Positions 1 through 64,000 of a stretch of 64,000 nucleotides of DNA are shown in pieces. The stretch is from the sequence record MW748999.1. One strand, 5' to 3'. Within the stretch, counting starts at the first letter, position 1. Each line of letters opens with the position of its first letter. The DNA comes from Escherichia phage vB_EcoM_Skers. The position numbers and the translations under genes are program-made. The notes under the pieces were generated by a model. The model saw only the letters and a list, made by a program, of their open reading frames with translations, made no database searches and was not told where the DNA came from.

Positions 1-137
1 TTCAACGGTAACATTATTAGCCAGATCCACATCGTCTAAAGTCACCGTAACGCGTCGAGATGGATATGCTACCTGTTCTACTTCAACATGTGCACTTTCG
101 CAAGTAACCTTCATATCAATCATAATTAATTCCTCTA

Positions 138-1139
138 TTAGTAATGGCTAAAACCTTCGGTTACATCTTCAACCACATAGTAACGATGACAGCGCATTTT
201 GGCATTCGCATAATCTTTCGGGATACTTACAACGTGACGCGGATCAACTTTGCATTTAATGATTCGGCCTCGCCCACCGCCATAGTGCGGAATATAGTGT
301 TTCGCTGCAACGTGGAGGCCATTAGAGCAAGTACGATCATCATCTGGGTCCACGTCTTTACGCTTCATTTTAACCGTTCGCCCTGGGCTATTATCAAACG
401 TATGCGTAAAGAAATCTTTATAATCAACATCAACACGTTTCCATGCATAGAAACAACCGTCTTCCCCGATCTCAATGTCGTTGTGCTCTAAGAAGTCAAA
501 CAGACGATCTACGGCCTTACGGCTAGGGTTTTTCTTGCACTTCTCAAAGAAGTTCAGATAGTGCGTATATGGCTTATTCTCTTTAATAGACTCCACAACT
601 CGACGAGTCAGATTATTATCAAGAACAATATTATGATAATACACAATACCATTTTCGATACGGAAAGCGCCGTGATAATATACTTCAACCGCTTTCTTAA
701 TGTCAATCAGCGTAATTGCTTTAATGAAATCATTCTGCTTAACTGCTTCCAGTGCTTCATTAAAGTTAACATGTGATGGATCAGCAGTATAAACAATGTC
801 ACCACATGTAATAGTAATAAACTTAGTTGAGGCTATGGCTACGATTTTTGAGGAAGTAGTCACGGGCTTTTTTGCGCGTTCACCGCCTTTTCCTTTACTG
901 GTTTTACGGCGTGCTTTACGTTTTTCTAGTGCCTTGCGACCTTCCGCTACTGCGTCTTTCTGAATCAGTAATACACGGGAGGCAGTACGACGAGATACCC
1001 CAAATGCTGCCGCAAGTGCTTCGCGGGTAGTAAACTTACCTTCGCCCCACTGTTTAGCCAGTTTGATTTGTTTTTCAGAATCCAGGCATTGAACGTTACG
1101 GTCAGAGACGGTGATTTTTGCTTTAGTCATAGTATTCAT
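138..1139 (-). CDS. rIIB: RIIB protein (membrane-associated rapid-lysis / Rex-exclusion protein B); true start probably the 4th codon (MTKAK, ~1130)
   Basis: C-terminal half matches the conserved RIIB signature as I recall it from T4 (RLFDFL..DIEI.EDG.FYAWK..TFDNSPG..VKM..SIP.DY.NAKMR..VVEDVTE); HTH-like N-terminus; lies directly downstream of rIIA. Confidence 0.8.
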   Translation of the reverse strand: MNTMTKAKITVSDRNVQCLDSEKQIKLAKQWGEGKFTTREALAAAFGVSRRTASRVLLIQKDAVAEGRKALEKRKARRKTSKGKGGERAKKPVTTSSKIVAIASTKFITITCGDIVYTADPSHVNFNEALEAVKQNDFIKAITLIDIKKAVEVYYHGAFRIENGIVYYHNIVLDNNLTRRVVESIKENKPYTHYLNFFEKCKKNPSRKAVDRLFDFLEHNDIEIGEDGCFYAWKRVDVDYKDFFTHTFDNSPGRTVKMKRKDVDPDDDRTCSNGLHVAAKHYIPHYGGGRGRIIKCKVDPRHVVSIPKDYANAKMRCHRYYVVEDVTEGFSHY

Positions 1140-1192
1140 TCCTCTATTAGTTGGGCGACTATCGCCGCCCGATTCACATCATTATACCAGAA

Positions 1193-1324
1193 TTATTTTG
1201 CTTCGACAACCTTGCGGATTGTGCGGTCTGATACATTATAGATTCGTGCCAGTTCGCCTTTAGTCAAGCCGCGAGCGTATTGTTTACGGATGGTTTCTTT
1301 CTGGATAGCGGTCAGTTTAGTCAT
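1193..1324 (-). CDS. small helix-turn-helix protein (43 aa) between rIIA and rIIB
   Basis: ORF MTKLTAIQKETIRKQYARGLTKGELARIYNVSDRTIRKVVEAK with strong SD (AAGAGGTGA) 7 nt upstream; not in six-frame track (<60 aa). Confidence 0.45.
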   Translation of the reverse strand: MTKLTAIQKETIRKQYARGLTKGELARIYNVSDRTIRKVVEAK

Positions 1325-1335
1325 AATATCACCTC

Positions 1336-3444
1336 TTAAAATTTAACATTCTTAACCAGTTTCATAAAGTCTTGTGCGCGTTTGTCGTTATGCAGAATAC
1401 GATACCAGTTATCTACAATATCATACAGTAACGGGCTATTCTCTTTAAACTTCGCACAAACTGCTTTAATTCGTTCGTTTGCTGCCGTGAATTTTTCATC
1501 ACAAATCTTTTTAGTTTCTTCGTCCATAATCCAACGAGTATGAAGGAGTAACTTGGAAACCTCTTTATTATAATGACGACCGTACAGTCTGTCAATAAAT
1601 TCTGGAACACAGCGTTCTAGTTCATCGTCATGAAACAACATAGTGATCACACCCAGATATTCGCCATACCCCAGATGATTGGTCTTAACCTTCTTAGCCA
1701 GACCAGCCAGCTTACCGCAAACAAATTCTAGCGCACATTCCAATTGTTCGTCAACGAGATATTTTTGTGTCTCGTTTCGAGTAATAATATACTTTGTTAC
1801 CCCGAAGTAGTCAAGCGCCGTGTGTAATGTATTTTCACTATGGATCGATTTACGACTACGGCTTTCGAATGCATCACCTACGCGGAACATGTGCAAGCCT
1901 GATAACTCGCGAATCTCTGCCGCTTTCATGTGATGGCTGGTTTTATGCCAATTGTCACCAATCTTTTCCATAATATACACGTTAGGCAGCTTGGGAGTAG
2001 CTTCACGTTGTGTACGCTCGGTCTTTTCCGGTTTAACTGCTTTAGCACGCAGATCATCGGCCTCAGACACCTTAATCACGGTCATTTCAGAATCATCATA
2101 ATACTGTTTGATGTACTCGAAAGTCTCCATATGTTTTTCGTTGCGCTGACGGAACACAAGTACCTTTTTATTGATGCCGTATTCCTGGACCATACCGTTA
2201 AGAGTCAGTGCACGCAGTTTCGGTTTATCGGTATCATCAATAAGACACGTAATATCTTCTTTATGCATCCATACAAAATGCGTAATGTTGTATTGACTGC
2301 TAACGAAAGCAGGGCGCAATTTGCTGATCGTGTGTCGATGATGATACAGAGTATACACTTGACCTTCTACGTCATTAGGCGAATCTTTACCCGCATTCAC
2401 AAACTTATTATAGATTGCTACCGGATCGTCCCATTGTCCGATCTTACCCATCTTGCTAATAATATTGCGTTGAGTCGATGAATACTCGCTCATAAATTGC
2501 GCAAGTTTACGCTCTGTTTTAATGTTGGCGATCTTTTCTTTAACCTTTTCCAACATCATTTCATTGATTTCTGCAATGCGTTTTTCGATGTTCGCTTTAG
2601 TCTCAATTGACAAGTGAACTTCTTCACGCGATGGCATCAGGTCCAGATCACCCAACTCAAAATTAATGTAAATGGTCTGGTGCTGGCGGTTTACAGCTTC
2701 TAACCATGTTCCGCGAACATATTCATACGGGATCGGATACTGGATCTTACCCATGATTGCATATACTACATAGGAATCGTTATCACGCCCATTACAAACA
2801 TAATAATTATCAAAGCTAGGGAAATAATTAATTTCGATTGCATTGATATTAGGTTTGTGTTCCCCAAAATGACGAAGTACAAATTGTGCTTCTCGATGCC
2901 ATGTTTGAATGTCTTTTTCTTTCACCGGAATAGTGATTTTCAGACCATTGTCTTCATAGGTCGGTTCGTCGAAAATCTGCACCATTTTCGGCATAGAGTT
3001 TTGCACAAATGCAGTAAAGCCATAAGCGCGACCATTGTAGTAGTTTACGATTGTAAAGGTGTCGGTATAGCTATAAGCAGACTTCGCACCCAAACCAAAA
3101 GACCCGATATAGTCATTAGTCTGGTCTTTTGTTGATTCAAAGTAAACCGTAAACAGTTGTTCTAATTCTTTCTTAGACGGAATACCAGTACCATAATCAC
3201 GCACAGAAAAATACGGTTCGATTGCAGTCGGTAAATGAATATCAAACGGACGATCTAAGGTTCCGGCTTCTTTGTGAGTGTCGGTAGCATTGCACGAATA
3301 CTCACGGACGCAAGCGCGTTCACAATATTGATAAGTGTTCTTAGAAAGCACCATAAAAGCCTTGCTACTTGCTTTCAGTGAAAAATCAACCGCACCGCTC
3401 AAGTCACTGCCAAATACTTCTTCATTATCAATATGCATTTTCAT
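1336..3444 (-). CDS. rIIA: RIIA protein (GHKL/histidine-kinase-like ATPase fold)
   Basis: 702 aa; N-terminal GHKL-type ATPase-like region (DYGTGI, GSFGLGAKSAY); size and position upstream of rIIB as in T4; GAGGA SD before ATG at 3444. Confidence 0.8.
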   Translation of the reverse strand: MKMHIDNEEVFGSDLSGAVDFSLKASSKAFMVLSKNTYQYCERACVREYSCNATDTHKEAGTLDRPFDIHLPTAIEPYFSVRDYGTGIPSKKELEQLFTVYFESTKDQTNDYIGSFGLGAKSAYSYTDTFTIVNYYNGRAYGFTAFVQNSMPKMVQIFDEPTYEDNGLKITIPVKEKDIQTWHREAQFVLRHFGEHKPNINAIEINYFPSFDNYYVCNGRDNDSYVVYAIMGKIQYPIPYEYVRGTWLEAVNRQHQTIYINFELGDLDLMPSREEVHLSIETKANIEKRIAEINEMMLEKVKEKIANIKTERKLAQFMSEYSSTQRNIISKMGKIGQWDDPVAIYNKFVNAGKDSPNDVEGQVYTLYHHRHTISKLRPAFVSSQYNITHFVWMHKEDITCLIDDTDKPKLRALTLNGMVQEYGINKKVLVFRQRNEKHMETFEYIKQYYDDSEMTVIKVSEADDLRAKAVKPEKTERTQREATPKLPNVYIMEKIGDNWHKTSHHMKAAEIRELSGLHMFRVGDAFESRSRKSIHSENTLHTALDYFGVTKYIITRNETQKYLVDEQLECALEFVCGKLAGLAKKVKTNHLGYGEYLGVITMLFHDDELERCVPEFIDRLYGRHYNKEVSKLLLHTRWIMDEETKKICDEKFTAANERIKAVCAKFKENSPLLYDIVDNWYRILHNDKRAQDFMKLVKNVKF

Positions 3445-3458
3445 AATATAATCCTCAC

Positions 3459-3716
3459 TTAATTAAAATCTTCTTTGTCCATCTCTGCGTAAATTACATC
3501 CCACGCCCATAAATCAATAAACGCATTATATGTCACGGTGCAATCGTTGTCAATCACTTCTTTCGCATATTTCTTGATGTTTTCGTAGGAAACTTGCGGA
3601 TCAATTTTGTGTTTACGAAGATGCGCATATTCATACCTCAAACACTCCATAAACAGGTCCATCGATTTCTTTTCTCGATGACACTTGGCGATCATAAAAT
3701 CAAAACTTCGACTCAT
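3459..3716 (-). CDS. hypothetical protein (rIIA.1 position)
   Basis: 85-aa ORF in the minus-strand gene train; synteny only. Confidence 0.4.
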   Translation of the reverse strand: MSRSFDFMIAKCHREKKSMDLFMECLRYEYAHLRKHKIDPQVSYENIKKYAKEVIDNDCTVTYNAFIDLWAWDVIYAEMDKEDFN

Positions 3717-3726
3717 TTTCTACTCC

Positions 3727-3921
3727 TTATACATTTTCAATCACCCATTGCAGATGGGCTTCTGCGTCAACCAGTTCAGCGCGGCTTTTCTCTAAGCACT
3801 TGCTGTATTCTTTACGTTCCCACTCGGCAATTTCGTTTTTCAGGACTTCTTCATAGTAAGCAATTACGCCTTTCAGATCGGAAACTTTACGGCTTGCCAG
3901 TTCGATGTAATGGTTACGCAT
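3727..3921 (-). CDS. hypothetical small protein
   Basis: 64-aa minus-strand ORF, tight spacing with neighbours. Confidence 0.3.
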   Translation of the reverse strand: MRNHYIELASRKVSDLKGVIAYYEEVLKNEIAEWERKEYSKCLEKSRAELVDAEAHLQWVIENV

Positions 3922-4117
3922 TTTGATTCTCCTTTGTTACTAGATAACGAATTTGGTCTTGCATTGCAATCAGTTCCCAGCGTGCTACTTTCATCATAGA
4001 AACCGACTCTTTGAACATAATATTAGCTTTTTCCTTATCCCCTGTCAAGTAGATTTCTGCAATTTTTTCACAAAATTTTTGAGTTTCTTCATTCTTAAAC
4101 GGTTTCATATAAGTCAA
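3914..4117 (-). CDS. hypothetical small protein
   Basis: 67-aa minus-strand ORF overlapping neighbour by 8 nt. Confidence 0.3.
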   Translation of the reverse strand: MTYMKPFKNEETQKFCEKIAEIYLTGDKEKANIMFKESVSMMKVARWELIAMQDQIRYLVTKENQNA

Positions 4118-4174
4118 CCTTTTGTTTTCGATGGGGATATTATGATATATCCCCGATCCGGTGTCAACAGATTT

Positions 4175-4474
4175 TTAATCTTTTTTCAGTGCATCCATTA
4201 CTCGCTCTGCGATCAGTTCTCTTAAGCACTGATAACCATGATATTTGATGGCAATGTCACGCAGATCATTAACCAGTTCCCGTACTTCATGGTCTTTCAG
4301 ATCGTCTCTGTATTTCGATTTAATCGTATCTTTAGGTGGATTGCGGATAACCTGAAAACCTTGTTCTGCAATCACTGCGGCTTCTCGCTGGCGTTCATGC
4401 TGTACTGTATTTTTGATCAGGTCTGCTTCCATGAACTTTGCCACACTCATCATCATGTTATTCTTTTTGCTCAT
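4175..4474 (-). CDS. hypothetical protein (start at MSKKN, shorter than track ORF)
   Basis: GAGGA SD 7 nt upstream of ATG at 4474; track ORF 4175..4555 has an N-terminal extension running through the promoter. Confidence 0.4.
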   Translation of the reverse strand: MSKKNNMMMSVAKFMEADLIKNTVQHERQREAAVIAEQGFQVIRNPPKDTIKSKYRDDLKDHEVRELVNDLRDIAIKYHGYQCLRELIAERVMDALKKD

Positions 4475-4508
4475 CGTTAAATCCTCATAAAAGAAAAGGG
4501 AGACTCCC

Positions 4509-4536
4509 ATTATAGAGAATCTCCCTTGTATGTCAA
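4509..4536 (-). promoter_or_regulatory. sigma70-type early promoter (TTGACA-16-TATAAT) with flanking inverted repeat
   Basis: Reverse complement reads TTGACAtacaagggagattctcTATAAT; GGGAGA/TCTCCC arms bracket the -10. Confidence 0.45.
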
Positions 4537-4539
4537 GTG

Positions 4540-6363
4540 TTATGATTGCATCCAAATTTTGCGTTGATCTGCATCTTCACTATAGAGCAAATCGAATAGC
4601 TCTTTATAGTTTTCCGGTAACGTGATGATCTCCATTACAGGATCGTTGATCACGCGATGATAATCTGATTCTGTAAGCGATGCTAACCCTTTGATATATC
4701 GAATGTTGTAACCTTTGATATTATCTCGGTCGTTCTCGAAATCTTCTAGGTCATAATACCATCGAACATCATCACCTTTCTTTGGTTCCGCAATGATAAT
4801 AGGTGTTTTGATAAACCGGATTCGACCATCTTCGAACAATTCAGGCCAACGAGCAAAGAAAGAGATCAGACTAGGCTTAATAGACCCGATCCCGTCGGTA
4901 TCAGCGTCTGTCATAATCGCAATATTTTTGTATTGCATAACTTCCAATGCATCAACACCAAATTGCAAACCAGTGATCGCCATGATGTTAAAAATTTCAG
5001 CGTTCTTAACGATCTTTGCCTCCGGTTGTTCCCACGTTGTAAGAGTTTTGCCTCGCAACGGGAAACCGCCATGTAAATCTTGATCACGTACAGAGATCAG
5101 ATAGTTGATCGCGGAATCACCTTCCGTCAAAAACAGGGTAGTTTCTGCGTCAGTTCCAATAAGGTTAGCTTTAACGTGCTTTGCTACCTTAGCCCGTTTT
5201 GCTGCCTTTGCTGCCTTAGTCGCTGCCGCTTTATCTGCTGCCTCTTTGCGTGCCAGGACTACAGCAATAATAGGCATGATAATGTTTTCTTTCTTCGCAA
5301 TGACTTTAGCCAGCTTTTTAAAATCAAGATCAATATGACGCTTGATATCACCAGTCGGGTTAGTCAAGCGTTCTTTTGTCTGTGAATCAAAACGAAGGTT
5401 AGGCAATTCACGAACAATAAGAATACAGGTCAATCCAGATTTAACCGCAGCTTTAGTAACATCAACCTTATATTCTTTTTTGATTCGTTTTACAATCTCT
5501 TCACAAAGATCATCTGTCACATAATCAACGTGTGTTCCCCCGTTTTTGGTAAACAGACCGTTAGCAAAGGATACTGATTTAAAACCTTCTCCCTCGACCG
5601 CCGGAACGAGGGCAAGTGAAAAGTTTTTATCTTCAATGACAAACGGATCATCATTGTATAGTTTGGCATAATCCTTGAACTTGCTGGTTATCTTTTTGCC
5701 ATTAAACTTAAACGTGATCTTAGGAAAGATTACACTCAATGAATACATTCGATCGCAAATCACATCTGAAATTTCTTGTGACATGATCATACCTTCAAAA
5801 TGATCGAAATCGGGGCAGAACGTAACCTTAGTTCCTTTCAGTTTTGACGGCTTAGATGACCAGCTAATATTTTCTGCACCATTGGTACATTGAACGGTCA
5901 GTTCATTCTCTCCGTCACACGTCACACCAGTAAACCAGGACGAGAAAAATGATGTGAGCGCGCTTCCGATCCCATTCATACCCATAGTAACACGATTTGT
6001 ATCATCAAAGTTAGACCCTGCTTTAGCTCGTGTCCATGCAGCAACTGGTTGTGGAATCTGTTTCCCCTCTGGCGTCGTAACAATATGTTGCGGAATACCG
6101 CGACCATTATCTGTTACTGACACAATGTTATCTTTTATATCCACACTAATAACATTAGCGTACTCAAAATTAGTGCGGATCGCCTCGTCTACCGAGTTGT
6201 CGATGATCTCATCAATGATTTTAACCAGTCCAGGAACGTATGAAACTTTGGTCCATTTTCCAAATAGGAAACGATTGTGTGATTCATAAGTCGTTGACCC
6301 GATGTACATTGAAGGTCTCTTAAGACAGTGAGCGCGATCATCTAACAGCAAAAATTCAGACAT
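4540..6363 (-). CDS. 39: DNA topoisomerase II large subunit, unsplit (T4 gene 39 plus gene 60 equivalent in one ORF)
   Basis: 607 aa; N-terminus KRPSMYIGS..FGKW..YVPGLVKIIDEIIDNSVDEAIRT (GHKL ATPase) and C-terminal Toprim motif IAIMTDADTDG. Confidence 0.9.
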   Translation of the reverse strand: MSEFLLLDDRAHCLKRPSMYIGSTTYESHNRFLFGKWTKVSYVPGLVKIIDEIIDNSVDEAIRTNFEYANVISVDIKDNIVSVTDNGRGIPQHIVTTPEGKQIPQPVAAWTRAKAGSNFDDTNRVTMGMNGIGSALTSFFSSWFTGVTCDGENELTVQCTNGAENISWSSKPSKLKGTKVTFCPDFDHFEGMIMSQEISDVICDRMYSLSVIFPKITFKFNGKKITSKFKDYAKLYNDDPFVIEDKNFSLALVPAVEGEGFKSVSFANGLFTKNGGTHVDYVTDDLCEEIVKRIKKEYKVDVTKAAVKSGLTCILIVRELPNLRFDSQTKERLTNPTGDIKRHIDLDFKKLAKVIAKKENIIMPIIAVVLARKEAADKAAATKAAKAAKRAKVAKHVKANLIGTDAETTLFLTEGDSAINYLISVRDQDLHGGFPLRGKTLTTWEQPEAKIVKNAEIFNIMAITGLQFGVDALEVMQYKNIAIMTDADTDGIGSIKPSLISFFARWPELFEDGRIRFIKTPIIIAEPKKGDDVRWYYDLEDFENDRDNIKGYNIRYIKGLASLTESDYHRVINDPVMEIITLPENYKELFDLLYSEDADQRKIWMQS

Positions 6364-6369
6364 ATTATA

Positions 6370-7128
6370 TCATTCTCCGTCAGTTCGTTTCAGGTATTCC
6401 AATGCCGCATATAATCTTTGAGGATCGTCTTTGAACATCCCTAATCCGGCATTACATTTTCCACAAAGAACACCTCTTATCTTACCAGTCTTATGATTAT
6501 GGTCAAGATGTTTCCACTTTTGGCGTTTTCTCTCGCCGCATCGTTCATTTATGAATTTTACACCGCATATCTCGCAATTGTCAACTCTGCCTAAAATTTC
6601 TAACGCTTCTCTTTTTGATATTTTTATACCATTTTCGGCATGATGATATGGCCTATCTAGTTCTCGCTCTCGCTTCTCAAACAATCGACACTCATCAGAA
6701 CAATACTTTTGAGATGCGTTTATTGCAACAAATGGTTTACCACATTTAGCGCATTCTCGTTCAATCTTTATGTTTTGTGCCTGGTCCAACGATGCGCAAC
6801 GAGAACAGCAAAATTTATGATAGCCTCTAGAGTATGTATGATAATTTACAGGATTTGGGCATCTTGCACACTTAACTATTCCTGTTATTCCGTGGCGCAA
6901 TCTATAAACAGCCTCGTTATATGGTTGTTGATTTCTGAGACCTCCATTACAGAACTTAAACTCATTCCTTATAATCTGAAATTCCGCAGGATACAATTTT
7001 TCCATTTCTGGAATTTTATTTTCTTTAAAAAGATTTGAGTTTAGTCTATTTCCGCTTTTCGCCTCCAGAACATCAACAATAAACTTTTTGATGTTCACTT
7101 TTCTCTCTCCAATACATAACATAACCAT
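6370..7128 (-). CDS. HNH endonuclease of the endonuclease VII type with N-terminal zinc ribbons (putative free-standing homing endonuclease); start uncertain
   Basis: C-terminus CEICGVKF..WKHLDHNHKTGKIRGVLCGKCNAGLG resembles the EndoVII/gp49 catalytic motif (compare gp49 at 40824: HLDHDHDL..GRVRGLLHSCCN); several CxxC pairs upstream. Confidence 0.55.
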   Translation of the reverse strand: MVMLCIGERKVNIKKFIVDVLEAKSGNRLNSNLFKENKIPEMEKLYPAEFQIIRNEFKFCNGGLRNQQPYNEAVYRLRHGITGIVKCARCPNPVNYHTYSRGYHKFCCSRCASLDQAQNIKIERECAKCGKPFVAINASQKYCSDECRLFEKRERELDRPYHHAENGIKISKREALEILGRVDNCEICGVKFINERCGERKRQKWKHLDHNHKTGKIRGVLCGKCNAGLGMFKDDPQRLYAALEYLKRTDGE

Positions 7129-7200
7129 AACTTACTGCAACCGCCACAAAGACGGCTGCAACAATCATATTAAAAATTGAGTGATTGTCAAGTATATGAC

Positions 7201-7373
7201 TCATGACACGCGCACATTTTTATCATAGTACCCGCCATTAATCCCGCGCGGGGCAGTTAATCCCTGTTTGCATTCTTTACCACATTCAGGGCATTCTGCC
7301 TTTTCACGCTCGGAAATTTTGCGGATTTTCTGAAATTGACCGTGTTCTTCACAAGAATAATCGTATAATGGCA
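7201..7373 (-). CDS. FmdB-like zinc-ribbon small protein (start at MPLYDY)
   Basis: MPLYDYSCEEHGQF...ECPECGKE matches the FmdB-family zinc ribbon pattern; AGGGGA SD upstream of ATG at 7373. Confidence 0.4.
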
Positions 7374-7375
7374 TA

Positions 7376-8044
7376 TTATCCCCTTTGTTTCTTAACTGAA
7401 TTTGGATCTGGATTTTCTGGTAGGTCTTCCAGACCCATAGCATAACGTTGTGCATAGATTAGCATAAGAATATCGCGAGCGCAATCATGAATTGCATCAT
7501 GTGCGATAAAACCATCTAGCGTACCCATTGGTAACGGACACTCACACATCCCGCGATGCATCAATGTACGCTCAATGGCGGTGCGAACATCTCGGATATT
7601 CCAGAATCGCACAGGTTCAAGGCTGAACGTCTCTCGTGTATTGTGTGCACGGCGGATCATATCAACTAGTAACGGAATATCAAACGCATTACCGCGTGAC
7701 CACAATACGGATTTAACCGGATCTACTCCTACGGCTTCACAGAATGCGTTAAAACGCGCTAAACCTTCTTTAGTTGATACTTCCGTACCATTTGTGATTA
7801 ATTGCTTTCTCATGCCTTCTGAGGCGGTATTCTTCCACCATTCAACCACACCATGATCAAACACCCTTACACCTTTCTGGGAAGGAATATCAAATTTTAC
7901 CAGAAAGGAATTGTCCACCAGTTCTTTAAATGTAGGTGGATTGTGCGGATCTTCTTTAAATCCGATTGCCGCCATATTGATCACCGCCCCATCAGGCGGA
8001 TAACCTAAACTTTCAAAGTCAATCATTAAATCCACTGGAAGCAT
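7376..8044 (-). CDS. dexA: exonuclease A (DnaQ-like 3'-5' exonuclease)
   Basis: Starts MLPVDLMIDFESLG (DxE exonuclease motif); GGAGGA SD upstream of ATG at 8044; position between gene 39 region and dda as in T4. Confidence 0.7.
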   Translation of the reverse strand: MLPVDLMIDFESLGYPPDGAVINMAAIGFKEDPHNPPTFKELVDNSFLVKFDIPSQKGVRVFDHGVVEWWKNTASEGMRKQLITNGTEVSTKEGLARFNAFCEAVGVDPVKSVLWSRGNAFDIPLLVDMIRRAHNTRETFSLEPVRFWNIRDVRTAIERTLMHRGMCECPLPMGTLDGFIAHDAIHDCARDILMLIYAQRYAMGLEDLPENPDPNSVKKQRG

Positions 8045-8045
8045 T

Positions 8046-8288
8046 TTAAATATCCTCCGCGATATGCCGGAACAACTCCAGATCGTTTTTATCCAGAATG
8101 AAACCGCTACAATCAATAATCCCGTTACCGTAATTATCGGTTAACAGTCGGTCCGTTGCCATGTATGCGCGTACTTTGTTGTTAAAATTCATTACATGTT
8201 GTGCATAGTCACAATGAATCTTTTGACGGTTCCACGCGACAATTGATTGTAGATGTATTACATTAGCCATATTATTAATAACAACCAT
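8046..8288 (-). CDS. hypothetical small protein (dexA.x position)
   Basis: 80-aa ORF starting MVVINNMANV immediately after stop of upstream ORF (TGATATG junction). Confidence 0.35.
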   Translation of the reverse strand: MVVINNMANVIHLQSIVAWNRQKIHCDYAQHVMNFNNKVRAYMATDRLLTDNYGNGIIDCSGFILDKNDLELFRHIAEDI

Positions 8289-8340
8289 ATCAAAACCCTC
8301 GCTTAGTGGAATGTTCTGGCATTTTATTGATACATACAGC
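8285..8340 (-). repeat. direct repeat copy 1 (~56 bp, spans 3' end of a small gene plus start of the next)
   Basis: ccatatcaaaaccctcgcttagtggaatgttctggcattttattgatacatacagc is ~85% identical to 8463-8518. Confidence 0.5.
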
Positions 8341-8466
8341 TTGGTAGTCACGAGATTTTTTTGACGAATTAAGAGCTACAGCCAAAAAATCCTGTAACTG
8401 TTCGTTTGTCATTTTTGGCTTACACCGCGTATCTAAACCCTTCGTTCTTCTAGCTTCATTAGCCAT
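8290..8466 (-). CDS. hypothetical small protein (58 aa)
   Basis: ORF MANEARR...CINKMPEHSTKRGF; C-terminal 14 aa paralogous to the next small ORF. Confidence 0.35.
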   Translation of the reverse strand: MANEARRTKGLDTRCKPKMTNEQLQDFLAVALNSSKKSRDYQAVCINKMPEHSTKRGF

Positions 8467-8518
8467 ATCAAAAACCTCGCTTAGTGAAATGCTCGATCAT
8501 TTTATTGATACATGCAGC
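8463..8518 (-). repeat. direct repeat copy 2
   Basis: ccatatcaaaaacctcgcttagtgaaatgctcgatcattttattgatacatgcagc, partner of 8285-8340. Confidence 0.5.
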
Positions 8519-8635
8519 TTCACTATCGCCGGACACGTTCCAGCCGTATAGACCCCATCTAAAGCACATGGTAACAGTTCCATTGTGACGGCTTACCGTC
8601 ACATCATTAAATTCTGGGATACTTCGCATAATCAT
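8468..8635 (-). CDS. hypothetical small protein (55 aa)
   Basis: ORF MIMRSIPEF...CINKMIEHFTKRGF with GAGGAA SD. Confidence 0.35.
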   Translation of the reverse strand: MIMRSIPEFNDVTVSRHNGTVTMCFRWGLYGWNVSGDSEAACINKMIEHFTKRGF

Positions 8636-8645
8636 AATAATTTCC

Positions 8646-10037
8646 TCAAATATAGTCTACTCGATACCGCGCACGGGTAACACCCACATATAATAACTGC
8701 ATTGCCAATTCAAAGTCAACATTGTCTGTACACATGCAAGGAGTATACAGGAACACGCGGTCTACGCTGATCCCTTGTGACTTATGAATGGTGCAAGCTG
8801 GTAATGCTTTTACATTCAAGAACATACGCTTCATCGTCCAGAAGGAATCCCAATCTGGTTTAAATTTTGGATTCTCTTTCTTCATTTCGCGATATTGTCC
8901 GGCGACCGTATTCAGATAGATAGAGAAAATGTTCTTCTGACGTTGTTCTGTCAGAATGTTGATTTCTACTAAATCTGGTTTATCTGTAGTGATTCCGACT
9001 GCATCTAAACCGACTTTCTGATTTAGGATTTCTTTGTCTTCGTCATCATCGACGCTTTCCACTTTCAGAGTATAGCCTAAAACTGGTTGCGGATCTACCC
9101 CCGTGCAACGTAATGTAAATTCGCGCGGGATGACCTCTTTAACTCGGATCATCTCACCATTGTTAAAAATAACATTGGGAATCTTCTTCCCGCGTTCATC
9201 TCGCAGATATTCGATCAATGGTTCCTGAGTAACCAGAATTTCATCTACAATCACTGGTTCATCGGTGTTATAAACGCGCTTACGCACAATTTCATTGAGT
9301 TTTTCGACGCTCTTGTTAGTGTAGGCCAGAATACGGTTTTCTAGCAGGTCTTCCGGCGTTTTAACGGTTTCGAAATAATGCTTCATAAACTCCGGCAGAG
9401 TTGAGCTATGGAATACACCCTCGTTGCCGCACTGCTTTTCGAATACCCATTTACCATTACGGACAGCGGTCGCCACATCAATGATCGGTGCATTAGATCG
9501 TTTAATTTCTGTCAACTCCACGTTTTGAAAATTTTCATCCGTGAAGAAAGGAGAGATCGACGTTGCACCGCTCGGATCAACTGGTCGTAACTGGTGCGGA
9601 TCGCCAACTGCAATAACAACAATTCGACCGTTGATACTCTTCATGAGAATATCAAATAGTTTCTTATCGACCATACTCGCTTCATCAACAATGATGATCT
9701 GAACATCATCTAGCTTAGGAGTATCTTTTTGTTCAAATACTTGAGTATCTTCATAGTTGGTTGGATTTAGTCGCAGTAGTGCATGTAAAGTAAATGCTTG
9801 ACGACCTACCGCCTTACTCAAAACTTTTTTAGCCTGGTGGGTAGGCGTTGCCAAAACCACACCAGTTACACCACGGCGGACCATTTCCTGAACAATGAAT
9901 TTCATCATTGCGGTTTTACCAGTACCCGCCGCACCACGGACAGTTGTATGCTTCTTTTGTTCAATACGTTTCATTAGAACATCAAAAGCATGTTTTTGCC
10001 CGTCTGTTAACATATCGAAAGTTAATACTCTGCTCAT
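8646..10037 (-). CDS. dda: Dda DNA helicase (SF1)
   Basis: 463 aa; Walker A GAAGTGKT, DEASMVD motif II; N-terminus LTDGQKHAF like T4 Dda. Confidence 0.85.
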   Translation of the reverse strand: MSRVLTFDMLTDGQKHAFDVLMKRIEQKKHTTVRGAAGTGKTAMMKFIVQEMVRRGVTGVVLATPTHQAKKVLSKAVGRQAFTLHALLRLNPTNYEDTQVFEQKDTPKLDDVQIIIVDEASMVDKKLFDILMKSINGRIVVIAVGDPHQLRPVDPSGATSISPFFTDENFQNVELTEIKRSNAPIIDVATAVRNGKWVFEKQCGNEGVFHSSTLPEFMKHYFETVKTPEDLLENRILAYTNKSVEKLNEIVRKRVYNTDEPVIVDEILVTQEPLIEYLRDERGKKIPNVIFNNGEMIRVKEVIPREFTLRCTGVDPQPVLGYTLKVESVDDDEDKEILNQKVGLDAVGITTDKPDLVEINILTEQRQKNIFSIYLNTVAGQYREMKKENPKFKPDWDSFWTMKRMFLNVKALPACTIHKSQGISVDRVFLYTPCMCTDNVDFELAMQLLYVGVTRARYRVDYI

Positions 10038-10387
10038 TATCCTAAAATCCTCACCTTGCGAACACAGATAGTATTGAGTTCTCGCCGTACCCGTTCTTTT
10101 TCATATTCAGGAATTTTATATTCGATACCATCCCGAACAATTTCAGAAGACCGGATTATGCCAAATTTTCGTTTAGGTACAACCTTGTATTTCGGTTCAC
10201 CCGCCAATAGACTCTCACAATAATCTATCTGATCACACATTGACGCTAACGCAGCATCATGTGTTTCGCAAGTTAGGACGCGACCCTTCGCGTCCACTGA
10301 GTATTGAAAGAATCCGTCTTTATCACGATAACATACAGCAAATACATGCATTATAAACCTACCTTCGCTTTCATCAATTCGATCCAC
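10037..10387 (-). CDS. hypothetical protein (dda.1 position)
   Basis: 116-aa minus-strand ORF. Confidence 0.4.
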   Translation of the reverse strand: MDRIDESEGRFIMHVFAVCYRDKDGFFQYSVDAKGRVLTCETHDAALASMCDQIDYCESLLAGEPKYKVVPKRKFGIIRSSEIVRDGIEYKIPEYEKERVRRELNTICVRKVRILG

Positions 10388-11106
10388 GACGCATCAATCG
10401 GAAGCCCGTATTTCACGCGTTCTTTTTGTGCTGGCGTTAAGTTCTCATACTTAGAAAGAGATTCAATCAAAACGCTGGTATATTTTAGCACGATTTCGGT
10501 ATTGTTTGCAATAGCCTTAAGTTTTTCTTCTTTCTTGTTGATTTCGCTAAGGGCTTGCTTGAGATCTGCAATTTTCTGATAACGTTCTTCCATACGTAAG
10601 AGAGTATTTTTAATCGCTCGCTCGGCTGCCTCTGCTTTCTCCGGTTCGTTGTGCTTTTTGTGGCGCTCTATTGCTAATTTCTTTTCTTCGATTGCCATTT
10701 CCTGATTTTTGATGCGATTCTCGTTAAGTTCGATCCACTCGATGTACTTCGCACGTAGGGCAATTTCATCATCAGAAAGTTTACCGTTAGTTCCTAGTTC
10801 CTGGATCTCTTTAAGAGATTCGATAGTGTGATTGCCACGGAAAGAATTGTATTTCAGTTTAACCGGAATTACATTGCCATCAACATATCCCAGATTGCAA
10901 TCAATGCGCTCTAAGGAGAGTCCGTCATCACCTTCACCGAAAGCCTCACCTGAATAGGCACAATGAGTCTGGCGGTAAATGTTACGCACAGTGACTAAGC
11001 TCATAGAGAAGTCTTTGTTGCGACGTGAAGCACCAGCCATGATAGAGTTCAGCCGGAAAACAACCAGCGCCAATTCTTCGTTAGATTTAAAAGCAAACAG
11101 TTTCAT
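10351..11106 (-). CDS. hypothetical protein with C-terminal coiled coil (occupies the T4 srd position; identity not established)
   Basis: 251 aa; GGAGAA SD; heptad-rich C-terminal half. Confidence 0.45.
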   Translation of the reverse strand: MKLFAFKSNEELALVVFRLNSIMAGASRRNKDFSMSLVTVRNIYRQTHCAYSGEAFGEGDDGLSLERIDCNLGYVDGNVIPVKLKYNSFRGNHTIESLKEIQELGTNGKLSDDEIALRAKYIEWIELNENRIKNQEMAIEEKKLAIERHKKHNEPEKAEAAERAIKNTLLRMEERYQKIADLKQALSEINKKEEKLKAIANNTEIVLKYTSVLIESLSKYENLTPAQKERVKYGLPIDASWIELMKAKVGL

Positions 11107-11135
11107 AATTGATTCTCCTTAGTTGGTATGTGTGT

Positions 11136-11164
11136 ATTATTGTCTATCTGGTTTGTGCTGTCAA
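11136..11164 (-). promoter_or_regulatory. sigma70-type early promoter candidate
   Basis: TTGACA on minus strand 17 nt upstream of an AATAAT-like -10, just upstream of start at 11106. Confidence 0.35.
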
Positions 11165-11167
11165 CAC

Positions 11168-11671
11168 TTAAATTAAAGAAAATTTGTAAATCTCTATCAG
11201 ATCGCCATTACACGCGTAAACTTCCTCGATCTCATCAAGGATCATGGTCGTCCCTGTCTTGTATATGCACTCGCGCTCATCTGCCAACATAGCATACAAA
11301 GACAGTCGAGTAGTCGGATTGTCATACTCTTTAGACACCACTCGGTCAATAGCATGTTCGTAATAATTCATGCAAGGCTTGGTAGGTTTTATTGCAATAA
11401 TCTTTCCTGTTGCATAAACATCGGTTGCAAAGTCCTCTGCTGTTGATTGCAGTGGCGTAAAGCTCATAGGACGCTCTACAACGAAAGAATCGCCTACAAT
11501 TAAGGTATCCAGCTTACGGCCTTCTCTTTTGCTCACACCGCGATACAAGGCTTCATGATGCACTAACCGCTCAGTCTTTTCAATCAATCCATTAAGGATC
11601 GACATATCGATATTTTCTTTAGAGTTCATCACCTCATCAATGATGTTAAGTTCTTCTGGTGTAAATTGCAT
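11168..11671 (-). CDS. putative mono-ADP-ribosyltransferase (ModA/ModB-like R-S-E class)
   Basis: 167 aa; candidate R (LYRGVS), STS-like (MSFTPLQST) and ExE (ADERECIY) motifs in the expected order; synteny with T4 modA/modB slot. Confidence 0.4.
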   Translation of the reverse strand: MQFTPEELNIIDEVMNSKENIDMSILNGLIEKTERLVHHEALYRGVSKREGRKLDTLIVGDSFVVERPMSFTPLQSTAEDFATDVYATGKIIAIKPTKPCMNYYEHAIDRVVSKEYDNPTTRLSLYAMLADERECIYKTGTTMILDEIEEVYACNGDLIEIYKFSLI

Positions 11672-11740
11672 AATAAAAAAGCCTCCAATCTTTCGACGGG
11701 AGGCATAATAAAACCATTATAGAGTAGTGTCAACTAATTT

Positions 11741-12265
11741 TTAGTAGCCGCGTTCTTGACGGGCGAAGTTTTCAGCATTTTTCAGATAGTACAGAATAAA
11801 GAGTTCTTGAGCGTCAATACCCAGCGGGATCATCTTTGACAGAATGAAGTGGATCGCGTCCACAAATTCAAATTTCACTTCAAGCTGATCTTCCGGTGAC
11901 AGTTCAGAGAATTTACGCGCTCGCGCTTCCCCGTGGTTCTTTTTCCACATTTTCCAGATTGCACTTGCATCTTTACCATTGGACATTCCACCCAGCGATG
12001 TGTAAAGCTCTCGTGTTTCGTCTGCGATAGCGTCATCCATCCGTTGCATCCAATCCAGCATTTCACCGCAAGTCTCTAGCTTAGTTGGATTTGGGACCCA
12101 ATCAAATTTTTCGGATAATGCAACCTGCAAACCAGTTTGCATTTCGAGCATCACCTGAAACGGATCTTTACCTTCTGCAATCGCGTGATGATATGCGGCG
12201 ATAGCCGCGTTAATATCTTTTTCGTTAACCAGACCAGCACAAGAATTAAATTCTGACATATTCAC
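11741..12265 (-). CDS. 56: dCTP pyrophosphatase (MazG-like dCTPase/dUTPase)
   Basis: Matches T4 gp56 as recalled: KDPFQVMLEMQ, KLETCGE, RELYTSLGGMS, SPEDQLEVKFEFVD, LYYLKNAENFARQERGY. Confidence 0.8.
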   Translation of the reverse strand: MNMSEFNSCAGLVNEKDINAAIAAYHHAIAEGKDPFQVMLEMQTGLQVALSEKFDWVPNPTKLETCGEMLDWMQRMDDAIADETRELYTSLGGMSNGKDASAIWKMWKKNHGEARARKFSELSPEDQLEVKFEFVDAIHFILSKMIPLGIDAQELFILYYLKNAENFARQERGY

Positions 12266-12273
12266 CTCATTAA

Positions 12274-13302
12274 TTAAAATTTACAATATTTCATAAACCG
12301 CATTTTAGCCATCAGACCTTGTACGGTGTTCTCTTTGATATATTCCATGATCTGGTCGCGTGTAGCGCCCTCGTCCTGAATCATGGCGTTAACGTCTTTA
12401 GAATGCCACGGGCAGCGATCCCACAAAACAATCTTTTCCCCTGCATTGATAAACTTTTCCAGTCGGTGCATTGTATCGGCAGACCGTGGTTCCGCATCAA
12501 GTACAAACACTCGCTGATCAGGGAAAGGAATTTCATCTAATCCCAAAGTACCGCCAGTAATTGCACACCCGTTATCAATAAACAATGAATCGATCGGACC
12601 TTCTAAGAAATACACAGGTTTACTCGGATCGGCGCGTTCAAGACCATAGACCTTACTCGCTAACTCATGAGTTTTAATCGTCATATATTTGGTCTTTCCG
12701 TAATCCTTTCTCAATGCTCGCCCCTGAATGGATTCTATCTTGTTCTCGCGGTTAAAGATAGGAATCACTAAACGCGGTTCAGGTTGTGGATTCTTGAAAG
12801 TATCAGCCTTAATGTGATTTGCTACCTTTTGCCATTCTCTCGTGAAATACAGAAGATCCCATTTATCGTGAGGAATACAGCGATCACTGACATACTTTAT
12901 TATAGGATGATTAGCCGGAAGAGTATCTAATCTCTCGCAGAAAGGCAATGTTTGCACTTTCTTAATCTCCGGCTTTTCTACCTTTTTCAGTGGCTTGAAC
13001 GTGGTGTTCTTGTGGTCGCCTTGTTCCTTCCGTCTCTCCATAAGCCATTCCCTGAATAGGTCCGGCTTATACTGTTTGAGAAATTCACCTAACGGCTGAT
13101 TGTAGTTACAGTTGAAACAACCACAACGCAAACTATCTTTATAGGTATAGATACGGAATCGCGCTTGAGTATGATTTTTCTTTGAGTCACCGCAGATCGG
13201 ACAACTACAGACCAGCGTAAATGAGCTAGTATGCAACCGTTTAAAATTTCGTTCGCCGTATATGGCTTTTTCCGCTATTTCATAATCTGCGTAGTAAATC
13301 AT
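12274..13302 (-). CDS. 61: DNA primase
   Basis: 342 aa (same as T4 gp61); zinc-ribbon CPICGDSKKN...CFNCNY; Toprim-like core. Confidence 0.85.
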   Translation of the reverse strand: MIYYADYEIAEKAIYGERNFKRLHTSSFTLVCSCPICGDSKKNHTQARFRIYTYKDSLRCGCFNCNYNQPLGEFLKQYKPDLFREWLMERRKEQGDHKNTTFKPLKKVEKPEIKKVQTLPFCERLDTLPANHPIIKYVSDRCIPHDKWDLLYFTREWQKVANHIKADTFKNPQPEPRLVIPIFNRENKIESIQGRALRKDYGKTKYMTIKTHELASKVYGLERADPSKPVYFLEGPIDSLFIDNGCAITGGTLGLDEIPFPDQRVFVLDAEPRSADTMHRLEKFINAGEKIVLWDRCPWHSKDVNAMIQDEGATRDQIMEYIKENTVQGLMAKMRFMKYCKF

Positions 13303-13311
13303 AATAACCTC

Positions 13312-13515
13312 TTATAGCTCAAATTTCATGAAAGTTCCTACACTTTCATTTTCATTCTCTCCGTTTTCATCTAAGCCAAATTTGTAGACACTACCATCTG
13401 GCGATGTGTAAGAGAATACACGAAAACGGCCTACCGAATCAAGTTCTGTAAATTCATATTCTTTTCCGGCTTCAAAAAGTGCATATGTGCTTTTAAGACA
13501 TTTCATCGTAATCAT
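13312..13515 (-). CDS. hypothetical small protein (61.x position)
   Basis: 67-aa ORF; ATG overlaps upstream stop (ATGA). Confidence 0.4.
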   Translation of the reverse strand: MITMKCLKSTYALFEAGKEYEFTELDSVGRFRVFSYTSPDGSVYKFGLDENGENENESVGTFMKFEL

Positions 13516-13655
13516 TTAAGCGCCACCGACAACAGAATGAGAACTACACCAACATACATTGTGATCTCGGATAACTTTTCTGTTTTTGTTTTGTGTCCAG
13601 ATAATCCGAAAACAACAACACCGATAATAGCGGACAGCAAGCCAACGATAAACAT
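13512..13655 (-). CDS. small hydrophobic membrane protein (47 aa)
   Basis: ORF MFIVGLLSAIIGVVVFGLSG...; not in track (<60 aa). Confidence 0.3.
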   Translation of the reverse strand: MFIVGLLSAIIGVVVFGLSGHKTKTEKLSEITMYVGVVLILLSVALK

Positions 13656-13662
13656 GATGATA

Positions 13663-13839
13663 CTAAGCACCGTCTTTCTCCTTTTTGCGTTTTTCTTTAC
13701 CCGCTACACTAGGTCCACGATTGGTAATAGATCCGCTCGTTTCACCTGCTGCGATCTTCTCAGGATTGCCGCCAGCATCGCCAGCGGTCATATCTTCTTT
13801 GAGTTTATTTTCTTCAACAAACTGTTTAAAGCCAATCAT
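13663..13839 (-). CDS. small basic protein (58 aa)
   Basis: ORF MIGFKQFVEENKLKEDMTAGDAGGNPEK...; ATGA overlap with upstream gene. Confidence 0.3.
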   Translation of the reverse strand: MIGFKQFVEENKLKEDMTAGDAGGNPEKIAAGETSGSITNRGPSVAGKEKRKKEKDGA

Positions 13840-14213
13840 AGAATAATCTCTTTCAGTAAGTCAACAATCTGGTCTTTCGTCAGTTTATCCTGATTCTCTA
13901 CAATCTTGATAACACAAGCGTTAACATCTTTTCGAGTAACGCGGGAGATCGTTTTAATACGATGAAACGGTTCGTAGAAATATACTGCTTCATTATAGAG
14001 CGCAGCAATTTTTCGACGCATTTGATCTTTATCCGACAAGAAAACAAGTGCTGTTTTATGACCTTCTACACCCGCCACGTTATATAGTTCAGCAACACCC
14101 CAGCGACCTTCCGGTTCAATCATTCCGGCGTGTTTACCGTCGATAAAAATAAGAATATCTCCGTTGAATGCGGTTTTGAATGCTACATCTTCCGGCGTAA
14201 TCATATTTTTCAT
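13836..14213 (-). CDS. hypothetical protein
   Basis: 125-aa minus-strand ORF. Confidence 0.4.
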   Translation of the reverse strand: MKNMITPEDVAFKTAFNGDILIFIDGKHAGMIEPEGRWGVAELYNVAGVEGHKTALVFLSDKDQMRRKIAALYNEAVYFYEPFHRIKTISRVTRKDVNACVIKIVENQDKLTKDQIVDLLKEIIL

Positions 14214-14243
14214 AATATAGTCTCCTTAGAGTTTCATTATAGA

Positions 14244-14879
14244 TCAATCGAATGTAGAAAGCAAATGTTTTGTTTCTTTCAGTTGTCGTTCAAGATCTTT
14301 GCGTTTCTCTTTAAGTTGCATTTTAGCATTATTTCGCTGTTTTTCAACATCTTTATCAATGCTCTTATTCCAGTTATCAATATCAGAATAAGTTGGCATA
14401 CCCAATTCTAGACCTAATGCGGTTGGATACAGGGTAACAGTCCATAAACCGCTAATCTTCTTAAATAGGTCGGGGTGTAGTGTACTATCTACATCTTCCG
14501 GTGTCAACTCTTTTTCTTCTTTCAGTGGTGGGATCTCGTCATATGGTTCCAGTGCATTTACTTTAATATCAGATACCTCATCAAAGAATCCGCGTACATC
14601 CGCAGGAAATACACAAGCAATTTCCCAACCGTGATCACGCAGAGAAGTAATATTTTTCACTCCCCCACCATGTGTGATGATTGATGTGACATTGCCATCA
14701 AGGTCCACCGAATTTACGAGAAATGGCTTATCGTCTGTCAGATCATTATAAAACTGTGCTTCGGCTGTAGTCATCTCCAGAAACAGATCTCGGATCGGAC
14801 GACCATCAGGTGCGTTACCTTCCTTGAGAGTATAAAAGCGACTTACGATCCATTTTGGCGGTAAAGCATTAGCGATCAT
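14244..14879 (-). CDS. hypothetical protein
   Basis: 211-aa minus-strand ORF downstream of gene 41. Confidence 0.45.
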   Translation of the reverse strand: MIANALPPKWIVSRFYTLKEGNAPDGRPIRDLFLEMTTAEAQFYNDLTDDKPFLVNSVDLDGNVTSIITHGGGVKNITSLRDHGWEIACVFPADVRGFFDEVSDIKVNALEPYDEIPPLKEEKELTPEDVDSTLHPDLFKKISGLWTVTLYPTALGLELGMPTYSDIDNWNKSIDKDVEKQRNNAKMQLKEKRKDLERQLKETKHLLSTFD

Positions 14880-14929
14880 GTTATATCTCCTATCAAATCA
14901 TTCACCAGCGCCCCGCAGGGCGCATTTTA

Positions 14930-16342
14930 TTAGAAAGTCATGTTATTTGCTAGCTCGTCGAGTTTTTCTCGTTTCTCGGCTTGCTGTGCGCTTTGTGGTT
15001 TAACTTGTGCATTCTCCTGATCTGCGATCTGGTTTGGTACTTCATACCAACGCTGATTGCCTTTCTTCACACCAACGTTAAACCGTGAATAATAGTTCTT
15101 GTCACCGTAACGAGACTTGATCTGCTTCATGAGTTGGACGCCCATTTTAGCCAGGTCTTCGGTTTCGATAACACCCAACATAAAGTCGGCAGTAGCCGGA
15201 AGACCTGCTGATTCAGCGGTATCACTCATGTTAAGGTCGGAAGCATCCCAACCCGCGCGGGTAGTCTGTGCCGCAGTCCAACCAACAACATCCCACTTAA
15301 CAAAAAATCCTCGCAGTTCTTCCGCAATCGCCTTAACTAGTGTGTAACTATTTTCAGAGTATACACGCAAGCGAGACGATGCGCAAATCCCAAGATAGTC
15401 AACAATCACAACATCAGGTTTAAACTGTTTCTTGAGTCGCAATTCATTCATTAACGCCTCAAAGTGATTGGAGTTTGCGCCACCAGTCGGATACTGCTTG
15501 ATCATCAATTTTCCAACCGGACGATCTCCGATCTTCTTATTCTTAACACGCTTCATGCGTGCGGAATATTCCGCAAAAGAAACATTACCATTATCCAATT
15601 CATCTAATGTAATGTCAAGCAAGTTTGCGTCGATACGTTTTGCTACTACATGCTCTGCCATCTCCATTGAGATATACAATACATCATAACCACATTCCAT
15701 ATAATCCGCAGCAAGAGAACACAAGCCAAGCGATTTACCAACGTTTACACCAGCAAGCAACACATTTAGCGTTTTTCTTTCCGCCCCTCCTTTCGTGATT
15801 TTATTCAACATCGGCAGCTTAAACGGGATCTTATTCGCCTTAGTCTGATATAGCAAGAATCGTTTTTCAAAGTCATTAAACCAGTCATGACCTACATCAG
15901 AATCAAACGTAATGGATAGTGCTTCCTGCATGATCTCAGGAATAGCACCCTCACTCGGCAATTTCTTATTCTGTTTCTCTTTTGGTAGTTGTGCGTTCGC
16001 CTGAATCTCTAGCGCCCGTGACATTGCATTGTACATAGCACGGTCACGAATAAATTTTTCGGTTTCCTTCATTAACCAATCAAGGTCTTCCGGTGTATTC
16101 TCCAGCGAATCGAGAAGATTTTTAGCCCCTTCATATGTTGTCTGATTGCCTCTCTCCTTGTCTAAAGCAATCTGTAATGCAGTTGGCGTAGGAATATTGG
16201 AATATTCGTCTACGTGCTTTTTAATCAGCTTATAAATCAGTTTTTCTTCGTCTTCGGTGAAGTAGTCCGCTTTAAGGTGAGGCCATACATTCGTAAAGAA
16301 TGCGCCATTGTAAATCAACTGTGAAAAGATAGTTTTAATCAT
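14930..16342 (-). CDS. 41: replicative DNA helicase (DnaB-like)
   Basis: 470 aa; Walker A GVNVGKS; N-terminus resembles T4 gp41. Confidence 0.9.
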   Translation of the reverse strand: MIKTIFSQLIYNGAFFTNVWPHLKADYFTEDEEKLIYKLIKKHVDEYSNIPTPTALQIALDKERGNQTTYEGAKNLLDSLENTPEDLDWLMKETEKFIRDRAMYNAMSRALEIQANAQLPKEKQNKKLPSEGAIPEIMQEALSITFDSDVGHDWFNDFEKRFLLYQTKANKIPFKLPMLNKITKGGAERKTLNVLLAGVNVGKSLGLCSLAADYMECGYDVLYISMEMAEHVVAKRIDANLLDITLDELDNGNVSFAEYSARMKRVKNKKIGDRPVGKLMIKQYPTGGANSNHFEALMNELRLKKQFKPDVVIVDYLGICASSRLRVYSENSYTLVKAIAEELRGFFVKWDVVGWTAAQTTRAGWDASDLNMSDTAESAGLPATADFMLGVIETEDLAKMGVQLMKQIKSRYGDKNYYSRFNVGVKKGNQRWYEVPNQIADQENAQVKPQSAQQAEKREKLDELANNMTF

Positions 16343-16656
16343 ACATAGCTCCCAACTACACGCATAACAAAGGTCTTGAGTTTATACCAGAAAGTTTCTT
16401 TTTTCAACTTTTCTTCTGCTTCTTTGATCTGCGCGGTTAACGCCTTAATGACGTGTGGATATACCACATCACGATCTGACGGCGTGGAGTAGTCGACCAC
16501 AATACCTTTAGTGTCTGGATCGTATTCAACATTATGAATATAGACAATATGATGTTCTCCCTCTTCATCAACAATTATCAGTTCCTGGATAACTGTCTTC
16601 ATTGCTTCTTGAATCAAGCTGTGTGCTTCTTCTAAACTTGTTGGTTTCTTATCCAT
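16339..16656 (-). CDS. hypothetical protein with C-terminal hydrophobic segment (T4 gene 40 position)
   Basis: 105 aa; GAGAGGA SD; synteny between uvsX and gene 41. Confidence 0.4.
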   Translation of the reverse strand: MDKKPTSLEEAHSLIQEAMKTVIQELIIVDEEGEHHIVYIHNVEYDPDTKGIVVDYSTPSDRDVVYPHVIKALTAQIKEAEEKLKKETFWYKLKTFVMRVVGSYV

Positions 16657-16678
16657 AATATAATCCTCTCTAGATATG

Positions 16679-16698
16679 AAAAAGGGGCACGTAGCCCC
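16679..16698 (-). terminator. rho-independent terminator after uvsX
   Basis: On the minus strand GGGGCTACGTGCCCC hairpin followed by TTTTT. Confidence 0.5.
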
Positions 16699-16711
16699 TT
16701 TACTACCATTG

Positions 16712-17782
16712 TTATGCTAACATATCTTCGATTTCTTTGTCAACTGCTTCGTCGCTGATCACTTGCCCCAGCTTATAATGATCGTTGATTGCTTCGTTAA
16801 ACTTATCGTTTGTCAGAAGTGGTTTCCAGAACTCAATGCTATTGGTTTCTTTAGCACGGAACTTGCGTTCTTCGGTTTCCATCTCTCCGGTCTCGGTATT
16901 TAGGATTGAACGAGAATACCAGCCGTTTGACGGTTTCACTACCCAGCCTAACTCTACAGCCAATTCCAGCAAGCCGGAATAAGGATCGATGCCACCGCTA
17001 AATGTTACGCTAATCGGGAACTTAGATTTTTCTTTAACGGTTCGTGATTTTTCCGCATTCAGGATAAAATCATAACCAGTAATTTCGGTTCCTTCTTTCT
17101 GCTGACGACGACCAATAATGAAAACTTCATTGGCTGAATACATCGCGCCAGTACCGCCGGACATAACGGTCTTACTAAACATTTCTTGCGTTTCGTAAGT
17201 GTGGTTAATAGCGATGCACGGGATATCATTCATAGTCAGATACGGCGTAACCATACGGAACAAGCCTTTAAGTGCTTTCGCTCGCGTCATATCCTGTGCG
17301 GATTTCTCATTAATCGCGTCTTCAACTTCTTTTTTACTTGCTAAGTTACCGATTGAGTCAATAAAGATGATCACTTTATCTTCACGGGTAATTTGCTCAA
17401 GCTGGTTCATGATTTCAAATTTAAGTTCTTCGATGTTCTTGATTGGAACATGCACCACGCGATCAGGATCTACGCCCATAGATTCCAGATAAGCGGATGT
17501 AATACCGAACTCAGAATCAAAGAACAAACACGCCGCATCAGGATTCTGTTTCATGTATGCACTAACACAGGTTAATCCCATGTTTGATTTAAAGTGCTTA
17601 GACGGACCAGCAAAGAAAATCAGACCAGATTGAAAGCCTTTTTTAAGATCACCTGAAAACGCAATATTCAGCATCGGGATCTTAGTGCGAGTATTTGTTT
17701 TTTCGTTAAAGAAGCTGGATTTAGACAGTACCGCAGTAGTTTTCAGGGTAGAGTTCTTTTTCAGTTTTTCCAGTACAGACAT
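16712..17782 (-). CDS. uvsX: UvsX recombinase (RecA-like)
   Basis: N-terminus FFNEKTNTRTKIPMLNIAFSG..GLIFFAGPSKHFKSN matches T4 UvsX as recalled. Confidence 0.9.
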   Translation of the reverse strand: MSVLEKLKKNSTLKTTAVLSKSSFFNEKTNTRTKIPMLNIAFSGDLKKGFQSGLIFFAGPSKHFKSNMGLTCVSAYMKQNPDAACLFFDSEFGITSAYLESMGVDPDRVVHVPIKNIEELKFEIMNQLEQITREDKVIIFIDSIGNLASKKEVEDAINEKSAQDMTRAKALKGLFRMVTPYLTMNDIPCIAINHTYETQEMFSKTVMSGGTGAMYSANEVFIIGRRQQKEGTEITGYDFILNAEKSRTVKEKSKFPISVTFSGGIDPYSGLLELAVELGWVVKPSNGWYSRSILNTETGEMETEERKFRAKETNSIEFWKPLLTNDKFNEAINDHYKLGQVISDEAVDKEIEDMLA

Positions 17783-17793
17783 TATTAATACCT

Positions 17794-18021
17794 CTATTCA
17801 GTTAATCCGTAATACTTTAATTGCTTCATTGTTATTCGATCTTTGTAGTGCTCTTGAATTAACTTTTTCATCGCACCAACATCGATCGTCACAAATACTT
17901 CGTTGCTGTGATTTCCGTGAACTTTCTTGAAATGCTCTATGCCTTCCTCACGTCCACGTTTAATCTTTTCAATGTATCTCATAATATATTTCTCACATTG
18001 ACGGGTATCGTCACCCAACAC
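17794..18021 (-). CDS. hypothetical small protein (sits where T4 has beta-gt/42/imm)
   Basis: 75-aa ORF between uvsX and gene 43. Confidence 0.4.
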   Translation of the reverse strand: MLGDDTRQCEKYIMRYIEKIKRGREEGIEHFKKVHGNHSNEVFVTIDVGAMKKLIQEHYKDRITMKQLKYYGLTE

Positions 18022-18043
18022 CCGCCATTATACACACTTTATC

Positions 18044-20722
18044 TTAAATGTCAAACAGGTCAGTCAGAGAAGCAACTTTTTCATATTGCAGCTTTGCAGC
18101 CGTGGTAATGTTCTCCAGTGGTTTGACGAAAGTCTTATTAAACAACAAAGGCCAGTCCAACCACTTCAACACCTCTGATTCAATTTCTGGCGGAATACGA
18201 GTACCGGACAACCAACCAAAACAGATTTCTCCAAACGGATTTCGATCTTTAAGCGGTACAATCATAACCTTCTCGCCTTCACGAATCGGATCTAGTCCGA
18301 ATTTTCGAGCATTACGATTATAACACAATACACTCTTAACCGCATACGGACAACCCTTAATCGGATACCCGTTTGAATCGCTGTATTTCTGTAGGTTGTT
18401 TGCAGATGATACCGCAGCAACCTCAAGATAGTCAAGTTTTCTAAACTCTTGCTCAAAAATACCGTAGTATTCCTGCAATGACTCTTCACCTTCCTGCAAC
18501 ATACGGCGAATACATTCTTTCAGTGATTTCTGACATGCTTTAGGGGTGGAGCTACGTTGCGTTTCCAAGCCCATGATTTTTAGCTTAGGCTCAGCAAAGC
18601 GCGTTCCTTCCATATCCCAAACATTAAGAGCATAACGCTTTTTGCCAGTCCAGAATCCACCGATACCCGCAGATTTCAACGGAGGACCAGCAATTGCCTC
18701 ACGGTCCATAAACATCAAGTGCTCATAGTTGTTCATGTACTCGCATAACTCGCGATATCCCTTGTCGATAATCGGTTCCATTCTATGTTTACCGAAATTA
18801 TCAAGGAAGTCAACAAGTTTTTCGGTATCGTCGAAACGATCTTCCCCGCCAACCTTATCAACAACATTGTTAACCAGCACATAAACGGAGTCAGTATCAC
18901 AATAACGAACATATGCAAAATCAGTTGTTCCGCAAAGCTCGTTTAAGTATTCGTTAATCTTGCGCTCAATCCACTGAATTGCAAGCTGACCGAACAAGGT
19001 GATCGCACTAGCGTTGCGGAGATCATAAAAACGGAATTTAGGATTCCCCAACGCACCATAAAGGGAGTTGATCAAAACTTTTCGAGAAAGCTGGTTTGTA
19101 TTGCACAAGATCGACTCGTCTTTACATTCTTCCAGCAATTTCTCTAAGGCATCTTTACTTAATTCAGAAAGCATCGATTTAAACGCTTCATCGAAGTCGT
19201 GACGTACTTCAACGCTATAGCTAATGGTTCCCCCATAAACATGATTTTCATCGTGTAGAATCGCTTTACAGAGTTCAGCATTGCGATCACATGCCAACAT
19301 CATGTTTTTGTACTGCTTACGCTGATCGAATACCTTTTTAATCTCAATAGGTACGATACCGTGAATATCTTTTCTATACATCCATCCGTTAGGCGAGCAA
19401 GAATACTCATCACTCGGACGTGGTGCAGTTTTATTGATATACTCGTGCATCGGTGCAGCATCAAAAGATCCGGCGATTGTTTCCGGCGAAATGTTAACCT
19501 GTCGAATAATAGATGGATACAGACTTGTTAGGTCAAAGCTCATCATCCAACGGTAAGCATTCGGCACAGGTTCTTTTACAAATGCGCCTGGATACGTCTG
19601 CTTAGGATGTATCTTATTTTCCGGTACTACTTTACCCTCAGCTTTCAGAGATCCGAAGATAATAGCATCCCATACTTTCATCGGGTTATAAACATGGTTA
19701 AATTTAATCTTTGCATAGAAACATAGGCTATACACCAGATCGATAAATCCGCGCTTTTTATCAATCGCCAGCACACGATCAACGTCGCCGATGTTATAAT
19801 CGATGTAAAGTTGATGGTTGTCATCACGCAATTTCTTTAACGGACCATCATAATCAACCTTACCGATTCCGGTCTCATATTCAGCAACATAATCTAATGC
19901 ATATGTTGGTTGAGTCGTAAAGCTAAACTTCTTGTACAGGTCAATATAATCAAGGCTTTCGATCCCCATGATCGTAAATGCTTCACGCTCGTTGCCAAAA
20001 TCATCCTGTGAGATTCGGGATTTAATCTTACCGCACGGGCTTAGACGGTTTGCCGTTCGACTTCCAAACTTATTCCCGATACGTTTAATGATATATGGAA
20101 TATCGAATGTTTCTGTGTTCCAGCCAGTGAAACCAACGGGTCGGTTTTCCTCAAAGAATCGGATGTATTCTAACAGCAATTCATCTTCTGTGTCATAGAC
20201 GTTATAAACAACGCGCTCTACAATATCAGGTCGAAGAATAGACTTGCTAGATTCCCAGATTTCACCGTTTTTTCCTTTCAAATCAAATACAAAGAAACGA
20301 TCATGTACGGAATCATAATGCGTAATTGCATCGATAGGATATTTCGCTTCTTCTGGTTTAGGAAATTCTGGGGCAGTGACCTCAATATCAACCCATGCTA
20401 CACGGATTTTATTTCGGTCATATCGAATCTCGCCTTTATATGTATCGGACAGATAGGAGATGATAAAATCATCCATCCCTAGTGCCTCCTGCCCCATTTC
20501 TCCCATCTTTTTACGCCATTTGTTGGCCTCGTTCATAGATGGGAATTTTTTAGCAATGCAAGGCTTGCCGTAGATATCTTTATAATTCGTAACCATACCA
20601 GGCGCGGCATGATGAAATAAAGTTGGCATATATTCAACGTAACGCTCTTGTTCTTGTCCAGCATCATCAATATAACGCTCGTAGATCTTATCACCCACTC
20701 GCTCACATGACAGAAAATACAT
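18044..20722 (-). CDS. 43: DNA polymerase (family B); start at MYFLS, not the upstream ATG of the track ORF
   Basis: Exo motif WVDIEV, pol motifs DLTSLYPSII and CDTDS; AAGGAG SD 9 nt upstream of ATG at 20722. Confidence 0.9.
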   Translation of the reverse strand: MYFLSCERVGDKIYERYIDDAGQEQERYVEYMPTLFHHAAPGMVTNYKDIYGKPCIAKKFPSMNEANKWRKKMGEMGQEALGMDDFIISYLSDTYKGEIRYDRNKIRVAWVDIEVTAPEFPKPEEAKYPIDAITHYDSVHDRFFVFDLKGKNGEIWESSKSILRPDIVERVVYNVYDTEDELLLEYIRFFEENRPVGFTGWNTETFDIPYIIKRIGNKFGSRTANRLSPCGKIKSRISQDDFGNEREAFTIMGIESLDYIDLYKKFSFTTQPTYALDYVAEYETGIGKVDYDGPLKKLRDDNHQLYIDYNIGDVDRVLAIDKKRGFIDLVYSLCFYAKIKFNHVYNPMKVWDAIIFGSLKAEGKVVPENKIHPKQTYPGAFVKEPVPNAYRWMMSFDLTSLYPSIIRQVNISPETIAGSFDAAPMHEYINKTAPRPSDEYSCSPNGWMYRKDIHGIVPIEIKKVFDQRKQYKNMMLACDRNAELCKAILHDENHVYGGTISYSVEVRHDFDEAFKSMLSELSKDALEKLLEECKDESILCNTNQLSRKVLINSLYGALGNPKFRFYDLRNASAITLFGQLAIQWIERKINEYLNELCGTTDFAYVRYCDTDSVYVLVNNVVDKVGGEDRFDDTEKLVDFLDNFGKHRMEPIIDKGYRELCEYMNNYEHLMFMDREAIAGPPLKSAGIGGFWTGKKRYALNVWDMEGTRFAEPKLKIMGLETQRSSTPKACQKSLKECIRRMLQEGEESLQEYYGIFEQEFRKLDYLEVAAVSSANNLQKYSDSNGYPIKGCPYAVKSVLCYNRNARKFGLDPIREGEKVMIVPLKDRNPFGEICFGWLSGTRIPPEIESEVLKWLDWPLLFNKTFVKPLENITTAAKLQYEKVASLTDLFDI

Positions 20723-20754
20723 AATATAAACTCCTTCACTTACGAAAGACACTC

Positions 20755-20783
20755 ATTATAGGGGAATCGACCTAGTTTGTCAA
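20755..20783 (-). promoter_or_regulatory. sigma70-type promoter upstream of gene 43 (TTGACA-17-TATAAT)
   Basis: Reverse complement TTGACAaactaggtcgattccccTATAAT about 30 nt upstream of the gp43 ATG. Confidence 0.5.
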
Positions 20784-20804
20784 TACCCCTATCCCATCAG
20801 TATC

Positions 20805-21167
20805 TTATCGCCCGATCTGATATTTCTCTATCAGCGTCCACTCTTCTTTCTGTTTGAAAGACAGTACACGGAAATTATTAACTTCGGTAGTTTCAAAATC
20901 ACTATCAATCAGGGTACACAGATTCCACTGCGCCAGAAGTTTTGCAATGTTATTACGGCGTAATTCATCTTCCCACGTCATTTTAACACTACGACCATCT
21001 AATTTCAACAACTCCTTGAAATGAACGATGTAATAGCGCCCTTTCTTCTGGAGAATATGACAAGACTGATACAGTGTCTTGTCACGATTGTTGGCAATGC
21101 CGCAGCGGGTTAAAGTTTCCTTAATTTTAAGGAAGTTTTCAGGACTAATCAAATTAATTTCAATCAT
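20805..21167 (-). CDS. regA: RegA translational repressor
   Basis: 120 aa; near-identical blocks to T4 RegA as recalled (KETLTRCGIANN.DK.LYQSCHILQKKG.YYIVHFKE, NNFRVLSFKQK). Confidence 0.9.
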   Translation of the reverse strand: MIEINLISPENFLKIKETLTRCGIANNRDKTLYQSCHILQKKGRYYIVHFKELLKLDGRSVKMTWEDELRRNNIAKLLAQWNLCTLIDSDFETTEVNNFRVLSFKQKEEWTLIEKYQIGR

Positions 21168-21168
21168 T

Positions 21169-21747
21169 TTACCACCTTTCTATAATCTTTTTAAGTCGTT
21201 TCCTTTCTGTCTGATTCTTAGTAACACCCGCCAAAAGTTCATCGGTCGCATACGGTTTAATGTGCTTCAATAACTTGTCCATATATCCCTTTTCATTAGC
21301 CAAATCGAGATAAAACCGGGCGTCATCCATATTTACACAATATGCTTTCGCCACTGCCATTAAAACCAATTTTTGGTCCAATTCTTCTGTTAGTTTAGCC
21401 CATTTACCGTATCGTTTCCCCTTAGAAATACTCTGTAAGAGATAATCAAAATGCATTTGATCTGGGAGGCCATGACCGATTAAATTCATCACATACGCGC
21501 TATATAGGCAATCTGCGTGCTGGGAAAGAGCGGTATTAATCCATCTCTGATTGTATGCAGAATTATTCCCAACATTCACGCGCTGTTTATCTAAGGTGAT
21601 ATGATCCATCAGAGCAAATAATGCATTGTCGGTTTTCTCGGTGAATGTATCCGCTAATTCAGACACCTTTTCCCAATCACGAGAGCGCCATGCAATTTCA
21701 TGCTCGTTTAATTGTGTATCATCTTCACCGAAAAATTGACCTAACAT
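21169..21747 (-). CDS. 62: clamp-loader small subunit
   Basis: 192 aa; position between gene 44 and regA with overlapping stop/start. Confidence 0.7.
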   Translation of the reverse strand: MLGQFFGEDDTQLNEHEIAWRSRDWEKVSELADTFTEKTDNALFALMDHITLDKQRVNVGNNSAYNQRWINTALSQHADCLYSAYVMNLIGHGLPDQMHFDYLLQSISKGKRYGKWAKLTEELDQKLVLMAVAKAYCVNMDDARFYLDLANEKGYMDKLLKHIKPYATDELLAGVTKNQTERKRLKKIIERW

Positions 21748-22721
21748 TATACGAACTCCAATTCAACCATTAATTGCATTAACAAAAAGACAATGTGAAT
21801 CTCTTTATCAGCCGCGTGCGCAAACATCTGATTATTTTCACCGATAATCTCGGTCAGACGAATAATCGACGCTGGCTTAACTTGAGTATACAACTCATTA
21901 TAAAGTTTCTTGATAAATTGAGGGTATGTATTGGTATATCGCGGTGCAAGTTTACGCACATTAGCAAACTGTTTAGTTTTCAGTGCTTCCACCACATCGG
22001 TTACTTCGGTATTGCTACTTTCGATAACCATGCTCAATACGCCAGCATCAATTTTACCATGTTTAGCGTAGCGGTCCAAAAGTTTCATTACGCGTCGGAA
22101 GTCTGGGAAGTTCTGCTTAACCAATTCCGCTAATACGCGCATTTCTTCTACTGGTACACCTTCTTTATCAAGAATTGCTTTACACCGGACGATCATTTCT
22201 TTCATCATGCGAAGCTGATCATCTTTAGTCGGAGATCCAAACGTGATGGGGTCAAAACGAGATCGTAACGCTGGGATAATACCTTCTAGATCGTTTGCTG
22301 TGATAATGAATGTTACATTGTTTGAGTATGCCTCAGAGAAACTACGCAAGTGTCTTTGAGCGTCAGCCAACCCCGCTCGGTCATACTCATCGATAATAAC
22401 AACTTTGCCTTTTTCTCGTTTTTCTTCATCGAGTGATACACTCTGCGCAAAGCGTGTAATCTCATCGCGGATAAAATCAATCTTACAATCTGCGCCGTTA
22501 ACAAACAGATAATCAACACCCACATCTTCGCAAAGCGCCTTAGCAACGGTTGTTTTACCAGTACCCGGCGATGGGCTATGCAGGATCATAGAAGGGATTC
22601 GGCCTTGCTTAACAATCTGCGCGAAGATCTTTTTATCTGCTTCCGGCAGAATACATTCAGAAATTGATTTCGGACGGTATTTCTGTTCCCACTGAAACTC
22701 ATTTTCATTAACACTCAGCAT
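21747..22721 (-). CDS. 44: clamp-loader ATPase (RFC-like); start at MLSVNENEF
   Basis: EQKYRP...ILHSPSPGTGKTTVAKALC matches T4 gp44; GAGGTGA SD upstream of ATG at 22721. Confidence 0.9.
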   Translation of the reverse strand: MLSVNENEFQWEQKYRPKSISECILPEADKKIFAQIVKQGRIPSMILHSPSPGTGKTTVAKALCEDVGVDYLFVNGADCKIDFIRDEITRFAQSVSLDEEKREKGKVVIIDEYDRAGLADAQRHLRSFSEAYSNNVTFIITANDLEGIIPALRSRFDPITFGSPTKDDQLRMMKEMIVRCKAILDKEGVPVEEMRVLAELVKQNFPDFRRVMKLLDRYAKHGKIDAGVLSMVIESSNTEVTDVVEALKTKQFANVRKLAPRYTNTYPQFIKKLYNELYTQVKPASIIRLTEIIGENNQMFAHAADKEIHIVFLLMQLMVELEFV

Positions 22722-22786
22722 ATAATCACCTCTCACAAATTACATCATTAAAACGGGGAGTATTTACACTCCCCACAAACATTATA

Positions 22787-23476
22787 TTAGTCGGTGTAGC
22801 TGGAGTCAAGGTCACACGCGATCATATAAGATACGGTTTCACTTGCCAGCCATACAGCCTTACGGCGAGTGAAGCTCAGTTTGTAATCGCCGAAGTCAGT
22901 AGCAACCAGTTTCATGTTATCTTTACGAATAAAGAAATGGAAGTCGGCGGTTCCGGCATATTCGCCCATGTCAAGACAAAACATCTCATTAGGATTATTT
23001 TTGTCAATCTCTTCCCAACCTTTGATCATCAGACGACCATCAATCGGAAGAAATTCAAGGCGGTCCACTTTAAGCTGATTGCTCATTTTCATAAGCTGTT
23101 TCAGATCGTCGTTGCTCAGTTCGTAATCTACATCGCTTGCAGGTGGAGTAACTCGGCCTTTCGGTGATACGATAGCAGCAGCACTAGCACCAGGATAATT
23201 AATTTTCAGACGATCATTAGACACACGAATGTTTCCGGTGCGGTTATCAACCGTAATATCTGCTTCATCGCCTACCAGATTCAGAATACCCAAGAAAGAG
23301 TTAAGATCATAGATCCCAATTTCGTGTTCCAGTTCTTGATTCAGAGTCGCTTCACCATATACAACGTTTGTCATGTTTTTGGTGATCAGGACGTTTCCTT
23401 TTTTCAGGATGATACCTGGGTTAATAGCGGAAAAGTTTTTCAGGGTAGCAATGGTTTCTTTAGTCAGTTTCATCAA
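22787..23476 (-). CDS. 45: sliding clamp
   Basis: 229 aa; N-terminus KLTKETIATLKNFSAINPGI and IYDLNSFLGIL match T4 gp45 as recalled. Confidence 0.85.
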   Translation of the reverse strand: MMKLTKETIATLKNFSAINPGIILKKGNVLITKNMTNVVYGEATLNQELEHEIGIYDLNSFLGILNLVGDEADITVDNRTGNIRVSNDRLKINYPGASAAAIVSPKGRVTPPASDVDYELSNDDLKQLMKMSNQLKVDRLEFLPIDGRLMIKGWEEIDKNNPNEMFCLDMGEYAGTADFHFFIRKDNMKLVATDFGDYKLSFTRRKAVWLASETVSYMIACDLDSSYTD

Positions 23477-23503
23477 ATCACCTTTATCATGTTAATCAAT
23501 TAA

Positions 23504-23902
23504 TTACGGGTTTACTTCGTGCTCATTTTGAATCTTTAGCATTCTTTCGATAAATTTTTTCTCGGCTTCCTTATCGGATGAGTGAGTATACTTCAATCCA
23601 ATGTAAGCTGTCAAGTATTGTTGCAGAGCATAGACAGTAACAGGATTCTTTGCGGTCTTTTTTCCGTCGAGATATACCAGATCACCACGAACATCAAACG
23701 CAAGTTTACGACGAATCACATCATCAACAAATTTATCTAGGACAAAATACCACTCAATACACTCTATCCCGTGACGGTAGTTCATTACATCATTATCTTT
23801 GATATAGTCAAACGGAATATGACATAATTTACTATTTTGTAGGATGAATAGCATTTGTTCTTTTAAGCTCATACGTTTCATTCTATCACTTCCCATCAGC
23901 AA
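23504..23902 (-). CDS. hypothetical protein (RpbA position)
   Basis: 132-aa ORF upstream of gene 45; synteny only. Confidence 0.35.
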   Translation of the reverse strand: MLMGSDRMKRMSLKEQMLFILQNSKLCHIPFDYIKDNDVMNYRHGIECIEWYFVLDKFVDDVIRRKLAFDVRGDLVYLDGKKTAKNPVTVYALQQYLTAYIGLKYTHSSDKEAEKKFIERMLKIQNEHEVNP

Positions 23903-24278
23903 TTGCGATCAGACGAGTTACTACTACGCTAGCGGCTTCAATCAGCAGTTCATCAGTGTCAATCTGATAACCCTTTTCGAGAATATCTTTACCTCGAATA
24001 GTTTTAGCGCCTTTAGCAATTGAATCATCGTAATACTTGCGCATTGCCGCGATCCATTCTTTTTGCACCATATCATCAATATGCGCGTACAGTTCAAAGC
24101 GTGCTTGCTGCGGGATAACCTTCATTTTAGCTTTCTCGCTTTCCGGCATTTGTAGTACCCACGCTTTACGGATCTTGTTCATTGCTCGGTCAAATTCGAG
24201 ACTGGTTTTCTTGTTCTGAATGTCTGCTACAGTAATTTTAGCCAGGTTTGCGGAATTAGTCATAATATTAATCTCCAA
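23886..24278 (-). CDS. hypothetical protein
   Basis: 130-aa minus-strand ORF. Confidence 0.4.
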   Translation of the reverse strand: MEINIMTNSANLAKITVADIQNKKTSLEFDRAMNKIRKAWVLQMPESEKAKMKVIPQQARFELYAHIDDMVQKEWIAAMRKYYDDSIAKGAKTIRGKDILEKGYQIDTDELLIEAASVVVTRLIAIADGK

Positions 24279-24292
24279 ATAAAATCAGTATA

Positions 24293-24523
24293 TCACGTTC
24301 TAAAGTTTGTTGCAACCCCAGCATCAGGGTAATCAAGTTTATCAAAGTTGGGGACCAGCATAAACTCATGATGACGGCAAGACAACATTTTTGTTATGTC
24401 TTCATCGCTGTATATGCTGTTTTTCATATCCCCCATACTAACTACATATTCTTCACCGGAATATAGATTGATTAAGGTATACAATTCTAACTCCGGCTGC
24501 GTTACTCTGTCAAATGTTAACAT
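24293..24523 (-). CDS. hypothetical small protein
   Basis: 76-aa minus-strand ORF. Confidence 0.35.
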   Translation of the reverse strand: MLTFDRVTQPELELYTLINLYSGEEYVVSMGDMKNSIYSDEDITKMLSCRHHEFMLVPNFDKLDYPDAGVATNFRT

Positions 24524-26192
24524 TCATTTCAGTGAATCGCCCACGTTTAACCATCTTGAGATGACGGCTAAAATCATCAGGGTTATGGTCACGATGGCTG
24601 ATAATATACACGTTATCATCTAACTTGTCAATGATGGAATCAAGTGCTTTTACGCCTTGAACGTCCGTAGCCCCATCATAAATTTCGTCGAGTACCAACA
24701 AAGAAATATTAGTACCAGATACTTTACCAGCAACATCACGCCATGTAAAGAGCATCGCAAGGTCAATACGTGCTTTTTCGCCTTGACTGAATGATGTATA
24801 CGAAAACGATTCACGCCCCCGTGATTTGATTGTTTCGTTAAACTCTTCATCTAGCGTAAAGATATAATCCGCTTCCATGATATCTAGATAATACGCAATC
24901 CGATCATTGAAATATGGAATATATTTCTTGACGATAGACGCCTTAACACCGGAATCCTTCAACATTTCTGTTACAAATCCACGATGATATTTTTCAAGAA
25001 CTAGCTTTGATTTTTCATTAGTAATCTCTACCAGTTCGTGTTCCAGTTTAGCAAGTTCTTCGGAATTGTCAACCCTTTCTTTTTGTAATTCCTGAATTGC
25101 TTTCTGGATCTGTTTAGCCCGACCTACAGATGCCGTTAAATTCGCTCTCTGTGACTCTATAGCGCGTTTAATTTCCAAGACCTTAGTTTGTGCTGTCTGG
25201 AAAGAATTGGCCTTCTCCGCGTATTCTACGCGTTTCTCGTCAATCAGAGACAGTTTATGTTCTGCTTGTGCTTTTTGTTCGCGTACAGCTTGATCATTAC
25301 CTTGAATGATCGGTTGTGTGCACGTAGGACAGACCCCGCCTTTCTCATGCATATGAATAACACGGTCAAAGTTCTGGATCTGCGCACCAATCTGTGCGAT
25401 AGCCGTATTAATTTTAGCCAATGCCGCGCTAGGATCTTCCGGCATAACAACAGCCAATAGCTCATCGGTCAAGCGCGTTTCTTCGGCTTTAAATGCTTTA
25501 GCCGATTCTACCTCTTTATCATACATATTCTGTAAACGCTGGATATTCTCGGCACTCGCCTTGCTAGCGTCTTCTATGTACTTTTTATGAGTGTTGATTT
25601 GTTGCTGAACGTGATTAGCTTTCATTTCCTGCATTTGGATATTCTGGGTAATCTCGCGCACATACGCTTTATTCAGTTTATCCATTTCGCCTAGCGTAGC
25701 AATATCAAGCAAATCCTCTACCAGTTTACGGCGACCCGCTGCCGGAAGACTCATAAACGGAACATAACCAGCAGTGCCTAAAACAACGATCTGTTTGAAG
25801 CTGGCTAGGTTCATGCCTATGATACCTTCAAAATATTCCTGAAAGTCTTTGGTGCTTGCGCTCTCGTCGATCTTTTGACCGTCGCGATGCACTTCGAATA
25901 CTTCCGGCTTTTGACCACGTTTGATATAAAACTCTTTCCCGTCCAGTTCAAACCAGACTTCGACTAACAGTTTCTTTTTGTTGACGCTGTTAATCAATTG
26001 GCCTTTCTTGATACTACGAAACGGTTTACCGAACAACACAAAGCAAAGCGCCTCGATCATGGTCGATTTACCAGCACCGTTAACACCAGTGATTAGTGTC
26101 TTTTTGAATCCGTCTAGCTGAATCTCAACAGGTTCAGCACCCACGCTCATTATATTTTGATAGCGCAAGGTTTTAAAATTTAACTTTGCCAT
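24510..26192 (-). CDS. 46: recombination nuclease subunit (Rad50/SbcC-like ATPase); start at MAKLNFKTL
   Basis: Walker A GVNGAGKST; N-terminal block matches T4 gp46; coiled-coil middle; CPTC zinc hook. Confidence 0.85.
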   Translation of the reverse strand: MAKLNFKTLRYQNIMSVGAEPVEIQLDGFKKTLITGVNGAGKSTMIEALCFVLFGKPFRSIKKGQLINSVNKKKLLVEVWFELDGKEFYIKRGQKPEVFEVHRDGQKIDESASTKDFQEYFEGIIGMNLASFKQIVVLGTAGYVPFMSLPAAGRRKLVEDLLDIATLGEMDKLNKAYVREITQNIQMQEMKANHVQQQINTHKKYIEDASKASAENIQRLQNMYDKEVESAKAFKAEETRLTDELLAVVMPEDPSAALAKINTAIAQIGAQIQNFDRVIHMHEKGGVCPTCTQPIIQGNDQAVREQKAQAEHKLSLIDEKRVEYAEKANSFQTAQTKVLEIKRAIESQRANLTASVGRAKQIQKAIQELQKERVDNSEELAKLEHELVEITNEKSKLVLEKYHRGFVTEMLKDSGVKASIVKKYIPYFNDRIAYYLDIMEADYIFTLDEEFNETIKSRGRESFSYTSFSQGEKARIDLAMLFTWRDVAGKVSGTNISLLVLDEIYDGATDVQGVKALDSIIDKLDDNVYIISHRDHNPDDFSRHLKMVKRGRFTEMNVNI

Positions 26193-26436
26193 TAATCCAC
26201 TCCGCAATCACACATTCCATAATATTAAATGCTAACACATCTTCATCAATGTTGTAAACACTTGCTGCCTTCACTTTAACTAATGTGTCTCTGCGATCTG
26301 GCAGCATGATCACATAATCCAGTGTCGCAGGATCATATGTCATAAAGGGATCAATGTAAACCCCTTTATTCAGTGCCAGATATTCGCGAAGACCTTCTAT
26401 AACCCTATGTCTAAGGTAGGTCATCGATAGAATCAT
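26173..26436 (-). CDS. hypothetical protein
   Basis: 87-aa minus-strand ORF. Confidence 0.4.
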   Translation of the reverse strand: MILSMTYLRHRVIEGLREYLALNKGVYIDPFMTYDPATLDYVIMLPDRRDTLVKVKAASVYNIDEDVLAFNIMECVIAEWINGKVKF

Positions 26437-27029
26437 TTTAGTTTATGTTCCTCTAAAAATTCTTCAATTTCACCTTGCAGGTCTTCCGCTTGCTGTTCCA
26501 GAATATCGCGAAATTCACCTACAGTCAAGCGGTAATCACATTTCACCAGTCGATGCGGGAGAATATACCCTTTATACATTGTCTCTGACGCTTCCAGGAA
26601 TACCCCACTATGCATGACAGAGATCCAACCTGTTAACGTCAATGGAGTATTCGGAAAATAATACTTGCTGGATTGTTTCCACTGTACGAAAGCACCATAT
26701 ACAATCGGATTATATTCACCAACCACACTCTTAATAATGGATTCTACTTTGTCTTTTACAAAGTCGCCAATGTCCATAGTTACCATCAAATCCTGTGGAT
26801 GAATCACTTTAAGGTAACGACGATAACCGTCATCATACCACATCTTAACCACTGGCTGACCCCACATTTTAGCAATACGCGCTTTCAGATAGCCATAGAT
26901 CGGATTCTTGTAATATGATTGTTTTAGTGTGTATGTGTGCACCAATTTAATAAAATGTTCCATTACCAGCAAATCAGAATCAGCCGCGACCATAGTCGTA
27001 TTCATAATATGTTCCTCGTTCAATCTCAT
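26433..27029 (-). CDS. hypothetical protein (start probably internal Met)
   Basis: 198-aa minus-strand ORF between genes 46 and 47. Confidence 0.4.
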   Translation of the reverse strand: MRLNEEHIMNTTMVAADSDLLVMEHFIKLVHTYTLKQSYYKNPIYGYLKARIAKMWGQPVVKMWYDDGYRRYLKVIHPQDLMVTMDIGDFVKDKVESIIKSVVGEYNPIVYGAFVQWKQSSKYYFPNTPLTLTGWISVMHSGVFLEASETMYKGYILPHRLVKCDYRLTVGEFRDILEQQAEDLQGEIEEFLEEHKLK

Positions 27030-27297
27030 ATTGTTTCAGGTCTTCTAAAAGTTCATCCACTGCTTGTTTCAGCACATGACGCAGCGTAAAGTAATAACTT
27101 TCATCAAATTCTATTTCCGCGCGAGGAATAGAGCGAAACTTACACTTAACAGTAGTATCGGTGAGTCGCTTTTCGACCATCATCCGAACTTCTTCATGCT
27201 CTTTGGAATACCATACATCAACGGAGATCCCCTTACGTCGAGCAAACATAGGCAACGCTGAATTAAATTCCATTACTTTTTGTGCAAGTGTTTTCAT
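26980..27297 (-). CDS. hypothetical protein
   Basis: 105-aa minus-strand ORF. Confidence 0.4.
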   Translation of the reverse strand: MKTLAQKVMEFNSALPMFARRKGISVDVWYSKEHEEVRMMVEKRLTDTTVKCKFRSIPRAEIEFDESYYFTLRHVLKQAVDELLEDLKQYEIERGTYYEYDYGRG

Positions 27298-27557
27298 CGT
27301 ACAGACTCCATAGATCCACGCGCAATAACATTCTGGGTAATATCAGCAACCTTACGGGATACGATGTTTGTTAGCCCCTCTTTGGTGATATTTTCACGAT
27401 CAAATGGGATTTCGTCATGAGTCCACAAACCATAGTTAGACCGAAATGATAGCATATACTGACCATCTCGCACAACCTCAAATACATGGATCTTAGTGAA
27501 TTTCGATAAACCTTCGTTGATTTCTTTCAGTGCATTAGTAATCATAACAACCTCCAA
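27294..27557 (-). CDS. hypothetical protein
   Basis: 87-aa ORF; GGAGG SD. Confidence 0.4.
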   Translation of the reverse strand: MEVVMITNALKEINEGLSKFTKIHVFEVVRDGQYMLSFRSNYGLWTHDEIPFDRENITKEGLTNIVSRKVADITQNVIARGSMESVR

Positions 27558-27571
27558 TCAATTTTTAGAGA

Positions 27572-27599
27572 GTATAACGGGGATTTCTCCCCGCGTCAA
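27572..27599 (-). promoter_or_regulatory. promoter candidate (TTGACG-16-TATACT) with GGGGA/TCCCC hairpin in the spacer
   Basis: Motifs read on the minus strand upstream of ORF starting at 27557. Confidence 0.35.
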
Positions 27600-28625
27600 C
27601 TAACTTTTTGCGCTATTTACTTCGGCTAAAAGTTCATCAGAAATACGCTTGACCGCCGCAAGTTCTTCCGGTTCTAGGTTTTGTTCTTCCAGATATTCAT
27701 AGACCATCTGAATAGTGCTTTTAACTTCAATAACACCTGTTTCCTGTGATGCGCTACTCTCCAGCTTATGGACCACTTTTAGCTTGTGCACAACGGACTC
27801 TAACGCGCTTTCTAACTTAGTTAACCCATTATCAGCGACCGTTGCGATAAGACGCACACTAAGCCCTTTAAAGCGTTCTACGTCGATTTTATCATCTGAC
27901 GGGTAAGTGATACGCACATGATAAGTTTTGTCATTCTGAATAAACTCTTTTTTGTGTGTATCGGTATCGAATACCCAAAAACCACGAGGGTCGTTTTCGT
28001 CACCCGCCGTTAGTGTGTATGGTGTACCGATATATGTTACGTTACCGCCATCGCTGATAGTATGAAAATGACCGGAAAACACTTCACGGTATTTCTTTAG
28101 GAAGTCCGCGCTATAACCTTCGGATTTTAGTCCTTTATAGAAATAGTAGCCAGACAATTCCCAATGGCCTACACAATATTCACTGAATGAGTTTTGAATA
28201 AACTCTAAAATCTCTGATTTATTGTCATCACAAAACCACGGGAACAGATCAAATGATACACCATCAAAGGTAACTGTTTCCGGTTTATCGATAACCTTAA
28301 TGCAATCATACTGGCTTAACACTTCACGCGGTGCGTTAGGCTGGATCTTGTTTCGTTTAAACATATCATGATTCCCGACCGTGGTATAACAAGTAATATC
28401 AGCCTCTTCCAGTAACGGGATGACCTTAGTACGGTTAAATTTCATGGTTTCATGGGTAATTGCTTTTCGGCAATCAAACCAATCCCCTGTTTGAATCCAT
28501 GTCTTAATATTATGCTCTTTGGAGTATTCAACCGCTTTCTTGATGGTATCAAGAATATACTCATGCACCCACGGATCATCGCCACCGATACCAGTATGCA
28601 GATCACCCAAAAGCAAAATTTTCAT
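27600..28625 (-). CDS. 47: recombination nuclease subunit (Mre11/SbcD-like phosphoesterase)
   Basis: 341 aa; MKILLLGDLHTG and GNHD metallophosphoesterase motifs. Confidence 0.85.
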   Translation of the reverse strand: MKILLLGDLHTGIGGDDPWVHEYILDTIKKAVEYSKEHNIKTWIQTGDWFDCRKAITHETMKFNRTKVIPLLEEADITCYTTVGNHDMFKRNKIQPNAPREVLSQYDCIKVIDKPETVTFDGVSFDLFPWFCDDNKSEILEFIQNSFSEYCVGHWELSGYYFYKGLKSEGYSADFLKKYREVFSGHFHTISDGGNVTYIGTPYTLTAGDENDPRGFWVFDTDTHKKEFIQNDKTYHVRITYPSDDKIDVERFKGLSVRLIATVADNGLTKLESALESVVHKLKVVHKLESSASQETGVIEVKSTIQMVYEYLEEQNLEPEELAAVKRISDELLAEVNSAKS

Positions 28626-28715
28626 AGTCTCTTCCTCTCTTCGTTTTCGATGCTCTCACTATATCACAGAAAAATAAAAAGGGAAACCCCTTTCAGAGTC
28701 TCCCTTATAAAGCCA

Positions 28716-29030
28716 TTACAGCATACTTAATACCGTTTGCCGTGTACTAATCCACATAGCAGAAAGCAGTTCTGGCGTGTGTGGCTGTTTGTAGATATCA
28801 CGTAACTTTCCGATAGCGTAGATATACGCATCACGGTTATCATCGATGATAGCTTGTTCAGCCCACCGCTTAAGGCGTGCAATCTCTCGCGAGTTCTTAC
28901 GCAAGATCTTTTCCGCTTTCTTAGCGGCTTTAGCCTCTAGTTCTGCTTGTACTTTGTCTACTTCACTCACTGCAATCTGGTCATGCTGTTCATCGTAAGT
29001 CATGTTATTTTCCTTCTGGGATATAATCAA
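28716..29030 (-). CDS. hypothetical protein (coiled-coil rich)
   Basis: 104-aa ORF in the slot where T4 carries alpha-gt. Confidence 0.35.
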   Translation of the reverse strand: MIISQKENNMTYDEQHDQIAVSEVDKVQAELEAKAAKKAEKILRKNSREIARLKRWAEQAIIDDNRDAYIYAIGKLRDIYKQPHTPELLSAMWISTRQTVLSML

Positions 29031-29238
29031 TTATTAAAGAAAATTCATCTTCTGATACATTATAGCTATGTGAGATTGTACCCGTCAAGACCTCAAGATC
29101 CGGTGATTTGATATTGCACGGATCGATAATCACCGGAACGCCGCAATCTCTCAAAAATAATTTGGCGAAATACGGCACAAGGTCAGTTTCAAACTCTGCT
29201 TCTTCCAGCAAACGGGAAATGTTAATTTTCAATCTCAT
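29005..29238 (-). CDS. hypothetical small protein
   Basis: 77-aa minus-strand ORF. Confidence 0.35.
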
Positions 29239-29755
29239 AAAATTGGTCCAGGCTAGGCAATTCCTCGGTCAATACATCTTCAACCTTTGGCGCTTTCGGT
29301 TTATTGACCGATTCCTCGTAGTTGTTGATTTTATCGTAAATGTCCTGTATGAATGCCTCATCAGCAATCTGGCACATATCAGCGTCGCGTTCGTCATATA
29401 CATGATGCACAAAATATTTGTATTTTGCGGCTGTCGCTGTTCTCTCTTTTTTAATGCGCTGTACAAAAGCATTAAAGCACGCTTGCGTGATGTAAGCATG
29501 AGGATTTTTATACTTTGTCTCGTCAAAATTAATCAAACCCTTGACCGCCGCTTCGATTCCGTCGTCGATCATTTCTTCGCGCCATGTTTGACTATAACCA
29601 GAAAAGTTAAAACGACGTGATAGATTTTTAGAGATTTGCATAATTGCTAGGCCGATTTGATCGCTCATTGGAACTTGCCGACCTTCTGCTGCAATTCGTT
29701 GTTTCCAACGGCAAATTTCTTCGTAAAGCTCTTTATTGTTTACATAATCAGACAC
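29222..29755 (-). CDS. 55: late-transcription sigma factor
   Basis: [55 protein letters not shown] match T4 gp55 almost exactly. Confidence 0.9.
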
Positions 29756-29795
29756 TTCGCACCCTCGCTATTATTTAGGAAATAACCCTTTCGGA

Positions 29796-31265
29796 CTATT
29801 CCCCATTACCATTATACTTTCTTTGTTTAGTTATCCACACTCTAACCATCTCTACTGATTCACCGTCAGACGGGTCAAGAGTTTTTCCCTTTTTCTTCAT
29901 GCGGTACTTAAATCCGTTAAATCTTGCATTCTCTTGTTCGTTAAAGTCGAACATCTTTTTAAATGATTTTCGCCCTTTACGCTCACCACATTCTAGCGGA
30001 ATCATTCGGTCTGTTATTACATTGGCATTAGGTAGAAACGTTTTTAGATAATCGACCAACGCCCAATCAGGAACATATAGATTAACATTCTCCTTGCTCT
30101 CGTTGTCTCTCAGGTTACAACGCAAACATAATTGAAATGCTGGTTCCAGATAATCAGACACATGACGCGCTTTCAAAAACTCGTTTGTTGGGAGATCGCA
30201 ACTATTAGCAAGACCTTTTAAAATATCAATCTCCCATCGTTGAGGGTTAAAGCTGAACATCACAGCAACATTTTTATGATGAATGTAAGAGTTAAGACCA
30301 TAAGATCCGTAAGGTATCCGCTCACCAATACCATTTGTACACGCTTCACGGTCCCGATTCACGGTATAAATGAAGTCATCGCCACATTCATTTTTAACCA
30401 TATCAACAAGACGTTCAAAGGTATTGTTTGTTTCTGACTGGTGACGAGACCATCGTTCGGAGTCCGTCATAAGGATGATGTTAACTCTATCTGTATTTTT
30501 ATACTCTTTGAAATATAGTCTGGATTCTAGCGCACTCGGAACAAAATCGCAATTTGCATAGTATCGTAGATACTTCCCACTATATGTATCAAAGAGATTT
30601 GCACATGCTATCGTAACCTTTTTAAAGTCTCCCCACGTACCGTGTTTGTTATCGTTCAAGAAAACAATTTTCGACCCATTCTTCCGGTGTCCTTCGTTAT
30701 GTTTTACCATAACGTTGATTTTCTTCTCTAATAACGCCTCATAAAGCCCTCTAAGAGAAGAATCGATCATATCAGTACCATCCTTTGCACTTTCTATCTT
30801 TTCTTTGATAGCGGCCTTCTCAGAGTCTTTTAGAACTAAGTTCTGTAGGCATTCCGATTCGTCGGCGATTGGTTCGCAATGCTTCGTGATAAGTTCAAGA
30901 TTAGACTTAAACGGATACTCATTAAATTCAACCAGTTGAGGAACTTCATCAATATAAAGAGCATATTCACTAAACATTTTTGAACGTTCCATATTAGATA
31001 ACGCTGTATGTGTGATGAATATCACATCAGCACCATCTTTAACTGATTGCATTATCGACGCTTGCACTGTCTTAAGGCTTCTTAGTCTGGTGCTATCAAT
31101 CAAGACAGCACGACCGCCCATTCTTTTAAACTTATTGTAAGATTGTTCACTTAAAACACGAGATGGCGAAGCAATAACCGCTTTTTCTTTTGTCTCTAGG
31201 ACGTGGGAAAGTATAGCATCCGTTTTCCCCGCCGCTGGCAATGCGATTAATGTTTCAATCTTCAT
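29796..31265 (-). CDS. P-loop NTPase-like protein of unknown function (489 aa)
   Basis: Deviant Walker A ALPAAGKT, Ia-like IASPSRVL, Walker B-like YIDEVPQ; no T4 counterpart recognised. Confidence 0.5.
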   Translation of the reverse strand: MKIETLIALPAAGKTDAILSHVLETKEKAVIASPSRVLSEQSYNKFKRMGGRAVLIDSTRLRSLKTVQASIMQSVKDGADVIFITHTALSNMERSKMFSEYALYIDEVPQLVEFNEYPFKSNLELITKHCEPIADESECLQNLVLKDSEKAAIKEKIESAKDGTDMIDSSLRGLYEALLEKKINVMVKHNEGHRKNGSKIVFLNDNKHGTWGDFKKVTIACANLFDTYSGKYLRYYANCDFVPSALESRLYFKEYKNTDRVNIILMTDSERWSRHQSETNNTFERLVDMVKNECGDDFIYTVNRDREACTNGIGERIPYGSYGLNSYIHHKNVAVMFSFNPQRWEIDILKGLANSCDLPTNEFLKARHVSDYLEPAFQLCLRCNLRDNESKENVNLYVPDWALVDYLKTFLPNANVITDRMIPLECGERKGRKSFKKMFDFNEQENARFNGFKYRMKKKGKTLDPSDGESVEMVRVWITKQRKYNGNGE

Positions 31266-31570
31266 TAGAAACCCTTACGTCGTGCTTTCTGGCATTTCTT
31301 GATCATTTTATCAGAAATTTCGCGCTTAGGTGCAATCTCTTTCACACCGAAAGCACTAATGCCAAATTCAGAGAGAATATATTCAACTAACAATTCACGC
31401 ACACGCGCTTTACCGATATTCACGCCGTTATTTTTCAGATATGTCTGGCCTTCGACTTGCATCAGATCTAAATCTGCGTCGGTAATATTGATTTCTTCCA
31501 TGCGCCCAAATCGAGAATAAACCATGTGTGCGATTGCATTGTGTACTAACATAATATATTCCTCACTCAA
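31265..31570 (-). CDS. hypothetical protein
   Basis: 101-aa ORF; ATGA overlap with downstream gene. Confidence 0.4.
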   Translation of the reverse strand: MSEEYIMLVHNAIAHMVYSRFGRMEEINITDADLDLMQVEGQTYLKNNGVNIGKARVRELLVEYILSEFGISAFGVKEIAPKREISDKMIKKCQKARRKGF

Positions 31571-31573
31571 GAA

Positions 31574-31732
31574 TTACTTAATGATACTTACTTTACCAGA
31601 TCCGTGACAATGAGCACAACACCCATCACCACGCAATCCTGTTCCGTTACAGTGTTTACACTTCTTCAACGGTAAAGTCATTATAGCAAATAAAGCAATA
31701 ATGAACACCGAAACTAAATTCTCAATAATCAT
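31574..31732 (-). CDS. small membrane-anchored zinc-ribbon protein (52 aa)
   Basis: ORF MIIENLVSVFIIALFAIMTL...CKHCNGTG..CCAHCHGSG; not in track. Confidence 0.35.
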   Translation of the reverse strand: MIIENLVSVFIIALFAIMTLPLKKCKHCNGTGLRGDGCCAHCHGSGKVSIIK

Positions 31733-31991
31733 AAATCGCCCTCAGTTCTTTATAGCCTCCAATGTGCTCGTTGTCAATGAATATCTGGGGGTATACAAAC
31801 CGGAGGCTCTTTGAGTTCAGCCTCCCCGCCAGTTCTTCAATCATATCACGGTCGGGAATAATGTCAACCCCGACCTGCTTGAATACTGGTTTAAGTGTAT
31901 ACGGAATACCCAGATCATCCAGTAGCTTCATTGCACTAATACAACCATAACAATGATAAGCCTCTTTCGGTATACCGTATATCTCGATCAT
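31722..31991 (-). CDS. nrdH: glutaredoxin-like protein (NrdH-type redoxin)
   Basis: 89 aa; CYGC redox motif near N-terminus and C-terminal IGGY; position upstream of nrdG region. Confidence 0.6.
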   Translation of the reverse strand: MIEIYGIPKEAYHCYGCISAMKLLDDLGIPYTLKPVFKQVGVDIIPDRDMIEELAGRLNSKSLRFVYPQIFIDNEHIGGYKELRAIYDY

Positions 31992-32488
31992 TTCTCAGCC
32001 TTTAATCTTTCTAGTTCTTCTTCCAGTTCCTTGATCCGTTGGTCACGTTCAAAGTCACGCTGTATCTTAGTGGCGAATACTCGTTTAAACTGATTGTAAT
32101 CATCGATTTTAAACACTTCTTCTTCGCCATAGCGACGCACAGAAACTTCGTAGTTATTGAAGAATTGTTGCATCATTGCTTCGGATGATAGCTCTGCTGA
32201 TACCACTTTAAAATATTGATCTTCGGTAGGTGAAAACCAATTACAAGCATAAAGATAAACCTTTTCATTGTCTGGACACTGGTAAGCCTTACCATCGATT
32301 TCAATCACAGAAACATATTCAGGTATACTAGATGAATCAATAGCTAAGACTTTAAACGCACGGTCCCCGATAAACTCGGAGATCACACGATTCGCATCAC
32401 TGGTTGCAAATGCTTTACGCGCTTGTTCGTTTTTCCACTGATAGGTCATACCAACAACAAACATATTACCAACCTCGCTCTTTACCAA
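31988..32488 (-). CDS. repeat-domain/coiled-coil paralogue family member A1 (1 domain)
   Basis: GMTYQWKNEQARKAF...AFKVLAID...IEIDGKAYQ...YFKVV then coiled-coil tail; paralogous to 32466-34308 and 38123-40820. Confidence 0.55.
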   Translation of the reverse strand: MVKSEVGNMFVVGMTYQWKNEQARKAFATSDANRVISEFIGDRAFKVLAIDSSSIPEYVSVIEIDGKAYQCPDNEKVYLYACNWFSPTEDQYFKVVSAELSSEAMMQQFFNNYEVSVRRYGEEEVFKIDDYNQFKRVFATKIQRDFERDQRIKELEEELERLKAEK

Positions 32489-33290
32489 TCAAAAATTCAA
32501 CTTCACGACGTTTAATGTCTTCTTGAAGGTCTTTAATCTTCTGGCGATCTTGCATTATTTCATCCATCTTGTCAAGTGCCGCAATGAAATCATCGAAACG
32601 TTCAAAGGTTTTACCTTCATTTGCTTCGCCAAATTTAACCATTGTCAGGCCATAACGACTACTAAAAAGACGCTTCAACTGTCCAACGATCTTAGAATCA
32701 GTGGTTATAACTTCCAATTCTTCTACTTCTTGAAAGAATTTTCTATCAGAATCAATAAACCAGCTAGTTCCTTTATGGTCGCTATCTTCTGTTGCACTCA
32801 TTAGAGTATGGTCTTTACCATCAATTTCAATTACATTAACTTGCCCACATAGACTAACATTTTTAACAGTAAAAGGTCTATAATTTATTGCTCGTGCAAT
32901 AACATAATTAAGGTTAGATACGTTTTCAGCATAATGACAGAAGTCGGTCATAGCATTCGCATCTTTCCAAGTATAAGTTTTACCAACTTCCCATTTCTGG
33001 GGAACTTCTTCAACTTCACGAAAGAATTTTCGATCGAATGGACTAAAGAAATATGTTGCAGTCCAAATGTCTTTTCCTGTAGCAGTTTTCGCCGTATGAT
33101 AAACACCGTCTAGCTCTATTGCATTAATCCAACCGTTACCCTCGATCTCGATGATGGTAAATGGCTTGTCACCAATAGCTGCACTAATATCGCTGTTAAG
33201 TGGAGAAAGAACACCTTCTCCGTTAGTAATAAACTCAGTTTTAGCGTTTTCATCTTTCCAAGTGTAAGTTTTACCAATTTCCCATTTCAT
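32466..33290 (-). CDS. paralogue family member A2 (2 tandem domains + coiled-coil tail)
   Basis: Two internal copies beginning KWEIGKTYTWKDENA and KWEVGKTYTWKDANA, each ending RKFF.EVEE. Confidence 0.55.
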   Translation of the reverse strand: MKWEIGKTYTWKDENAKTEFITNGEGVLSPLNSDISAAIGDKPFTIIEIEGNGWINAIELDGVYHTAKTATGKDIWTATYFFSPFDRKFFREVEEVPQKWEVGKTYTWKDANAMTDFCHYAENVSNLNYVIARAINYRPFTVKNVSLCGQVNVIEIDGKDHTLMSATEDSDHKGTSWFIDSDRKFFQEVEELEVITTDSKIVGQLKRLFSSRYGLTMVKFGEANEGKTFERFDDFIAALDKMDEIMQDRQKIKDLQEDIKRREVEFLIGKERGW

Positions 33291-33302
33291 AATATATTCC
33301 CC

Positions 33303-33782
33303 TTAACCGATTTTATCAAGTTCGTTTAATGCTTTCTCTGCTTCCTGTATAGCTTGCACCCTTTCCGGCATTTTGTCAAGAAAATCTTTCAACTCTTCAA
33401 AACTGGAGATATGACGCAAGGCGTTAGCACCGATAGCTGCATGTGATTTGCATTCAAAGCGGATTTTATAATTATCCATAGCCAGCTTGAGTAGGTCCAT
33501 TAGTTTAGATTCTTCTGGAATACTAATTTCTTCAAATCTGCTACGGTCGTGATCCAGAAACCAACAATATAGACCTACATCGGTTGAACTCATATAAGTT
33601 CCATCATGAAGATATACAGATCGCACGTATCCTTTTTTCGCATCAACCGACGCAACTTTAAACGGTAATCGCAGATATTTCAAATAATCAACATCATACC
33701 ATTTAAAAAATTGGTTTGCATCTTTTACATCTTTCCATACATAGGTCTTACCAGCTTCCCATTTCATAATATCATCTCTCAT
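33303..33782 (-). CDS. paralogue family member A3
   Basis: KWEAGKTYVWKD...RSRFEEI then helical tail with FLDKMP motif. Confidence 0.55.
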   Translation of the reverse strand: MRDDIMKWEAGKTYVWKDVKDANQFFKWYDVDYLKYLRLPFKVASVDAKKGYVRSVYLHDGTYMSSTDVGLYCWFLDHDRSRFEEISIPEESKLMDLLKLAMDNYKIRFECKSHAAIGANALRHISSFEELKDFLDKMPERVQAIQEAEKALNELDKIG

Positions 33783-34308
33783 TTTTGATACGTGATTCTA
33801 ATTGGATCATACGGTCGCGCGTTTGTTTGTATTCTCGGATAGCACCGATCCGGCTAGGCATACCATCCAGTACGCTCTTAATACCTTCTAGGGTAGTAAT
33901 TTTGGCAATGCTATTATGTAACCCCATCTTATCGATCAACTGAATGTCGTAGGCTTCCATAAGCAGACCCAGGCGTTCTAAAGTTAGGTCTTCTTCTTTT
34001 TCTTCTGAATCTGGAATCTTAGGTTCAATAGTAACTTCGGTAAAGAAACGACGCTCACCCGACCAAAACCACACACCAGAACAACCAATAGGGGATTCTT
34101 TTAACGTCATAGAGTCGAAATCACTACCAATAATAGTAATTTCTCTAACATCACCATCATCGTCAAGGTCTTCTACCCTAAACGGGCGACCAGCCAACAA
34201 GTCAACAATACATCTGTTAATAAACGACGAAAATTTAGTCAGTTCGGCTTTCGACGCTTCGCATTCGATCTTGTAAGTTTTACCAACTTCCCATTCCATA
34301 ATAATCAC
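33772..34308 (-). CDS. paralogue family member A4
   Basis: EWEVGKTYKIE...RRFFTEV then helical tail VLDGMP... Confidence 0.55.
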   Translation of the reverse strand: MIIMEWEVGKTYKIECEASKAELTKFSSFINRCIVDLLAGRPFRVEDLDDDGDVREITIIGSDFDSMTLKESPIGCSGVWFWSGERRFFTEVTIEPKIPDSEEKEEDLTLERLGLLMEAYDIQLIDKMGLHNSIAKITTLEGIKSVLDGMPSRIGAIREYKQTRDRMIQLESRIKNER

Positions 34309-34309
34309 C

Positions 34310-34819
34310 TCAAATAATTTTCACTGGAATACTATTAACAATCTTGTATTGTACTTGATTGTCAGATCCCCGCCACGGCTTCTTCGTTGGCATATCTTTA
34401 ATATAACGCCCATCGATGAACATGTCAACTGATTCTACAATTTTTCTTTGCTCATCATTCAATTGGTCAAGGGTATAACCAGACCATAGCCAAATATCTT
34501 TATTTGGCATCCATGATTTTACTTCATCGATGATCCGCTGTACACCCTTTAAATTGCGTTTATACAATGGATCGCCACCTAAGAATGTTAGCCCCTGAAT
34601 AAAATCAGGTCTAAGCAGATCCAGAATCAATCCCATTGTATCATCGGTGAATGGTTCCCCGTTCTTAGGATTGAGTAGACTGGAATTAAAGCAACCATCA
34701 CATGCGTGTGAACATCCGGTAACGTAAAGGGAGACTCTCACTCCCTCACCGTTAACCATATCACAATCTTTAATATCGGCATAGCGTAGTTTGCCGTATG
34801 TATCAGAACTCATATTCAA
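34310..34819 (-). CDS. nrdG: anaerobic ribonucleotide reductase activating protein (radical SAM)
   Basis: CSHACDGC (Cx3Cx2C) radical-SAM cluster motif; 169 aa; adjacent to nrdD module. Confidence 0.85.
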   Translation of the reverse strand: MNMSSDTYGKLRYADIKDCDMVNGEGVRVSLYVTGCSHACDGCFNSSLLNPKNGEPFTDDTMGLILDLLRPDFIQGLTFLGGDPLYKRNLKGVQRIIDEVKSWMPNKDIWLWSGYTLDQLNDEQRKIVESVDMFIDGRYIKDMPTKKPWRGSDNQVQYKIVNSIPVKII

Positions 34820-35030
34820 TTACCCCGAACTCGTTTACAATCTGCGCTTTATAGTAACCACCGCGAGATGCTAATAGATAAGCTGGGCTTAGGTATTCGT
34901 ATTCACGGATTTCTACTTGTGCGTTTTCAGTTTCCCAAATCAGTAAAGTCCACATATTTGATTCTCCTGTAAAGTTGTATCTCGTCTTGATGAATATAGT
35001 ATAGGGGATCTCGCGATCCCCGTCAAGCAT
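34803..35030 (-). CDS. hypothetical small protein
   Basis: 75-aa minus-strand ORF. Confidence 0.3.
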   Translation of the reverse strand: MLDGDREIPYTIFIKTRYNFTGESNMWTLLIWETENAQVEIREYEYLSPAYLLASRGGYYKAQIVNEFGVIEYEF

Positions 35031-35564
35031 TTATTTTAAATTTTTTCGAATGTATTCAGACCATTCCTTCCCTGTCATTTCGGACCCATTCTGGAAACTG
35101 AAATATTCATACGGCATCGAGTCAAGATAAAACAGGATCATACATCGCGCCATATAATACCAATCACGATTAAAGTAAACTACGTTATCGCCAGTACCAT
35201 CAGCACCTTTATCATAACCATCGCGGGTACGGGCGACCCATTGAATGGTATCATTTTTCTCACGGATAGTAACAGGTTCCCAATATCCAGCACATCCAGC
35301 ATGACCACACGAACAAGTAAGGAAATATTGACCTTTTGCTTTGTTGTCATCCCATTCACGATGAATTGGTTCGATTTCGTGAAACAGTGCTAAGCAATCA
35401 TGATTATGCAACACTGGCTCACCATCAATCAATGCATGGAATGTATACAAACGACCCGTAGACAAATAGCTATCCTCACGCTCAACCAGTTCAATAGCAA
35501 TCTTTTTAGCTTGTTCTTTGTGTCGTTGTGCTTTACGTTTACGGTTTAATGATTTCATAGTCAC
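35031..35564 (-). CDS. hypothetical protein (Cys/His-rich)
   Basis: 177-aa ORF between nrdG and nrdD. Confidence 0.4.
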   Translation of the reverse strand: MTMKSLNRKRKAQRHKEQAKKIAIELVEREDSYLSTGRLYTFHALIDGEPVLHNHDCLALFHEIEPIHREWDDNKAKGQYFLTCSCGHAGCAGYWEPVTIREKNDTIQWVARTRDGYDKGADGTGDNVVYFNRDWYYMARCMILFYLDSMPYEYFSFQNGSEMTGKEWSEYIRKNLK

Positions 35565-35575
35565 CTCACATTATT

Positions 35576-36115
35576 TCAAAGATCGCGATATTGTACATTA
35601 TGAAAATGAGAACTTGCATTACCAATATTGTAGATAACAAATTCTTCATCCGGCGCTTGCGCTACAAATTGAGTATGAGCAACCGCTACGACTTTAAAAA
35701 TACGATCCGTGATCTTGTGTTTAATTTCGACTCCTACTTCCATAGGAACATATTCATGTGTTTCTGTTTCAGTCGCAAAACAGCCATCTTCTTCATAAGC
35801 ACGAACAAATCGATCGCAATCAGTACGCTTAACAAATTCAAGAGTATACAATTCTCGTGAATTGTCGGTATAGACCAATACAGAATTATTATGATAGCGA
35901 ATCACATACAGGTTATTATCATCGTCAATTACGCAAAAGCTACGGATTCCTTCGCCTTGACTCCAGCAGATATTAACCACCGTTCCTCTAATAAAAAAAC
36001 TTTCCTTTAAATTAAAACTAGTCAATGTGCTAGCGTGCATTTTAACAACAACACCATCGCCAATTTCCAGTTTACGAAGTTTAACTTCTTTGCTCAGTAC
36101 ACAAAACATCATCAT
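35576..36115 (-). CDS. hypothetical protein
   Basis: 179-aa ORF downstream of promoter cassette at 36144-36171. Confidence 0.4.
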   Translation of the reverse strand: MMMFCVLSKEVKLRKLEIGDGVVVKMHASTLTSFNLKESFFIRGTVVNICWSQGEGIRSFCVIDDDNNLYVIRYHNNSVLVYTDNSRELYTLEFVKRTDCDRFVRAYEEDGCFATETETHEYVPMEVGVEIKHKITDRIFKVVAVAHTQFVAQAPDEEFVIYNIGNASSHFHNVQYRDL

Positions 36116-36143
36116 GTTGTCCTCTCGTTGTTTTCGATGTGAA

Positions 36144-36171
36144 CATTATACATTAGCTAATCAGGTTGTCA
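36144..36171 (-). promoter_or_regulatory. sigma70-type early promoter (TTGACA-16-TATAAT)
   Basis: Minus-strand TTGACA and TATAAT hexamers directly downstream of the nrdD terminator. Confidence 0.45.
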
Positions 36172-36176
36172 ACACC

Positions 36177-36209
36177 TAAAAACGAAAAAGCCGACCCTTT
36201 CGGATCGGC
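36177..36209 (-). terminator. rho-independent terminator after nrdD
   Basis: Hairpin AGCCGAtCCgaaaGGgTCGGCT followed by U-tract on the minus strand. Confidence 0.5.
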
Positions 36210-36215
36210 TGAAAA

Positions 36216-38078
36216 TTACATGTGCTTAACGCGGTTTACCATCTCGGAGTGTTTCCCGTGGTTAAATGGACGCAGATCAACAGATCCAAGATATCCACTA
36301 ACGCGACGGATAACATTCATCTTTTCCAGATTATCATTTCCGCAATCAGGACAAACAAAACCAAACTCGGTCGCTCTCATTTCCTTAGTAGACCCGCATA
36401 CATGACATACATCAGAAGGAGTATTAACACCGAAGTAGTGCAATTTATCCATTGCATAGTCTACTACAGTTTCAAGACCTTTCAGGTTGTTTTTCATGTC
36501 TGGGAACTCAACATAAGAGATCATGCCACCGGACGCCAGCCAGTGATAATCTTTCTCAAAGTCGATTTTCTCAAATGGAGTGACTTTCCGGTCTACGTCA
36601 AGGTGGAATGAGTTGGTGTACCAGTCTTTATCGGTAGCACCCTTAACAATACCAAATTGCTCTCGGTCCAGTCGATTAAATCGATAGCAAAGGCTCTCGG
36701 CTGGCGTACCGTAAAGACTAAACCCAAGTCCGGTTTCGTCCTTCCATTTTTCAGTATAATGACGCAAGATCTTAAGAATATGTTTACCGTATCGCTGCGC
36801 ATCTTCCGAATCAAACGGATGAACACCAAACAGGACGCTCAATACCTCATGTAAACCAATATATCCAAGAGAGATACTAGCGCGACCATCTTTCAACACT
36901 TCCAAAATTTCATCGTTTTGATGAATACGGAAAAATGCACCTTCTGTATACAGCACCGGAGCAACATTGGCTTTAGCCCCTTTTAAAGCGTCTACGCGAC
37001 TCATGAGCGCATCAAAGCAAATAGGCATACGATTAGCTAGCTCTTGTTCGAATAGCTCAATTCTGCGCATTACAGACGCTTTACCAGCACGACGCGCGGC
37101 AATAAGGGCAATACGCGGAAGATTCAGAGTCACAACACCTAAGTTATTACGTCCGTCTAATACTTCCTCGCCTTTCTCATTATGCCACACACCCAGGAAG
37201 CTACGACAACCCATCGGGCTAACCGGAACACTAGATCCGGTGATGCTACGGTTATTCTTCGCAGAGATATAATCAGGGTAAAGACGCTTACTAGAACATT
37301 CCAATGCAAGTTGCTTAATGTCGTAGTTCGGATCTTCCGGTTTAAGGTTTAATCCTTCTTCTAAGAACATCACCAGCTTAGGAAACACCGGAGTGATACC
37401 ATCTTTACCTAAACCTTTAGTTCGAACGTTCAGGATCGCTTTCTGAATCAGTTTTTCTTCCCAGCTAGTCCCCATACCAAAGGTTAAAGTCACAAAAGGT
37501 GTTTGACCGTTGGTAGAGAACAAAGTGTTGATCTCATATTCCAACGCCTGATATCCGTCTAACGTTTCTTTTTCTGTCTTCTCTTGTGCATAGAGAGTAT
37601 CAGCTTTGATTCCGTAGGTTTCGGCATCAGCAAGGTGTTTATGATATGTTTTCTCAACGTATGGCGCTAAAACCTGATCGATGTTTGCAATTGTGGTCCC
37701 GCCATATTGATGACTTGCCACCTGTGCGATAATTTGAGCGGTTACAGCACAAGCAACGCCGATCGATTTCGGGCTTTCGATTTGTGCGCTACCCAATTTA
37801 AAACCATTCTCTAACATGTCTTTGAGATTAACAAGACAGCAGTTAGTAAACGGCATAGCGGGTGCATAATCCATATCATGATAATGAATGTCACCGTCTA
37901 CATGCGCTTTATAGATGTGCTCAGGTAACACGGTTTTAGCAATCTGTTTAGACACAGCACCAGAAATCAGATCTCGACGTGTCGGGAATGTTCGCGCGTC
38001 TTTGTTCGCGTTCTCTTTGCTTACTTCGTTTTCTTTACCCGTTGCGATCTCTGTAATGTCTTTGATTAGTTTTTCCAT
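36216..38078 (-). CDS. nrdD: anaerobic ribonucleoside-triphosphate reductase (class III), uninterrupted
   Basis: 620 aa; C-terminal glycyl-radical motif RVSGYLGS and zinc ribbon CHVCGS..CPDCGN. Confidence 0.9.
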   Translation of the reverse strand: MEKLIKDITEIATGKENEVSKENANKDARTFPTRRDLISGAVSKQIAKTVLPEHIYKAHVDGDIHYHDMDYAPAMPFTNCCLVNLKDMLENGFKLGSAQIESPKSIGVACAVTAQIIAQVASHQYGGTTIANIDQVLAPYVEKTYHKHLADAETYGIKADTLYAQEKTEKETLDGYQALEYEINTLFSTNGQTPFVTLTFGMGTSWEEKLIQKAILNVRTKGLGKDGITPVFPKLVMFLEEGLNLKPEDPNYDIKQLALECSSKRLYPDYISAKNNRSITGSSVPVSPMGCRSFLGVWHNEKGEEVLDGRNNLGVVTLNLPRIALIAARRAGKASVMRRIELFEQELANRMPICFDALMSRVDALKGAKANVAPVLYTEGAFFRIHQNDEILEVLKDGRASISLGYIGLHEVLSVLFGVHPFDSEDAQRYGKHILKILRHYTEKWKDETGLGFSLYGTPAESLCYRFNRLDREQFGIVKGATDKDWYTNSFHLDVDRKVTPFEKIDFEKDYHWLASGGMISYVEFPDMKNNLKGLETVVDYAMDKLHYFGVNTPSDVCHVCGSTKEMRATEFGFVCPDCGNDNLEKMNVIRRVSGYLGSVDLRPFNHGKHSEMVNRVKHM

Positions 38079-38122
38079 TGTATCACCTATGAAAAAGCGG
38101 GATTTCTCCCGCTCGTTGATAG

Positions 38123-38617
38123 TTATTTTACCAGTTCTGCTAATTCTTTTTCTTTAGCTTCCAGTTCAGCTTTAAGCTGTTTAATCTCTTGTCGCTTCTT
38201 ATTAGCGGCTTCCTGCTTACTATTGCGGATAATCTGATCTAGATACAACTCCCAATCCTGAATATTTTTGATAATGTAGCCGTCAACATTAATTGGTCGG
38301 AGATTCAGTACAGCTTCCAGTTTAGTTGCAAAAACTTTAATTGCTGGTGTGAAGTATTCATACTCGTTATCTTCAAACCAATAACCTAGACTTGCATTAT
38401 CAATACGAAGACGAAGTTTAAGATCAAGGTCTTTATCGTCGGTGTAAAGATCTTTCACCTGACCCAGCGAACTAACAACAACTTTAAAACGAATTTTATC
38501 TACACCGCCAAAAACATCTTCAAGAATATCAGCAATTGAGCTATTAGCGCAAGATTGGTCGCTGAATGCGTCAAGGTTTTCTTTAGTTACAGTATACCAA
38601 ACATCTTGTACCCACAT
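38123..38617 (-). CDS. paralogue family member B1 (divergent domain + coiled-coil tail)
   Basis: 164 aa; WYTVTKENLDAF...IRFKVVV...; C-terminal EIKQLKAELEAKEKELAELVK coiled coil. Confidence 0.45.
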   Translation of the reverse strand: MWVQDVWYTVTKENLDAFSDQSCANSSIADILEDVFGGVDKIRFKVVVSSLGQVKDLYTDDKDLDLKLRLRIDNASLGYWFEDNEYEYFTPAIKVFATKLEAVLNLRPINVDGYIIKNIQDWELYLDQIIRNSKQEAANKKRQEIKQLKAELEAKEKELAELVK

Positions 38618-38647
38618 AATATAATCCTCTCGTTGTTAAGTGGGAGT

Positions 38648-38675
38648 ATTATAGCATACTCCCTTCGCATGTCAA
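38648..38675 (-). promoter_or_regulatory. promoter-hairpin cassette (TTGACA-16-TATAAT inside GGGAGTAT/ATACTCCC palindrome)
   Basis: -35 overlaps the stop codon of the upstream family gene. Confidence 0.45.
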
Positions 38676-39850
38676 GCACTAACTTTTTTCTTTACTGCTT
38701 TCACCTTCTGGCGAATTGCTCGAATCTCTTCGATCTCTTTTTCAGTCTCTTTAACAATTTCTTTGCGATTCTGAATATCTGTATCGAGATTATCATCAAG
38801 TTTAGGCAGCATGTCAATCAAGAACTTTTTAAAGTCTTTCAGGTTTCGAATAACAGCACCTTCGCCCATTACCGCAACACCCACACCATCCGGCAGATCA
38901 CCAAACAGCTTAACCAGTTCAGACAGATGATCATGATCTTCTAGTGCTTCTTCCGGTTCAGATGGCAGTTCAACAAAGTTATAACGTTCATCATTGCTGA
39001 TCAAGTGATACCAGCAAAGCCCGAAAGATTTCGGTGTATATTCTACACCATCAATTTCAACCGCGTCAACACTTCCATAATCATCTACTTTAGTTACCTT
39101 AAATCCTTGTCCCAGCTTTTGAACAATTTCAACAACATGACTTGATACAGTTTCAGCGGTAAACCAATATGGCAGATTATGCTGATTTGGCTTGTAGCGT
39201 TCACCGACTTTAAATCTCTGACCAGCAGCTTGCATAGCATGAAATTGTTGTTTCGTGATTTCCGCGAAGTATTCAAATTCGCTACAATCAAACACACAAG
39301 CCCATTGATCACAAAAACGATCTGCCTTAACAGTTTCACCTTTCGCGGTGATCATGGTAGCTGATCCGTGAGATTCTTCTTCAACTAAAAAGCCATATTC
39401 GACAAAATCAACAAGTTTCATGGCTTCTTTGTGCTCTGGATCATGCTCTCCCCAGAATCGCTTAAATTCTTGCAAACCTTCCGGGGTAAACGAATAGCAC
39501 TTACCTTTTTCAAAGTAAGTAGGCATTGCATCCTCTTTCTTGTTCATCGCTTCGTATGCCTCTTTTGAGATGCGTTTAAAGTATTTACGCTCATTGTTCA
39601 TAATCATAGTAGCCCAATAATCCACAATATCATTAGCGGAATAAACTACATCTCCAGCTTCAATAGTAATAACATGACCGTGGTCATCTTTTTCTAATAC
39701 TTTAAAGCCCTTTTCTACGATTTCAGCAACCCGAATATGACCACGGCGCGAAGCATCGGTCAGAATAATTGAATAGCGAGAAAAGTCTAGAAACTCATCT
39801 TTACCGCCTTCACGGAATGCATAGTAATGACCTTCAAAGAATTTAGCCAT
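38672..39850 (-). CDS. paralogue family member B2 (3 tandem domains + coiled-coil tail)
   Basis: 392 aa; three copies starting GHYYAFREG, GKCYSFTPEG, GERYKPNQ, each with GFKV and YF.x(I/L) elements; ends in coiled coil. Confidence 0.55.
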   Translation of the reverse strand: MAKFFEGHYYAFREGGKDEFLDFSRYSIILTDASRRGHIRVAEIVEKGFKVLEKDDHGHVITIEAGDVVYSANDIVDYWATMIMNNERKYFKRISKEAYEAMNKKEDAMPTYFEKGKCYSFTPEGLQEFKRFWGEHDPEHKEAMKLVDFVEYGFLVEEESHGSATMITAKGETVKADRFCDQWACVFDCSEFEYFAEITKQQFHAMQAAGQRFKVGERYKPNQHNLPYWFTAETVSSHVVEIVQKLGQGFKVTKVDDYGSVDAVEIDGVEYTPKSFGLCWYHLISNDERYNFVELPSEPEEALEDHDHLSELVKLFGDLPDGVGVAVMGEGAVIRNLKDFKKFLIDMLPKLDDNLDTDIQNRKEIVKETEKEIEEIRAIRQKVKAVKKKVSA

Positions 39851-39881
39851 AATATAATCCTCTCGTTGTTTAGATGGGAGT

Positions 39882-39910
39882 ATCTTACTACTCCCGTTTC
39901 ATCATGTCAA
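39882..39910 (-). promoter_or_regulatory. promoter-hairpin cassette (TTGACA-17-TAAGAT, GGGAGTA/TACTCCC palindrome)
   Basis: Same architecture as 38648-38675. Confidence 0.4.
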
Positions 39911-40491
39911 GCGTTAAATGACTTTTGGATCTCTTTCAGTTCAGCTACTTTATCGGCGCTATATTTTGCTTGATGTTCCATGCGCTTAAGCTCACCTTTG
40001 ATATAGGTTTCTAGCTTAGGTTTATTCTCAATCAGAAAATCTTTCAAGTCATCGGCATTTTTAAAGTATAGCTGATTATCAAAGCTAAAATCTTCCAGCG
40101 TCAATGATACCAAAGAAGACTTCGCAAACAAGTTAATCAGATCTTCCAGAGATTCTTCTTTCTTAACTGGTTTCATTTCTTCAAACTGCTTTTTAGTGAT
40201 GCGTTTAAAGTATTTGCGCTCGCTTGCATCAATCATGATTGACGCACCCTCATAATCATGAGTTTCTACCAAATACACTTTACCCATAACATTAACCGTA
40301 AGAACTTTAAAGCCCCTGTGAAGCACACCATACAGGAACTTGTTATGTTGTGGATAGCGTTTAACAAATTCCTCTGCGGACTCAGCATTACGGAAAGTGT
40401 AATAACGACCTCGTTCAAAAACAGCATCATTTGAAGACTTAGCCGGATACAATTTATACGTTTTCTGTACCATAGTATAATCCTCTATCAT
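39907..40491 (-). CDS. paralogue family member B3
   Basis: 194 aa; GRYYTFRNAESAEEF...GFKVLTV...ERKYFKRITK; tail LKDFLIENKP + coiled coil. Confidence 0.55.
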   Translation of the reverse strand: MIEDYTMVQKTYKLYPAKSSNDAVFERGRYYTFRNAESAEEFVKRYPQHNKFLYGVLHRGFKVLTVNVMGKVYLVETHDYEGASIMIDASERKYFKRITKKQFEEMKPVKKEESLEDLINLFAKSSLVSLTLEDFSFDNQLYFKNADDLKDFLIENKPKLETYIKGELKRMEHQAKYSADKVAELKEIQKSFNA

Positions 40492-40760
40492 TTCACTAAT
40501 TGAACAGCACGAAACAGAATGCGGTCACACGGAAGCAGCATAAATTCCCAACGCGGATCAAAGTCTTTAGCGGTGTATGTTTTCCCGTCAACCGAGATTT
40601 CACTTACATAACCAATGGGTGACACTTTAAGAACAGTAAATCCATTCTTGATGACTTCGTAGGTATCTTTCAAACCTTCGTAGTCATCCTCTAAGAAGTC
40701 TTTACGTGCTTGCTCAGATTTAAAAACATAGGCAACACCGGATTTAAACATCTTACGCAT
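40488..40760 (-). CDS. paralogue family member B4 (single domain, no tail); start at MRKMFKSG
   Basis: GVAYVFKSEQARKDF...GFTVLKV...ISVDGKTYT...RILFRAV; AGGAGAA SD; track ORF extends falsely to 40820. Confidence 0.5.
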   Translation of the reverse strand: MRKMFKSGVAYVFKSEQARKDFLEDDYEGLKDTYEVIKNGFTVLKVSPIGYVSEISVDGKTYTAKDFDPRWEFMLLPCDRILFRAVQLVK

Positions 40761-40791
40761 TGTTGATTCTCCTTCTTGATTAGATGGGAGT

Positions 40792-40820
40792 ATTTTACTA
40801 CTCCCATTTCTTATTGTCAA
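40792..40820 (-). promoter_or_regulatory. promoter-hairpin cassette (TTGACA-17-TAAAAT, GGGAGTA/TACTCCC palindrome)
   Basis: Located between gene 49 stop and B4 start. Confidence 0.4.
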
Positions 40821-40823
40821 CTA

Positions 40824-41297
40824 CTATCTTAATCTTTGTATAAATTGTTTCTTATACTTCTTCGTGATCTCTTCTCTTGTATCAGCGTCGCAGTAATCGA
40901 AACCTTCTGCGTCCATAATAGCAACCATCTCCGCGCGTGTCAAGCGTGAAAATCGTTTTACTTTATCAACAGCATATTGAGGATGTAAATGGTTGTTGGT
41001 GTAATCTCCTTTGATGTAATTAACATAGTTTGTAGCCCAAACAACGAAATCAGCACCTAAAGCACCAACACCAAACCGCTTAAAGTCTCCGGTCAACGAT
41101 CCTTCTAGGCGGTTGCAACACGAATGAAGCAATCCCCTTACGCGGCCTTGCCCTTTCCCATCTAGATCGTGGTCATGGTCAAGATGGTTTTTGCTCATAT
41201 CCTCAAAAAGTGGCAATTGACAAAGGGGGCAAATGCCCCCCTGTTTTTCGAATAGTTCTTGTTTGTACTCTTTAGCACTCTTAGCAGTCAGTAACAT
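40824..41297 (-). CDS. 49: endonuclease VII (Holliday-junction resolvase); start at MLLTAK
   Basis: CPLCQ...NHLDHDHDLDGKGQGRVRGLLHSCCN matches the T4 gp49 catalytic/zinc motif. Confidence 0.8.
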   Translation of the reverse strand: MLLTAKSAKEYKQELFEKQGGICPLCQLPLFEDMSKNHLDHDHDLDGKGQGRVRGLLHSCCNRLEGSLTGDFKRFGVGALGADFVVWATNYVNYIKGDYTNNHLHPQYAVDKVKRFSRLTRAEMVAIMDAEGFDYCDADTREEITKKYKKQFIQRLR

Positions 41298-41321
41298 AAA
41301 TTCACCCTCCAAAGAAGGTAT

Positions 41322-41615
41322 TTAACCATTAATCTTGTTTTTGACTACAAAGGATCGGAACTCATCAAAGCCACCAATATAATCACCATTATAGAAAATC
41401 TGCGGCATGGTGGCAATAACTTCTACCCCTGCGCGATCCTGAATGTCGACAATTATAGAATCAATCTTTACAGGGCGACCGTTTTCGTCTACACCATCAT
41501 TAACCGGAATGTATATATAAGGGATCTTACGCGATTCACAAAGGCGCTTTGCATTCTGGCAATACTTACAGTTGTAACCTTCAAAACCAAAAATTTCTAC
41601 CATGTTATACCTCAA
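41322..41615 (-). CDS. nrdC: thioredoxin/glutaredoxin-like redoxin
   Basis: CKYC redox motif and TMPQIF..G.YIGGFDEF as in T4 NrdC; start may be MVEIFG. Confidence 0.6.
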   Translation of the reverse strand: MRYNMVEIFGFEGYNCKYCQNAKRLCESRKIPYIYIPVNDGVDENGRPVKIDSIIVDIQDRAGVEVIATMPQIFYNGDYIGGFDEFRSFVVKNKING

Positions 41616-42424
41616 TCTACGTTAGTTACATAAACTTCTTGTGTATCAGAAGACTTGCCACCTGAACGATCTAGGCAATAGGTCTTATTCAACAGGACGC
41701 AGTTTAAATCATTCCGCTTGATAAAGTCAAGGAGATGATCATTTACCTTTCCCTTATGATGTGTGACATTACTGATACCAAACCGAAAACCACGCGCCAT
41801 AATAGATTCTACCCACTGATAGAATTTAATCTCTTCCTCGTCACTCCAGAACTTATTATATTCCGCAGAAGTGATAAGGTACGGAGGGTCCAAATAAACG
41901 AAATCACCTGGCAAGATCTCGATCTCGTCATAACGACCAGACGTAAAATTGATTCGACCGTCTTTGTTTTCTTCTTTAAAATTCAGGACACGCTCTACCG
42001 CGTTTTCGTTAAAAGTCCGGCGACCAAAATTAGCATTAAATTCTCCCTTCCGGTTATGACGGTTAATGTTGCTAAAACTATGCTGAATCAACACAAACAG
42101 CGATAGTGGATCTGGATTCTCGTTATACTTCTTACGGAATGCCATGTAAGCATCTTTATCATCACGAGACAAACCATTTTCGGAAATAATCCGCTTGATC
42201 GTAGAAACCGGATCAGGACACTCGTCAATCGCTTTGTAAGCATCAATTAAGCGGTGATCATAGTCATTAGCCAGCACATCACCTTCGACGTACAGAGACA
42301 CGCTCAAGCCGCCACAAAAGGCATCAACAAAGCGGTTATAATGCTTAGGGAAATACTTACTAACACCAGGCAATAACTTTTCCTTATTGCCCGTATAGGG
42401 AATTAAACCTAATGCTTTCTTCAT
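41612..42424 (-). CDS. dam: DNA adenine methyltransferase (GATC-type N6-adenine MTase)
   Basis: 270 aa; motif I FVDAFCGGLSVSL, motif IV DPPY; long colinear similarity to T4 Dam as recalled (PYTGNKEKLLP, GDFVYLDPPYLIT, YNKFWSDEEE). Confidence 0.85.
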   Translation of the reverse strand: MKKALGLIPYTGNKEKLLPGVSKYFPKHYNRFVDAFCGGLSVSLYVEGDVLANDYDHRLIDAYKAIDECPDPVSTIKRIISENGLSRDDKDAYMAFRKKYNENPDPLSLFVLIQHSFSNINRHNRKGEFNANFGRRTFNENAVERVLNFKEENKDGRINFTSGRYDEIEILPGDFVYLDPPYLITSAEYNKFWSDEEEIKFYQWVESIMARGFRFGISNVTHHKGKVNDHLLDFIKRNDLNCVLLNKTYCLDRSGGKSSDTQEVYVTNVD

Positions 42425-42858
42425 TATCCCTTCCTCAAATAAGTTCTTTCAATTTCTACCAGTTCGAAAAATTCTTCCCAACCACACGGAAAATTGCAGT
42501 TTCCAAAATGGTCTTCATTGTAAAGTTCTTTACCGGATGGCAACTTAATATCTGTTACAGTATACCAACCGCAACAATCGCAATCACCCTCAGCAACAGA
42601 AACCTTCGTAGGAATTTGCATCATTGCCAGATAGGTTGGCACGTCAGACTGTTCAAAGATCATGTAACCTTCATGGTCAAACGAGACAAAATTGTCATCA
42701 CCCAAAAAAGGAATGTAATGGTCATAATCGGTTACAGGTTGACCGTGTAATTCCCATTCTACAATATTAATCTTACCGCTAAAAGTGATACCCATCATAT
42801 CAACCATAAAATGGGTATCATCGATGTAAATCTTACTAGGAGTTGGATAAACCATCAT
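42424..42858 (-). CDS. hypothetical protein (nrdC.x-like cluster)
   Basis: 144-aa minus-strand ORF; no motif recognised. Confidence 0.4.
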   Translation of the reverse strand: MMVYPTPSKIYIDDTHFMVDMMGITFSGKINIVEWELHGQPVTDYDHYIPFLGDDNFVSFDHEGYMIFEQSDVPTYLAMMQIPTKVSVAEGDCDCCGWYTVTDIKLPSGKELYNEDHFGNCNFPCGWEEFFELVEIERTYLRKG

Positions 42859-42865
42859 ATAATCC

Positions 42866-43162
42866 TCATATCTCAGAGAATAGAATCTCTGTTAATCGTA
42901 CTGACTGCTCTCTGAATGTTAGCGTATACTCGAAAGGAAAGTCAACACCCAACTTCAAAAGAGAATAGCCTACCGACTCTTTATGCTTATCGGTTAGGGC
43001 GATCCTAACCAATTCCCGTTGAATCTCTTTAGGCGGTGAATGGATAGTAACACGGGTATCATGTAATGTCCAGTCACCATTTCGAATTAAGATTAACGGT
43101 TTATCATCATTGAAGATCACCGACCCCTTTCCGGTCGGTGAATGTTTTATATTAATCATCAA
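42866..43162 (-). CDS. hypothetical protein
   Basis: 98-aa minus-strand ORF. Confidence 0.35.
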   Translation of the reverse strand: MMINIKHSPTGKGSVIFNDDKPLILIRNGDWTLHDTRVTIHSPPKEIQRELVRIALTDKHKESVGYSLLKLGVDFPFEYTLTFREQSVRLTEILFSEI

Positions 43163-43373
43163 ATTCTAAGAAATATTCTGGAACGATATAACCGTTAAAG
43201 TCATTGCACTTATAAAAATGTGGTGCATTTAATGCTGGGTGAGCGTTTGTAAACCGCACGTCAGCCAGAAACAGAACGTAATTAATAGGTCTAATACCGA
43301 CAGAATCAGGGTCTAAACCTTTTTCTTTCAGTTCAGCCAGCGTTAAAACTCGTCCAGATCGTAACTTAGCCAT
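43152..43373 (-). CDS. hypothetical protein
   Basis: 73-aa minus-strand ORF. Confidence 0.35.
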   Translation of the reverse strand: MAKLRSGRVLTLAELKEKGLDPDSVGIRPINYVLFLADVRFTNAHPALNAPHFYKCNDFNGYIVPEYFLEFDD

Positions 43374-43659
43374 GATTTACCCCCAATTCATCAAGATTGT
43401 GTCGCAGCATTTCAGAGTATTTTTCTACTTCCTTGATCTTAGTGTGGATCTCCACGATCTCATCTTCACTATCAGAAAGTTTAATGGCAATTGCTAGCGT
43501 GCTTTTACCAGCTTTCATAGTCTCTTTACGTTCAACCAATAGATCCGCGTGTTTCAGTAGCAGTTCTTCACGTCGAACATAAGCAACAGTTAGAGCTTCA
43601 TCAGCGATTTCTAAAGCATTTTCAGCGACGCCAACAACCATTTTACGAGTAGACAGCAT
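43366..43659 (-). CDS. hypothetical protein
   Basis: 97-aa minus-strand ORF. Confidence 0.35.
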   Translation of the reverse strand: MLSTRKMVVGVAENALEIADEALTVAYVRREELLLKHADLLVERKETMKAGKSTLAIAIKLSDSEDEIVEIHTKIKEVEKYSEMLRHNLDELGVNHG

Positions 43660-43673
43660 AAATTCACCTCACA

Positions 43674-43982
43674 TTATTTCACGTTAACGCCGTCATCAAT
43701 CCAGCCGACGCTATTTGGTTTAACAGTTTTACCATAGGATGCATACTTAATCAAGCATGGTTTAACATCGTTATCAAATCTTCCTAAACGCACTCCAAAA
43801 TCAGGAATATCCATGTATGCGGCTTTATATCCCCATGTGCCATATTCAGAATCAATCTCAACCGGACGGCCTTTAAAAGCATACACTACACCTTGACGGT
43901 CAACGATAACATAGCAATAACCAGCCGGAAGATACACAGTTTCGCCGTAAACTTTAACTGGAGTAGCCGAAGAGATAAACAT
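43674..43982 (-). CDS. hypothetical protein
   Basis: 102-aa minus-strand ORF. Confidence 0.35.
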   Translation of the reverse strand: MFISSATPVKVYGETVYLPAGYCYVIVDRQGVVYAFKGRPVEIDSEYGTWGYKAAYMDIPDFGVRLGRFDNDVKPCLIKYASYGKTVKPNSVGWIDDGVNVK

Positions 43983-44051
43983 AATATAATCCTCACATCG
44001 TTCATTTGATGCGGCTATTATAGATTAACCGCATTTTCATGTCAACCGTTT

Positions 44052-44426
44052 TTAAAAATCTTCTTCCGGTTTATATCGACCGTCATCGACTGGTTTTGGA
44101 GTAAATCCTTTATGTTTGCGCTGCTTCGCTTCCGGTTTCCCCGCGATCGATAGTCCAAGCCATTTAAGAAGTTTGTATGAGTAAGCGATGATCACAACTA
44201 CCCACGTTAAAGGCCATACAATAGAACAAATGGCATATGCTCCAGTATCGACCTCTTTGGTGTCCTTATCGAATCTGGCATACAAGCAAATTATAAGATA
44301 GGTGATCATTGCACCAGTAGGCCAGATATAAAGAACATTAACAATATCTTGTGTTGTCACGTTATCCTCCTTACATGTCTTGCAGTGCATAAAAGCATTT
44401 TTCTTCGTAGTCATAGAAAATGTCAA
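44052..44426 (-). CDS. hypothetical membrane protein
   Basis: 124-aa ORF with two hydrophobic segments. Confidence 0.35.
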   Translation of the reverse strand: MTFSMTTKKNAFMHCKTCKEDNVTTQDIVNVLYIWPTGAMITYLIICLYARFDKDTKEVDTGAYAICSIVWPLTWVVVIIAYSYKLLKWLGLSIAGKPEAKQRKHKGFTPKPVDDGRYKPEEDF

Positions 44427-44649
44427 AGTATGCTTTTTCTACATACTCGCCATTGATCCAAGCGGCAGTAACAATCAGAGTGGTCCAGTTAGATCCGCTC
44501 TCAACCGTAAAGGTTTTAATACCCAGCTTCGCTGCTAAGTCGAACGCAAACCGGACGCAACCACGGCAGGAAGTGATATTGGAAGTTTTGATTTTAAAGC
44601 CACCGCGAGTTTTAGAAATTTCTACTTTAGCGAAAGACAGGTTGCTCAT
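44371..44649 (-). CDS. hypothetical protein
   Basis: 92-aa ORF; AGGAGAATCAAA SD. Confidence 0.4.
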   Translation of the reverse strand: MSNLSFAKVEISKTRGGFKIKTSNITSCRGCVRFAFDLAAKLGIKTFTVESGSNWTTLIVTAAWINGEYVEKAYFDIFYDYEEKCFYALQDM

Positions 44650-44691
44650 TTTGATTCTCCTTAAGAAAGTGTGTTTCGTTTTGATGTGTGT

Positions 44692-44720
44692 AGTATAGGG
44701 GATACGTGATCCCCTGTCAA
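44692..44720 (-). promoter_or_regulatory. promoter-hairpin cassette (TTGACA-17-TATACT, GGGGAT/ATCCCC palindrome)
   Basis: Minus-strand motifs upstream of ORF starting at 44649. Confidence 0.4.
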
Positions 44721-44728
44721 CAACTTTT

Positions 44729-45058
44729 TTATGATTTTAGTGAATTAACTACTACATCAAAATGATGTACAGAGTACACCTTATTAAACACATACTCATC
44801 GTGTTTAGGAATAGCGCCTAACCGCTTTATTTCGCTCGCTGACACGATAAACCGTTTATCCGGTGCATTTACCTTATATGCTTCAACAACGCACGGGAAA
44901 CGCGTTTCAGAGAGTTCTGGATAGTTTTCTGAATCCATCAGGACAATGAATACCCTGTTACATTGATTGTAGAATCCTGTTTTTGATTTCATCAAGTTTT
45001 CTTCTCTGTACAATTCGTGCAATCTTCCTTTCATGATTTCGTTGGTTCTTGTCTTCAC
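44729..45058 (-). CDS. hypothetical protein (start probably internal)
   Basis: Track ORF overlaps upstream ORF by 100 nt, so the true start is likely a later Met. Confidence 0.3.
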   Translation of the reverse strand: MKTRTNEIMKGRLHELYREENLMKSKTGFYNQCNRVFIVLMDSENYPELSETRFPCVVEAYKVNAPDKRFIVSASEIKRLGAIPKHDEYVFNKVYSVHHFDVVVNSLKS

Positions 45059-45299
45059 AGTTTACCCACTCAACAAGATCTTTACCTAACTCGAAAGCCC
45101 ATTCTCGGTCTTGCTTTACGTTTTGTAGGTATGGACTTTCTGACACTCTACGAAGTGATGTTGTCGTAACAAGAATGATCCCAGGAATGGTCGGATGTTC
45201 TTTTCCATATACAATAGGACGCGAGTCACTATCAATACCTTGTAAGAAGGTGTATCCTGAATCACTTAGAATCATATACATTTTCATTTCACACATCAC
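44958..45299 (-). CDS. hypothetical protein
   Basis: 113-aa minus-strand ORF. Confidence 0.35.
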   Translation of the reverse strand: MMCEMKMYMILSDSGYTFLQGIDSDSRPIVYGKEHPTIPGIILVTTTSLRRVSESPYLQNVKQDREWAFELGKDLVEWVNCEDKNQRNHERKIARIVQRRKLDEIKNRILQSM

Positions 45300-45553
45300 A
45301 GTTTCCTCAACCAGTTATTAAAGCGAGCAAACCATGACGCTTTTCGTGCTTCTTTTACTTTATGTGCACGAAAACCACTGAAACACCATTCATAATCATC
45401 ACTGAAACATGATTCAACAGGAACACCCGCATTTCGTAGTTCTCTGGTCTTTATCATGAATCCTTGACATAAGGGGCGACCTTCAACAATGATAGGAAGT
45501 TTAACTTTTTCCATGAAAGTATACCCAGCACGGTCAATAATTTCAATTTTCAT
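45296..45553 (-). CDS. hypothetical protein
   Basis: 85-aa minus-strand ORF, ATGA overlap. Confidence 0.35.
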   Translation of the reverse strand: MKIEIIDRAGYTFMEKVKLPIIVEGRPLCQGFMIKTRELRNAGVPVESCFSDDYEWCFSGFRAHKVKEARKASWFARFNNWLRKL

Positions 45554-45798
45554 TTTACATTATCTCCATAGATCTTTCCATCAATATCAATTTCACCAGC
45601 GCGAACATCTAGGATAAGATGCGGTAGGTGAATGCAGTTTTCCCACCCTACGCGCTTCATTTCTGAAACAGTGACGTAAGCCCATCCGTTCGCTGTAATA
45701 AAGTCTACTTCAACCTTGAGAGGAAAGCAAGACTTTTCTATGTTTTCAAATCCGATAATGTGTTTTGTCGTTGAATATGGAATATATCCGGTGATCAT
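45550..45798 (-). CDS. hypothetical protein
   Basis: 82-aa minus-strand ORF, ATGA overlap. Confidence 0.35.
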   Translation of the reverse strand: MITGYIPYSTTKHIIGFENIEKSCFPLKVEVDFITANGWAYVTVSEMKRVGWENCIHLPHLILDVRAGEIDIDGKIYGDNVK

Positions 45799-46301
45799 TT
45801 TGTGATCTCCTTATACTCAACACACCATAAGCGGGTAGCCCATGATAAACGCTCATAACGCTGGCAGAAATCGGACCATAGATATTGTGTACCGTCTTGC
45901 ATGGTTGAAATATGCGTTTTCTCACCTACTTTCACGAAAGAAGTATTCGATTTTGTGATCTCGACCGGAGTATATCCGAAAGCTGGTTCCAAGCCAACAT
46001 CTGAACTAAATGACAATTTAACAGAATTTGTTTTTCTGACCGCTGTCCGGTTTCCTTCTGGGTATAGCACAGCAGGTTTAGCGCCTAAGCGGATAAACTC
46101 AGTATTTTTAATGAACAGAATATCATGATAACCGTCATATTCCGACACTTCCATAGTAACAGGAAAATCGACATGTTTTAAACCTGGTAGATCTCGCATA
46201 TCATGAAATGTAGCCATCAACTTTTTCATATTGTATTCCTCACTCTTCTGTTTCATTTCTTTTATATGGTACGATAACAGGATTAATACAGCAAGCACCA
46301 A
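45795..46301 (-). CDS. hypothetical protein (start probably internal Met)
   Basis: 168-aa track ORF overlapping neighbour. Confidence 0.35.
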   Translation of the reverse strand: MVLAVLILLSYHIKEMKQKSEEYNMKKLMATFHDMRDLPGLKHVDFPVTMEVSEYDGYHDILFIKNTEFIRLGAKPAVLYPEGNRTAVRKTNSVKLSFSSDVGLEPAFGYTPVEITKSNTSFVKVGEKTHISTMQDGTQYLWSDFCQRYERLSWATRLWCVEYKEITK

Positions 46302-46476
46302 TTACGTTATGAGCACCACAATTTAAGCATTTATAGTCATGGAACTTATTAAGGAATCGACCAAACTCATAACCGACTAGCGCCGCATGTACTTGAGTCT
46401 CGATCTCATCCATATCAGCCAATGTTTTAACATTCATAGTATAATCCTCAAATGGTAGTTTTGCGAAGATGGTCAT
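46240..46476 (-). CDS. hypothetical small Cys-containing protein
   Basis: 78-aa ORF with CLNCG...GACC. Confidence 0.3.
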   Translation of the reverse strand: MTIFAKLPFEDYTMNVKTLADMDEIETQVHAALVGYEFGRFLNKFHDYKCLNCGAHNVIGACCINPVIVPYKRNETEE

Positions 46477-46738
46477 TACACGCTTTTAATGCATCAGTCG
46501 CGGTGTCATAGCGAGTATTATCATAGCACCAATAACCATCTGTCAACTGATAAATTAATCCATCCTTTTTAGCTTCGATGAAAGACAATTCTTTGAATGT
46601 TTCTACTTTCTTTGCTGATACTCCACGGTCACGGCGTTTATAGAGTTTAGCTAAAATGCGTTCAGCTTGTTCCTCTTTATCACCAGACAGATCCCAGATG
46701 ATGTTTCGGATATGCTTGATTAATTGTTTAGTGGTCAT
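46448..46738 (-). CDS. hypothetical protein
   Basis: 96-aa ORF downstream of promoter cassette. Confidence 0.4.
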   Translation of the reverse strand: MTTKQLIKHIRNIIWDLSGDKEEQAERILAKLYKRRDRGVSAKKVETFKELSFIEAKKDGLIYQLTDGYWCYDNTRYDTATDALKACNDHLRKTTI

Positions 46739-46767
46739 CTTTGATTCTCCTTAGTTGGTATGGTTAC

Positions 46768-46795
46768 ATTATACGGGGATTTCTCCCCGTGTCAA
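46768..46795 (-). promoter_or_regulatory. promoter-hairpin cassette (TTGACA-16-TATAAT, GGGGA/TCCCC palindrome)
   Basis: Minus-strand motifs upstream of ORF starting at 46738. Confidence 0.45.
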
Positions 46796-46798
46796 CAA

Positions 46799-47020
46799 TT
46801 AAATGATCTCTGCTTCACCGTTAAGGAAGAAAGACCATGTTTTGTTAGGATAGCGAAGCGCCCATGATTCAGCAGTTTTAACACCAGCTTCGAACAATTG
46901 ACGGCTGGTTACTTTAGCCATACCATCTTCGATGGCAACGTTTTCAATAATCATCGGGTACTTAGCGCCACGCATGAAACCGAAGCCAGCGGAAGATTTG
47001 ATAATTTTAACAGTTGCCAT
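46799..47020 (-). CDS. hypothetical protein
   Basis: 73-aa minus-strand ORF. Confidence 0.4.
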   Translation of the reverse strand: MATVKIIKSSAGFGFMRGAKYPMIIENVAIEDGMAKVTSRQLFEAGVKTAESWALRYPNKTWSFFLNGEAEII

Positions 47021-47060
47021 TTTTTGATTCTCCTAGAAAGTGTCGTGTTTCGATGGGTGT

Positions 47061-47089
47061 ATTATGCAATAACACCGGATCGCTGTCAA
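47061..47089 (-). promoter_or_regulatory. promoter cassette (TTGACA-17-CATAAT)
   Basis: Minus-strand motifs upstream of ORF starting at 47020. Confidence 0.4.
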
Positions 47090-47107
47090 CACTTTCTAAG
47101 AAAAAAT

Positions 47108-47392
47108 TTAAACTAATCGAATATAACCAAGAATTTCAGCGCCTTTAGCCAGTCCTAAAACTTCCCATTCAAGGTCGCCGTAGTCATAATTTGCAACCAT
47201 CAACTGATCATTTTTCATGCAGCAATCATGAGAGAAAATTTGCCCCGCATAAACTACGATAGTAATAAACTTTCCTGATTCTGGCGGTGTGGAAGACAAA
47301 GCGACCATATGACCATTCAGCTTAGTCACCAGTGATGGAACAATAAAATTCGGGCTTACCTGAATCCCTTTCAATTCGTTAATATCTTTCAT
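47108..47392 (-). CDS. hypothetical protein
   Basis: 94-aa minus-strand ORF. Confidence 0.35.
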   Translation of the reverse strand: MKDINELKGIQVSPNFIVPSLVTKLNGHMVALSSTPPESGKFITIVVYAGQIFSHDCCMKNDQLMVANYDYGDLEWEVLGLAKGAEILGYIRLV

Positions 47393-55722: not shown

Positions 55723-55914
55723 TTAGATTCCGGCGATCCTGCATATAGTTCTTGTATTAGCACCAATCAGGATCGCATTAACGACAACCATTCCCCAATC
55801 AACCCACTGATTATTATAAATGCTAAACCCGTTTGCAAGACCAAATACAAGCATTCCGGTACACATACTCAGAGCAATAATCAACATCACGGTAAAACCA
55901 AATGCAAATCTCAT
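55723..55914 (-). CDS. small hydrophobic membrane protein
   Basis: 63-aa ORF, two predicted TM segments. Confidence 0.3.
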   Translation of the reverse strand: MRFAFGFTVMLIIALSMCTGMLVFGLANGFSIYNNQWVDWGMVVVNAILIGANTRTICRIAGI

Positions 55915-55915
55915 A

Positions 55916-56182
55916 TTATTTTCCTTTTCTCTGTTTACGTTTATAAAAGTAATACATTACCTCATCGCGTCCGGTGATCCAACATGCTAGGGCGGTAAAC
56001 AGGTTTACAATTCCCAACACACCTACGGATGCGGCGCTGTCAACAGACATAGGAACAGTAAAGGCCATAGCTAACATAGCAACGCCACAAATGACATTAA
56101 GCACCATTATAATAAGACCGAAGAAAACCATTGTCAATCCTCCGACACAAGAAAACCAACAATCACGCCAGTGATAAGACAT
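55916..56182 (-). CDS. small hydrophobic membrane protein
   Basis: 88-aa ORF. Confidence 0.3.
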   Translation of the reverse strand: MSYHWRDCWFSCVGGLTMVFFGLIIMVLNVICGVAMLAMAFTVPMSVDSAASVGVLGIVNLFTALACWITGRDEVMYYFYKRKQRKGK

Positions 56183-56325
56183 GATGCGCCGCTAATCAGA
56201 CAACCCACACCAAGTGATTCCCACCAGATCAGAGAAGCGACAATAACACAGAATCCCCATACTACCGCAATCACAACATAGGCAAGGGTCGCCCAAAACA
56301 TATATTTGTTCATAATAAATCCCAT
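56134..56325 (-). CDS. small hydrophobic membrane protein
   Basis: 63-aa ORF. Confidence 0.3.
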   Translation of the reverse strand: MGFIMNKYMFWATLAYVVIAVVWGFCVIVASLIWWESLGVGCLISGASCLITGVIVGFLVSED

Positions 56326-56498
56326 TCACCAAACAAATAAGAAAAAAGCCATATCAACAGAAACGAGGCAATTGATCCGGCAAGCAAAATGATATTAGAG
56401 AATCCGCCGTCTATCCAGGCGACAAAACAGAATACGCCAGTATAGAAGCATAAACCCAGTACAAAGCATACTATAAGCAACCATAGATAAAACGCCAT
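56310..56498 (-). CDS. small hydrophobic membrane protein
   Basis: 62-aa ORF. Confidence 0.3.
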   Translation of the reverse strand: MAFYLWLLIVCFVLGLCFYTGVFCFVAWIDGGFSNIILLAGSIASFLLIWLFSYLFGEWDLL

Positions 56499-56559
56499 AG
56501 AAATCCCTCCAGTGAGCTAATTTAGTGCGGGTAGTACATTACCCTACCCGTATTGTTAA

Positions 56560-56718
56560 TCATCGCAGAGCTTCTTCTAGCGCGATCCCAAACCATCCAC
56601 AAACAACGCCCATACAGACAGCTACAAGAAGATTCATTCTCTCTTTAGGGATCATTGCAATCATAACAACAACCATACAGAAAGCCATTACCATTGAAGT
56701 TAACATTTGTTCAACCAT
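56560..56718 (-). CDS. small hydrophobic membrane protein (52 aa)
   Basis: ORF MVEQMLTSMVMAFCMVVVMIAMIP...; its 5' part is duplicated in the artifact at 56906-56978. Confidence 0.3.
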   Translation of the reverse strand: MVEQMLTSMVMAFCMVVVMIAMIPKERMNLLVAVCMGVVCGWFGIALEEALR

Positions 56719-56757
56719 TATCACACCTTTAAAGTCATAGACGCATAAACATTAATG

Positions 56758-57017
56758 GAAGAGCGTCGTGTAGGGTTGGGGGGTCGGGGGGCCAAACAAC
56801 GCCCATACAGACAGCTACAAGAAGATTCATTCTCTCTTTACACAACGAACACAAAACTCTACAGAAATCTAAACACTCAAAGTCTACACGACGCTCTTCC
56901 GATCTCTTTAGGGATCATTGCAATCATAACAACAACCATACAGAAAGCCATTACCATTGAAGTTAACATTTGTTCAACCATTATCACACCTTTAAAGTCA
57001 TAGACGCATAAACATTA
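56758..57017. other. probable assembly artifact: Illumina adapter sequence plus re-duplicated flanking phage sequence
   Basis: GGAAGAGCGTCGTGTAGGG (adapter reverse complement) + poly-G junk, then copy of 56601-56647, then ACACGACGCTCTTCCGATCT (adapter), then second copy of 56643-56757. Confidence 0.8.
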
Positions 57018-57322
57018 ATGCCAGGCCAGTTAGGATCGCAATTATACTCAACATCCCACAAATAAAGCGGTTTAGATGTATCAGCCAAGTTTTTAAAATC
57101 TTCTACCCACATTTCAAGGCTATAGGATGGATAAACTAGGCTATCATATCCGCCGTAACGTTGGCCTACTGGTCGGTCAGTAAAAACTACCTCAAGATCC
57201 GGTAATTCTTTTTCAAGGATAACCGCCAGCGCATAAATCAGACGGTCTTCCTTGTTACGCTGCCGAAGGACCGTTGTCAGTTGGTTTTTCTGGTTCACTA
57301 GCAAGCACCTCCACATTTTCAC
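56984..57322 (-). CDS. hypothetical protein (start uncertain, possibly GTG at ~57298)
   Basis: 112-aa ORF; its 3' end lies in the duplicated segment. Confidence 0.35.
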   Translation of the reverse strand: MKMWRCLLVNQKNQLTTVLRQRNKEDRLIYALAVILEKELPDLEVVFTDRPVGQRYGGYDSLVYPSYSLEMWVEDFKNLADTSKPLYLWDVEYNCDPNWPGINVYASMTLKV

Positions 57323-57575
57323 AGAATGAAATTTTCACAGACACAATTTTACCATAAGTGAAGAATGAATATACATTATCGAGATATTCAACGTCACCTA
57401 CAATCACATCAAACTGCGGATCAGCAACCGCCGCAACATATTCTACCAGTTCATCAAGAGAATGCAACTTAATTTCATCAATTCGGCTGTATTTGGTTGC
57501 ATCTTTAATTTTAAAACCACGTTCTTTCAGTTTGTCAATCAGAATTTCACGCGGAGTTTCAAACAGTTTGCTCAT
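57255..57575 (-). CDS. hypothetical acidic protein
   Basis: 106-aa minus-strand ORF. Confidence 0.35.
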   Translation of the reverse strand: MSKLFETPREILIDKLKERGFKIKDATKYSRIDEIKLHSLDELVEYVAAVADPQFDVIVGDVEYLDNVYSFFTYGKIVSVKISFCENVEVLASEPEKPTDNGPSAA

Positions 57576-57596
57576 AATATAATCCTCACATTAAAT

Positions 57597-57797
57597 CTAA
57601 AATTTGTTAACGACGAATTGCATAATTAGACTAATCACAAACATTGCAAACCAAGTATAAATGCAACAGATAAAAGCTACATACAATTCAATCTGGTCAG
57701 AGAATACACCGGGTAAAAGCATTAGCAAAATAACAACAGTAAAGACGCTAGCGATACCCGCAACAAAACCAATATCATTTTTCCTAATCGTCATCAA
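57597..57797 (-). CDS. small hydrophobic membrane protein
   Basis: 66-aa ORF. Confidence 0.3.
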   Translation of the reverse strand: MMTIRKNDIGFVAGIASVFTVVILLMLLPGVFSDQIELYVAFICCIYTWFAMFVISLIMQFVVNKF

Positions 57798-57991
57798 GTC
57801 ACCGTTTTGTAAAGAAACACAATAAAATCCAAGACAAGAAAGACAGTGTAAATGATCATCGTCAAGCCAGTAAACACTGTCAGATTTTCATCGTTAGTTA
57901 ATTCATAGTCGCCCATCCATACAATCACAAGATATAGCATTGAAATAATGGAAGCACATACGAAGTTGAAAAACATATTCTTGATCGTCAT
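57794..57991 (-). CDS. small hydrophobic membrane protein
   Basis: 65-aa ORF. Confidence 0.3.
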   Translation of the reverse strand: MTIKNMFFNFVCASIISMLYLVIVWMGDYELTNDENLTVFTGLTMIIYTVFLVLDFIVFLYKTVT

Positions 57992-57992
57992 A

Positions 57993-58175
57993 TTAACAAT
58001 CCTCGCGGCTTAAGTCAACTGCAATTGCATACAGCATAATGAATATGCTAGCAGATCCGAGAATCAATGCACCGTCACATTTTGAAACTCGCTCATCAAA
58101 ATGCAACATTATCAATCCGAGGATGTTAAAGGCGCATACCGCGCCTATGTTCGCTAACCAATTAATCTTTTTCAT
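57993..58175 (-). CDS. small hydrophobic membrane protein
   Basis: 60-aa ORF. Confidence 0.3.
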   Translation of the reverse strand: MKKINWLANIGAVCAFNILGLIMLHFDERVSKCDGALILGSASIFIMLYAIAVDLSREDC

Positions 58176-58183
58176 AATATACC

Positions 58184-58510
58184 TTAGAAAGAAACCGTTT
58201 TCAAGAAATCCAGATTTTCAGTACCGAAAACAGAAAAGTAGTGTTTTCCTTTTTCGGTTTTAGAGAAAGCGATTGTCTTCTCTACATGGTGACGGAAGCC
58301 AGACAGACGATCACCCAGGTCAAGGCGGCAAGCGTAAGTAGTGCCGTTTTCGAAAGTAACCTCGATTTGAGTTTTGTCATATTCGCTTTCATAGGCTTTT
58401 GCTGCCGCGTCCAGTGCTTTACGCTCGAAGTCTTCGAAGTGGAATACTTCGTTTGCGTTAGCGAATACAGAAGATTCAGAGAAGATAACTTTAACAGATA
58501 CTGGTTTCAT
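58184..58510 (-). CDS. hypothetical protein
   Basis: 108-aa ORF with SD. Confidence 0.4.
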   Translation of the reverse strand: MKPVSVKVIFSESSVFANANEVFHFEDFERKALDAAAKAYESEYDKTQIEVTFENGTTYACRLDLGDRLSGFRHHVEKTIAFSKTEKGKHYFSVFGTENLDFLKTVSF

Positions 58511-58601
58511 TTGATACTCCTTAGTGTGTTTCGATGAGGTAACTATACTCTAGCCACCTCATTAAGTTTTAACAAAAAGTGCTATTTTCTAGTTTAATGT
58601 A

Positions 58602-58745
58602 TCAATCCCAGACAATCCAAACCTGTATAGAAGACTTTGCATCTGGGTTATCTTTAAGGATTTTATCAATGGCATTGTTTAGCTTCTCTCTTGTTTTGAA
58701 CAAACCAACAATACAACCCATTGCTTGTAATTTAAAAACTGGCAT
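58602..58745 (-). CDS. hypothetical small protein (47 aa)
   Basis: ORF MPVFKLQAMGCIVGLFKTREKL... downstream of promoter cassette; not in track. Confidence 0.3.
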   Translation of the reverse strand: MPVFKLQAMGCIVGLFKTREKLNNAIDKILKDNPDAKSSIQVWIVWD

Positions 58746-58779
58746 TTACCCCCCCATATCTTCTCGTTTCGATGGGTGT

Positions 58780-58808
58780 ATTATGCTATACACCCTCTCG
58801 TATGTCAA
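58780..58808 (-). promoter_or_regulatory. promoter-hairpin cassette (TTGACA-17-CATAAT inside GGGTGTAT/ATACACCC palindrome)
   Basis: Minus-strand motifs. Confidence 0.45.
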
Positions 58809-58815
58809 CAACTTT

Positions 58816-59004
58816 TTAGTCTTTTTTCATAATTTCTAGAGCAGTTTCTACAGCACCTTTCCAACCTTCCCACATAATGGACATAGTAAGGAAGTTAAAG
58901 CACCCGCAGGAATCAACCTTTTTAGAGATAAACCACTCTAAAAACGCTTCGCTCATACCATGCTCTTTAGCGGATTCGCGTAATTGTTCAATTTGGTCTT
59001 CCAT
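58816..59004 (-). CDS. hypothetical small protein
   Basis: 62-aa ORF. Confidence 0.35.
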   Translation of the reverse strand: MEDQIEQLRESAKEHGMSEAFLEWFISKKVDSCGCFNFLTMSIMWEGWKGAVETALEIMKKD

Positions 59005-59026
59005 AGTATCACCTCAACACTTAACG

Positions 59027-59227
59027 TTATTCAAACTCAAACGGTCTATTCAACCTATTGTAAAAGTACATATAACAAGCAAAATTATGCTTTGGCTGTA
59101 CCGTATCAGATAGACACGCTTTTACAGCCTCGCGGTCCGATGGATCTACACCCTCAGCTTTAAGTAATGCTAAAATCTGGTTATAGCGTACTCTTAGTTG
59201 TACTAATGGTAATGGTTTATCCCCCAT
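59027..59227 (-). CDS. hypothetical small protein
   Basis: 66-aa ORF. Confidence 0.35.
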   Translation of the reverse strand: MGDKPLPLVQLRVRYNQILALLKAEGVDPSDREAVKACLSDTVQPKHNFACYMYFYNRLNRPFEFE

Positions 59228-59236
59228 ATTACCCCC

Positions 59237-59458
59237 TTATAGTTGATCAGCGATGTAAGCGTGACAAGCGCGGAGTTTCATTAATGCACTACCTTTCACT
59301 TCGCCTACGATGTTCATAACTTCTAAGCGGTCGGATGGATTCATCTTAGAGCACCAGATCTGGTTAGCCAATTCCAGTTTACTCATATTTGGTTCCATCT
59401 CAAACAGTTCACGCTCAAAGTCGATAATTTCTTTTGCTGCGTCTTTAAAGTTAATCAT
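59237..59458 (-). CDS. hypothetical small protein
   Basis: 73-aa ORF with GGAGAATCAAA SD. Confidence 0.4.
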   Translation of the reverse strand: MINFKDAAKEIIDFERELFEMEPNMSKLELANQIWCSKMNPSDRLEVMNIVGEVKGSALMKLRACHAYIADQL

Positions 59459-59487
59459 TTTGATTCTCCCGTTTCGTTGATGGTTGT

Positions 59488-59516
59488 ATTGTAGGGGAGT
59501 TATCCTCCCCTGTCAA
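59488..59516 (-). promoter_or_regulatory. promoter-hairpin cassette (TTGACA-17-TACAAT, GGGGAG/CTCCCC palindrome)
   Basis: Minus-strand motifs. Confidence 0.4.
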
Positions 59517-59524
59517 CACTTTTA

Positions 59525-59710
59525 TCAGAAATATGCAATATAGTTTGCCAGTCCTACAGAGTCATCATTCGGCATTGCTTTTACTGCCAGTTCAAACCCT
59601 GCTTCAACTTTCTGTTTAGCGGATTCTTCGTTATAACCCCAGATTACCAGAATAGCTACTACGTTTTCTTTGCTTACTGCTTTCAGTGCTTTAGTGATGC
59701 GACGTGCCAT
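59525..59710 (-). CDS. hypothetical small protein
   Basis: 61-aa ORF with SD. Confidence 0.4.
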   Translation of the reverse strand: MARRITKALKAVSKENVVAILVIWGYNEESAKQKVEAGFELAVKAMPNDDSVGLANYIAYF

Positions 59711-59756
59711 AATTTGATTCTCCGTTTAAGAAAGTGTGTTTCGTTTCGATAGGTGT

Positions 59757-59785
59757 ATTATGCTATAGGAGTGATCTGGTGTCAA
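59757..59785 (-). promoter_or_regulatory. promoter cassette (TTGACA-17-CATAAT)
   Basis: Minus-strand motifs upstream of ORF starting at 59710. Confidence 0.4.
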
Positions 59786-59810
59786 CAACTTTTTTAAAAA
59801 AATTTTAGGC

Positions 59811-59838
59811 AATAAAAAAGCCACTCCGAAGAGTGGCT
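59811..59838 (-). terminator. rho-independent terminator
   Basis: Hairpin AGCCACTCttcgGAGTGGCT followed by U-tract on the minus strand. Confidence 0.55.
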
Positions 59839-59983
59839 TATAGGGAAGGTAGCGAATCTTCCTTGTCTCCAACCTGCTAGCGGCCTAGCAAGTGAATGCT
59901 TTAGCGTACCGGATCGCCCACATACGCTGTAATAAATGCGGCTAGGTGACGTCCAAATCATTCTAACCGCGCTGTCTTTAGTT
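59839..59983 (-). ncRNA. candidate small non-coding RNA (~145-170 nt) between a late-promoter core and a terminator
   Basis: No convincing ORF or SD; several internal inverted repeats (CCTAGC/GCTAGG, GGAAG/CTTCC, TGCTAG/CTAGCA); bounded by TATAAATA and an intrinsic terminator. Confidence 0.25.
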
Positions 59984-59988
59984 CACTA

Positions 59989-60207
59989 TTATTTATATCG
60001 CTTTCTCTCGCGACGTTTTTGATCTTCTTCCTTGATAGAGTTAAATGCATCAAAAAGACACATGACACTAATAATAAACATAACCGTATTTTCTACGATA
60101 TCCCACGGCTTCGCATCAGTACAGATCCCCCAAACGGTAAGAAATGCAAATAGTGCAGAAGAGATCACAAGCATGATACTTGCTAAGATATAAAAAGTCA
60201 TTTTCAT
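59989..60207 (-). CDS. small hydrophobic membrane protein
   Basis: 72-aa ORF. Confidence 0.3.
   Translation of the reverse strand: MKMTFYILASIMLVISSALFAFLTVWGICTDAKPWDIVENTVMFIISVMCLFDAFNSIKEEDQKRRERKRYK
59990..59997 (-). promoter_or_regulatory. T4-type late promoter core (TATAAATA)
   Basis: Exact TATAAATA on the minus strand overlapping the stop of ORF 59989-60207. Confidence 0.35.
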
Positions 60208-60398
60208 GGTTTTACCTCAATTCTTCGATATTCATCACACATCCACGCAGTAAGCAAGAATCCCAACACATAAGCAACAAAATACGTTAATGCTTCTTCT
60301 GGTTCGGTGCTATGCGCCATCATCAGACCAGCGAGAAAGGTCTTAACAATCACATTTAAAATAATTAGCCACGCAAATAATTTCATCGTTTGCCCCAT
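60204..60398 (-). CDS. small hydrophobic membrane protein
   Basis: 64-aa ORF. Confidence 0.3.
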   Translation of the reverse strand: MGQTMKLFAWLIILNVIVKTFLAGLMMAHSTEPEEALTYFVAYVLGFLLTAWMCDEYRRIEVKP

Positions 60399-60622
60399 TT
60401 CGGTCGAGTCTTTTCAAACTTATACATTCCGTAACAATCTCGAATCATCCACGTAACAAGAGCACCAGTCAACACAGACAATACACAGAAGAAGTAAAAC
60501 GGTCCGGTTGCATTATCAACATGAGCAAGCCAGGTAAAGAAAACACATGCTAAGAATGTAAAGAACATCATAAAGCACAAGAAAGCGAAATATTTTATAC
60601 TACTCATAGCGCCACCATACAA
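60383..60622 (-). CDS. small hydrophobic membrane protein
   Basis: 79-aa ORF. Confidence 0.3.
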   Translation of the reverse strand: MYGGAMSSIKYFAFLCFMMFFTFLACVFFTWLAHVDNATGPFYFFCVLSVLTGALVTWMIRDCYGMYKFEKTRPKWGKR

Positions 60623-60710
60623 AAGATCATAAGAAAACCCAACGCAATAAGAATTGCATCAAATTTAGTGAACTCAGGTCCACCTATCAACATCATTCGT
60701 TCTATTTCGT

Positions 60711-60953
60711 TCATAGCGTACAAAGCCATTTAAAAGCACCACATAAAGCGAGCAGAATACTAGGTATAAACGAGATCAAAACAAGTTGGCAAAAATCATC
60801 TAAGGTAACACCGGAATAGCTACCTACTGTAACAACACCGATCATCAGACACAGAAAGAAAACAAATGCAATCATAAACAAAGTATTGCTAAACAGTTTA
60901 GTGATCATTAGACACCCCACGACAATCAATTTCAAAAACTTTTTTATCATCAA
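60711..60953 (-). CDS. small hydrophobic membrane protein
   Basis: 80-aa ORF. Confidence 0.3.
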   Translation of the reverse strand: MMIKKFLKLIVVGCLMITKLFSNTLFMIAFVFFLCLMIGVVTVGSYSGVTLDDFCQLVLISFIPSILLALCGAFKWLCTL

Positions 60954-61101
60954 CGAAGCATGTCACAACTGCCTCGTTGACTTCCGCAAATTGTTGTGTT
61001 ACCCACTTAAGGTCAGAGCGAAACAATGTTCTATTAATAACAAATGTTTTACCGCTCTTATCCTTACCCATAAATTTTGCTTTAACCATATCCAATTCCA
61101 T
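60898..61101 (-). CDS. hypothetical small protein
   Basis: 67-aa ORF. Confidence 0.3.
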   Translation of the reverse strand: MELDMVKAKFMGKDKSGKTFVINRTLFRSDLKWVTQQFAEVNEAVVTCFVDDKKVFEIDCRGVSNDH

Positions 61102-61110
61102 ATTATCACC

Positions 61111-61269
61111 TTATTTGCTAATCGCTAAACCCAATCCGAAGAGAGCACCCGATGCTACAGTATACCCGAAAGTTTCAAAGGCAGTAAAGATATCTAAGCC
61201 ACCAGCTAACAGAGTTGCAGTAAACAGAGTACCAGCTACGAACATAAAAGTTTTACCGATAAATTTCAT
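61111..61269 (-). CDS. small hydrophobic membrane protein (52 aa)
   Basis: ORF MKFIGKTFMFVAGTLFTATLLAGG... with GGAGAATCAAA SD; not in track. Confidence 0.3.
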   Translation of the reverse strand: MKFIGKTFMFVAGTLFTATLLAGGLDIFTAFETFGYTVASGALFGLGLAISK

Positions 61270-61299
61270 TTTGATTCTCCTTTCGTTTGTTTGTGGGGG

Positions 61300-61329
61300 T
61301 ATCTTACTACCCCCGTTTCATGTTGTCAA
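61300..61329 (-). promoter_or_regulatory. promoter-hairpin cassette (TTGACA-18-TAAGAT inside GGGGGTA/TACCCCC palindrome)
   Basis: Minus-strand motifs. Confidence 0.4.
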
Positions 61330-61335
61330 CTGTTT

Positions 61336-61710
61336 TTAAGAAAATTTTACTTCGTCTACAATGTCTTTCATGACATTGATTTCCATTCCGGTCAGAACAC
61401 GTTGGAACATGTGCTGCACATACGCTTTCAGGTATTCATTTGATGGCTTGCTATCGAAAGTCTTTTTAGTGTAGTAGTCATCACCGAAAGCTACTGTAAT
61501 TACATTTTCGTCGTCGTTCCAAGCGATATAAGCAAATTTGCCGTTATCCCAGAAGCGAGCACTAATTGCTACTTTTGTTGAATCGAATCCTACTTCGCTG
61601 TGAGATTCAAGAACTACTTGCGTGCCAGTTTCTTTATGAATGTAGTAGCGGGATACTAAGTCAAAGTTACGTGTGTAGTGACATTCGAATTTATCTTTAA
61701 ACATCATCAT
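61336..61710 (-). CDS. hypothetical protein (start at MMMFKDK)
   Basis: AGGAGAATCAAA SD before ATG at 61710; track ORF over-extended into the promoter. Confidence 0.4.
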   Translation of the reverse strand: MMMFKDKFECHYTRNFDLVSRYYIHKETGTQVVLESHSEVGFDSTKVAISARFWDNGKFAYIAWNDDENVITVAFGDDYYTKKTFDSKPSNEYLKAYVQHMFQRVLTGMEINVMKDIVDEVKFS

Positions 61711-61747
61711 TTTGATTCTCCTAAGTGTGTTTCGTTTCGATATGTGC

Positions 61748-61776
61748 ATTATGCTATAGTCGTTTATGGTTGTCAA
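61748..61776 (-). promoter_or_regulatory. promoter cassette (TTGACA-17-CATAAT)
   Basis: Same cassette as 36144-36171 and 48303-48331. Confidence 0.45.
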
Positions 61777-61781
61777 CACCT

Positions 61782-61817
61782 AAAAACAAAAAAAAAAACC
61801 CCGAAAAATTTTCGGGG
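61782..61817 (-). terminator. rho-independent terminator
   Basis: Hairpin CCCCGAAAAtTTTTCGGGG with long U-tract on the minus strand. Confidence 0.55.
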
Positions 61818-61824
61818 TATAAAA

Positions 61825-62295
61825 TTACAGTTTGGTCGTCCACTCCAGGTCTAGATCTTCGACATACTCATGAGATCGGACAATCTCTAAATCGAACTCT
61901 AGGTCAGTGCCAAATTTACGCGCACCAACATCATAAGAAAGCGTGATATGCGGTACATATTCAGGATAATCCCACGTCGCGCCTAAAGCAGTTCCGATAT
62001 CGTGTCTGAATTGCATGTAGTCGCTTTCAAATGCCAGCACAAGTGCATTAGTACCGGATTGAGTTTCAAACACTTTCAGATGACACAGAGAGCCTAAGAA
62101 CTTTTCCCCTTCTTCTGGGATAAACGGAACATATACACGAGAATATAAGATAGTGCTATGCAGTTTATCACGAGGAACGGCATTAGGCAGATCGTAGAAC
62201 TCCTGCAATTTTTCAATGCGGTCTAGTGTATCCTCAGTGAATTTAACCGCCGCATATGTACCTTTAACGGATTCTCTAAACGGGGTCATAATCAA
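61825..62295 (-). CDS. 2H-phosphoesterase (LigT-like), positional and motif equivalent of T4 57B/Acb1 anti-CBASS nuclease
   Basis: Two H-x-T/S-x motifs (HSTILYS and HITLSY) with spacing typical of 2H phosphoesterases; lies directly upstream of 57A and gene 1. Confidence 0.55.
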   Translation of the reverse strand: MIMTPFRESVKGTYAAVKFTEDTLDRIEKLQEFYDLPNAVPRDKLHSTILYSRVYVPFIPEEGEKFLGSLCHLKVFETQSGTNALVLAFESDYMQFRHDIGTALGATWDYPEYVPHITLSYDVGARKFGTDLEFDLEIVRSHEYVEDLDLEWTTKL

Positions 62296-62558
62296 GCCTC
62301 CGTGATCAGTTCTACTTCCTCTTTAGCGTCTTCCTCTGCTTCGTCTTTAGGGAGAAGTGCTTTCACTTCTTCGACAATAGCATCAAGGGAAACAGTGCCG
62401 TTTTCGTCTGGCTGAATACCCAGAATGCGTACCAGTTCCATCAATACACGCTCACGATCTTTCAGTTGGCCTTCTAAGAATGCGGCCTTTTCTTGAGTGT
62501 CAAACAGACGTACTTTCAGGACATTAATCATTTGTTCATGCTGATTGGACATATTCAC
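62292..62558 (-). CDS. 57A: tail-fibre assembly chaperone 57A
   Basis: 88-aa coiled-coil protein directly upstream of gene 1. Confidence 0.55.
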   Translation of the reverse strand: MNMSNQHEQMINVLKVRLFDTQEKAAFLEGQLKDRERVLMELVRILGIQPDENGTVSLDAIVEEVKALLPKDEAEEDAKEEVELITEA

Positions 62559-62584
62559 ATCTCCTACTTGTTGATAACTTTTTA

Positions 62585-63241
62585 TTAAATGTTCGCGAGA
62601 ATCGCGCTTTCAAATTCTTCTAATGTACCATTATTTATGATAATGGTTTCACCGTCAATAGGCAAAATTCCTTTTTCGGTGGAGTGAGTCGATACAATAC
62701 CAGTATCACGCTGAATATGCAACACCTTAGCACCCATAGCACGCACGAGAGCAATTTCAATAGGCTGACGCACATCAACCACTACAAAATAACCTTCTTC
62801 ATTTTTGCGCTTCATAAACTCATTCACAAAGAGATTACACCAATAAAGCGGATTGATCAAGTTAACCATTATATCAGTACCGAGAGTGGTTAACATGAGA
62901 CGAATAGACCAGACGTTATTATGTTTTTCGCCAATCTCATTAACGACCTTGTAAATCTCAGCCAGACGATCACAAGTAAAGGAACTACCGCCATACTTCG
63001 AATCTAGCATAAGCAGACACTGAATAAACCACTTATGCGCGGTATAGGTATCAATACCTAGATCGGCTTCTCTGTCACGCCCTAACCCGTCAAAGTCAAG
63101 ATAAGTCAGACCTAAGTCTGGTTGACATTCACATAAGATTTCTTTGATCGGTGCTGCCAGTTGATAACTATGTCCATCAATGATTAACGCGGCAGTGTCT
63201 TTTCCTACTCGCTTTTTACCACAAAGTGCAATCAATTTCAT
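62585..63241 (-). CDS. 1: deoxynucleoside monophosphate kinase
   Basis: MKLIALCGKKRVGKDT P-loop, MGAKVLHIQR and ST.HSTE blocks consistent with T4 gp1. Confidence 0.8.
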   Translation of the reverse strand: MKLIALCGKKRVGKDTAALIIDGHSYQLAAPIKEILCECQPDLGLTYLDFDGLGRDREADLGIDTYTAHKWFIQCLLMLDSKYGGSSFTCDRLAEIYKVVNEIGEKHNNVWSIRLMLTTLGTDIMVNLINPLYWCNLFVNEFMKRKNEEGYFVVVDVRQPIEIALVRAMGAKVLHIQRDTGIVSTHSTEKGILPIDGETIIINNGTLEEFESAILANI

Positions 63242-63256
63242 TATATAAGCCTCTTA

Positions 63257-63847
63257 TTACTTTCTAAAAGCAGGGTGCATAGCTTTAATACCTTCCACCC
63301 TCTGACGATCCGCCGCCTGAATTGCTGGGCGAGGAACGATCAGTTGACCATCACGTTCAATGCTCATTGTTTTAAAGGGAAGAATTGCAGTACACACCAG
63401 AGATTCATGCATATCATTGGTGTATGTTAACTCAAGTTCCCCCAATTGTGAACACCAACAACCATAAAAGTTAAAAGTGCACACAATGTTACGTCGTTCG
63501 TTGTCCATCATGTGAACTTGAACGGCTTCCGGCATTGAATCCTTCCACGCAGTGGAGTTACCGTTATTGTAGTCTACTATAGAAAGCATCCATGTGTAAA
63601 GGTTTAGATAGCTTTCCAAATGCTCATCGACAATAAACCGGACTACCAACGGGTCAAACTCCACATGACTAGACGGATAATCAGCGACCGCCAAACCATA
63701 TTGACCAGCAACTTGCTTAGTCGGTGGAATGGTTATAGCCGGAAGTGTAACACCTTGAGCATTTAAAGTAAAGCCTTTTGTTAGTTGTCCATCTGGAATA
63801 TTGATCTGCCAGTTGCTGGGGTTAGCATAGTTAAAGAGATTAGACAT
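63257..63847 (-). CDS. 3: putative tail sheath stabiliser/tail completion protein (gene 3 position)
   Basis: 196-aa ORF immediately after gene 1; synteny only. Confidence 0.45.
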   Translation of the reverse strand: MSNLFNYANPSNWQINIPDGQLTKGFTLNAQGVTLPAITIPPTKQVAGQYGLAVADYPSSHVEFDPLVVRFIVDEHLESYLNLYTWMLSIVDYNNGNSTAWKDSMPEAVQVHMMDNERRNIVCTFNFYGCWCSQLGELELTYTNDMHESLVCTAILPFKTMSIERDGQLIVPRPAIQAADRQRVEGIKAMHPAFRK

Positions 63848-64000
63848 TACTGATTCCTCAAATGAAAATATTTATTAACAATTGTCGCTTTGCGACGTGC
63901 CGGAGGCACTGACTACTTTTTAACCGAAACAAATTTTTATTATTCTAAAGATCTTTCTTCGTTTTGGTTATGTTTTAACCAATAACTATATTTTTATACA

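Follow-up and report, generated by a model that had tools for sequence, protein, structure and literature searches.

RB49-type phages are relatives of T4 in the genus Krischvirus, and several lines of published evidence describe their DNA. RB49 DNA was cut by HpaII and NheI in digests reported in 2014 (PMC4041780), while canonical cytosines were found by HPLC/MS in Krischvirus TB34 in 2026 (PMC13390438). BREX, whose target is unmodified DNA, is active against TB34 (PMC11341690, PMC13390438), and generalized transduction has been reported for RB49 (PMC8056088, PMC12115623). In comparative work, gene 42, alc, and denB were found to be confined to phages with hydroxymethylcytosine (hmC), whereas gene 56 is present in nearly all T4 relatives (Petrov 2010, Table 4, PMC2993671). 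A survey scores Krischvirus as positive for dCTPase and negative for hmC, denB, and alc (PMC12115623), and the authors of the TB34 paper remark that the hmC genes are absent from their syntenic slots in this genus (PMC13390438). The RB43-type phages (Pseudotevenvirus), compared here by literature descriptions, are other coliphage relatives of T4 with unmodified cytosine. They too are missing the hmC genes, keep homologs of DenA and gp56, and show transduction (PMC8056088, PMC12115623); ndd, however, is present in RB43-type phages and absent in Krischvirus (survey PMC12115623).

Judged by its sequence, the 64-kb window (the whole stretch of DNA that was analyzed) is the early-gene arm of a Krischvirus phage of the RB49-like, "pseudo-T-even" type. 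Three segments that together cover the window showed 97-98% nucleotide identity to Krischvirus genomes, and region 16700-30000 was fully covered by each of 58 Krischvirus records, also at 97-98% identity. An RB49 counterpart was found, with order kept, for 127 of the 128 window ORFs, almost all with an amino-acid identity above 95%, and the 2 genomes are collinear. The assignment through these close relatives was unambiguous. From rIIB to gene 3, the window, RB49, and the Krischvirus members phi1, JSE, GEC-3S, W115, FL15, and TB34 agree in gene order. T4 and the window have replication, recombination, and nucleotide-metabolism proteins in common, in the same order and at 33-65% identity, and both carry gp56, gp1, cd, td, frd, Nrd, denA, and Dam. 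The T4 genes without a counterpart in the window are those for gp42, alpha-gt, beta-gt, alc, denB, arn, ndd, ipI, imm, motA, and asiA.

Two intervals of T4 hold genes of the hmC pathway. The first has the order uvsX-segA-b-gt-42-imm-imm.1-43 in the T4 record, and its equivalent in the window consists of the following features:

16712-17782, minus strand: uvsX recombinase (63% identity to T4 UvsX, E 2.5e-151, tblastn)
17794-17982, minus strand: small early ORF, 62 aa from ATG (PHROG 12120, unknown function, E 3e-39)
18027-18054, minus strand: consensus sigma-70 (early) promoter, TTGACA-16-TATAAT, 12/12 matches, overlapping the end of gene 43
18044-20722, minus strand: gene 43 DNA polymerase, unsplit (55% identity to T4 gp43 over 903 aa, tblastn)

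The small ORF at 17794-17982 is the sole gene in the slot that holds segA, beta-gt, 42, imm, and imm.1 in T4. The initial annotation had placed one 75-aa ORF between uvsX and 43; the single ORF stands, but its length does not, 62 aa being more likely. The 75-aa version begins at a GTG at 18021, within approximately 6 bases downstream of the -10 hexamer of the perfect sigma-70 consensus promoter. The PHROG 12120 alignment begins at residue 14 of the 75-aa ORF and RB49p025 is annotated with 62 aa, both of which place the start at the ATG at 17982. No Pfam or NCBIfam match was found for this ORF. A role as an analog of Imm was ruled out, as the predicted protein is soluble and charged, in contrast to the strongly hydrophobic Imm of T4. 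In the RB49 annotation, an early promoter is marked at the corresponding position; the one found here would be expected to drive the small ORF together with uvsX.

The second interval has the order 47-47.1-a-gt-mobB-a-gt.2..5-55 in the T4 record. In the window, this region and the adjoining gene 46 comprise:

24510-26192, minus strand: gene 46, SbcC-like recombination nuclease subunit (51% identity to T4 gp46, tblastn)
26173-27557, minus strand: four ORFs of unknown function (87, 198, 105, and 87 aa) that replace T4 46.1 and 46.2 (93-98% identical to RB49p035-038)
27600-28625, minus strand: gene 47, SbcD-like nuclease subunit (56% identity to T4 gp47, tblastn)
28679-28706, minus strand: terminator-like hairpin between the a-gt.4 homolog and gene 47 (12-bp stem, then a T run)
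28716-29003, minus strand: a-gt.4 homolog, DUF2654 (44% identity to T4 a-gt.4, E 8e-13; Pfam PF10849, 79.9 bits)
29005-29238, minus strand: a-gt.5 homolog (32% identity over 72 aa to T4 a-gt.5, E 6e-8; PHROG 1169, E 4e-29)
29222-29755, minus strand: gene 55, late sigma factor (61% identity to T4 gp55, tblastn)

Only 2 small ORFs were indeed found between 47 and 55, as had been noted initially. Since these are homologs of a-gt.4 and a-gt.5, the T4 neighbors of alpha-gt persist here, and the gap is limited to alpha-gt, mobB, a-gt.2, a-gt.3, and 47.1. RB49 has an HNH endonuclease gene (RB49p040) between 47 and a-gt.4 that the window lacks. None of the four ORFs that separate 46 from 47 was assigned to a family in Pfam and NCBIfam scans; the 198-aa ORF among them matches PHROG 16328, of unknown function. 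In RB49 and other Krischvirus genomes, the uvsX-43 and 47-55 slots are empty in the same way, and gp56 and a dam gene beside nrdC are common to them as well. The empty slots are ordinary variable spots of T4-type genomes, flanked by a promoter and a terminator hairpin, in which homing endonucleases and small ORFs are gained and lost.

The genes missing from these slots were not found elsewhere in the window. Using tblastn, no gp42, alpha-gt, or beta-gt of T4 was detected in it, the best matches (E 1.1, 2.9, and 0.22, respectively) all lying inside unrelated genes. When RB49 and SAP, another Krischvirus, were included, the best matches for alpha-gt and beta-gt again lay in unrelated genes (E 0.2-2.9; the T2/T6-type beta-alpha-gt, TAGT, was not among the queries). 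More broadly, tblastn gave no homolog of gp42, alpha-gt, beta-gt, alc, denB, arn, ndd, or ipI in the window, in the whole of RB49, or in the whole of SAP, while denA, cd, gp1, frd, and td were found to be present by the same type of search with T4 proteins. In RB49 and SAP, the T4 gp42 query matched only the td gene (E 0.006). This is the sole gene of the thymidylate synthase family in RB49, and it encodes a true ThyA (TIGR03284, 283 bits, versus 31 bits for T4 gp42). The possibility that this 410-aa protein is a hydroxymethylase in disguise was therefore rejected; it represents a ThyA that carries approximately 140 inserted aa.

Both the tblastn searches and the gene order of the T4 record thus bear out that the hmC genes are missing from their T4 syntenic slots, and the complete relatives RB49 and SAP, in which gene 42 and glucosyltransferases could have been located outside the part covered by the window, contain none. 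Alc, DenB, Arn, and Ndd are T4 functions that either discriminate against modified DNA or protect it. Given that there is no dCMP hydroxymethylase and no glucosyltransferase, nor any Alc, DenB, Arn, or Ndd, the lineage would use normal dCTP for replication and package ordinary cytosine DNA. We consider it very probable that the Krischvirus lineage combines the replication and nucleotide-synthesis genes of T4 with a missing hmC module and ordinary cytosine DNA, along with site loss, Dam, and a retained gp56.

The composition of the window offers a further line of evidence. It contains 726 palindromes of 6 bp, versus 1053 expected. Among the 53 such palindromes with an expected count of at least 5, 14 are absent altogether, including the EcoRI, HindIII, and BamHI sites, versus 3 of 1826 non-palindromic words (Mann-Whitney p 3e-17). 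The avoidance is also seen inside 17794-29238 (p 4e-6), and extends to the whole of RB49, where 19 of 60 palindromes are absent. T4, in contrast, lacks none of 60 and shows no avoidance. The deficit is found mostly in palindromes containing G or C (451 observed versus 753 expected), while A/T-only palindromes come close to expectation (275 versus 300); GGCC and CCNGG are also depleted. This pattern supports the presence of unprotected cytosine DNA, of which it appears to be an independent signature. The genome may evade type II restriction largely through lost recognition sites rather than through hypermodification, a cause that we infer from a statistical depletion.

One palindrome escapes this trend. 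GATC has an observed/expected ratio of 1.05 in the window, the highest of the 16 palindromes of 4 bp and the sole one not depleted, whereas in T4 it has the lowest (0.33), so that it is avoided there and spared here. Its methylation could be carried out by a phage enzyme, whose gene lies as follows:

41322-41603, minus strand: nrdC thioredoxin (34% identity to T4 NrdC, E 2e-11, tblastn)
41612-42424, minus strand: dam, Dam-family N6-adenine DNA methyltransferase (full-length match to T4 Dam at 46% identity, E 5e-64)

The dam gene adjoins nrdC, while the order in the T4 record is 56-dam-61. The protein scored 150.3 bits against TIGR00571 (cut-off 114.85), matched Pfam MethyltransfD12 (PF02086), and has FCGG (SAM-binding) and DPPY (catalytic) motifs identical to those of T4 Dam, in agreement with the initial description of a full Dam relocated beside nrdC. 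The sparing of GATC fits protection by Dam. As every other 4-bp palindrome is depleted, the phage Dam probably keeps GATC fully methylated, although the Dam of the host could be an alternative cause of the sparing. In the LC-MS text on TB34, the wording is "no detectable modified DNA", with 6mA left unmentioned (PMC13390438). Taken together, gene absence, the experiments on RB49 and TB34, and palindrome avoidance with GATC spared support a modification state unlike that of T4, as had been proposed, with GATC methylation itself as a predicted component. This interpretation is right, but it is not new: ordinary-cytosine DNA has been known in RB49-type phages for more than 20 years.

The dam slot of T4 is empty in the window, where genes 56 and 61 lie next to each other, 14 bases apart:

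11741-12259, minus strand: gene 56 homolog, dCTPase/dUTPase family, all-alpha NTP pyrophosphatase (49% identity to T4 gp56 over all 171 residues, E 7e-51)
12274-13302, minus strand: gene 61 primase (51% identity to T4 gp61, tblastn)

The predicted dCTPase had been noted initially as kept, and it appears full length with its catalytic motifs intact: the acidic, metal-binding motifs D-x-DE-x-RE and E-x-K-F-E-x-x-D are identical to those of T4 gp56. It also matched PHROG 173 (NTP pyrophosphohydrolase) and, at 24.8 bits versus a cut-off of 22.9, Pfam dUTPase_2 (PF08761). A search of solved structures with gp56 gave no match, and so no template for substrate specificity; the same was true of RB49p189, for which no match was found. 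A dCTPase of T4 strength would be paradoxical in a phage with cytosine DNA. The dCTPase activity of the homolog would have to be weaker or better controlled than that of T4, as the phage would otherwise starve its own replication. The homolog was presumably retained because it is useful without hmC. Most likely, it removes dUTP and dUDP and bleeds some dCTP and dCDP to dCMP. The dCMP could then be converted to dTMP by the phage dCMP deaminase and thymidylate synthase, for a genome of 40% G+C.

Alternatively, gp56, Dam, or both could be non-functional, decaying relics of an ancestor that used hmC, as the T4 partner of gp56, gp42, is gone and the Pfam match of gp56 is marginal. We regard this as highly improbable. 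Both proteins are full length and free of frameshifts, show about 50% identity to their T4 counterparts as well as intact catalytic motifs, and are 98.5-99.4% identical to the RB49 proteins. Moreover, almost every T4 relative retains gene 56, even where gene 42 is lacking (PMC2993671), and GATC is the least avoided 4-bp palindrome.

A single Krischvirus report differs from all others: 5-hmdC and alpha-gentiobiosyl-mdC were found by HPLC/MS in a DNA preparation of SAP, which was also sensitive to BrxU in plaque assays (PMC13390438). These observations would be explained if Krischviruses had a cryptic pathway, not homologous to that of T4, which exchanges cytosine for hmC and gentiobiosyl-hmC under some condition; its genes would be among the many uncharacterized ORFs, of which the window contains a part. 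However, SAP DNA was the least cut by BrxU, and its modification profile is that of seven Tequatrovirus phages from the same collection (PMC13390438). The SAP genome contains no homolog of gp42, alpha-gt, or beta-gt, and the DNA of TB34 is canonical even though the 2 records represent one genome. Both records start at the same base, and they differ by 49 one-base indels, 17 substitutions (14 of which are at CCSGG sites), and one intergenic duplication of 83 bp. As the indels would frameshift the DNA polymerase, UvsX, clamp, gp47, topoisomerase, and NrdB of TB34 (Table S5, PMC13390438), they are assembly errors, and the records describe one genome. Real SNPs were likewise rejected as an explanation of the SAP modification, since the differences are assembly artifacts or motif-specific miscalls, apart from the intergenic duplication. 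With a SAP record that is effectively the same as that of TB34, a mix-up of stocks or samples is the likeliest cause of the hmC in SAP, and a mixed or mislabelled stock would account for all of these observations. In addition, the genus-wide site avoidance argues for long exposure of cytosine DNA. A cryptic pathway thus seems very unlikely to us.

Less probable still is that gene 42 and the glucosyltransferases were displaced to a part of the genome outside the 64-kb window and that the DNA is modified as in T4: although dam shows that genes have moved in this lineage, and absence was established in the window and in relatives, the best collection matches being 97-98% identical to the window rather than its exact genome, whole-genome searches of RB49 and SAP were negative, the genus is hmC-negative in the survey (PMC12115623), alc, denB, and arn, the companions of gene 42 (PMC2993671), are absent as well, and the window shows strong site avoidance, which is not seen in phages with glucosylated hmC such as T4.

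Ordinary cytosine DNA sets the Krischvirus lineage apart from T4 in a way that is real and biologically meaningful, yet it is textbook knowledge for RB49-type phages. Its consequences are known: ordinary restriction, BREX, and Cas nucleases are effective against these phages, host DNA can be transduced by them, and their own DNA lends itself to cloning and cutting. Motif-specific differences that separate the TB34 assembly from that of SAP hint at site-specific cytosine methylation at CCSGG by an uncharacterized Krischvirus methyltransferase, a tentative idea that we consider rather unlikely.

Compared with RB49 and other Krischvirus genomes, the window differs only in mobile or variable ORFs. 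An EndoVII/HNH-like ORF (6370-7128) is extra relative to RB49, and the gp38-like ORF of RB49 is absent. In JSE, kvi, G5211, and others, listed with "DNA polymerase (x2)" and approximately 1.1 kb of extra sequence, gene 43 is split by an insertion, whereas it is intact in the window.

The T4 record was fetched, its genes were translated, and the proteins were used as tblastn queries against the window. The gene orders read from the record are uvsX-segA-b-gt-42-imm-imm.1-43, 47-47.1-a-gt-mobB-a-gt.2-a-gt.3-a-gt.4-a-gt.5-55, and 56-dam-61, matching the reference orders claimed in the initial annotation. The T4 proteins placed the following genes in the window:

11741-12259, minus strand, gp56 homologue
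12274-13302, minus strand, gene 61
16712-17782, minus strand, uvsX
18044-20722, minus strand, gene 43
27600-28625, minus strand, gene 47
28716-29003, minus strand, a-gt.4 homologue
29005-29238, minus strand, a-gt.5 homologue
29222-29755, minus strand, gene 55
41322-41603, minus strand, nrdC
41612-42424, minus strand, dam

The hydroxymethylcytosine (hmC) genes are missing from their syntenic slots, as had been observed. Elsewhere, too, T4 gp42, alpha-gt, beta-gt, alc, denB, arn, ndd, ipI, motA, and asiA gave no significant tblastn match in the window, complete RB49, or complete SAP, while denA, cd, gp1, frd, and td were found by the same searches. A weak gp42 match (E 0.006) proved to be the td gene, which scores 283 bits on TIGR03284, the thymidylate-synthase equivalog, against 31 for T4 gp42. 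This absence is already known. Gene 42, alc, and denB were tabulated only in hmC phages, and gene 56 in nearly every T4 relative (Petrov et al. 2010, Table 4; PMC2993671); a 2025 survey scored Krischvirus as positive for dCTPase and denA and negative for hmC, denB, ndd, and alc (PMC12115623); and a 2026 alignment of the nrdD to rIIA region showed Krischvirus syntenic positions without hmC or glycosylation genes (PMC13390438). The td gene of RB49 (locus L004, 40561-41793, outside the window) is annotated at 410 aa; its match to the ThyA profile is divided into two stretches by an in-frame insertion, approximately 140 aa long, near profile position 110; in T4, the same gene is interrupted by a group I intron.

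Between 47 and 55, the two small ORFs reported initially are present and are homologues of T4's own a-gt.4 and a-gt.5. Between uvsX and 43 there is indeed a single small ORF, but its proposed length of 75 aa does not hold up well. The GTG start at 18021 lies approximately 6 bases or less downstream of the -10 hexamer of a perfect-consensus sigma-70 promoter (18054-18027, TTGACA-16-TATAAT). A length of 62 aa is more likely, because both the PHROG family and the RB49 annotation start at the ATG at 17982. A family assignment was sought for this ORF and none was found; as an Imm analogue it was rejected, the protein being charged and soluble. A terminator-like hairpin occupies the a-gt.4/47 intergenic interval, and homing endonucleases vary among relatives at both slots; the promoter and terminator boundaries would make these slots exchange points. 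RB49 carries an HNH endonuclease gene, RB49p040, between 47 and a-gt.4, which the window lacks (28626-28715). In JSE, kvi, G5211, G2494, PTE-Eco09, and Cognac, gene 43 matches in two pieces with approximately 1.1-1.4 kb extra and is annotated "DNA polymerase (x2)", which points to a polymerase gene split around an inserted element; in the window, gene 43 is intact.

A megablast search of 16700-30000 against 50,697 phage records returned 58 matches, each with full query coverage at 97.7-98.4% identity and none identical. All were RB49-like Krischvirus, including RB49, JSE, GEC-3S, W115, FL15, SAP, and TB34, and both flanks showed the same matching pattern. Among the 128 non-overlapping window ORFs, 127 have an RB49 counterpart in conserved order, nearly all with more than 95% amino-acid identity. 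G+C content is 40% all along the window, and nearly all genes lie on the minus strand.

Phage DNA exposed to type II restriction enzymes tends to lose palindromic recognition sites, a loss for which hypermodified T4 has no need. Word counts were compared with those expected under a maximal-order Markov model.

Occurrence of 6-bp palindromes (absences counted among palindromes with at least 5 expected occurrences)
Window: 726 observed, 1053 expected; median O/E 0.65; 14 of 53 absent
Whole RB49: 1899 observed, 2721 expected; median O/E 0.69; 19 of 60 absent
T4: 2756 observed, 2970 expected; median O/E 0.90; 0 of 60 absent

Sites missing from the window include GAATTC, AAGCTT, GGATCC, TCCGGA, ACCGGT, AGCGCT, and CAGCTG, while of 1826 non-palindromic words only 3 are lacking (Mann-Whitney p 3e-17). 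The avoidance is also seen within 17794-29238, the interval originally annotated (p 4e-6). Palindromes containing G or C carry the deficit (451 of 753 expected) and A/T-only palindromes do not (275 of 300); GGCC, CCWGG, CCSGG, and GGSCC are likewise depleted. GATC, with 377 sites in 64 kb, has the highest O/E of all 16 4-bp palindromes (1.05) and stands 1.6-fold above base-composition expectation. T4, which also encodes Dam, shows the opposite: GATC is its most depleted 4-bp palindrome (O/E 0.33, 191 sites in 169 kb). Judged from sequence alone, this pattern is as expected for cytosine DNA unprotected save at GATC, and supports both halves of the initial suggestion, possibly unmodified or differently modified cytosine plus GATC methylation.

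The gp56-like protein and full Dam are both retained, as stated initially, and dam has moved to a position beside nrdC, whereas in T4 it lies between 56 and 61. The gp56 homologue shares 49-50% identity with T4 gp56 end to end, with identical acidic motifs of the all-alpha NTP pyrophosphatases, and is barely above the Pfam dUTPase_2 threshold. Dam shares 46-47% identity with its T4 counterpart end to end, contains the FCGG and DPPY motifs, and scores 150 bits on TIGR00571 (cut-off 115). Identity to the RB49 counterparts is 98.5-99.4% for the two proteins, and neither has the look of a relic. The retention of DenA and gp56 homologues by RB49 and RB43 has been raised before as an apparent paradox (PMC8056088). 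Replication would use dCTP directly, and the main roles of gp56 would be to hydrolyse dUTP and dUDP and to drain dCTP to dCMP in a moderated way. This drain would supply three phage enzymes that are present in RB49 (dCMP deaminase, thymidylate synthase, and dihydrofolate reductase) and would suit a 40% G+C genome built in a 51% G+C host. Dam, in turn, would complete GATC methylation on rapidly replicating DNA.

Experiments on close relatives have been published. HpaII and NheI cut RB49 DNA, while T4 and T4 gt DNA resist both (PMC4041780). TB34 DNA contained canonical nucleosides only by HPLC/MS and resisted BrxU, a modification-dependent enzyme (PMC13390438); TB34 is also sensitive to BREX (PMC11341690), and RB49 carries out generalized transduction (PMC8056088; PMC12115623). 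Together with the gene absence and site avoidance, these data support a DNA modification state different from that of T4.

SAP, however, was reported to contain 5-hmdC and alpha-gentiobiosyl-mdC and to be BrxU-sensitive, a result its authors call unexplained (PMC13390438); SAP is 99.96% identical to TB34. As this result is of the kind named as refuting in the initial annotation, the SAP (OZ034687.1) and TB34 (OX001802.1) records were compared in full. Both begin at the identical base, which lies in gene 10. The differences comprise 49 one-base indels, of which 42 fall in homopolymer runs, 17 substitutions, and an intergenic tandem duplication of 83 bp in SAP. If the TB34 indels were real, frameshifts would result in DNA polymerase, UvsX, the sliding clamp, gp47, topoisomerase, and NrdB (Table S5, PMC13390438); since such frameshifts are impossible for a viable phage, the indels are assembly errors. 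In 14 of the 17 substitutions, SAP reads CCSGG where TB34 reads CCWGG; of only 32 CCSGG sites in the genome, 14 are affected in this way. The SAP base is shared by RB49 at 12 of these 14 sites and by the window at 3 of the 4 that fall within it. One source of such a CCSGG-specific error could be modified bases at these sites in TB34 DNA; another could be an artefact of basecalling or polishing. By sequence comparison, the two records represent one genome, leaving the modification difference without a genetic basis. The SAP modification profile is that of seven Tequatrovirus phages of the same collection, and BrxU cutting was weakest on SAP DNA (PMC13390438). We infer that SAP is most economically explained by a stock that was mixed or mislabelled, and a cryptic modification pathway is retained as a low-probability alternative.

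The perfect 83-bp duplication (SAP locus L009, approximately 39620-39705), which TB34 lacks and which is not among the variants of Table S5 (PMC13390438), comprises an intergenic promoter/hairpin element between the RB49p186 and RB49p187 homologues, approximately 1 kb from the methyltransferase-like gene RB49p189. RB49p189 (RB49 locus L004, 19581-20297) matched only PHROG 757 ("DNA methyltransferase"), with no match among Pfam families or solved structures. A second methyltransferase-like gene, RB49p143 (RB49 locus L003, 28156-28995), carries the amino-methyltransferase motif NPPF and weakly resembles M.TaqI and HemK-type enzymes. Both genes lie outside the window.

Other differences from RB49 and T4 were seen in the window. 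A 252-aa ORF (6370-7128, minus strand) between gene 39 and the FmdB-like ORF/dexA, with no RB49 counterpart, matches PHROG endonuclease VII/HNH families (E 1e-20), has a 32-aa patch resembling T4 gp49, and is probably a homing endonuclease insertion. The gp38-like adhesin ORF RB49p079 of RB49 (approximately 0.9 kb) is missing (region 46738-46799, gap 46773-46799). Adjoining gene 55, where T4 has small 55.x ORFs only, the window encodes a 489-aa RB49p044 homologue (29796-31265, minus strand) with an N-terminal DEAD/DEAH-like helicase domain (Pfam E 1e-6).

Follow-up and report, generated by a model that had tools for sequence, protein, structure and literature searches.

The XPD/Rad3/DinG group includes 5'-to-3' DNA helicases, and E. 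coli DinG unwinds R-loops. For the biochemistry of the replisome and of recombination, T4-type phages serve as the reference system. In T4 itself, 55.2 is an early transcript, and its product, gp55.2, inhibits host topoisomerase I (PMC4396842). Phage RB49 has dda and also uvsW (Nolan et al. 2006); the same paper, the only one found in a literature search for Krischvirus escape mutants or the gene identifiers, lists RB49ORF044c with a weak DEAD match. Kazlauskas et al. 2018 described a "pVOG 1685 / 9714-like helicase" and related a sister pVOG to herpesvirus UL9; the supplements name no accession or phage protein by which RB49p044 could be assigned to pVOG 1685 (PMC5862659).

Here, we have analysed a stretch of 64,000 nucleotides (the window) from the RB49-type Escherichia phage vB_EcoM_Skers (MW748999.1), in which the orthologue of RB49p044 / RB49ORF044c is a complete coding sequence at 29796..31265 on the minus strand, as are all features described below. 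It encodes a 489-aa SF2 helicase-like protein, starting with ATG and ending with TAG (29796-29798). The start codon overlaps the stop codon of the upstream gene as TAATG, and an AAGGG Shine-Dalgarno-like element is located 8-12 nt 5' of it. The gene has a GC content of 0.389, compared to 0.402 for the window. It is 99% identical to the RB49 orthologue, with 15 of the 16 nucleotide differences being synonymous, and tblastn against phage genomes revealed full-length homologues in 243 phage records, among them RB49, RB43, 44RR and other enterobacterial and Aeromonas phages. The 489-codon reading frame is thus real, far beyond chance, conserved and under purifying selection. A motor of 489 residues present in some 240 sequenced relatives has never been studied and is deposited as "hypothetical protein"; its placement in a superfamily leads to a concrete proposal for its function.

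The upstream gene (31265..31552), joined to it by the TAATG coupling, is a homologue of T4 55.2 (42% identity, E 9e-20; Pfam DUF7570). Just 5' of this pair lies a candidate sigma-70-like promoter, TTGTCA-18-TATCAT (31581..31610), a consensus match only (10 of 12 positions). Downstream, gene 55, encoding the late sigma factor (29222..29755), follows 40 bp past the helicase stop codon, in line with the placement upstream of gene 55 given in an earlier note on this DNA, and no terminator-like site was found between the two. In RB49, 44RR, Pm5461 and Cronus the helicase gene is also immediately 5' of gene 55. The 55.2 homologue adjoins it in RB49, Pm5461 and RB43, and lies at a distance of 1-2 kb in Cronus and 44RR, with other ORFs in between. 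From position, strand and the consensus promoter match we infer that the helicase gene is probably expressed early and co-transcribed with 55.2. The large ORF downstream of the gene in RB43, considered as a special partner, turned out to be the proximal tail-fibre gene, and the "DprA-like" neighbour in 44RR gave no Pfam match.

The N-terminal part carries four motifs (I, Ia, Ib and II), which the earlier note had read as those of a P-loop NTPase of helicase type and which are present as it had stated: motif I or Walker A, ALPAAGKT (residues 8-15, 31221..31244; P10, G13, K14 and T15 invariant), the motif Ia-like IASPSR (residues 31-36, 31158..31175; S33 invariant), the motif Ib-like FITHTAL (residues 83-89, 30999..31019; F83, T85 and L89 invariant) and motif II or Walker B, YIDEVP (residues 104-109, 30939..30956; D106, E107 and P109 invariant, also in relatives of ~800 aa). 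Invariance was scored over 42 phage-type homologues, with identities down to 32%; the A-x4-GKT and DEVP positions are also invariant in 40 distant ~800-aa relatives. Both a Pfam DEAD match and a two-lobe SF2 model back the assignment; the Pfam match is weak, with 28.6 bits against a gathering cut-off of 26, and covers motifs I-II alone. Walker A had been called deviant, but ALPAAGKT is not, because it fits the canonical pattern [AG]-x4-G-K-[ST].

Folding of the full-length protein, as the earlier note had proposed, yielded a confident AF2 model of a two-lobe SF2 helicase (pLDDT 87.7, pTM 0.77), and the P-loop fold on which the NTPase assignment hinged is predicted. [quoted passage not shown] The motif III-like TIACAN (residues 218-223, 30597..30614; T218 and N223 at least 90% conserved) is separated from motif II by an insertion of ~105 residues in lobe 1 (residues 110-215, 30621..30938), delimited by the secondary structure of the model and of mixed alpha/beta type. 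The Arch domain of XPD/DinG helicases occupies the equivalent slot between motifs II and III, and the insertion may be homologous to it. RecA lobe 2 (residues 259-425, 29991..30491) holds the motif V-like YGLNSY (residues 322-327; G323 and N325 invariant), FSFNP (residues 337-341), the motif VI-like FQLCLRCNLR (residues 377-386; Q378, R382 and R386 invariant) and VPD (residues 398-400). The second RecA-like lobe that SF2 helicases have, with motif V and the arginine fingers of motif VI, is therefore present. At the C-terminus, a basic module (residues 426-489, 29799..29990; E445 and W477 invariant) is modelled as a disordered linker (426-431) and two helices; with a pI of 9.9 and 17 K+R versus 9 D+E, it is as basic as the earlier note had it, and it is restricted to the T4-like-phage subfamily.

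In a Foldseek search against the PDB, the top 14 matches were all DinG, CasDinG or XPD, with global TM-scores of no more than 0.42-0.51 for one predicted model. Profile searches of PDB sequences recovered no XPD or DinG chain and reached just generic motif I-Ia regions of DEAD-box proteins, reverse gyrase and similar proteins; single-sequence and family-profile searches of the same database returned nothing informative. Pfam DEAD_2 and Helicase_C_2 gave no match at E <= 1, and a search of NCBIfam with the phage protein gave none either. Since sequence profiles did not reach DinG or XPD, the similarity to them rests on one predicted model, in which the overall architecture appears closest to the XPD/Rad3/DinG group minus its iron-sulfur domain. 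Several features set the phage protein apart from that group. Motif II reads DEVP instead of DEAH. An Fe-S domain between motifs Ia and II is lacking, even in vestigial form; this interval spans only ~65 residues, residues 1-110 contain no cysteine, and C130 and C380 are the only family-invariant ones. With 489 aa the protein is also shorter than members of the XPD/DinG family (550-740 aa), and the basic C-terminal module is its own. Within that family, the members that lack Fe-S (CasDinG from type IV CRISPR systems and Firmicute DinG) come closest to the phage protein.

At the sequence level, the relatives are found elsewhere. The phage protein is matched over residues 1-489 by phrog_2467 (E 2.6e-174) and also by phrog_31024 (E 8e-10). 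Proteins of ~800 aa (PHROG 31024; "DEAD/DEAH box helicase family protein" at NCBI, e.g., in Bradyrhizobium) are true homologues over ~400 residues: they match PHROG 2467 as the phage protein does, share its invariant motifs, and hhalign of the phage family against their N-terminal 430 aa gave a probability of 100 (E 6e-66). The residues that motifs I, II, V and VI contribute to catalysis do not vary across the phage family and 40 of these distant relatives. An exhaustive profile search collected 1330 representatives; among the best 150, 76 consist of the helicase only and 68 carry the helicase plus an extension. According to these searches, the superfamily is one of uncharacterised virus and mobile-element helicases, fused to a primase-like extension in those 68, and the family defined here is missing from Pfam and NCBIfam. 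Where the long relatives carry the extension of ~330 residues, the phage protein has its basic tail of 64 residues, and the extension profile finds no match in any of the 42 members of phage type.

Taken alone, the extension matches "DNA primase" PHROGs in 8 of 13 members (best E 1.4e-12); in a full-length scan of 40 long relatives, 18 match phrog_9765 and one matches Pfam PriCT_2 (4.9e-7). Its model is confident and displays DxE, GHSS-strand and GLD motifs in AEP order. Pfam did not recognise the extension and gave no AEP match, a profile search of the PDB returned no primase but a weak ParB-C match at the helical end alone, and tblastn against phage genomes found nothing. We consider the extension a putative AEP-primase-like plus PriCT-like region, based on its profile matches and its model. 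One long relative, present on two contigs, is encoded behind an integrase gene and an HTH_17 gene within an integrative island, while the phage protein is encoded in a lytic replication/transcription gene block. Judged by homology, the closest non-phage relatives are the helicase half of apparent helicase-primase replication proteins of small integrating elements. In such fusions the primase would have a monomeric SF2 motor as its partner where a hexameric helicase would be expected, an unusual design for a replicase that would merit biochemical study; two of them occupy the replicase slot of an integrative island. The helicase comes first in the fusions, whereas the architectures of Kazlauskas 2018 place the primase N-terminal to the helicase (Prim+zf-CHC2+helicase; PMC5862659); in other respects that paper's account of the pVOG 1685 / 9714-like helicase agrees with our findings. 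A plasmid search gave only three matches, all unannotated and of Sinorhizobium megaplasmid origin, and a genome-contig search with representative P0043 found nothing. The 966-aa representative P0107 is metagenomic and so provides no link to pVOG 1685. For the RB43-type orthologue PP889458.1, the label "DNA primase" is unjustified, because the extension is absent and the protein stops 64 residues after lobe 2; at least one wrong annotation is thereby corrected.

The comparison with T4 agrees with the earlier statement that the protein has no counterpart there. No Tequatrovirus is among the 243 tblastn matches, and the T4 interval between 55 and 55.2 solely contains the unrelated 87-aa 55.1, for which homology was considered and dismissed (E 2.4); no clear homology to a T4 55.x protein was seen. 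The phage already possesses gp41, gp61, Dda and UvsW besides the 489-aa protein.

We propose that the protein is an active stand-alone SF2 nucleic-acid motor, most probably a DNA helicase or translocase, with an accessory role in replication initiation/restart or in recombination, and assign this reading a probability of about 0.6; we infer DNA as the substrate, and likewise the polarity and the replication role. The motor would be composed of lobe 1 (motifs I, Ia, Ib, II and III), split by the ~105-residue insertion, lobe 2 with motif V and the arginine fingers of motif VI, and the basic module. The P-loop and the DE(V)P box would hold ATP in the inter-lobe cleft; its hydrolysis, sensed by Q378, R382 and R386, would make the lobes ratchet along single-stranded DNA. 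In infection it would serve as an early-expressed accessory helicase for initiating or restarting DNA replication or for recombination, co-transcribed with the gene for the topoisomerase-I inhibitor gp55.2. It would presumably resemble UvsW and Dda of T4 in being a monomeric DNA motor built from RecA lobes and encoded by an early gene.

A fairly unlikely alternative is a replication-initiator helicase, a UL9-like opener of origins or structures for loading of the primosome (gp41/gp61/gp59), left over from the helicase-primase replicases of integrative elements. That 68 of the 150 best representatives carry the same module joined to a primase-like domain fits this picture, as do the two metagenomic contigs, where no other recognisable replication gene lies near the fused protein, a weak Pfam Herpes_ori_bp match in one long relative (E 0.0086) and the relation of the sister pVOG to UL9 (Kazlauskas 2018; PMC5862659). 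UL9 is also a viral SF2 helicase serving replication initiation; its C-terminal origin-binding domain, however, is absent from the phage protein, in which Pfam detected no sequence-specific DNA-binding domain at all. Moreover, Herpes OBP appeared only at rank 46 when viral folds were searched (E 1.6e-6, TMq 0.34), and T4-type phages start replication without such a protein. The neighbourhood raises another idea, namely a helicase for R-loops and transcription-replication conflicts that partners gp55.2 and removes R-loops or converts them to replication starts. Inhibition of Topo I favours R-loops, which a DinG-like helicase would process, and helicases of the DinG type are the closest structural matches. 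[quoted passage not shown] We nevertheless regard this as quite unlikely: T4 has 55.2 beside gene 55 without the helicase, so that the adjacency may be mere inherited gene order, and the 1-2 kb separating 55.2 from the helicase gene in Cronus and 44RR also argues against it.

That the protein is an RNA helicase, with mRNA of phage or host or ribosome-associated RNA as its target, is very unlikely. The DEAD match, limited to motifs I-II, comes without Q-motif, SAT or HRIGR signature and with DEVP as motif II; the best structural matches are DNA helicases, and the relatives carry a fused DNA-primase-like domain. A role in DNA modification or counter-defence, highly improbable in our view, was suggested by the variable region between genes 47 and nrdG, which holds a-gt in T4, and by the absence of the gene, according to tblastn, from T-even phages with glucosylated hmC. 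Here the earlier note's suggestion of a link to glucosyltransferases fails: their co-variation with the helicase gene is rejected because Erwinia phage Cronus carries both the helicase gene and an alpha-glucosyltransferase, and neither fold nor relatives hint at a modification enzyme. As for counter-defence, the PADLOC match is at chance level only, and the place beside gene 55 is conserved across genera, unlike that of typical counter-defence cargo. A catalytically dead helicase fold of purely structural or regulatory function is hardly credible; it has no direct support beyond a motif II with P instead of H or D as its last residue and the very low sequence similarity to known helicases, and K14, T15, D106, E107, Q378, R382 and R386 are invariant in all 42 + 40 sequences.

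Within the basic module of the proposed motor, we noticed a speculative candidate for a gp45-binding motif, SFKKMFDF (residues 434-441, 29943..29966), following the linker 426-431, which is of low confidence in the model. A post hoc pattern common to SFKKMFDF, gp43 SLTDLFDI and gp55 SLDQFYEI has only these three matches in the six-frame translation of the window. The family consensus at 434-441 is [ST]-F-Q-x-[ML]-[FY]-x-M, with F-Q where known clamp epitopes have L-D, and the peptide is internal, whereas the gp45 ligands gp43, gp55 and gp33 normally present theirs, a short hydrophobic-acidic peptide carried by a flexible linker, at the extreme C-terminus. It is rather doubtful that the helicase is a new gp45 clamp ligand whose internal peptide mimics the clamp-binding ends of gp43, the DNA polymerase, and gp55. 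If so, the peptide on its flexible basic linker would anchor the XPD/DinG-like motor to clamps loaded at forks or nicks. Its site of action would then be the replisome, or else the replication-coupled complex for late transcription, the sigma factor of which is the product of the next gene. Cellular XPD-family helicases bound to a clamp or clamp loader exist in RTEL1-PCNA and YoaA-chi; the helicase would be their phage counterpart and would join the short list of T4-family clamp ligands. The peptide of the candidate clamp-binding region is RKGRKSFKKMFDFNEQE.

Encoded at 29796-31265 (minus strand, ATG to TAG) and 489 aa long, with position and length as given in the earlier note, the protein was described there as a P-loop NTPase with helicase motifs, which proved essentially right: its two-lobe AlphaFold2 fold and invariant motifs identify a divergent SF2 helicase. 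The window is a segment of a Krischvirus (RB49-like) genome, and the RB49 counterpart, RB49p044, is annotated as "hypothetical protein". Over its 1470 bp, the stretch matches RB49 at 98.9% identity and Shigella phage Sf20 at 99.0%, and the protein is 100% identical to its counterpart in Shigella phage JK32. Fifteen of the 16 nucleotide differences from RB49 are synonymous, the GC content (0.389) matches that of the window (0.402), and the opposite strand holds only short ORFs of at most 65 aa. AAGGG precedes the ATG, which overlaps the upstream stop codon (TAATG); on the downstream side, gene 55 begins after 40 bp, and no terminator-like site was found between the helicase gene and gene 55. 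The gene is genuine and under selection.

The four motifs named earlier were located in the minus-strand protein at residues 8-15 (Walker A, ALPAAGKT), 31-36 (IASPSR), 83-89 (FITHTAL) and 104-109 (YIDEVP), and P10, G13, K14, T15, S33, F83, T85, L89, D106, E107 and P109 are invariant across an alignment of 42 homologues with identities down to 32%. The Walker A is not deviant, as had been claimed, because it fits the canonical [AG]-x4-G-K-[ST]. Nor do the remaining 350 aa lack assignable motifs: they contain TIACAN (218-223, motif III-like), PYGSYGLNSY (motif V-like, with invariant G323 and N325), FSFNP (337-341) and FQLCLRCNLR, whose invariant Q378, R382 and R386 resemble the arginine fingers of motif VI. 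The basic C-terminal tail was confirmed (residues 426-489; pI 9.9; 17 K+R versus 9 D+E). Altogether the protein is a conserved SF2 ATPase of two lobes, and none of its catalytic residues varies.

Sequence databases offered little guidance. The sole Pfam match was a marginal DEAD hit (residues 11-130, E 1.4e-6, 28.6 bits with a cut-off of 26), and searches of NCBIfam, PADLOC and PDB sequences gave nothing meaningful; among the PHROGs, the protein falls over its full length into phrog_2467 ("unknown function", E 2.6e-174), with phrog_31024 as a weak match. The AlphaFold2 model, built from the 42-sequence alignment, reached a mean pLDDT of 87.7 and a pTM of 0.77, with pLDDT below 50 only at residues 426-431. 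In order, it shows a first alpha/beta lobe with motifs I to II, a mixed insertion of ~105 residues (110-215), the final strands of lobe 1, which carry motif III, another alpha/beta lobe (259-425) and two C-terminal helices. Structural comparison returned Finegoldia DinG (18.2; 348), Type IV-A3 CasDinG (17.9; 326), XPD (17.9; 328), Rad3 (17.2; 330), Xpd4 (16.7; 315), E. coli DinG (14.4; 368), generic SF2 cores such as Ino80, HsdR and CSB (about 14; about 250) and T4 UvsW (12.1; 160). Consistent with this, the top 14 Foldseek matches in the PDB were all DinG, CasDinG or XPD (E 7e-11 to 9e-8), at modest global TM-scores of 0.42-0.51. XPD-type helicases carry their Arch domain between motifs II and III, where the model also places the insertion 110-215, which by this position may be homologous to Arch. 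An Fe-S domain is absent: residues 1-110 hold no Cys, and the sole invariant cysteines are C130 and C380. Pfam and PDB profile searches did not place the protein in the XPD/DinG family by sequence. Judged by its predicted architecture, that family appears to be its nearest known neighbour, with the Fe-S-free CasDinG most alike.

Full-length homologues were found by tblastn in 243 phage records, 58 of them krischviruses with at least 95% identity. The remaining records are other Straboviridae with 34-42% identity, among them RB43-type Pseudotevenvirus, the Aeromonas phages 44RR, 31, 25, PX29 and CC2, and phages of Proteus, Morganella, Serratia, Yersinia, Cronobacter, Enterobacter, Klebsiella and Erwinia. 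Weak matches came from Agrobacterium jumbo phage Atu_ph07 and one Pseudoalteromonas phage, and a viral fold library added relatives in Atu_ph07, phiRSL1, Fnu1, Motura and H101. No Tequatrovirus occurs among the tblastn matches, and the T4 interval from 55 to 55.2 holds only the 87-aa 55.1, unrelated to the helicase, which bears out the earlier view that T4 has no counterpart. A helicase prediction had been made before this analysis, and one more helicase in a T4-type phage is not surprising in itself: RB49ORF044c was listed among "novel ORFs" with Pfam DEAD/DEAH at E 0.069 (Nolan et al. 2006, PMC1524935), and the 'pVOG 1685 / 9714-like helicase' of Kazlauskas et al. (PMC5862659) is very probably the same family. 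Our literature search found no experimental work on any family member.

When 1.84 billion representatives were searched exhaustively with a profile, 1330 relatives were retrieved at E <= 0.001 (764 at E <= 1e-10), many of them about 800 aa long. Forty of the long relatives could be aligned to the phage family across ~400 columns (hhalign probability 100, E 6e-66) and share its invariant G-K, D-E, G..N and Q...R...R residues; the phage protein and the helicase portion of these putative helicase-primase replicases are homologous. One HMM was made for each half of the long proteins, and with these the best 150 of the 1330 representatives were divided into 76 helicase-only (<=560 aa), 68 helicase-plus-extension and six others, and the extension HMM matched none of the 42 phage-type sequences. 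The RB43-type orthologue of Klebsiella phage phi1_146002 (PP889458.1, 2501-3928) was deposited as 'DNA primase', a label that is unjustified because the phage proteins have no primase domain, and which, judged by sequence, looks like an over-transfer from the fused relatives.

The extension itself was not recognised by Pfam. Searched alone against PHROGs, it matched phrog_9765 ("DNA primase") in eight of 13 members (best E 1.4e-12), the "DNA primase" groups phrog_2135 and phrog_17236 in four and two, and the "replicative helicase-primase" phrog_3228 in one; full-length scans of the long relatives gave phrog_9765 in 18 of 40 and Pfam PriCT_2 in one (4.9e-7). In the AlphaFold2 model of the 799-aa member P0043, the extension folded confidently: a strand that ends with D579-x-E581 precedes GHSS, the strand FRVIIL, a helix and GLD661, and a helical bundle bearing a "G-x-x-N-x-x-F...L...G" signature closes the chain. 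This modelled order corresponds to motifs I, II and III of archaeo-eukaryotic primases (AEP) followed by a PriCT-like domain. The assignment of the extension as an AEP-type primase with a PriCT-like helical domain is supported by these lines but unproven, and PDB sequences gave no match to the extension. The fusions found here have the helicase first, opposite to the domain order in Kazlauskas et al.

On two metagenomic contigs (L009, 8168-12445; L010, 6023-10300), the genes run from a tyrosine integrase through an HTH_17 gene of the excisionase type to the 814-aa member P0220, which is followed by cargo with Mrr_cat, PLDc, metallophosphatase and ADP-ribosylglycohydrolase-phosphatase domains. 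The locus is a small integrative island, and perhaps a defence island, in which P0220 takes the place of the replicase; the island would thus replicate with an SF2 helicase joined to an AEP-like primase. On a Bradyrhizobium chromosome, a 68%-identical protein has an ATP-dependent DNA ligase gene as its neighbour. Outside T4-like phages, the closest helicase-only relatives come from marine gammaproteobacterial chromosomes and one 146-kb contig; they are unnamed or go by "DEAD/DEAH box helicase family protein". The phage helicase is a distinct family, with XPD/DinG-type helicases as its nearest structural neighbours and helicase-primase fusions of mobile elements as its nearest sequence relatives. 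Helicase-module homologues (23-25% identity over ~420 aa) were also seen on three Sinorhizobium megaplasmids (NC_017323.1, 1678761-1680056; NZ_CP021814.1; NZ_CP029232.1), in stretches without a listed gene in the PLSDB tables.

The helicase gene is immediately upstream of gene 55 in RB49, 44RR, Pm5461 and Cronus; in RB43, whose genome is rearranged, the proximal tail-fibre gene comes after it. The upstream gene, coupled to it translationally, is genuinely homologous to 55.2 (42% identity with T4 gp55.2, E 9e-20, Pfam DUF7570), lying directly beside the helicase gene in RB49, Pm5461 and RB43 and 1-2 kb off in Cronus and 44RR. The position of the helicase gene next to 55 and 55.2, within a block of early-strand genes, is conserved. 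Directly upstream of 55.2 lies a candidate sigma-70-like site, by consensus match only (TTGTCA-18-TATCAT, 31610-31581). The RB49 region also holds dda, 41, 61 and uvsX, and RB49 encodes uvsW as well (Nolan 2006); the protein therefore adds to the helicase set and does not stand in for one of its members.

We propose an accessory helicase, probably made early, which would help to initiate or restart replication or would serve recombination-dependent replication. ATP would bind between the lobes at K14/T15 and D106/E107, with hydrolysis coupled to lobe closure through Q378, R382 and R386; the motor would move along single-stranded DNA, perhaps with the 5' to 3' polarity of XPD/DinG, and the insertion and basic tail may contribute DNA contacts. 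Several less likely sub-hypotheses stand beside this reading. In T4, gp55.2 is made early, inhibits E. coli topoisomerase I and boosts the copy number of R-loop-primed plasmids (PMC4396842); the protein could be an R-loop helicase that cooperates with gp55.2. Another candidate role is that of an RNA helicase. For a UL9-like initiator, we note that herpes OBP appeared only at rank 46 in the viral fold search. A modification or counter-defence role was also considered; the co-variation with glucosyltransferases suggested earlier is without support, because Cronus carries an alpha-glucosyltransferase as well as the helicase. A dead enzyme, finally, is to be set beside the invariant catalytic residues. 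As a divergent SF2 helicase, a widespread "hypothetical protein" gains a clear function that can be tested and a link to an unusual SF2-helicase/AEP-primase replicase architecture; it also has a possible clamp-binding motif.

This candidate motif, SFKKMFDF (residues 434-441; 29943-29966, minus strand), directly follows the disordered linker. Described as "highly similar hydrophobic and acidic", the gp45-binding C-termini of gp43, gp55 and gp33 can replace one another and also function internally in a fusion (PMC2988020). In the window phage, the two known epitopes are the C-terminal ends of gp43 (...ASLTDLFDI) and gp55. The pattern S-[LFIMV]-x-x-[LMFI]-[FY]-[DE]-[IFLMV], written post hoc after viewing all three sequences, occurs in the six-frame segments of the window (52,535 aa) only three times, at the C-termini of gp43 (18047-18070, minus strand) and gp55 (29231-29254, minus strand) and in the helicase tail, against ~0.3 matches expected in the long segments from shuffling. 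The helicase-family consensus reads [ST]-F-Q-x-[ML]-[FY]-x-M, versus [STN]-L-D-x-[FL]-Y-E in gp55 epitopes, and its acidic position is variable. At a pLDDT of ~79, the segment may pack into the C-terminal module. Only the T4-like-phage subfamily carries motif and tail (35 of the 42 close members against none of 127 distant representatives), a restriction that, at sequence level, fits a phage-specific partner without proving one. All in all, we consider it unlikely that the helicase binds the gp45 clamp through this segment.

Some further features of the neighbourhood deserve mention. In Aeromonas phage 44RR2.8t, the gene directly upstream of the helicase (5441-6004) is labelled 'DprA-like DNA recombination-mediator protein' (187 aa, no Pfam match at E <= 0.1); if correct, the label would give the helicase a second DNA-metabolism neighbour in Aeromonas phages. 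In RB49, a 555-bp gene for an endonuclease of the HNH homing type (RB49p040) separates gene 47 from a-gt.4; this gene is absent at 28626-28715 of the window, where the offset to RB49 shifts by 570 bp and only a terminator-like hairpin is found (28706-28679, minus strand). Just upstream of 55.2, a 52-aa ORF (31574-31732, minus strand) encodes an N-terminal hydrophobic helix and two CxxCxGxG repeats (CKHCNGTG ... CAHCHGSG) with a weak match to the DnaJ-type zinc finger, and may be a small membrane-anchored zinc-ribbon protein. Between nrdH and nrdG (31988-34308, minus strand), four consecutive unannotated ORFs, RB49p048-051 (31988-32488, 32466-33290, 33303-33782 and 33772-34308), form a tandem paralogue array, with five copies of a ~95-aa module starting 'W-E-x-GKTY-x-W-K-D' at pairwise identities of 27-31% (E 1e-6 to 1e-13).

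Follow-up and report, generated by a model that had tools for sequence, protein, structure and literature searches.

The window, meaning the whole 64,000-nt stretch of Escherichia phage vB_EcoM_Skers (MW748999.1) analyzed here, comes from a Krischvirus, i.e., an RB49-like T4-type coliphage, and shows 95 to 97% identity to the Krischvirus genomes Sf20, ECD7, and RB49. Between nrdD (36216-38078) and gene 49 (40824-41297), it holds four minus-strand genes of one family, referred to here as array B. B1 (38123-38617; 164 aa; equivalent to RB49p057) is a divergent member with one predicted barrel and a heptad-like, K/E-rich helix. B2 (38672-39850; 392 aa; RB49p058) carries three tandem barrels (approximately 39533-39850, 39227-39532, and 38936-39226) and a tail (38672-38935) terminating in a 55-residue helix. 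B3 (39907-40473; 188 aa) combines one barrel, a small alpha/beta unit, and a long helix, and B4 (40488-40760; 90 aa; RB49p060) is a barrel alone, without a tail. B4 starts with the ATG at 40760, which follows AAGGAG by 8 nt; a TTG at 40820 was rejected as the start of its open reading frame (ORF), these letters being the -35 hexamer of a promoter cassette described below. B3 starts 14 nt past the B4 stop and lacks a cassette of its own. Four relatives form array A (31988-34299), a tightly packed minus-strand group comprising A1 (31988-32464), A2 (32466-33290; two domains), A3 (33303-33767), and A4 (33772-34299), and a ninth member, C1 (14244-14879, minus strand; 211 aa), lies directly 3' of the gene 41 helicase.

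A sequence-only reading of this DNA had proposed that one paralogue family of at least eight genes occupies both arrays and brackets nrdG-nrdD. Cross-validated profiles were significant in both directions, and the count rose to nine with C1. In searches of 644 six-frame ORFs, where unrelated ORFs appeared from E ≥ 0.1 upward, a profile built from array A only matched B2 (2e-12), B4 (7e-10), B3 (5e-5), and B1 (1.5e-4), and a profile built from array B only matched A2 (1e-14), A1 (3e-6), A3 (7e-4), and A4 (1e-3); C1 scored 5e-7 with the array A-only profile. Furthermore, all nine genes matched one outside profile of 97 sequences, from which B1 and its two relatives had been left out, at E values of 3e-11 to 6e-48. 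These matches included C1 at 4e-15, B4 at 9.5e-20, and the three B2 domains, the tandem copies claimed earlier, at 3e-16, 5e-15, and 8e-17; B1, the weakest member, still reached 3e-11. Ten long repeat proteins among 102 profile matches were dropped as spurious, no single domain of theirs passing alone. Further candidates in the window at 57258-57590 (E of 0.015 to 0.3), 13312-13515 (approximately 0.1), and 61339-61779 (0.04 to 0.15) were not significant.

The profile search that the sequence-only reading had recommended also linked the family to T4, since the same outside profile matched the T4 proteins GoF (2e-19), Frd.2 (2e-13), and MotB.1 (5e-8), with the next match only at 0.04; T4 pin (0.07 to 0.13) was not significant as a member. 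This wider family was visible only by exhaustive profile search, and word-indexed searches returned close Krischvirus orthologues alone. [quoted passage not shown] 2025, PMC12152347). In line with these matches, two of the four array B genes bear the RefSeq name "goF mRNA metabolism modulator," RB49p058 is annotated as "frd.2 / goF mRNA metabolism modulator," and every B2 orthologue is at least 82% identical. B4 matched PHROG 16115, B2 matched PHROG 8944, and B1 matched PHROG 3710 at 2.6e-5, a group to which A1, A2, A4, and B2 matched as well. Among 43 BFVD matches at E ≤ 1e-3, one was named GoF and nearly all came from T4-like phages, with one from Escherichia phage phAPEC8. The PDB sequence search found no solved relative (best 4qxz, E of 0.0044), and the Pfam matches (RecT at 7.8e-4 and 19.5 bits versus a cutoff of 24, LYR, and assorted coiled-coil families) were subthreshold and put down to chance.

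By these profile searches, array B is a set of four paralogues of the poorly understood GoF/Frd.2/MotB.1 family in an early "hyperplastic" segment of the Krischvirus genome. The sequence-only reading had named a widely annotated T4-core family as the outcome that would count against it, and this outcome was found in part: the family is a known one, conserved in T4-like phages and partly named in RefSeq, but it is neither core nor essential. The Skers proteins share with T4 GoF (ComC-alpha), Frd.2, and MotB.1 an N-terminal five-stranded barrel of approximately 90 residues with the landmarks Y..F..FKV..G..YF.EV, the FeoA/IdeR-SH3 structural neighbors, and an early, acidic, small character. By contrast, T4 has three dispersed single-domain genes, whereas eight of the nine Skers genes are grouped in two arrays, and one member has two barrels (A2) and one has three (B2). 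None of the nine occupies a position corresponding to goF, frd, or motB in T4. Moreover, a long, apparently heptad-like C-terminal helix is predicted in eight of the nine Skers members and missing from the T4 proteins, which a tail profile does not detect.

The family proteins are modeled as having one to three N-terminal SH3/LSm-like beta-barrels of approximately 90 residues each. The predicted barrel (AF2, pLDDT of approximately 90) is bent, five-stranded, and antiparallel, and its nearest solved neighbors are FeoA and IdeR-type SH3 domains. In the AF2 model of B2, the order of strands and helices is repeated three times and followed by a helix at residues 337 to 391, in agreement with the three profile matches. 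In all members but B4, the barrels are accompanied by a small alpha/beta unit and by a long, charged helix that probably dimerizes; the heptad pattern of the B1 tail exceeded that of 97.7% of shuffles. Leave-one-array-out profiles of the tail modules did not cross-detect between arrays A and B, and we therefore claim only a shared architecture for the tails. The likeness to FeoA, DtxR/IdeR SH3-like, Tudor, and KOW barrels is at the fold level only, without a sequence or Pfam relationship (FeoA, PF04023, included), and the Skers barrels differ from these in having two helices inserted after strand 1 and no metal ligands. Another idea is that the proteins aid the anaerobic ribonucleotide reductase, their FeoA-like barrels tuning ferrous-iron supply or NrdG/NrdD activity. 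Such a role would account for arrays that bracket nrdG-nrdD, but we judged the iron link unlikely and the explanation as a whole highly improbable.

The sequence-only reading had also placed promoter-in-hairpin cassettes at 38648-38675, 39882-39910, and 40792-40820, and all three were recovered at exactly these positions on the minus strand. The first, between gene 49 and B4 (40784-40820), has its -35 TTGACA at 40815-40820 and its -10 TAAAAT at 40792-40797, the latter enclosed by a 9-bp stem (ATGGGAGTA/TACTCCCAT), with a predicted start at approximately 40785; this cassette is kept in RB49. The second, between B3 and B2 (39876-39910), has a -35 at 39905-39910, a -10 TAAGAT at 39882-39887, a 7-bp stem (39876-39895), and a predicted start at approximately 39875. 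The third, between B2 and B1 (38642-38675), has a -35 at 38670-38675, a -10 TATAAT at 38648-38653 with TG present, an 8-bp stem (38642-38663), and a predicted start at approximately 38641. The -35 hexamers had been said to overlap the preceding stop codons, as they do for the second and third cassettes (the TGA of B3 and B2, respectively); the gene 49 stop is instead located 3 nt upstream of the hexamer. All three share TTGACA and a perfect stem of 7 to 9 bp (GGGAGTA..TACTCCC) around the -10; consensus matches are 11/12, 10/12, and 12/12, and spacers are 17, 17, and 16 nt, in the order given. The hairpins fold at -13.8 to -14.9 kcal/mol (z of -2.9 to -3.6), and the combined promoter and stem pattern had 0 matches expected in shuffles.

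By their layout, the three cassettes are instances of a published class, the promoter-early stem-loops (PeSLs) described for RB49 and phi1 (Arbiol et al. 2010, PMC2839356; Comeau et al. 2014, PMC4122927). Each is intergenic; the stop codon before it falls in an AT-rich stretch, and a Shine-Dalgarno sequence and start codon stand at its 3' end. They resemble the published PeSLs, which come from the same phage genus, in that stretch, in the near-consensus promoter (TTGACA-N16/17-TATAAT), and in the G-run/C-run stem that overlaps the -10 and precedes the Shine-Dalgarno sequence and start codon. A further likeness is a chimeric single PeSL in a relative where a PeSL-flanked module stood. Nothing essential distinguishes them; specific to this locus are the common stem, which within the window is confined to these three cassettes, and the identical 5' leader of the second and third. 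In total, the window holds twelve PeSL-like cassettes of the two commonest published classes. The sequence-only reading had given every gene its own cassette, which does not hold, there being three for the four array B genes, none for B3, and none inside array A. Array A and nrdG are probably carried on one transcript from a PeSL at 34998-35026.

The modular layout proposed earlier stands, with array B appearing to have separate, strong promoters of the sigma-70 type. Three near-consensus early promoters would fire at infection and give the units B4-B3, B2, and B1, the last of which would stop just before nrdD at an intrinsic terminator (38092-38113, minus strand; GCGGGA-gaaa-TCCCGC then TTTTT; approximately 14 nt before the nrdD ATG). 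This element closes array B, folds at -17 kcal/mol (z of -4.0), and is the only place within the array, 3' of B1, where a hairpin is immediately followed by a U-tract. The three cassette stems are followed by ATCTAA, ATCTAA, and ACTTAA and, having no U-tract, are not canonical intrinsic terminators. Each -10 occupies the loop of a hairpin whose stem is perfect, and RNA made from that promoter would begin just past the 3' arm and so lack the hairpin itself. The hairpin would form only in read-through RNA arriving from upstream, where, by analogy with the published PeSL design, it may serve as an attenuator or a 3'-end barrier. Promoter and terminator activity in vivo has been reported for other RB49/phi1 PeSLs only (193/192, 206/205, and 211/210), and one assayed stem terminated as strongly as rrnB T1 (PMC2839356).

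Alternatively, the hairpins could act as DNA, as cruciform-prone inverted repeats at promoters that are mainly recombination hot spots and have little effect on transcription. This is consistent with stems that lack U-tracts, with the restriction of the common stem to the three array B cassettes, with the published PeSL mini-circles, and with a crossover inside a cassette in the relative KFS-EC, described below. However, stem differences between the cassettes are compensated changes, which fit selection for pairing in either RNA or DNA (compensation was read from the cassettes themselves; a MAFFT alignment of seven cassettes was out of structural register and was not used), and the assayed stem does terminate. 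The two roles are not exclusive, and a mainly DNA-level one seems to us doubtful, with an appreciable chance nonetheless.

The family also differs from that of T4 in copy number. Skers has 9 genes and 12 domain copies, all in the window, against 3 and 3 in T4, so that the family is approximately three times larger; the other 104 kb of RB49 yielded no further member, and a scan of 139 kb of T4 gave only its 3 members. The region is present in all 58 Krischvirus records matched by a 9.9-kb query (57 at ≥80% coverage), and gene and domain content differ among close relatives. At least one of these phages, KFS-EC, is without three of the genes (B3, B4, and A4). At its gene 49/B2 junction, the left part of the first cassette is joined to the right part of the second, with B4 and B3 absent, a chimera that agrees with the published PeSL model, and at its nrdG/A3 junction the sequence switches from A4 to A3 inside the shared ATGGAATGGGAAG motif. 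Furthermore, A2 has a single domain in AV108 and E26, and P0009 has a crossover inside KWE.GKTYTWKD. As these comparisons show, homologous recombination adds or removes genes and domains at three kinds of repeat: the cassettes, the tandem domains, and the 5' ends, which are conserved among the paralogues.

Head-to-tail paralogues, conserved 5' ends, and indels exactly at repeats are features shared with T4-type hyperplastic tandem arrays. Compared with those arrays, the same domain is here multiplied both between and within genes, and three repeat classes are used as crossover sites. The lineage expansion, the tandem-domain architecture, and the three recombination footprints (the chimeric PeSL in KFS-EC, the paralogue-by-paralogue A4 deletion, and the domain-by-domain A2 deletion) appear to be undescribed. 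The locus is also a compact example of three recombination routes in hyperplastic regions, cassette-wise, gene-wise, and domain-wise. It is otherwise ordinary; cassettes and family have both been described already.

The genes had been called actively diversifying, which we do not find in the sense of positive selection. The dN/dS ratios, 0.04 to 0.32 in array B and 0.09 to 0.41 in array A, indicate purifying selection with no sign of an arms race. Array A and B3 do change far more rapidly than the nrd genes on their flanks, and in the comparison with UPWr_E1 the dS of array A is 4 to 8 times that of nrdD; dS this high points to allele exchange, not to accelerated protein evolution. The existing variation stems from recombination, through indels and allele replacement. 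These results bear on the suggestion that the arrays are an anti-defense or decoy arsenal diversifying in an arms race with host immunity. Early genes in a hyperplastic region, a copy number that differs among close relatives, and the rapid change of array A and B3 are what such an arsenal might show. Nevertheless, dN/dS stays below 0.42 in every member, the region is kept in 58 of 58 matching records, and the high dS points to exchanged alleles. In addition, PADLOC and NCBIfam searches returned nothing meaningful, and fold searches gave no known anti-defense homologue. We consider this explanation decidedly unlikely.

The family protein is, by inference, most likely a multivalent binder that acts on host RNA-metabolism or termination factors. 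Taken together, the account of the locus as GoF-family paralogues with PeSL cassettes, shaped by recombination, seems to us quite probable. The domains are mostly acidic (87.5%); B3 is the sole member with a clearly basic domain (pI 9.1), and B4 is near neutral (+1). Acidic barrels argue against general RNA binding. With low confidence, we suggest that the barrels bind a factor, from the host or the phage, that takes part in transcription termination or mRNA turnover. Multivalency would come from tandem barrels and dimerization, and the basic B3, together with copies that have an aromatic residue and Lys/Arg at the GoF mutation positions, may bind RNA directly.

The T4 mutant GoF(D25Y) stabilizes gene 41 mRNA, an effect known for this mutant only, and a reporter assay showed none for wild-type GoF or MotB.1. 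The mutant phenotype, the five strands of the barrel, the 2025 description of the fold as LSm-like with Hfq among its structural relatives (PMC12152347), and the basic B3 domain with K/R at both mutation-equivalent positions would suit true LSm/Hfq-type RNA chaperones that form rings and natively bind RNA directly. Yet no Sm1/Sm2 motif (Pfam LSM or Hfq) was found, Sm/Hfq rings were not the closest structural similarity, and most barrels are acidic, and we regard such chaperones as unlikely. A multivalent binder of RNA-metabolism or termination factors remains our preferred reading.

Several copies have an aromatic residue at the position of GoF D25 and K/R at that of G84, the alignment near D25 bordering a variable insertion and being possibly one residue off. 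The equivalents are Y/K in domain 2 of A2, F/R in A4, and F/K in domain 1 of B2; the basic B3 has R/K there. T4 GoF gains the aromatic and K/R residue types only through rho-suppressing gain-of-function mutations. Speculatively, the arrays could form a natural allelic series in which A2, A4, B2, and B3 natively stabilize phage mRNAs or counter Rho/RNase E, which we think rather improbable. If true, the wild-type family would have a function open to testing, and so would the fitness-relevant T4 frd.2 within it. For finding the target of the barrel, a genus with nine copies offers single, double, and triple barrels and, in KFS-EC, a phage without three of the genes, and the copies with native T4 gain-of-function residues are further material on what the barrel binds. 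In T4 itself, a genome-wide CRISPRi-ART knockdown screen (PMC11879866) gave the score "Fit" to just one gene of unknown function, frd.2.

The eight genes flanking nrdG-nrdD in this Krischvirus genome, namely array A (A1, 31988-32464; A2, 32466-33290; A3, 33303-33767; A4, 33772-34299) and the minus-strand array B (B1, 38123-38617, 164 aa; B2, 38672-39850, 392 aa; B3, 39907-40473, 188 aa; B4, 40488-40760, 90 aa), form one paralogue family, as the sequence-only reading had proposed. The observation is real and accurately measured, and the components of the locus were already known: the promoter early stem-loops (PeSLs) were described in 2010 and the GoF family in 2025. Genus-specific expansion, tandem-barrel architecture and recombination footprints are useful but unsurprising additions. 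To compare the arrays, ten domain copies were cut and separate array A and array B profiles were run against 640 six-frame ORFs of the window and four T4 proteins. The A-only profile matched B2 (2e-12), B4 (7e-10), B3 (5e-5) and B1 (1.5e-4), and the B-only profile matched A2 (1e-14), A1 (3e-6), A3 (7e-4) and A4 (1e-3). Unrelated ORFs appeared from E of about 0.1 to 0.4 upward. The match between the arrays is significant whichever of them supplies the profile.

When 1.84 billion representative proteins were searched exhaustively by profile, 102 matches reached E ≤ 1e-3, ten of which were long repeat proteins with no single domain passing alone and were not counted as family. A profile of 97 outside domain sequences, excluding B1 and its two BLAST-visible relatives, matched B1 at 3e-11, the three B2 domains individually at 3e-16, 5e-15 and 8e-17, and T4 GoF (2e-19), Frd.2 (2e-13) and MotB.1 (5e-8). 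The possibility that this is a widely annotated T4-core family was partly borne out: it is a known family of T4-like phages (Kim et al. 2025, PMC12152347), though neither core nor essential, and RefSeq and PHROGs already use the goF name. The RB49 equivalents of array B are RB49p057-060; in RefSeq the label "goF mRNA metabolism modulator" is carried by p058, whose gene was originally named frd.2, and by p059, and p057 and p060 are "hypothetical." In PHROGs, the eight array genes fall into the mutually matching families 8944, 13003 and 2980 (all named goF), 5347, 622, 3710 and 16115. A Pfam search returned nothing above threshold, and there was no match to a solved structure or to any model in NCBIfam or PADLOC. 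Sm/Hfq proper and FeoA were considered, and the array proteins fell outside both.

The AlphaFold2 (AF2) model of B3 (mean pLDDT 78.5, around 90 in the barrel) runs from strand 1 through two helices, four more strands and a small alpha/beta unit to a long helix (140-187). With Foldseek against viral models, 43 matches reached E ≤ 1e-3, and almost all came from T4-like phages of Aeromonas, Acinetobacter, Citrobacter, Serratia, Pectobacterium, Cronobacter, Erwinia, Edwardsiella and Enterobacter; a single match bears the name GoF. In B2 (pLDDT 75.6, pTM 0.40) one element order is repeated three times, followed by a helix (306-317), two short strands and a helix (337-391); together with the individual domain scores, this upholds the three tandem copies described for this gene. 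Two barrels occur in 9 of about 92 genuine family clusters and three in only 2, the B2 orthologues (identity ≥82% throughout) and an unrelated metagenomic protein. All family members in the window but B4 carry a tail of common layout, and those of B1, B2 and B3 have a crude heptad score above 97 to 99% of shuffles. Since A-tail and B-tail profiles did not detect each other (nor the T4 C-terminal domains), our claim for the tails stops at a common architecture.

The proposed minimum of eight genes around nrdG-nrdD holds, and a ninth lies elsewhere (14244-14879, minus strand; 211 aa, barrel plus K/E-rich helix), matching the outside profile at 4e-15, with the next window ORF at 0.04. The family profile found no further member in the remaining 104 kb of RB49 (best E-value 0.19). 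Krischvirus thus has 9 genes with 12 barrels versus 3 with 3 in T4, of which 139 kb, outside the 78-108 kb late block, was scanned. T4 has no arrays at this site: nrdD adjoins gene 49, and 55.8 and nrdH come after nrdG. In Karamvirus, a two-barrel relative sits at the goF/cef locus. The bracketing of nrdG-nrdD is therefore specific to Krischvirus. The ninth member has the gene 41 helicase (14930-16342) immediately upstream of it and primase downstream, a curious position given that gene 41 mRNA is what the D25Y mutant of T4 GoF affects; no family member occupies this position in T4, where 61.2 was not matched.

[quoted passage not shown] The mutants plate normally, and knock-down of T4 frd.2 lowered fitness in CRISPRi-ART (PMC11879866). 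Barrels are net negative in 87.5% of 96 representatives (median -5), B3 (pI 9.1) and B4 being exceptions. The GoF D25 column, where the alignment borders a variable insertion, holds F, Y or W in 5 of the 12 window barrels, and the G84 column holds K or R in 5 of 12; with the same alignment limit, both features coincide in A2 domain 2, A4 and B2 domain 1. Because of these literature leads, the barrel charge and the D25/G84 residues, we tentatively favor multivalent binders that might be aimed at a host termination or mRNA-decay factor, with native RNA binding conceivable in a few copies.

Minus-strand reading and scans confirmed the three promoter-in-hairpin cassettes of array B at 40792-40820 (cassette 1, gene 49/B4), 39882-39910 (cassette 2, B3/B2) and 38648-38675 (cassette 3, B2/B1), which are PeSLs. 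Each has TTGACA, a 16- to 17-nt spacer and TAAAAT, TAAGAT or TATAAT as the -10, looped out by the perfect stem GGGAGTA(T)/(A)TACTCCC, which occurs three times in the window, always in array B (0 expected by chance); the folds reach -13.8 to -14.9 kcal/mol (z-scores -2.9 to -3.6). RB49 and phi1 carry about 51 to 52 PeSLs per genome, the stem usually covering the -10 or sitting in the interval that separates the boxes, and promoter and terminator activity has been demonstrated for copies other than those of array B (PMC2839356; PMC4122927). The scan gave twelve PeSL-like cassettes in the window, all of these two classes, with the stem either enclosing the -10 or lying within the spacer, the other nine, on the minus strand, having -35 starts at 4167, 27599, 35026, 44720, 46795, 52961, 58808, 59516 and 61329. 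Stem differences among the twelve are all compensated (for example, GGGAGTA:TACTCCC, GGGGGTA:TACCCCC, GGGTGTAT:ATACACCC). The reported overlap of the -35 with the preceding stop codon was found in cassettes 2 and 3 but not in cassette 1, whose stop lies 3 nt upstream, and the idea that every array B gene has its own cassette does not stand, as three cassettes serve four genes and B3 lacks one. Two strong sigma-70-like matches (11/12) without a hairpin, inside minus-strand coding sequence at 38789-38817 (B2 tail) and 40915-40943 (gene 49), may be chance or internal promoters. A mechanical ORF list started B4 at TTG 40820; this was rejected, that TTG opening the -35 hexamer, and the start is the ATG at 40760 behind AAGGAG, in agreement with the RB49 annotation.

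Transcription would start about 7 nt past the -10, just beyond the 3' arm; therefore, a cassette's own transcript would lack the hairpin, which would be present only in read-through RNA. No T-run follows the three hairpins. A canonical intrinsic terminator (38092-38113, minus strand; GCGGGA-gaaa-TCCCGC-TTTTT; -17 kcal/mol, z -4.0) lies between B1 and nrdD, about 14 nt ahead of the nrdD start codon, with no sigma-70 promoter between the two, and nrdD may be transcribed by read-through or from another promoter class. Array A has no internal cassette and is probably expressed from the PeSL at 34998-35026, which heads a 75-aa ORF, nrdG, array A and nrdH.

The window segment 38000-41000 is 94 to 97% identical to 58 complete Krischvirus genomes (including RB49, phi1, JSE, ECD7 and Sf20), and the array region is kept in all 58 records. 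Every gene around array B is on the minus strand, in the block order nrdH, array A, nrdG, three ORFs, nrdD, array B, gene 49, nrdC. This arrangement comes close to symmetry, with the glutaredoxin/thioredoxin-like nrdH (31722-31991) and nrdC (41322-41615), both minus strand, at its outer ends. In JSE, a homing endonuclease splits nrdD according to its annotation, an insertion absent from the window.

Three rearrangements are apparent: loss of B4/B3 and loss of A4, both in KFS-EC, and a shortened A2 of 177 to 178 aa in AV108 and E26. Where KFS-EC lacks B4 and B3, just one cassette joins gene 49 to B2, its left part equal to PeSL 1 and its right part to PeSL 2, exactly as the published PeSL excision model would predict; where it lacks A4, nrdG/A4 sequence runs through ATGGAATGGGAAG and then into A3. 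With A4, B3 and B4 naturally absent (cf. 33772-34299 and 39907-40760), three family genes out of nine are missing from this sequenced isolate, a ready-made deletion mutant. A metagenomic A2 orthologue (P0009) has its crossover inside KWE.GKTYTWKD, a motif common to both A2 domains, and the protein P0060 is an A4-N/A2-C chimera. B3 and RB49p059 are almost identical over the first 115 residues, differ over about 116-165 and are identical again thereafter; the C-terminal part of B3 (39907-40140, minus strand) holds a mosaic segment within its tail.

By the Nei-Gojobori method against RB49 and UPWr_E1, dN/dS was 0.19 to 0.20 for B1, 0.11 to 0.21 for B2, 0.32 for B3, 0.04 to 0.13 for B4, 0.09 to 0.41 for array A and 0.01 to 0.06 for nrdD. 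Array A shares only 69 to 77% protein identity with UPWr_E1, with dS of 0.43 to 0.90 versus 0.11 for nrdD. The overall pattern is one of recombinational allele replacement and indels under purifying selection. The description of the set as actively diversifying holds for indels and allele replacement by recombination among relatives; in the sense of positive selection it is not supported (dN/dS ≤0.41). Between nrdG and nrdD, the minus-strand ORF 35031-35564 has 50% identity to its KFS-EC counterpart (dS 1.2), with neighbors at 98 to 99%, as if its allele had been replaced; the adjacent ORF (35576-36115) has 74% identity to its UPWr_E1 counterpart.

Follow-up and report, generated by a model that had tools for sequence, protein, structure and literature searches.

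Screens such as VecScreen/UniVec and NCBI FCS-adaptor exist to detect adapter contamination of Illumina assemblies. Matches to the P5 adapter of at least 28 nt are present in 25 of 50,697 deposited phage records, the majority of them terminal and some internal. In IMG/VR, at least 120 contigs contain the exact 33-mer of the adapter's reverse complement, and nearly all of the matches listed lie within ~100 nt of a contig end. A problem of the same class, on another platform and with other oligonucleotides, is recognised for ONT adapter and barcode carry-over in GenBank, where incompletely trimmed synthetic oligonucleotides are found in deposited assemblies (PMC13182109). Two internal cases in phage genomes share the anatomy of the locus described here. 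In the Escherichia phage HMD-P3 (PQ462667.1, 7536-7605), native sequence is followed by a perfect 70-nt dual-index TruSeq P5 adapter and then by a 40-nt re-copy, and the endonuclease gene is split into two CDSs (XIJ71930/XIJ71931). In the Acinetobacter phage TAC1 (MK170160.1, ~22.6 kb), native sequence gives way to the reverse complement of the P5 adapter, which passes into junk and a T-run, followed by the forward adapter and a 32-nt re-copy; here, too, a real gene is broken, the tail fibre being annotated as two CDSs (TAC_0042/TAC_0043). Separately, vB_EcoM_01 (PP129558.1, ~101.9 kb) carries an N run, then TTTTT, then a P5-Nextera adapter, together with an exact direct repeat of 143 nt whose copies are 733 nt apart, and this locus looks like another adapter-bearing scaffold join. 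The T-run located 5' of AATGATACGG in both TAC1 and vB_EcoM_01 fits the poly-T spacer of flow-cell oligonucleotides, which implies that these reads extended through the whole template.

The window analysed here, 64,000 nucleotides of Escherichia phage vB_EcoM_Skers (MW748999.1), belongs to a Krischvirus, an RB49-like member of the Straboviridae. It contains a non-biological insert of 263 nt at 56758-57020, the excision of which gives back native phage sequence (Table 1). The added DNA comprises a 35-nt stretch in which adapter is followed by G-rich junk (56758-56792), the 158-nt re-copy and 70 nt of adapter, and the resulting 263 nt is the period, start to start, that a repeat finder returned for both repeat families. 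The 70-nt adapter slot splits the second copy of the re-copied native segment exactly at 56642/56643, and the exact match that continues to 56840 overlaps the first 5 nt of this slot. The first G of GGAAGAGCGTCGTGTAGGG (56757) fits the native sequence as well as the adapter, which places the adapter start of the first-pass annotation, 56758, within 1 nt, and the exact direct repeat is 118 nt (56640-56757 = 56903-57020) rather than 115 because the adapter-terminal TCT equals native 56640-56642. The re-copied segments are 100% identical to their sources, and the ends of the duplication coincide to the base with the adapter junctions. Reading of the sequence and the repeat finder thus bore out every component named in the first-pass annotation, namely a reverse-complement universal adapter, G-rich junk, re-copies and a degraded adapter prefix; the first re-copy is real, although its source, given there as 56601-56647, starts at 56600.

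Table 1. Features of the insert and of its flanking genes in the 64,000-nucleotide window.
Feature	Position	Strand	Details
Native phage sequence	up to 56757	+ (reading)	
Native segment copied again inside the insert	56600-56757	+	158 nt
GGAAGAGCGTCGTGTAGGG, exact 19-mer of the reverse complement of the Illumina P5/TruSeq universal adapter	56757-56775	-	
G-rich junk TTGGGGGGTCGGGGGGC	56776-56792	+	12 G in 17 nt
Exact copy of native 56600-56647	56793-56840	+	48 nt
Second copy of native 56600-56642	56793-56835	+	Exactness continues to 56840 (= 56647)
Dual-index P5 adapter slot, full length	56836-56905	+	70 nt
Degraded adapter prefix, A-rich	56841-56883	+	43 nt
Perfect adapter 22-mer CTACACGACGCTCTTCCGATCT	56884-56905	+	3' end of the P5 adapter
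Exact copy of native 56643-56757	56906-57020	+	115 nt, 100% identical
Gene A, real, intact	56984-57316	-	110 aa; phrog_16246, E = 1e-71, 104/104 profile positions
Gene B, small membrane protein, real, intact	56560-56718	-	52 aa; phrog_16035, E = 1.5e-37, 52/52 profile positions
Spurious ORF	56877-56981	-	34 aa; first 26 residues of gene B plus adapter-encoded ...EIGRASCRL
Spurious ORF	56755-57003	+	82 aa; begins inside the adapter: ATGGAAGAGCGTCGTGTAGGG = MEERRVG

The adapter pieces are recognisable beyond their perfect cores. The exact 19-mer and the exact 22-mer of the P5 adapter stand in opposite orientations; for an adapter 15-mer with at most two mismatches the chance expectation is 0.07 occurrences per window, against two observed, each exact and each in the insert. 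The reverse-complement copy begins GGAAGAGC, its 19-mer corresponding to positions 6-24 of AGATCGGAAGAGCGTCGTGTAGGG... with the first five bases, AGATC, absent, so that this copy displays no canonical adapter junction; the GATCT end of the forward copy, by contrast, directly adjoins native 56643. For the forward copy, the 70-nt dual-index layout (AATGATACGGCGACCACCGAGATCTACAC, an 8-nt index and ACACTCTTTCCCTACACGACGCTCTTCCGATCT, reference sequences that we take to be those of the TruSeq design) was anchored on the perfect 22-mer and aligned without gaps. Over the slot, 45 of the 62 specified positions agree and 17 are wrong. Upstream of the 22-mer, in the register that it fixes, 23 of the 40 specified positions agree; among 127,906 placements in the window, only 3 do as well. 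The A-rich stretch is therefore a badly read remainder of the adapter. The 8-nt index slot (56865-56872) reads AAATCTAA, which, on the TruSeq index list as we assume it, is two mismatches from D506 (TAATCTTA); a match this close to one of eight indices has a chance of ~3% and serves only as a lead.

Both copies decay in the same manner, with identity at 100% beside the phage insert and about 55-60% farther away. Substitutions in the leftward tail number 17, of which 9 change the base to T in the direction of reading, and the rightward tail collapses into G where the adapter should go on as AAAGAGTGT and the index. This G-rich junk resembles a decayed read tail, and 20-nt windows with at least 14 G occur nowhere else in the 64 kb. 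The AAA/TTT triplet of the adapter deviates in both copies alike. The strong predicted DNA hairpin of the insert (z = -4.7) was considered as a biological structure and rejected, being merely the two adapter arms pairing.

Set against the precedents, the insert is an assembly artefact of a familiar and unremarkable type, without biological content. It shares with Illumina adapter contamination in general the exact 19- and 22-mers, the 70-nt layout with an 8-nt index slot, the decaying homopolymer-rich tails and the absence from relatives, whereas most such cases sit at contig ends and this one is internal with a 158-nt duplication; much of its adapter is, moreover, too degraded for an exact-match screen. 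As in HMD-P3, native sequence runs straight into the 5' end of the adapter and the preceding native bases are re-copied after it, although HMD-P3 has a perfect adapter, a shorter duplication, no reverse-complement arm and no poly-G, and its gene is split. The order of the parts, and the inverted repeat formed by the adapter arms, are those of TAC1, which differs in carrying Nextera rather than TruSeq adapters, a shorter re-copied flank, no native piece between the arms and a broken gene.

A megablast search with 55800-58000 as the query against the phage collection matched 58 records at 90-99% identity, all of Krischvirus, and the insert is absent from 58/58, none covering the adapter-derived bases. 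The 2200-2201-nt query corresponds to 1922-1943 nt in the top 30 relatives, and coverage of the region by any single record of the phage collection is at most 96%. The whole window is collinear with GoldenSnicker, with the insert as the sole break at which subject coordinates overlap; such overlap at a break is the signature of a duplication. Five relatives were checked base by base (GoldenSnicker, G2494, LF73P4, RB49 and W115). The 48-mer is present as a single copy in each of the five, and the 118-mer as one exact copy in four, RB49 being without an exact copy. The 40-mer of the repaired junction (56738-56757 joined to 57021-57040) is exact in all five, whereas the junction that would follow from removing 260 nt (56758-57017) is found in none of them, so that the excision to make is 56758-57020 or any stretch cyclically equivalent to it. 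The removal of 56758-57017 proposed in the first-pass annotation accordingly holds at its start and fails at its end, where it leaves three extra bases. Beyond the phage collection, the 40-mer across the phage/adapter junction had no match in IMG/VR, GTDB genomes or JGI metagenomes.

The flanking genes are those of the relatives. A counterpart of gene A is annotated in GoldenSnicker and G2494, and gene B is annotated in relatives, in W115 as a putative membrane protein; in relatives the two meet at TGA-TA-ATG. Both repeat copies carry this junction in the window, the gene A stop codon falling in the second copy and the gene B start codon in the first, and because the stop/start junction exists in both copies, both genes are already complete. 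Excision thus drops a truncated extra copy and mends no broken gene, although the first-pass annotation had it restoring a clean stop/start junction. The truncated copy is the ORF at 56877-56981, in which residues 1-26 alone match phrog_16035 (positions 1-26 of 52); its adapter-encoded part has no family, and ORF 56755-57003 likewise gave no PHROG match. Both plus-strand ORFs that had been called spurious are indeed so, although only 56755-57003 was created by the artefact. The other, 56525-56740, is wholly native sequence, identical in relatives, and is spurious because it is antisense to the conserved gene B and has no family match.

That the pieces are adapter, that the flank is duplicated exactly and that relatives lack the insert are direct observations, and 56758-57020 is almost certainly an in-silico artefact of an Illumina-based assembly rather than phage DNA, an explanation whose read-through origin and assembly path we infer. 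The P5 adapter in both orientations, the fully identical re-copied flanks and the 58 Krischvirus records without the insert all uphold the earlier suspicion of a chimeric assembly artefact. Two reads, or small groups of reads, from short-insert fragments would have run past the ends of their inserts into the P5 adapter and been left untrimmed. One tail would head rightward, leaving the phage at 56757, and the other leftward, leaving it at native 56643; both would be read-2-type read-through into the P5 arm. Each adapter piece is perfect where it meets phage sequence and loses fidelity with distance, as low-quality read tails do. These tails may then have been walked through rather than clipped, by the assembler or during finishing, with re-entry into the genome 158 nt upstream, so that 56600-56757 was covered a second time. 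The path could have been a low-coverage loop in the de Bruijn graph, in which an adapter k-mer and its reverse complement share one node, or the overlapping contig ends of a circularly permuted genome may have been joined without trimming; both routes are compatible with the data. Post-assembly rotation was also considered: a window beginning at the rIIA stop, where Krischvirus records conventionally start, would have pointed to a re-oriented genome with joined contig ends. The window begins 1,335 nt upstream of that point, and nothing could be inferred. Simple read-through does not account for the AGATC missing from the reverse-complement adapter, for the perfect 43-48-nt native piece between two decayed tails, or for the AAA/TTT deviation common to both adapter copies.

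The artefact could instead have been made at the bench, if a library molecule of the form phage-adapter-phage (an adapter concatemer or a PCR template-switch product) had been sequenced and faithfully assembled. Such a physical chimera would be an artefact, too, and it would explain why native sequence lies directly 5' of the adapter 5' end, here and in HMD-P3, which no normal single read should show. The 17 wrong positions of 62, with their gradient of errors, nevertheless point to a few low-quality read tails and not to a well-covered molecule, and the G-rich run resembles a base-calling tail. The chemistry is also unfavourable: in the TruSeq Y-adapter the 5' end of the P5 arm is single-stranded and not expected to be ligated. 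We therefore regard a bench-made chimera as unlikely, and favour read tails joined during assembly.

Explanations that retain some phage DNA fare worse. A genuine 158-bp tandem duplication of native 56600-56757, in the phage or a subpopulation, with adapter junk mis-assembled into the repeat, would draw on the general tendency of tandem repeats to attract assembly errors, a point with nothing specific to this locus. However, no second copy occurs in any of the 58 related genomes, the two copies here do not differ at a single base, and the boundaries match the adapter junctions to the base, unlike those of a biological duplication, so that this reading is highly improbable. The joint itself is synthetic adapter, the copies show no divergence and relatives have a single copy; the direct repeat of ~115 bp is, as the first-pass annotation held, not biological. 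It is equally hard to credit that minority genomes carry a real duplication over the gene A/gene B junction, at which the assembler stalled and took up adapter tails; the adapter would in that case still be junk. We found no supporting point for real phage or engineered DNA (e.g. a barcode cassette with Illumina primer sites) or for a chance resemblance to the adapter, and give this group of readings next to no weight. Two exact copies of an adapter 15-mer stand against the chance expectation given above, an engineered cassette would have intact primer sites rather than a decayed adapter, poly-G and a re-copied flank, and real DNA is opposed by a segment that has no protein family match and is missing from all 58 relatives. 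Chance resemblance and deliberate engineering are effectively excluded, and read-through tails taken up by the assembly remain the explanation that we prefer.

The rest of the 64 kb appears free of the problem. An 11-mer screen with 12 adapter/vector oligonucleotides, combined with a homopolymer scan, revealed no further adapter sequence in the window, the P5 adapter being matched at the insert locus only. A second artefact was considered at 6310-7115, at 8093-8464 and at a junction near 46.8 kb, and rejected, since searches with 6200-8550 and 46500-47100 found these arrangements to be common to other Krischviruses and so to reflect ordinary mosaicism. The segments at 6310-7115 and 8093-8464 are absent from GoldenSnicker and present in 12 other Krischvirus records, in the matched region of which an endonuclease is annotated; they are ordinary mosaicism, probably insertions of the homing-endonuclease type.

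A different kind of segment lies at 58533-58764, where ~230 nt within an otherwise 98%-conserved block are missing in GoldenSnicker. It had no megablast match in the 50,697 phage records or in 5,426 E. coli genomes, and no exact 41-mer of it was found in IMG/VR. The same artefact was rejected here, as the segment carries no adapter k-mers. It contains a minus-strand ORF of 47 aa (58602-58745; MPVFKLQAMGCIVGLFKTREKLNNAIDKILKDNPDAKSSIQVWIVWD), for which tblastn found no match in phages, and it may be an orphan accessory gene cassette. A 25-nt motif (GTTTCGATG...) occurs on either side of the segment, at 58528-58552 and 58766-58790, the two copies being 72% identical, and a small hairpin (58534-58562) overlaps the first of them. 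The only part with distant matches is the first ~70 nt (58524-58595), shared with several hundred Escherichia, Salmonella and Klebsiella phage records. This arrangement may resemble the promoter/stem-loop cassettes through which genes are reported to be shuffled among phages of the RB49 group. Elsewhere on the minus strand, 55723-56498 and 57597-58175 contain many closely packed hydrophobic ORFs of very small size (about 50-90 aa), which sit upstream of the endolysin gene (55305-55694, minus strand) and are annotated in W115 as putative membrane proteins.

The importance of the insert is one of data quality only, and the record should lose 56758-57020. Left uncorrected, it leads gene callers to emit adapter-derived proteins (MEERRVG... 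and ...EIGRASCRL) and a second, truncated version of a small membrane protein, and its false direct repeat of 115-158 bp could be mistaken for a recombination hotspot, a terminal repeat or an att-like site. Degradation affects 43 of the 70 adapter bases, so that a screen relying on exact adapter matches would see only cores of ~20 nt and could miss the insert. The combination of an adapter core with a duplicated flank would make a useful curation screen for phage databases, since the same anatomy breaks real genes in HMD-P3 and TAC1.
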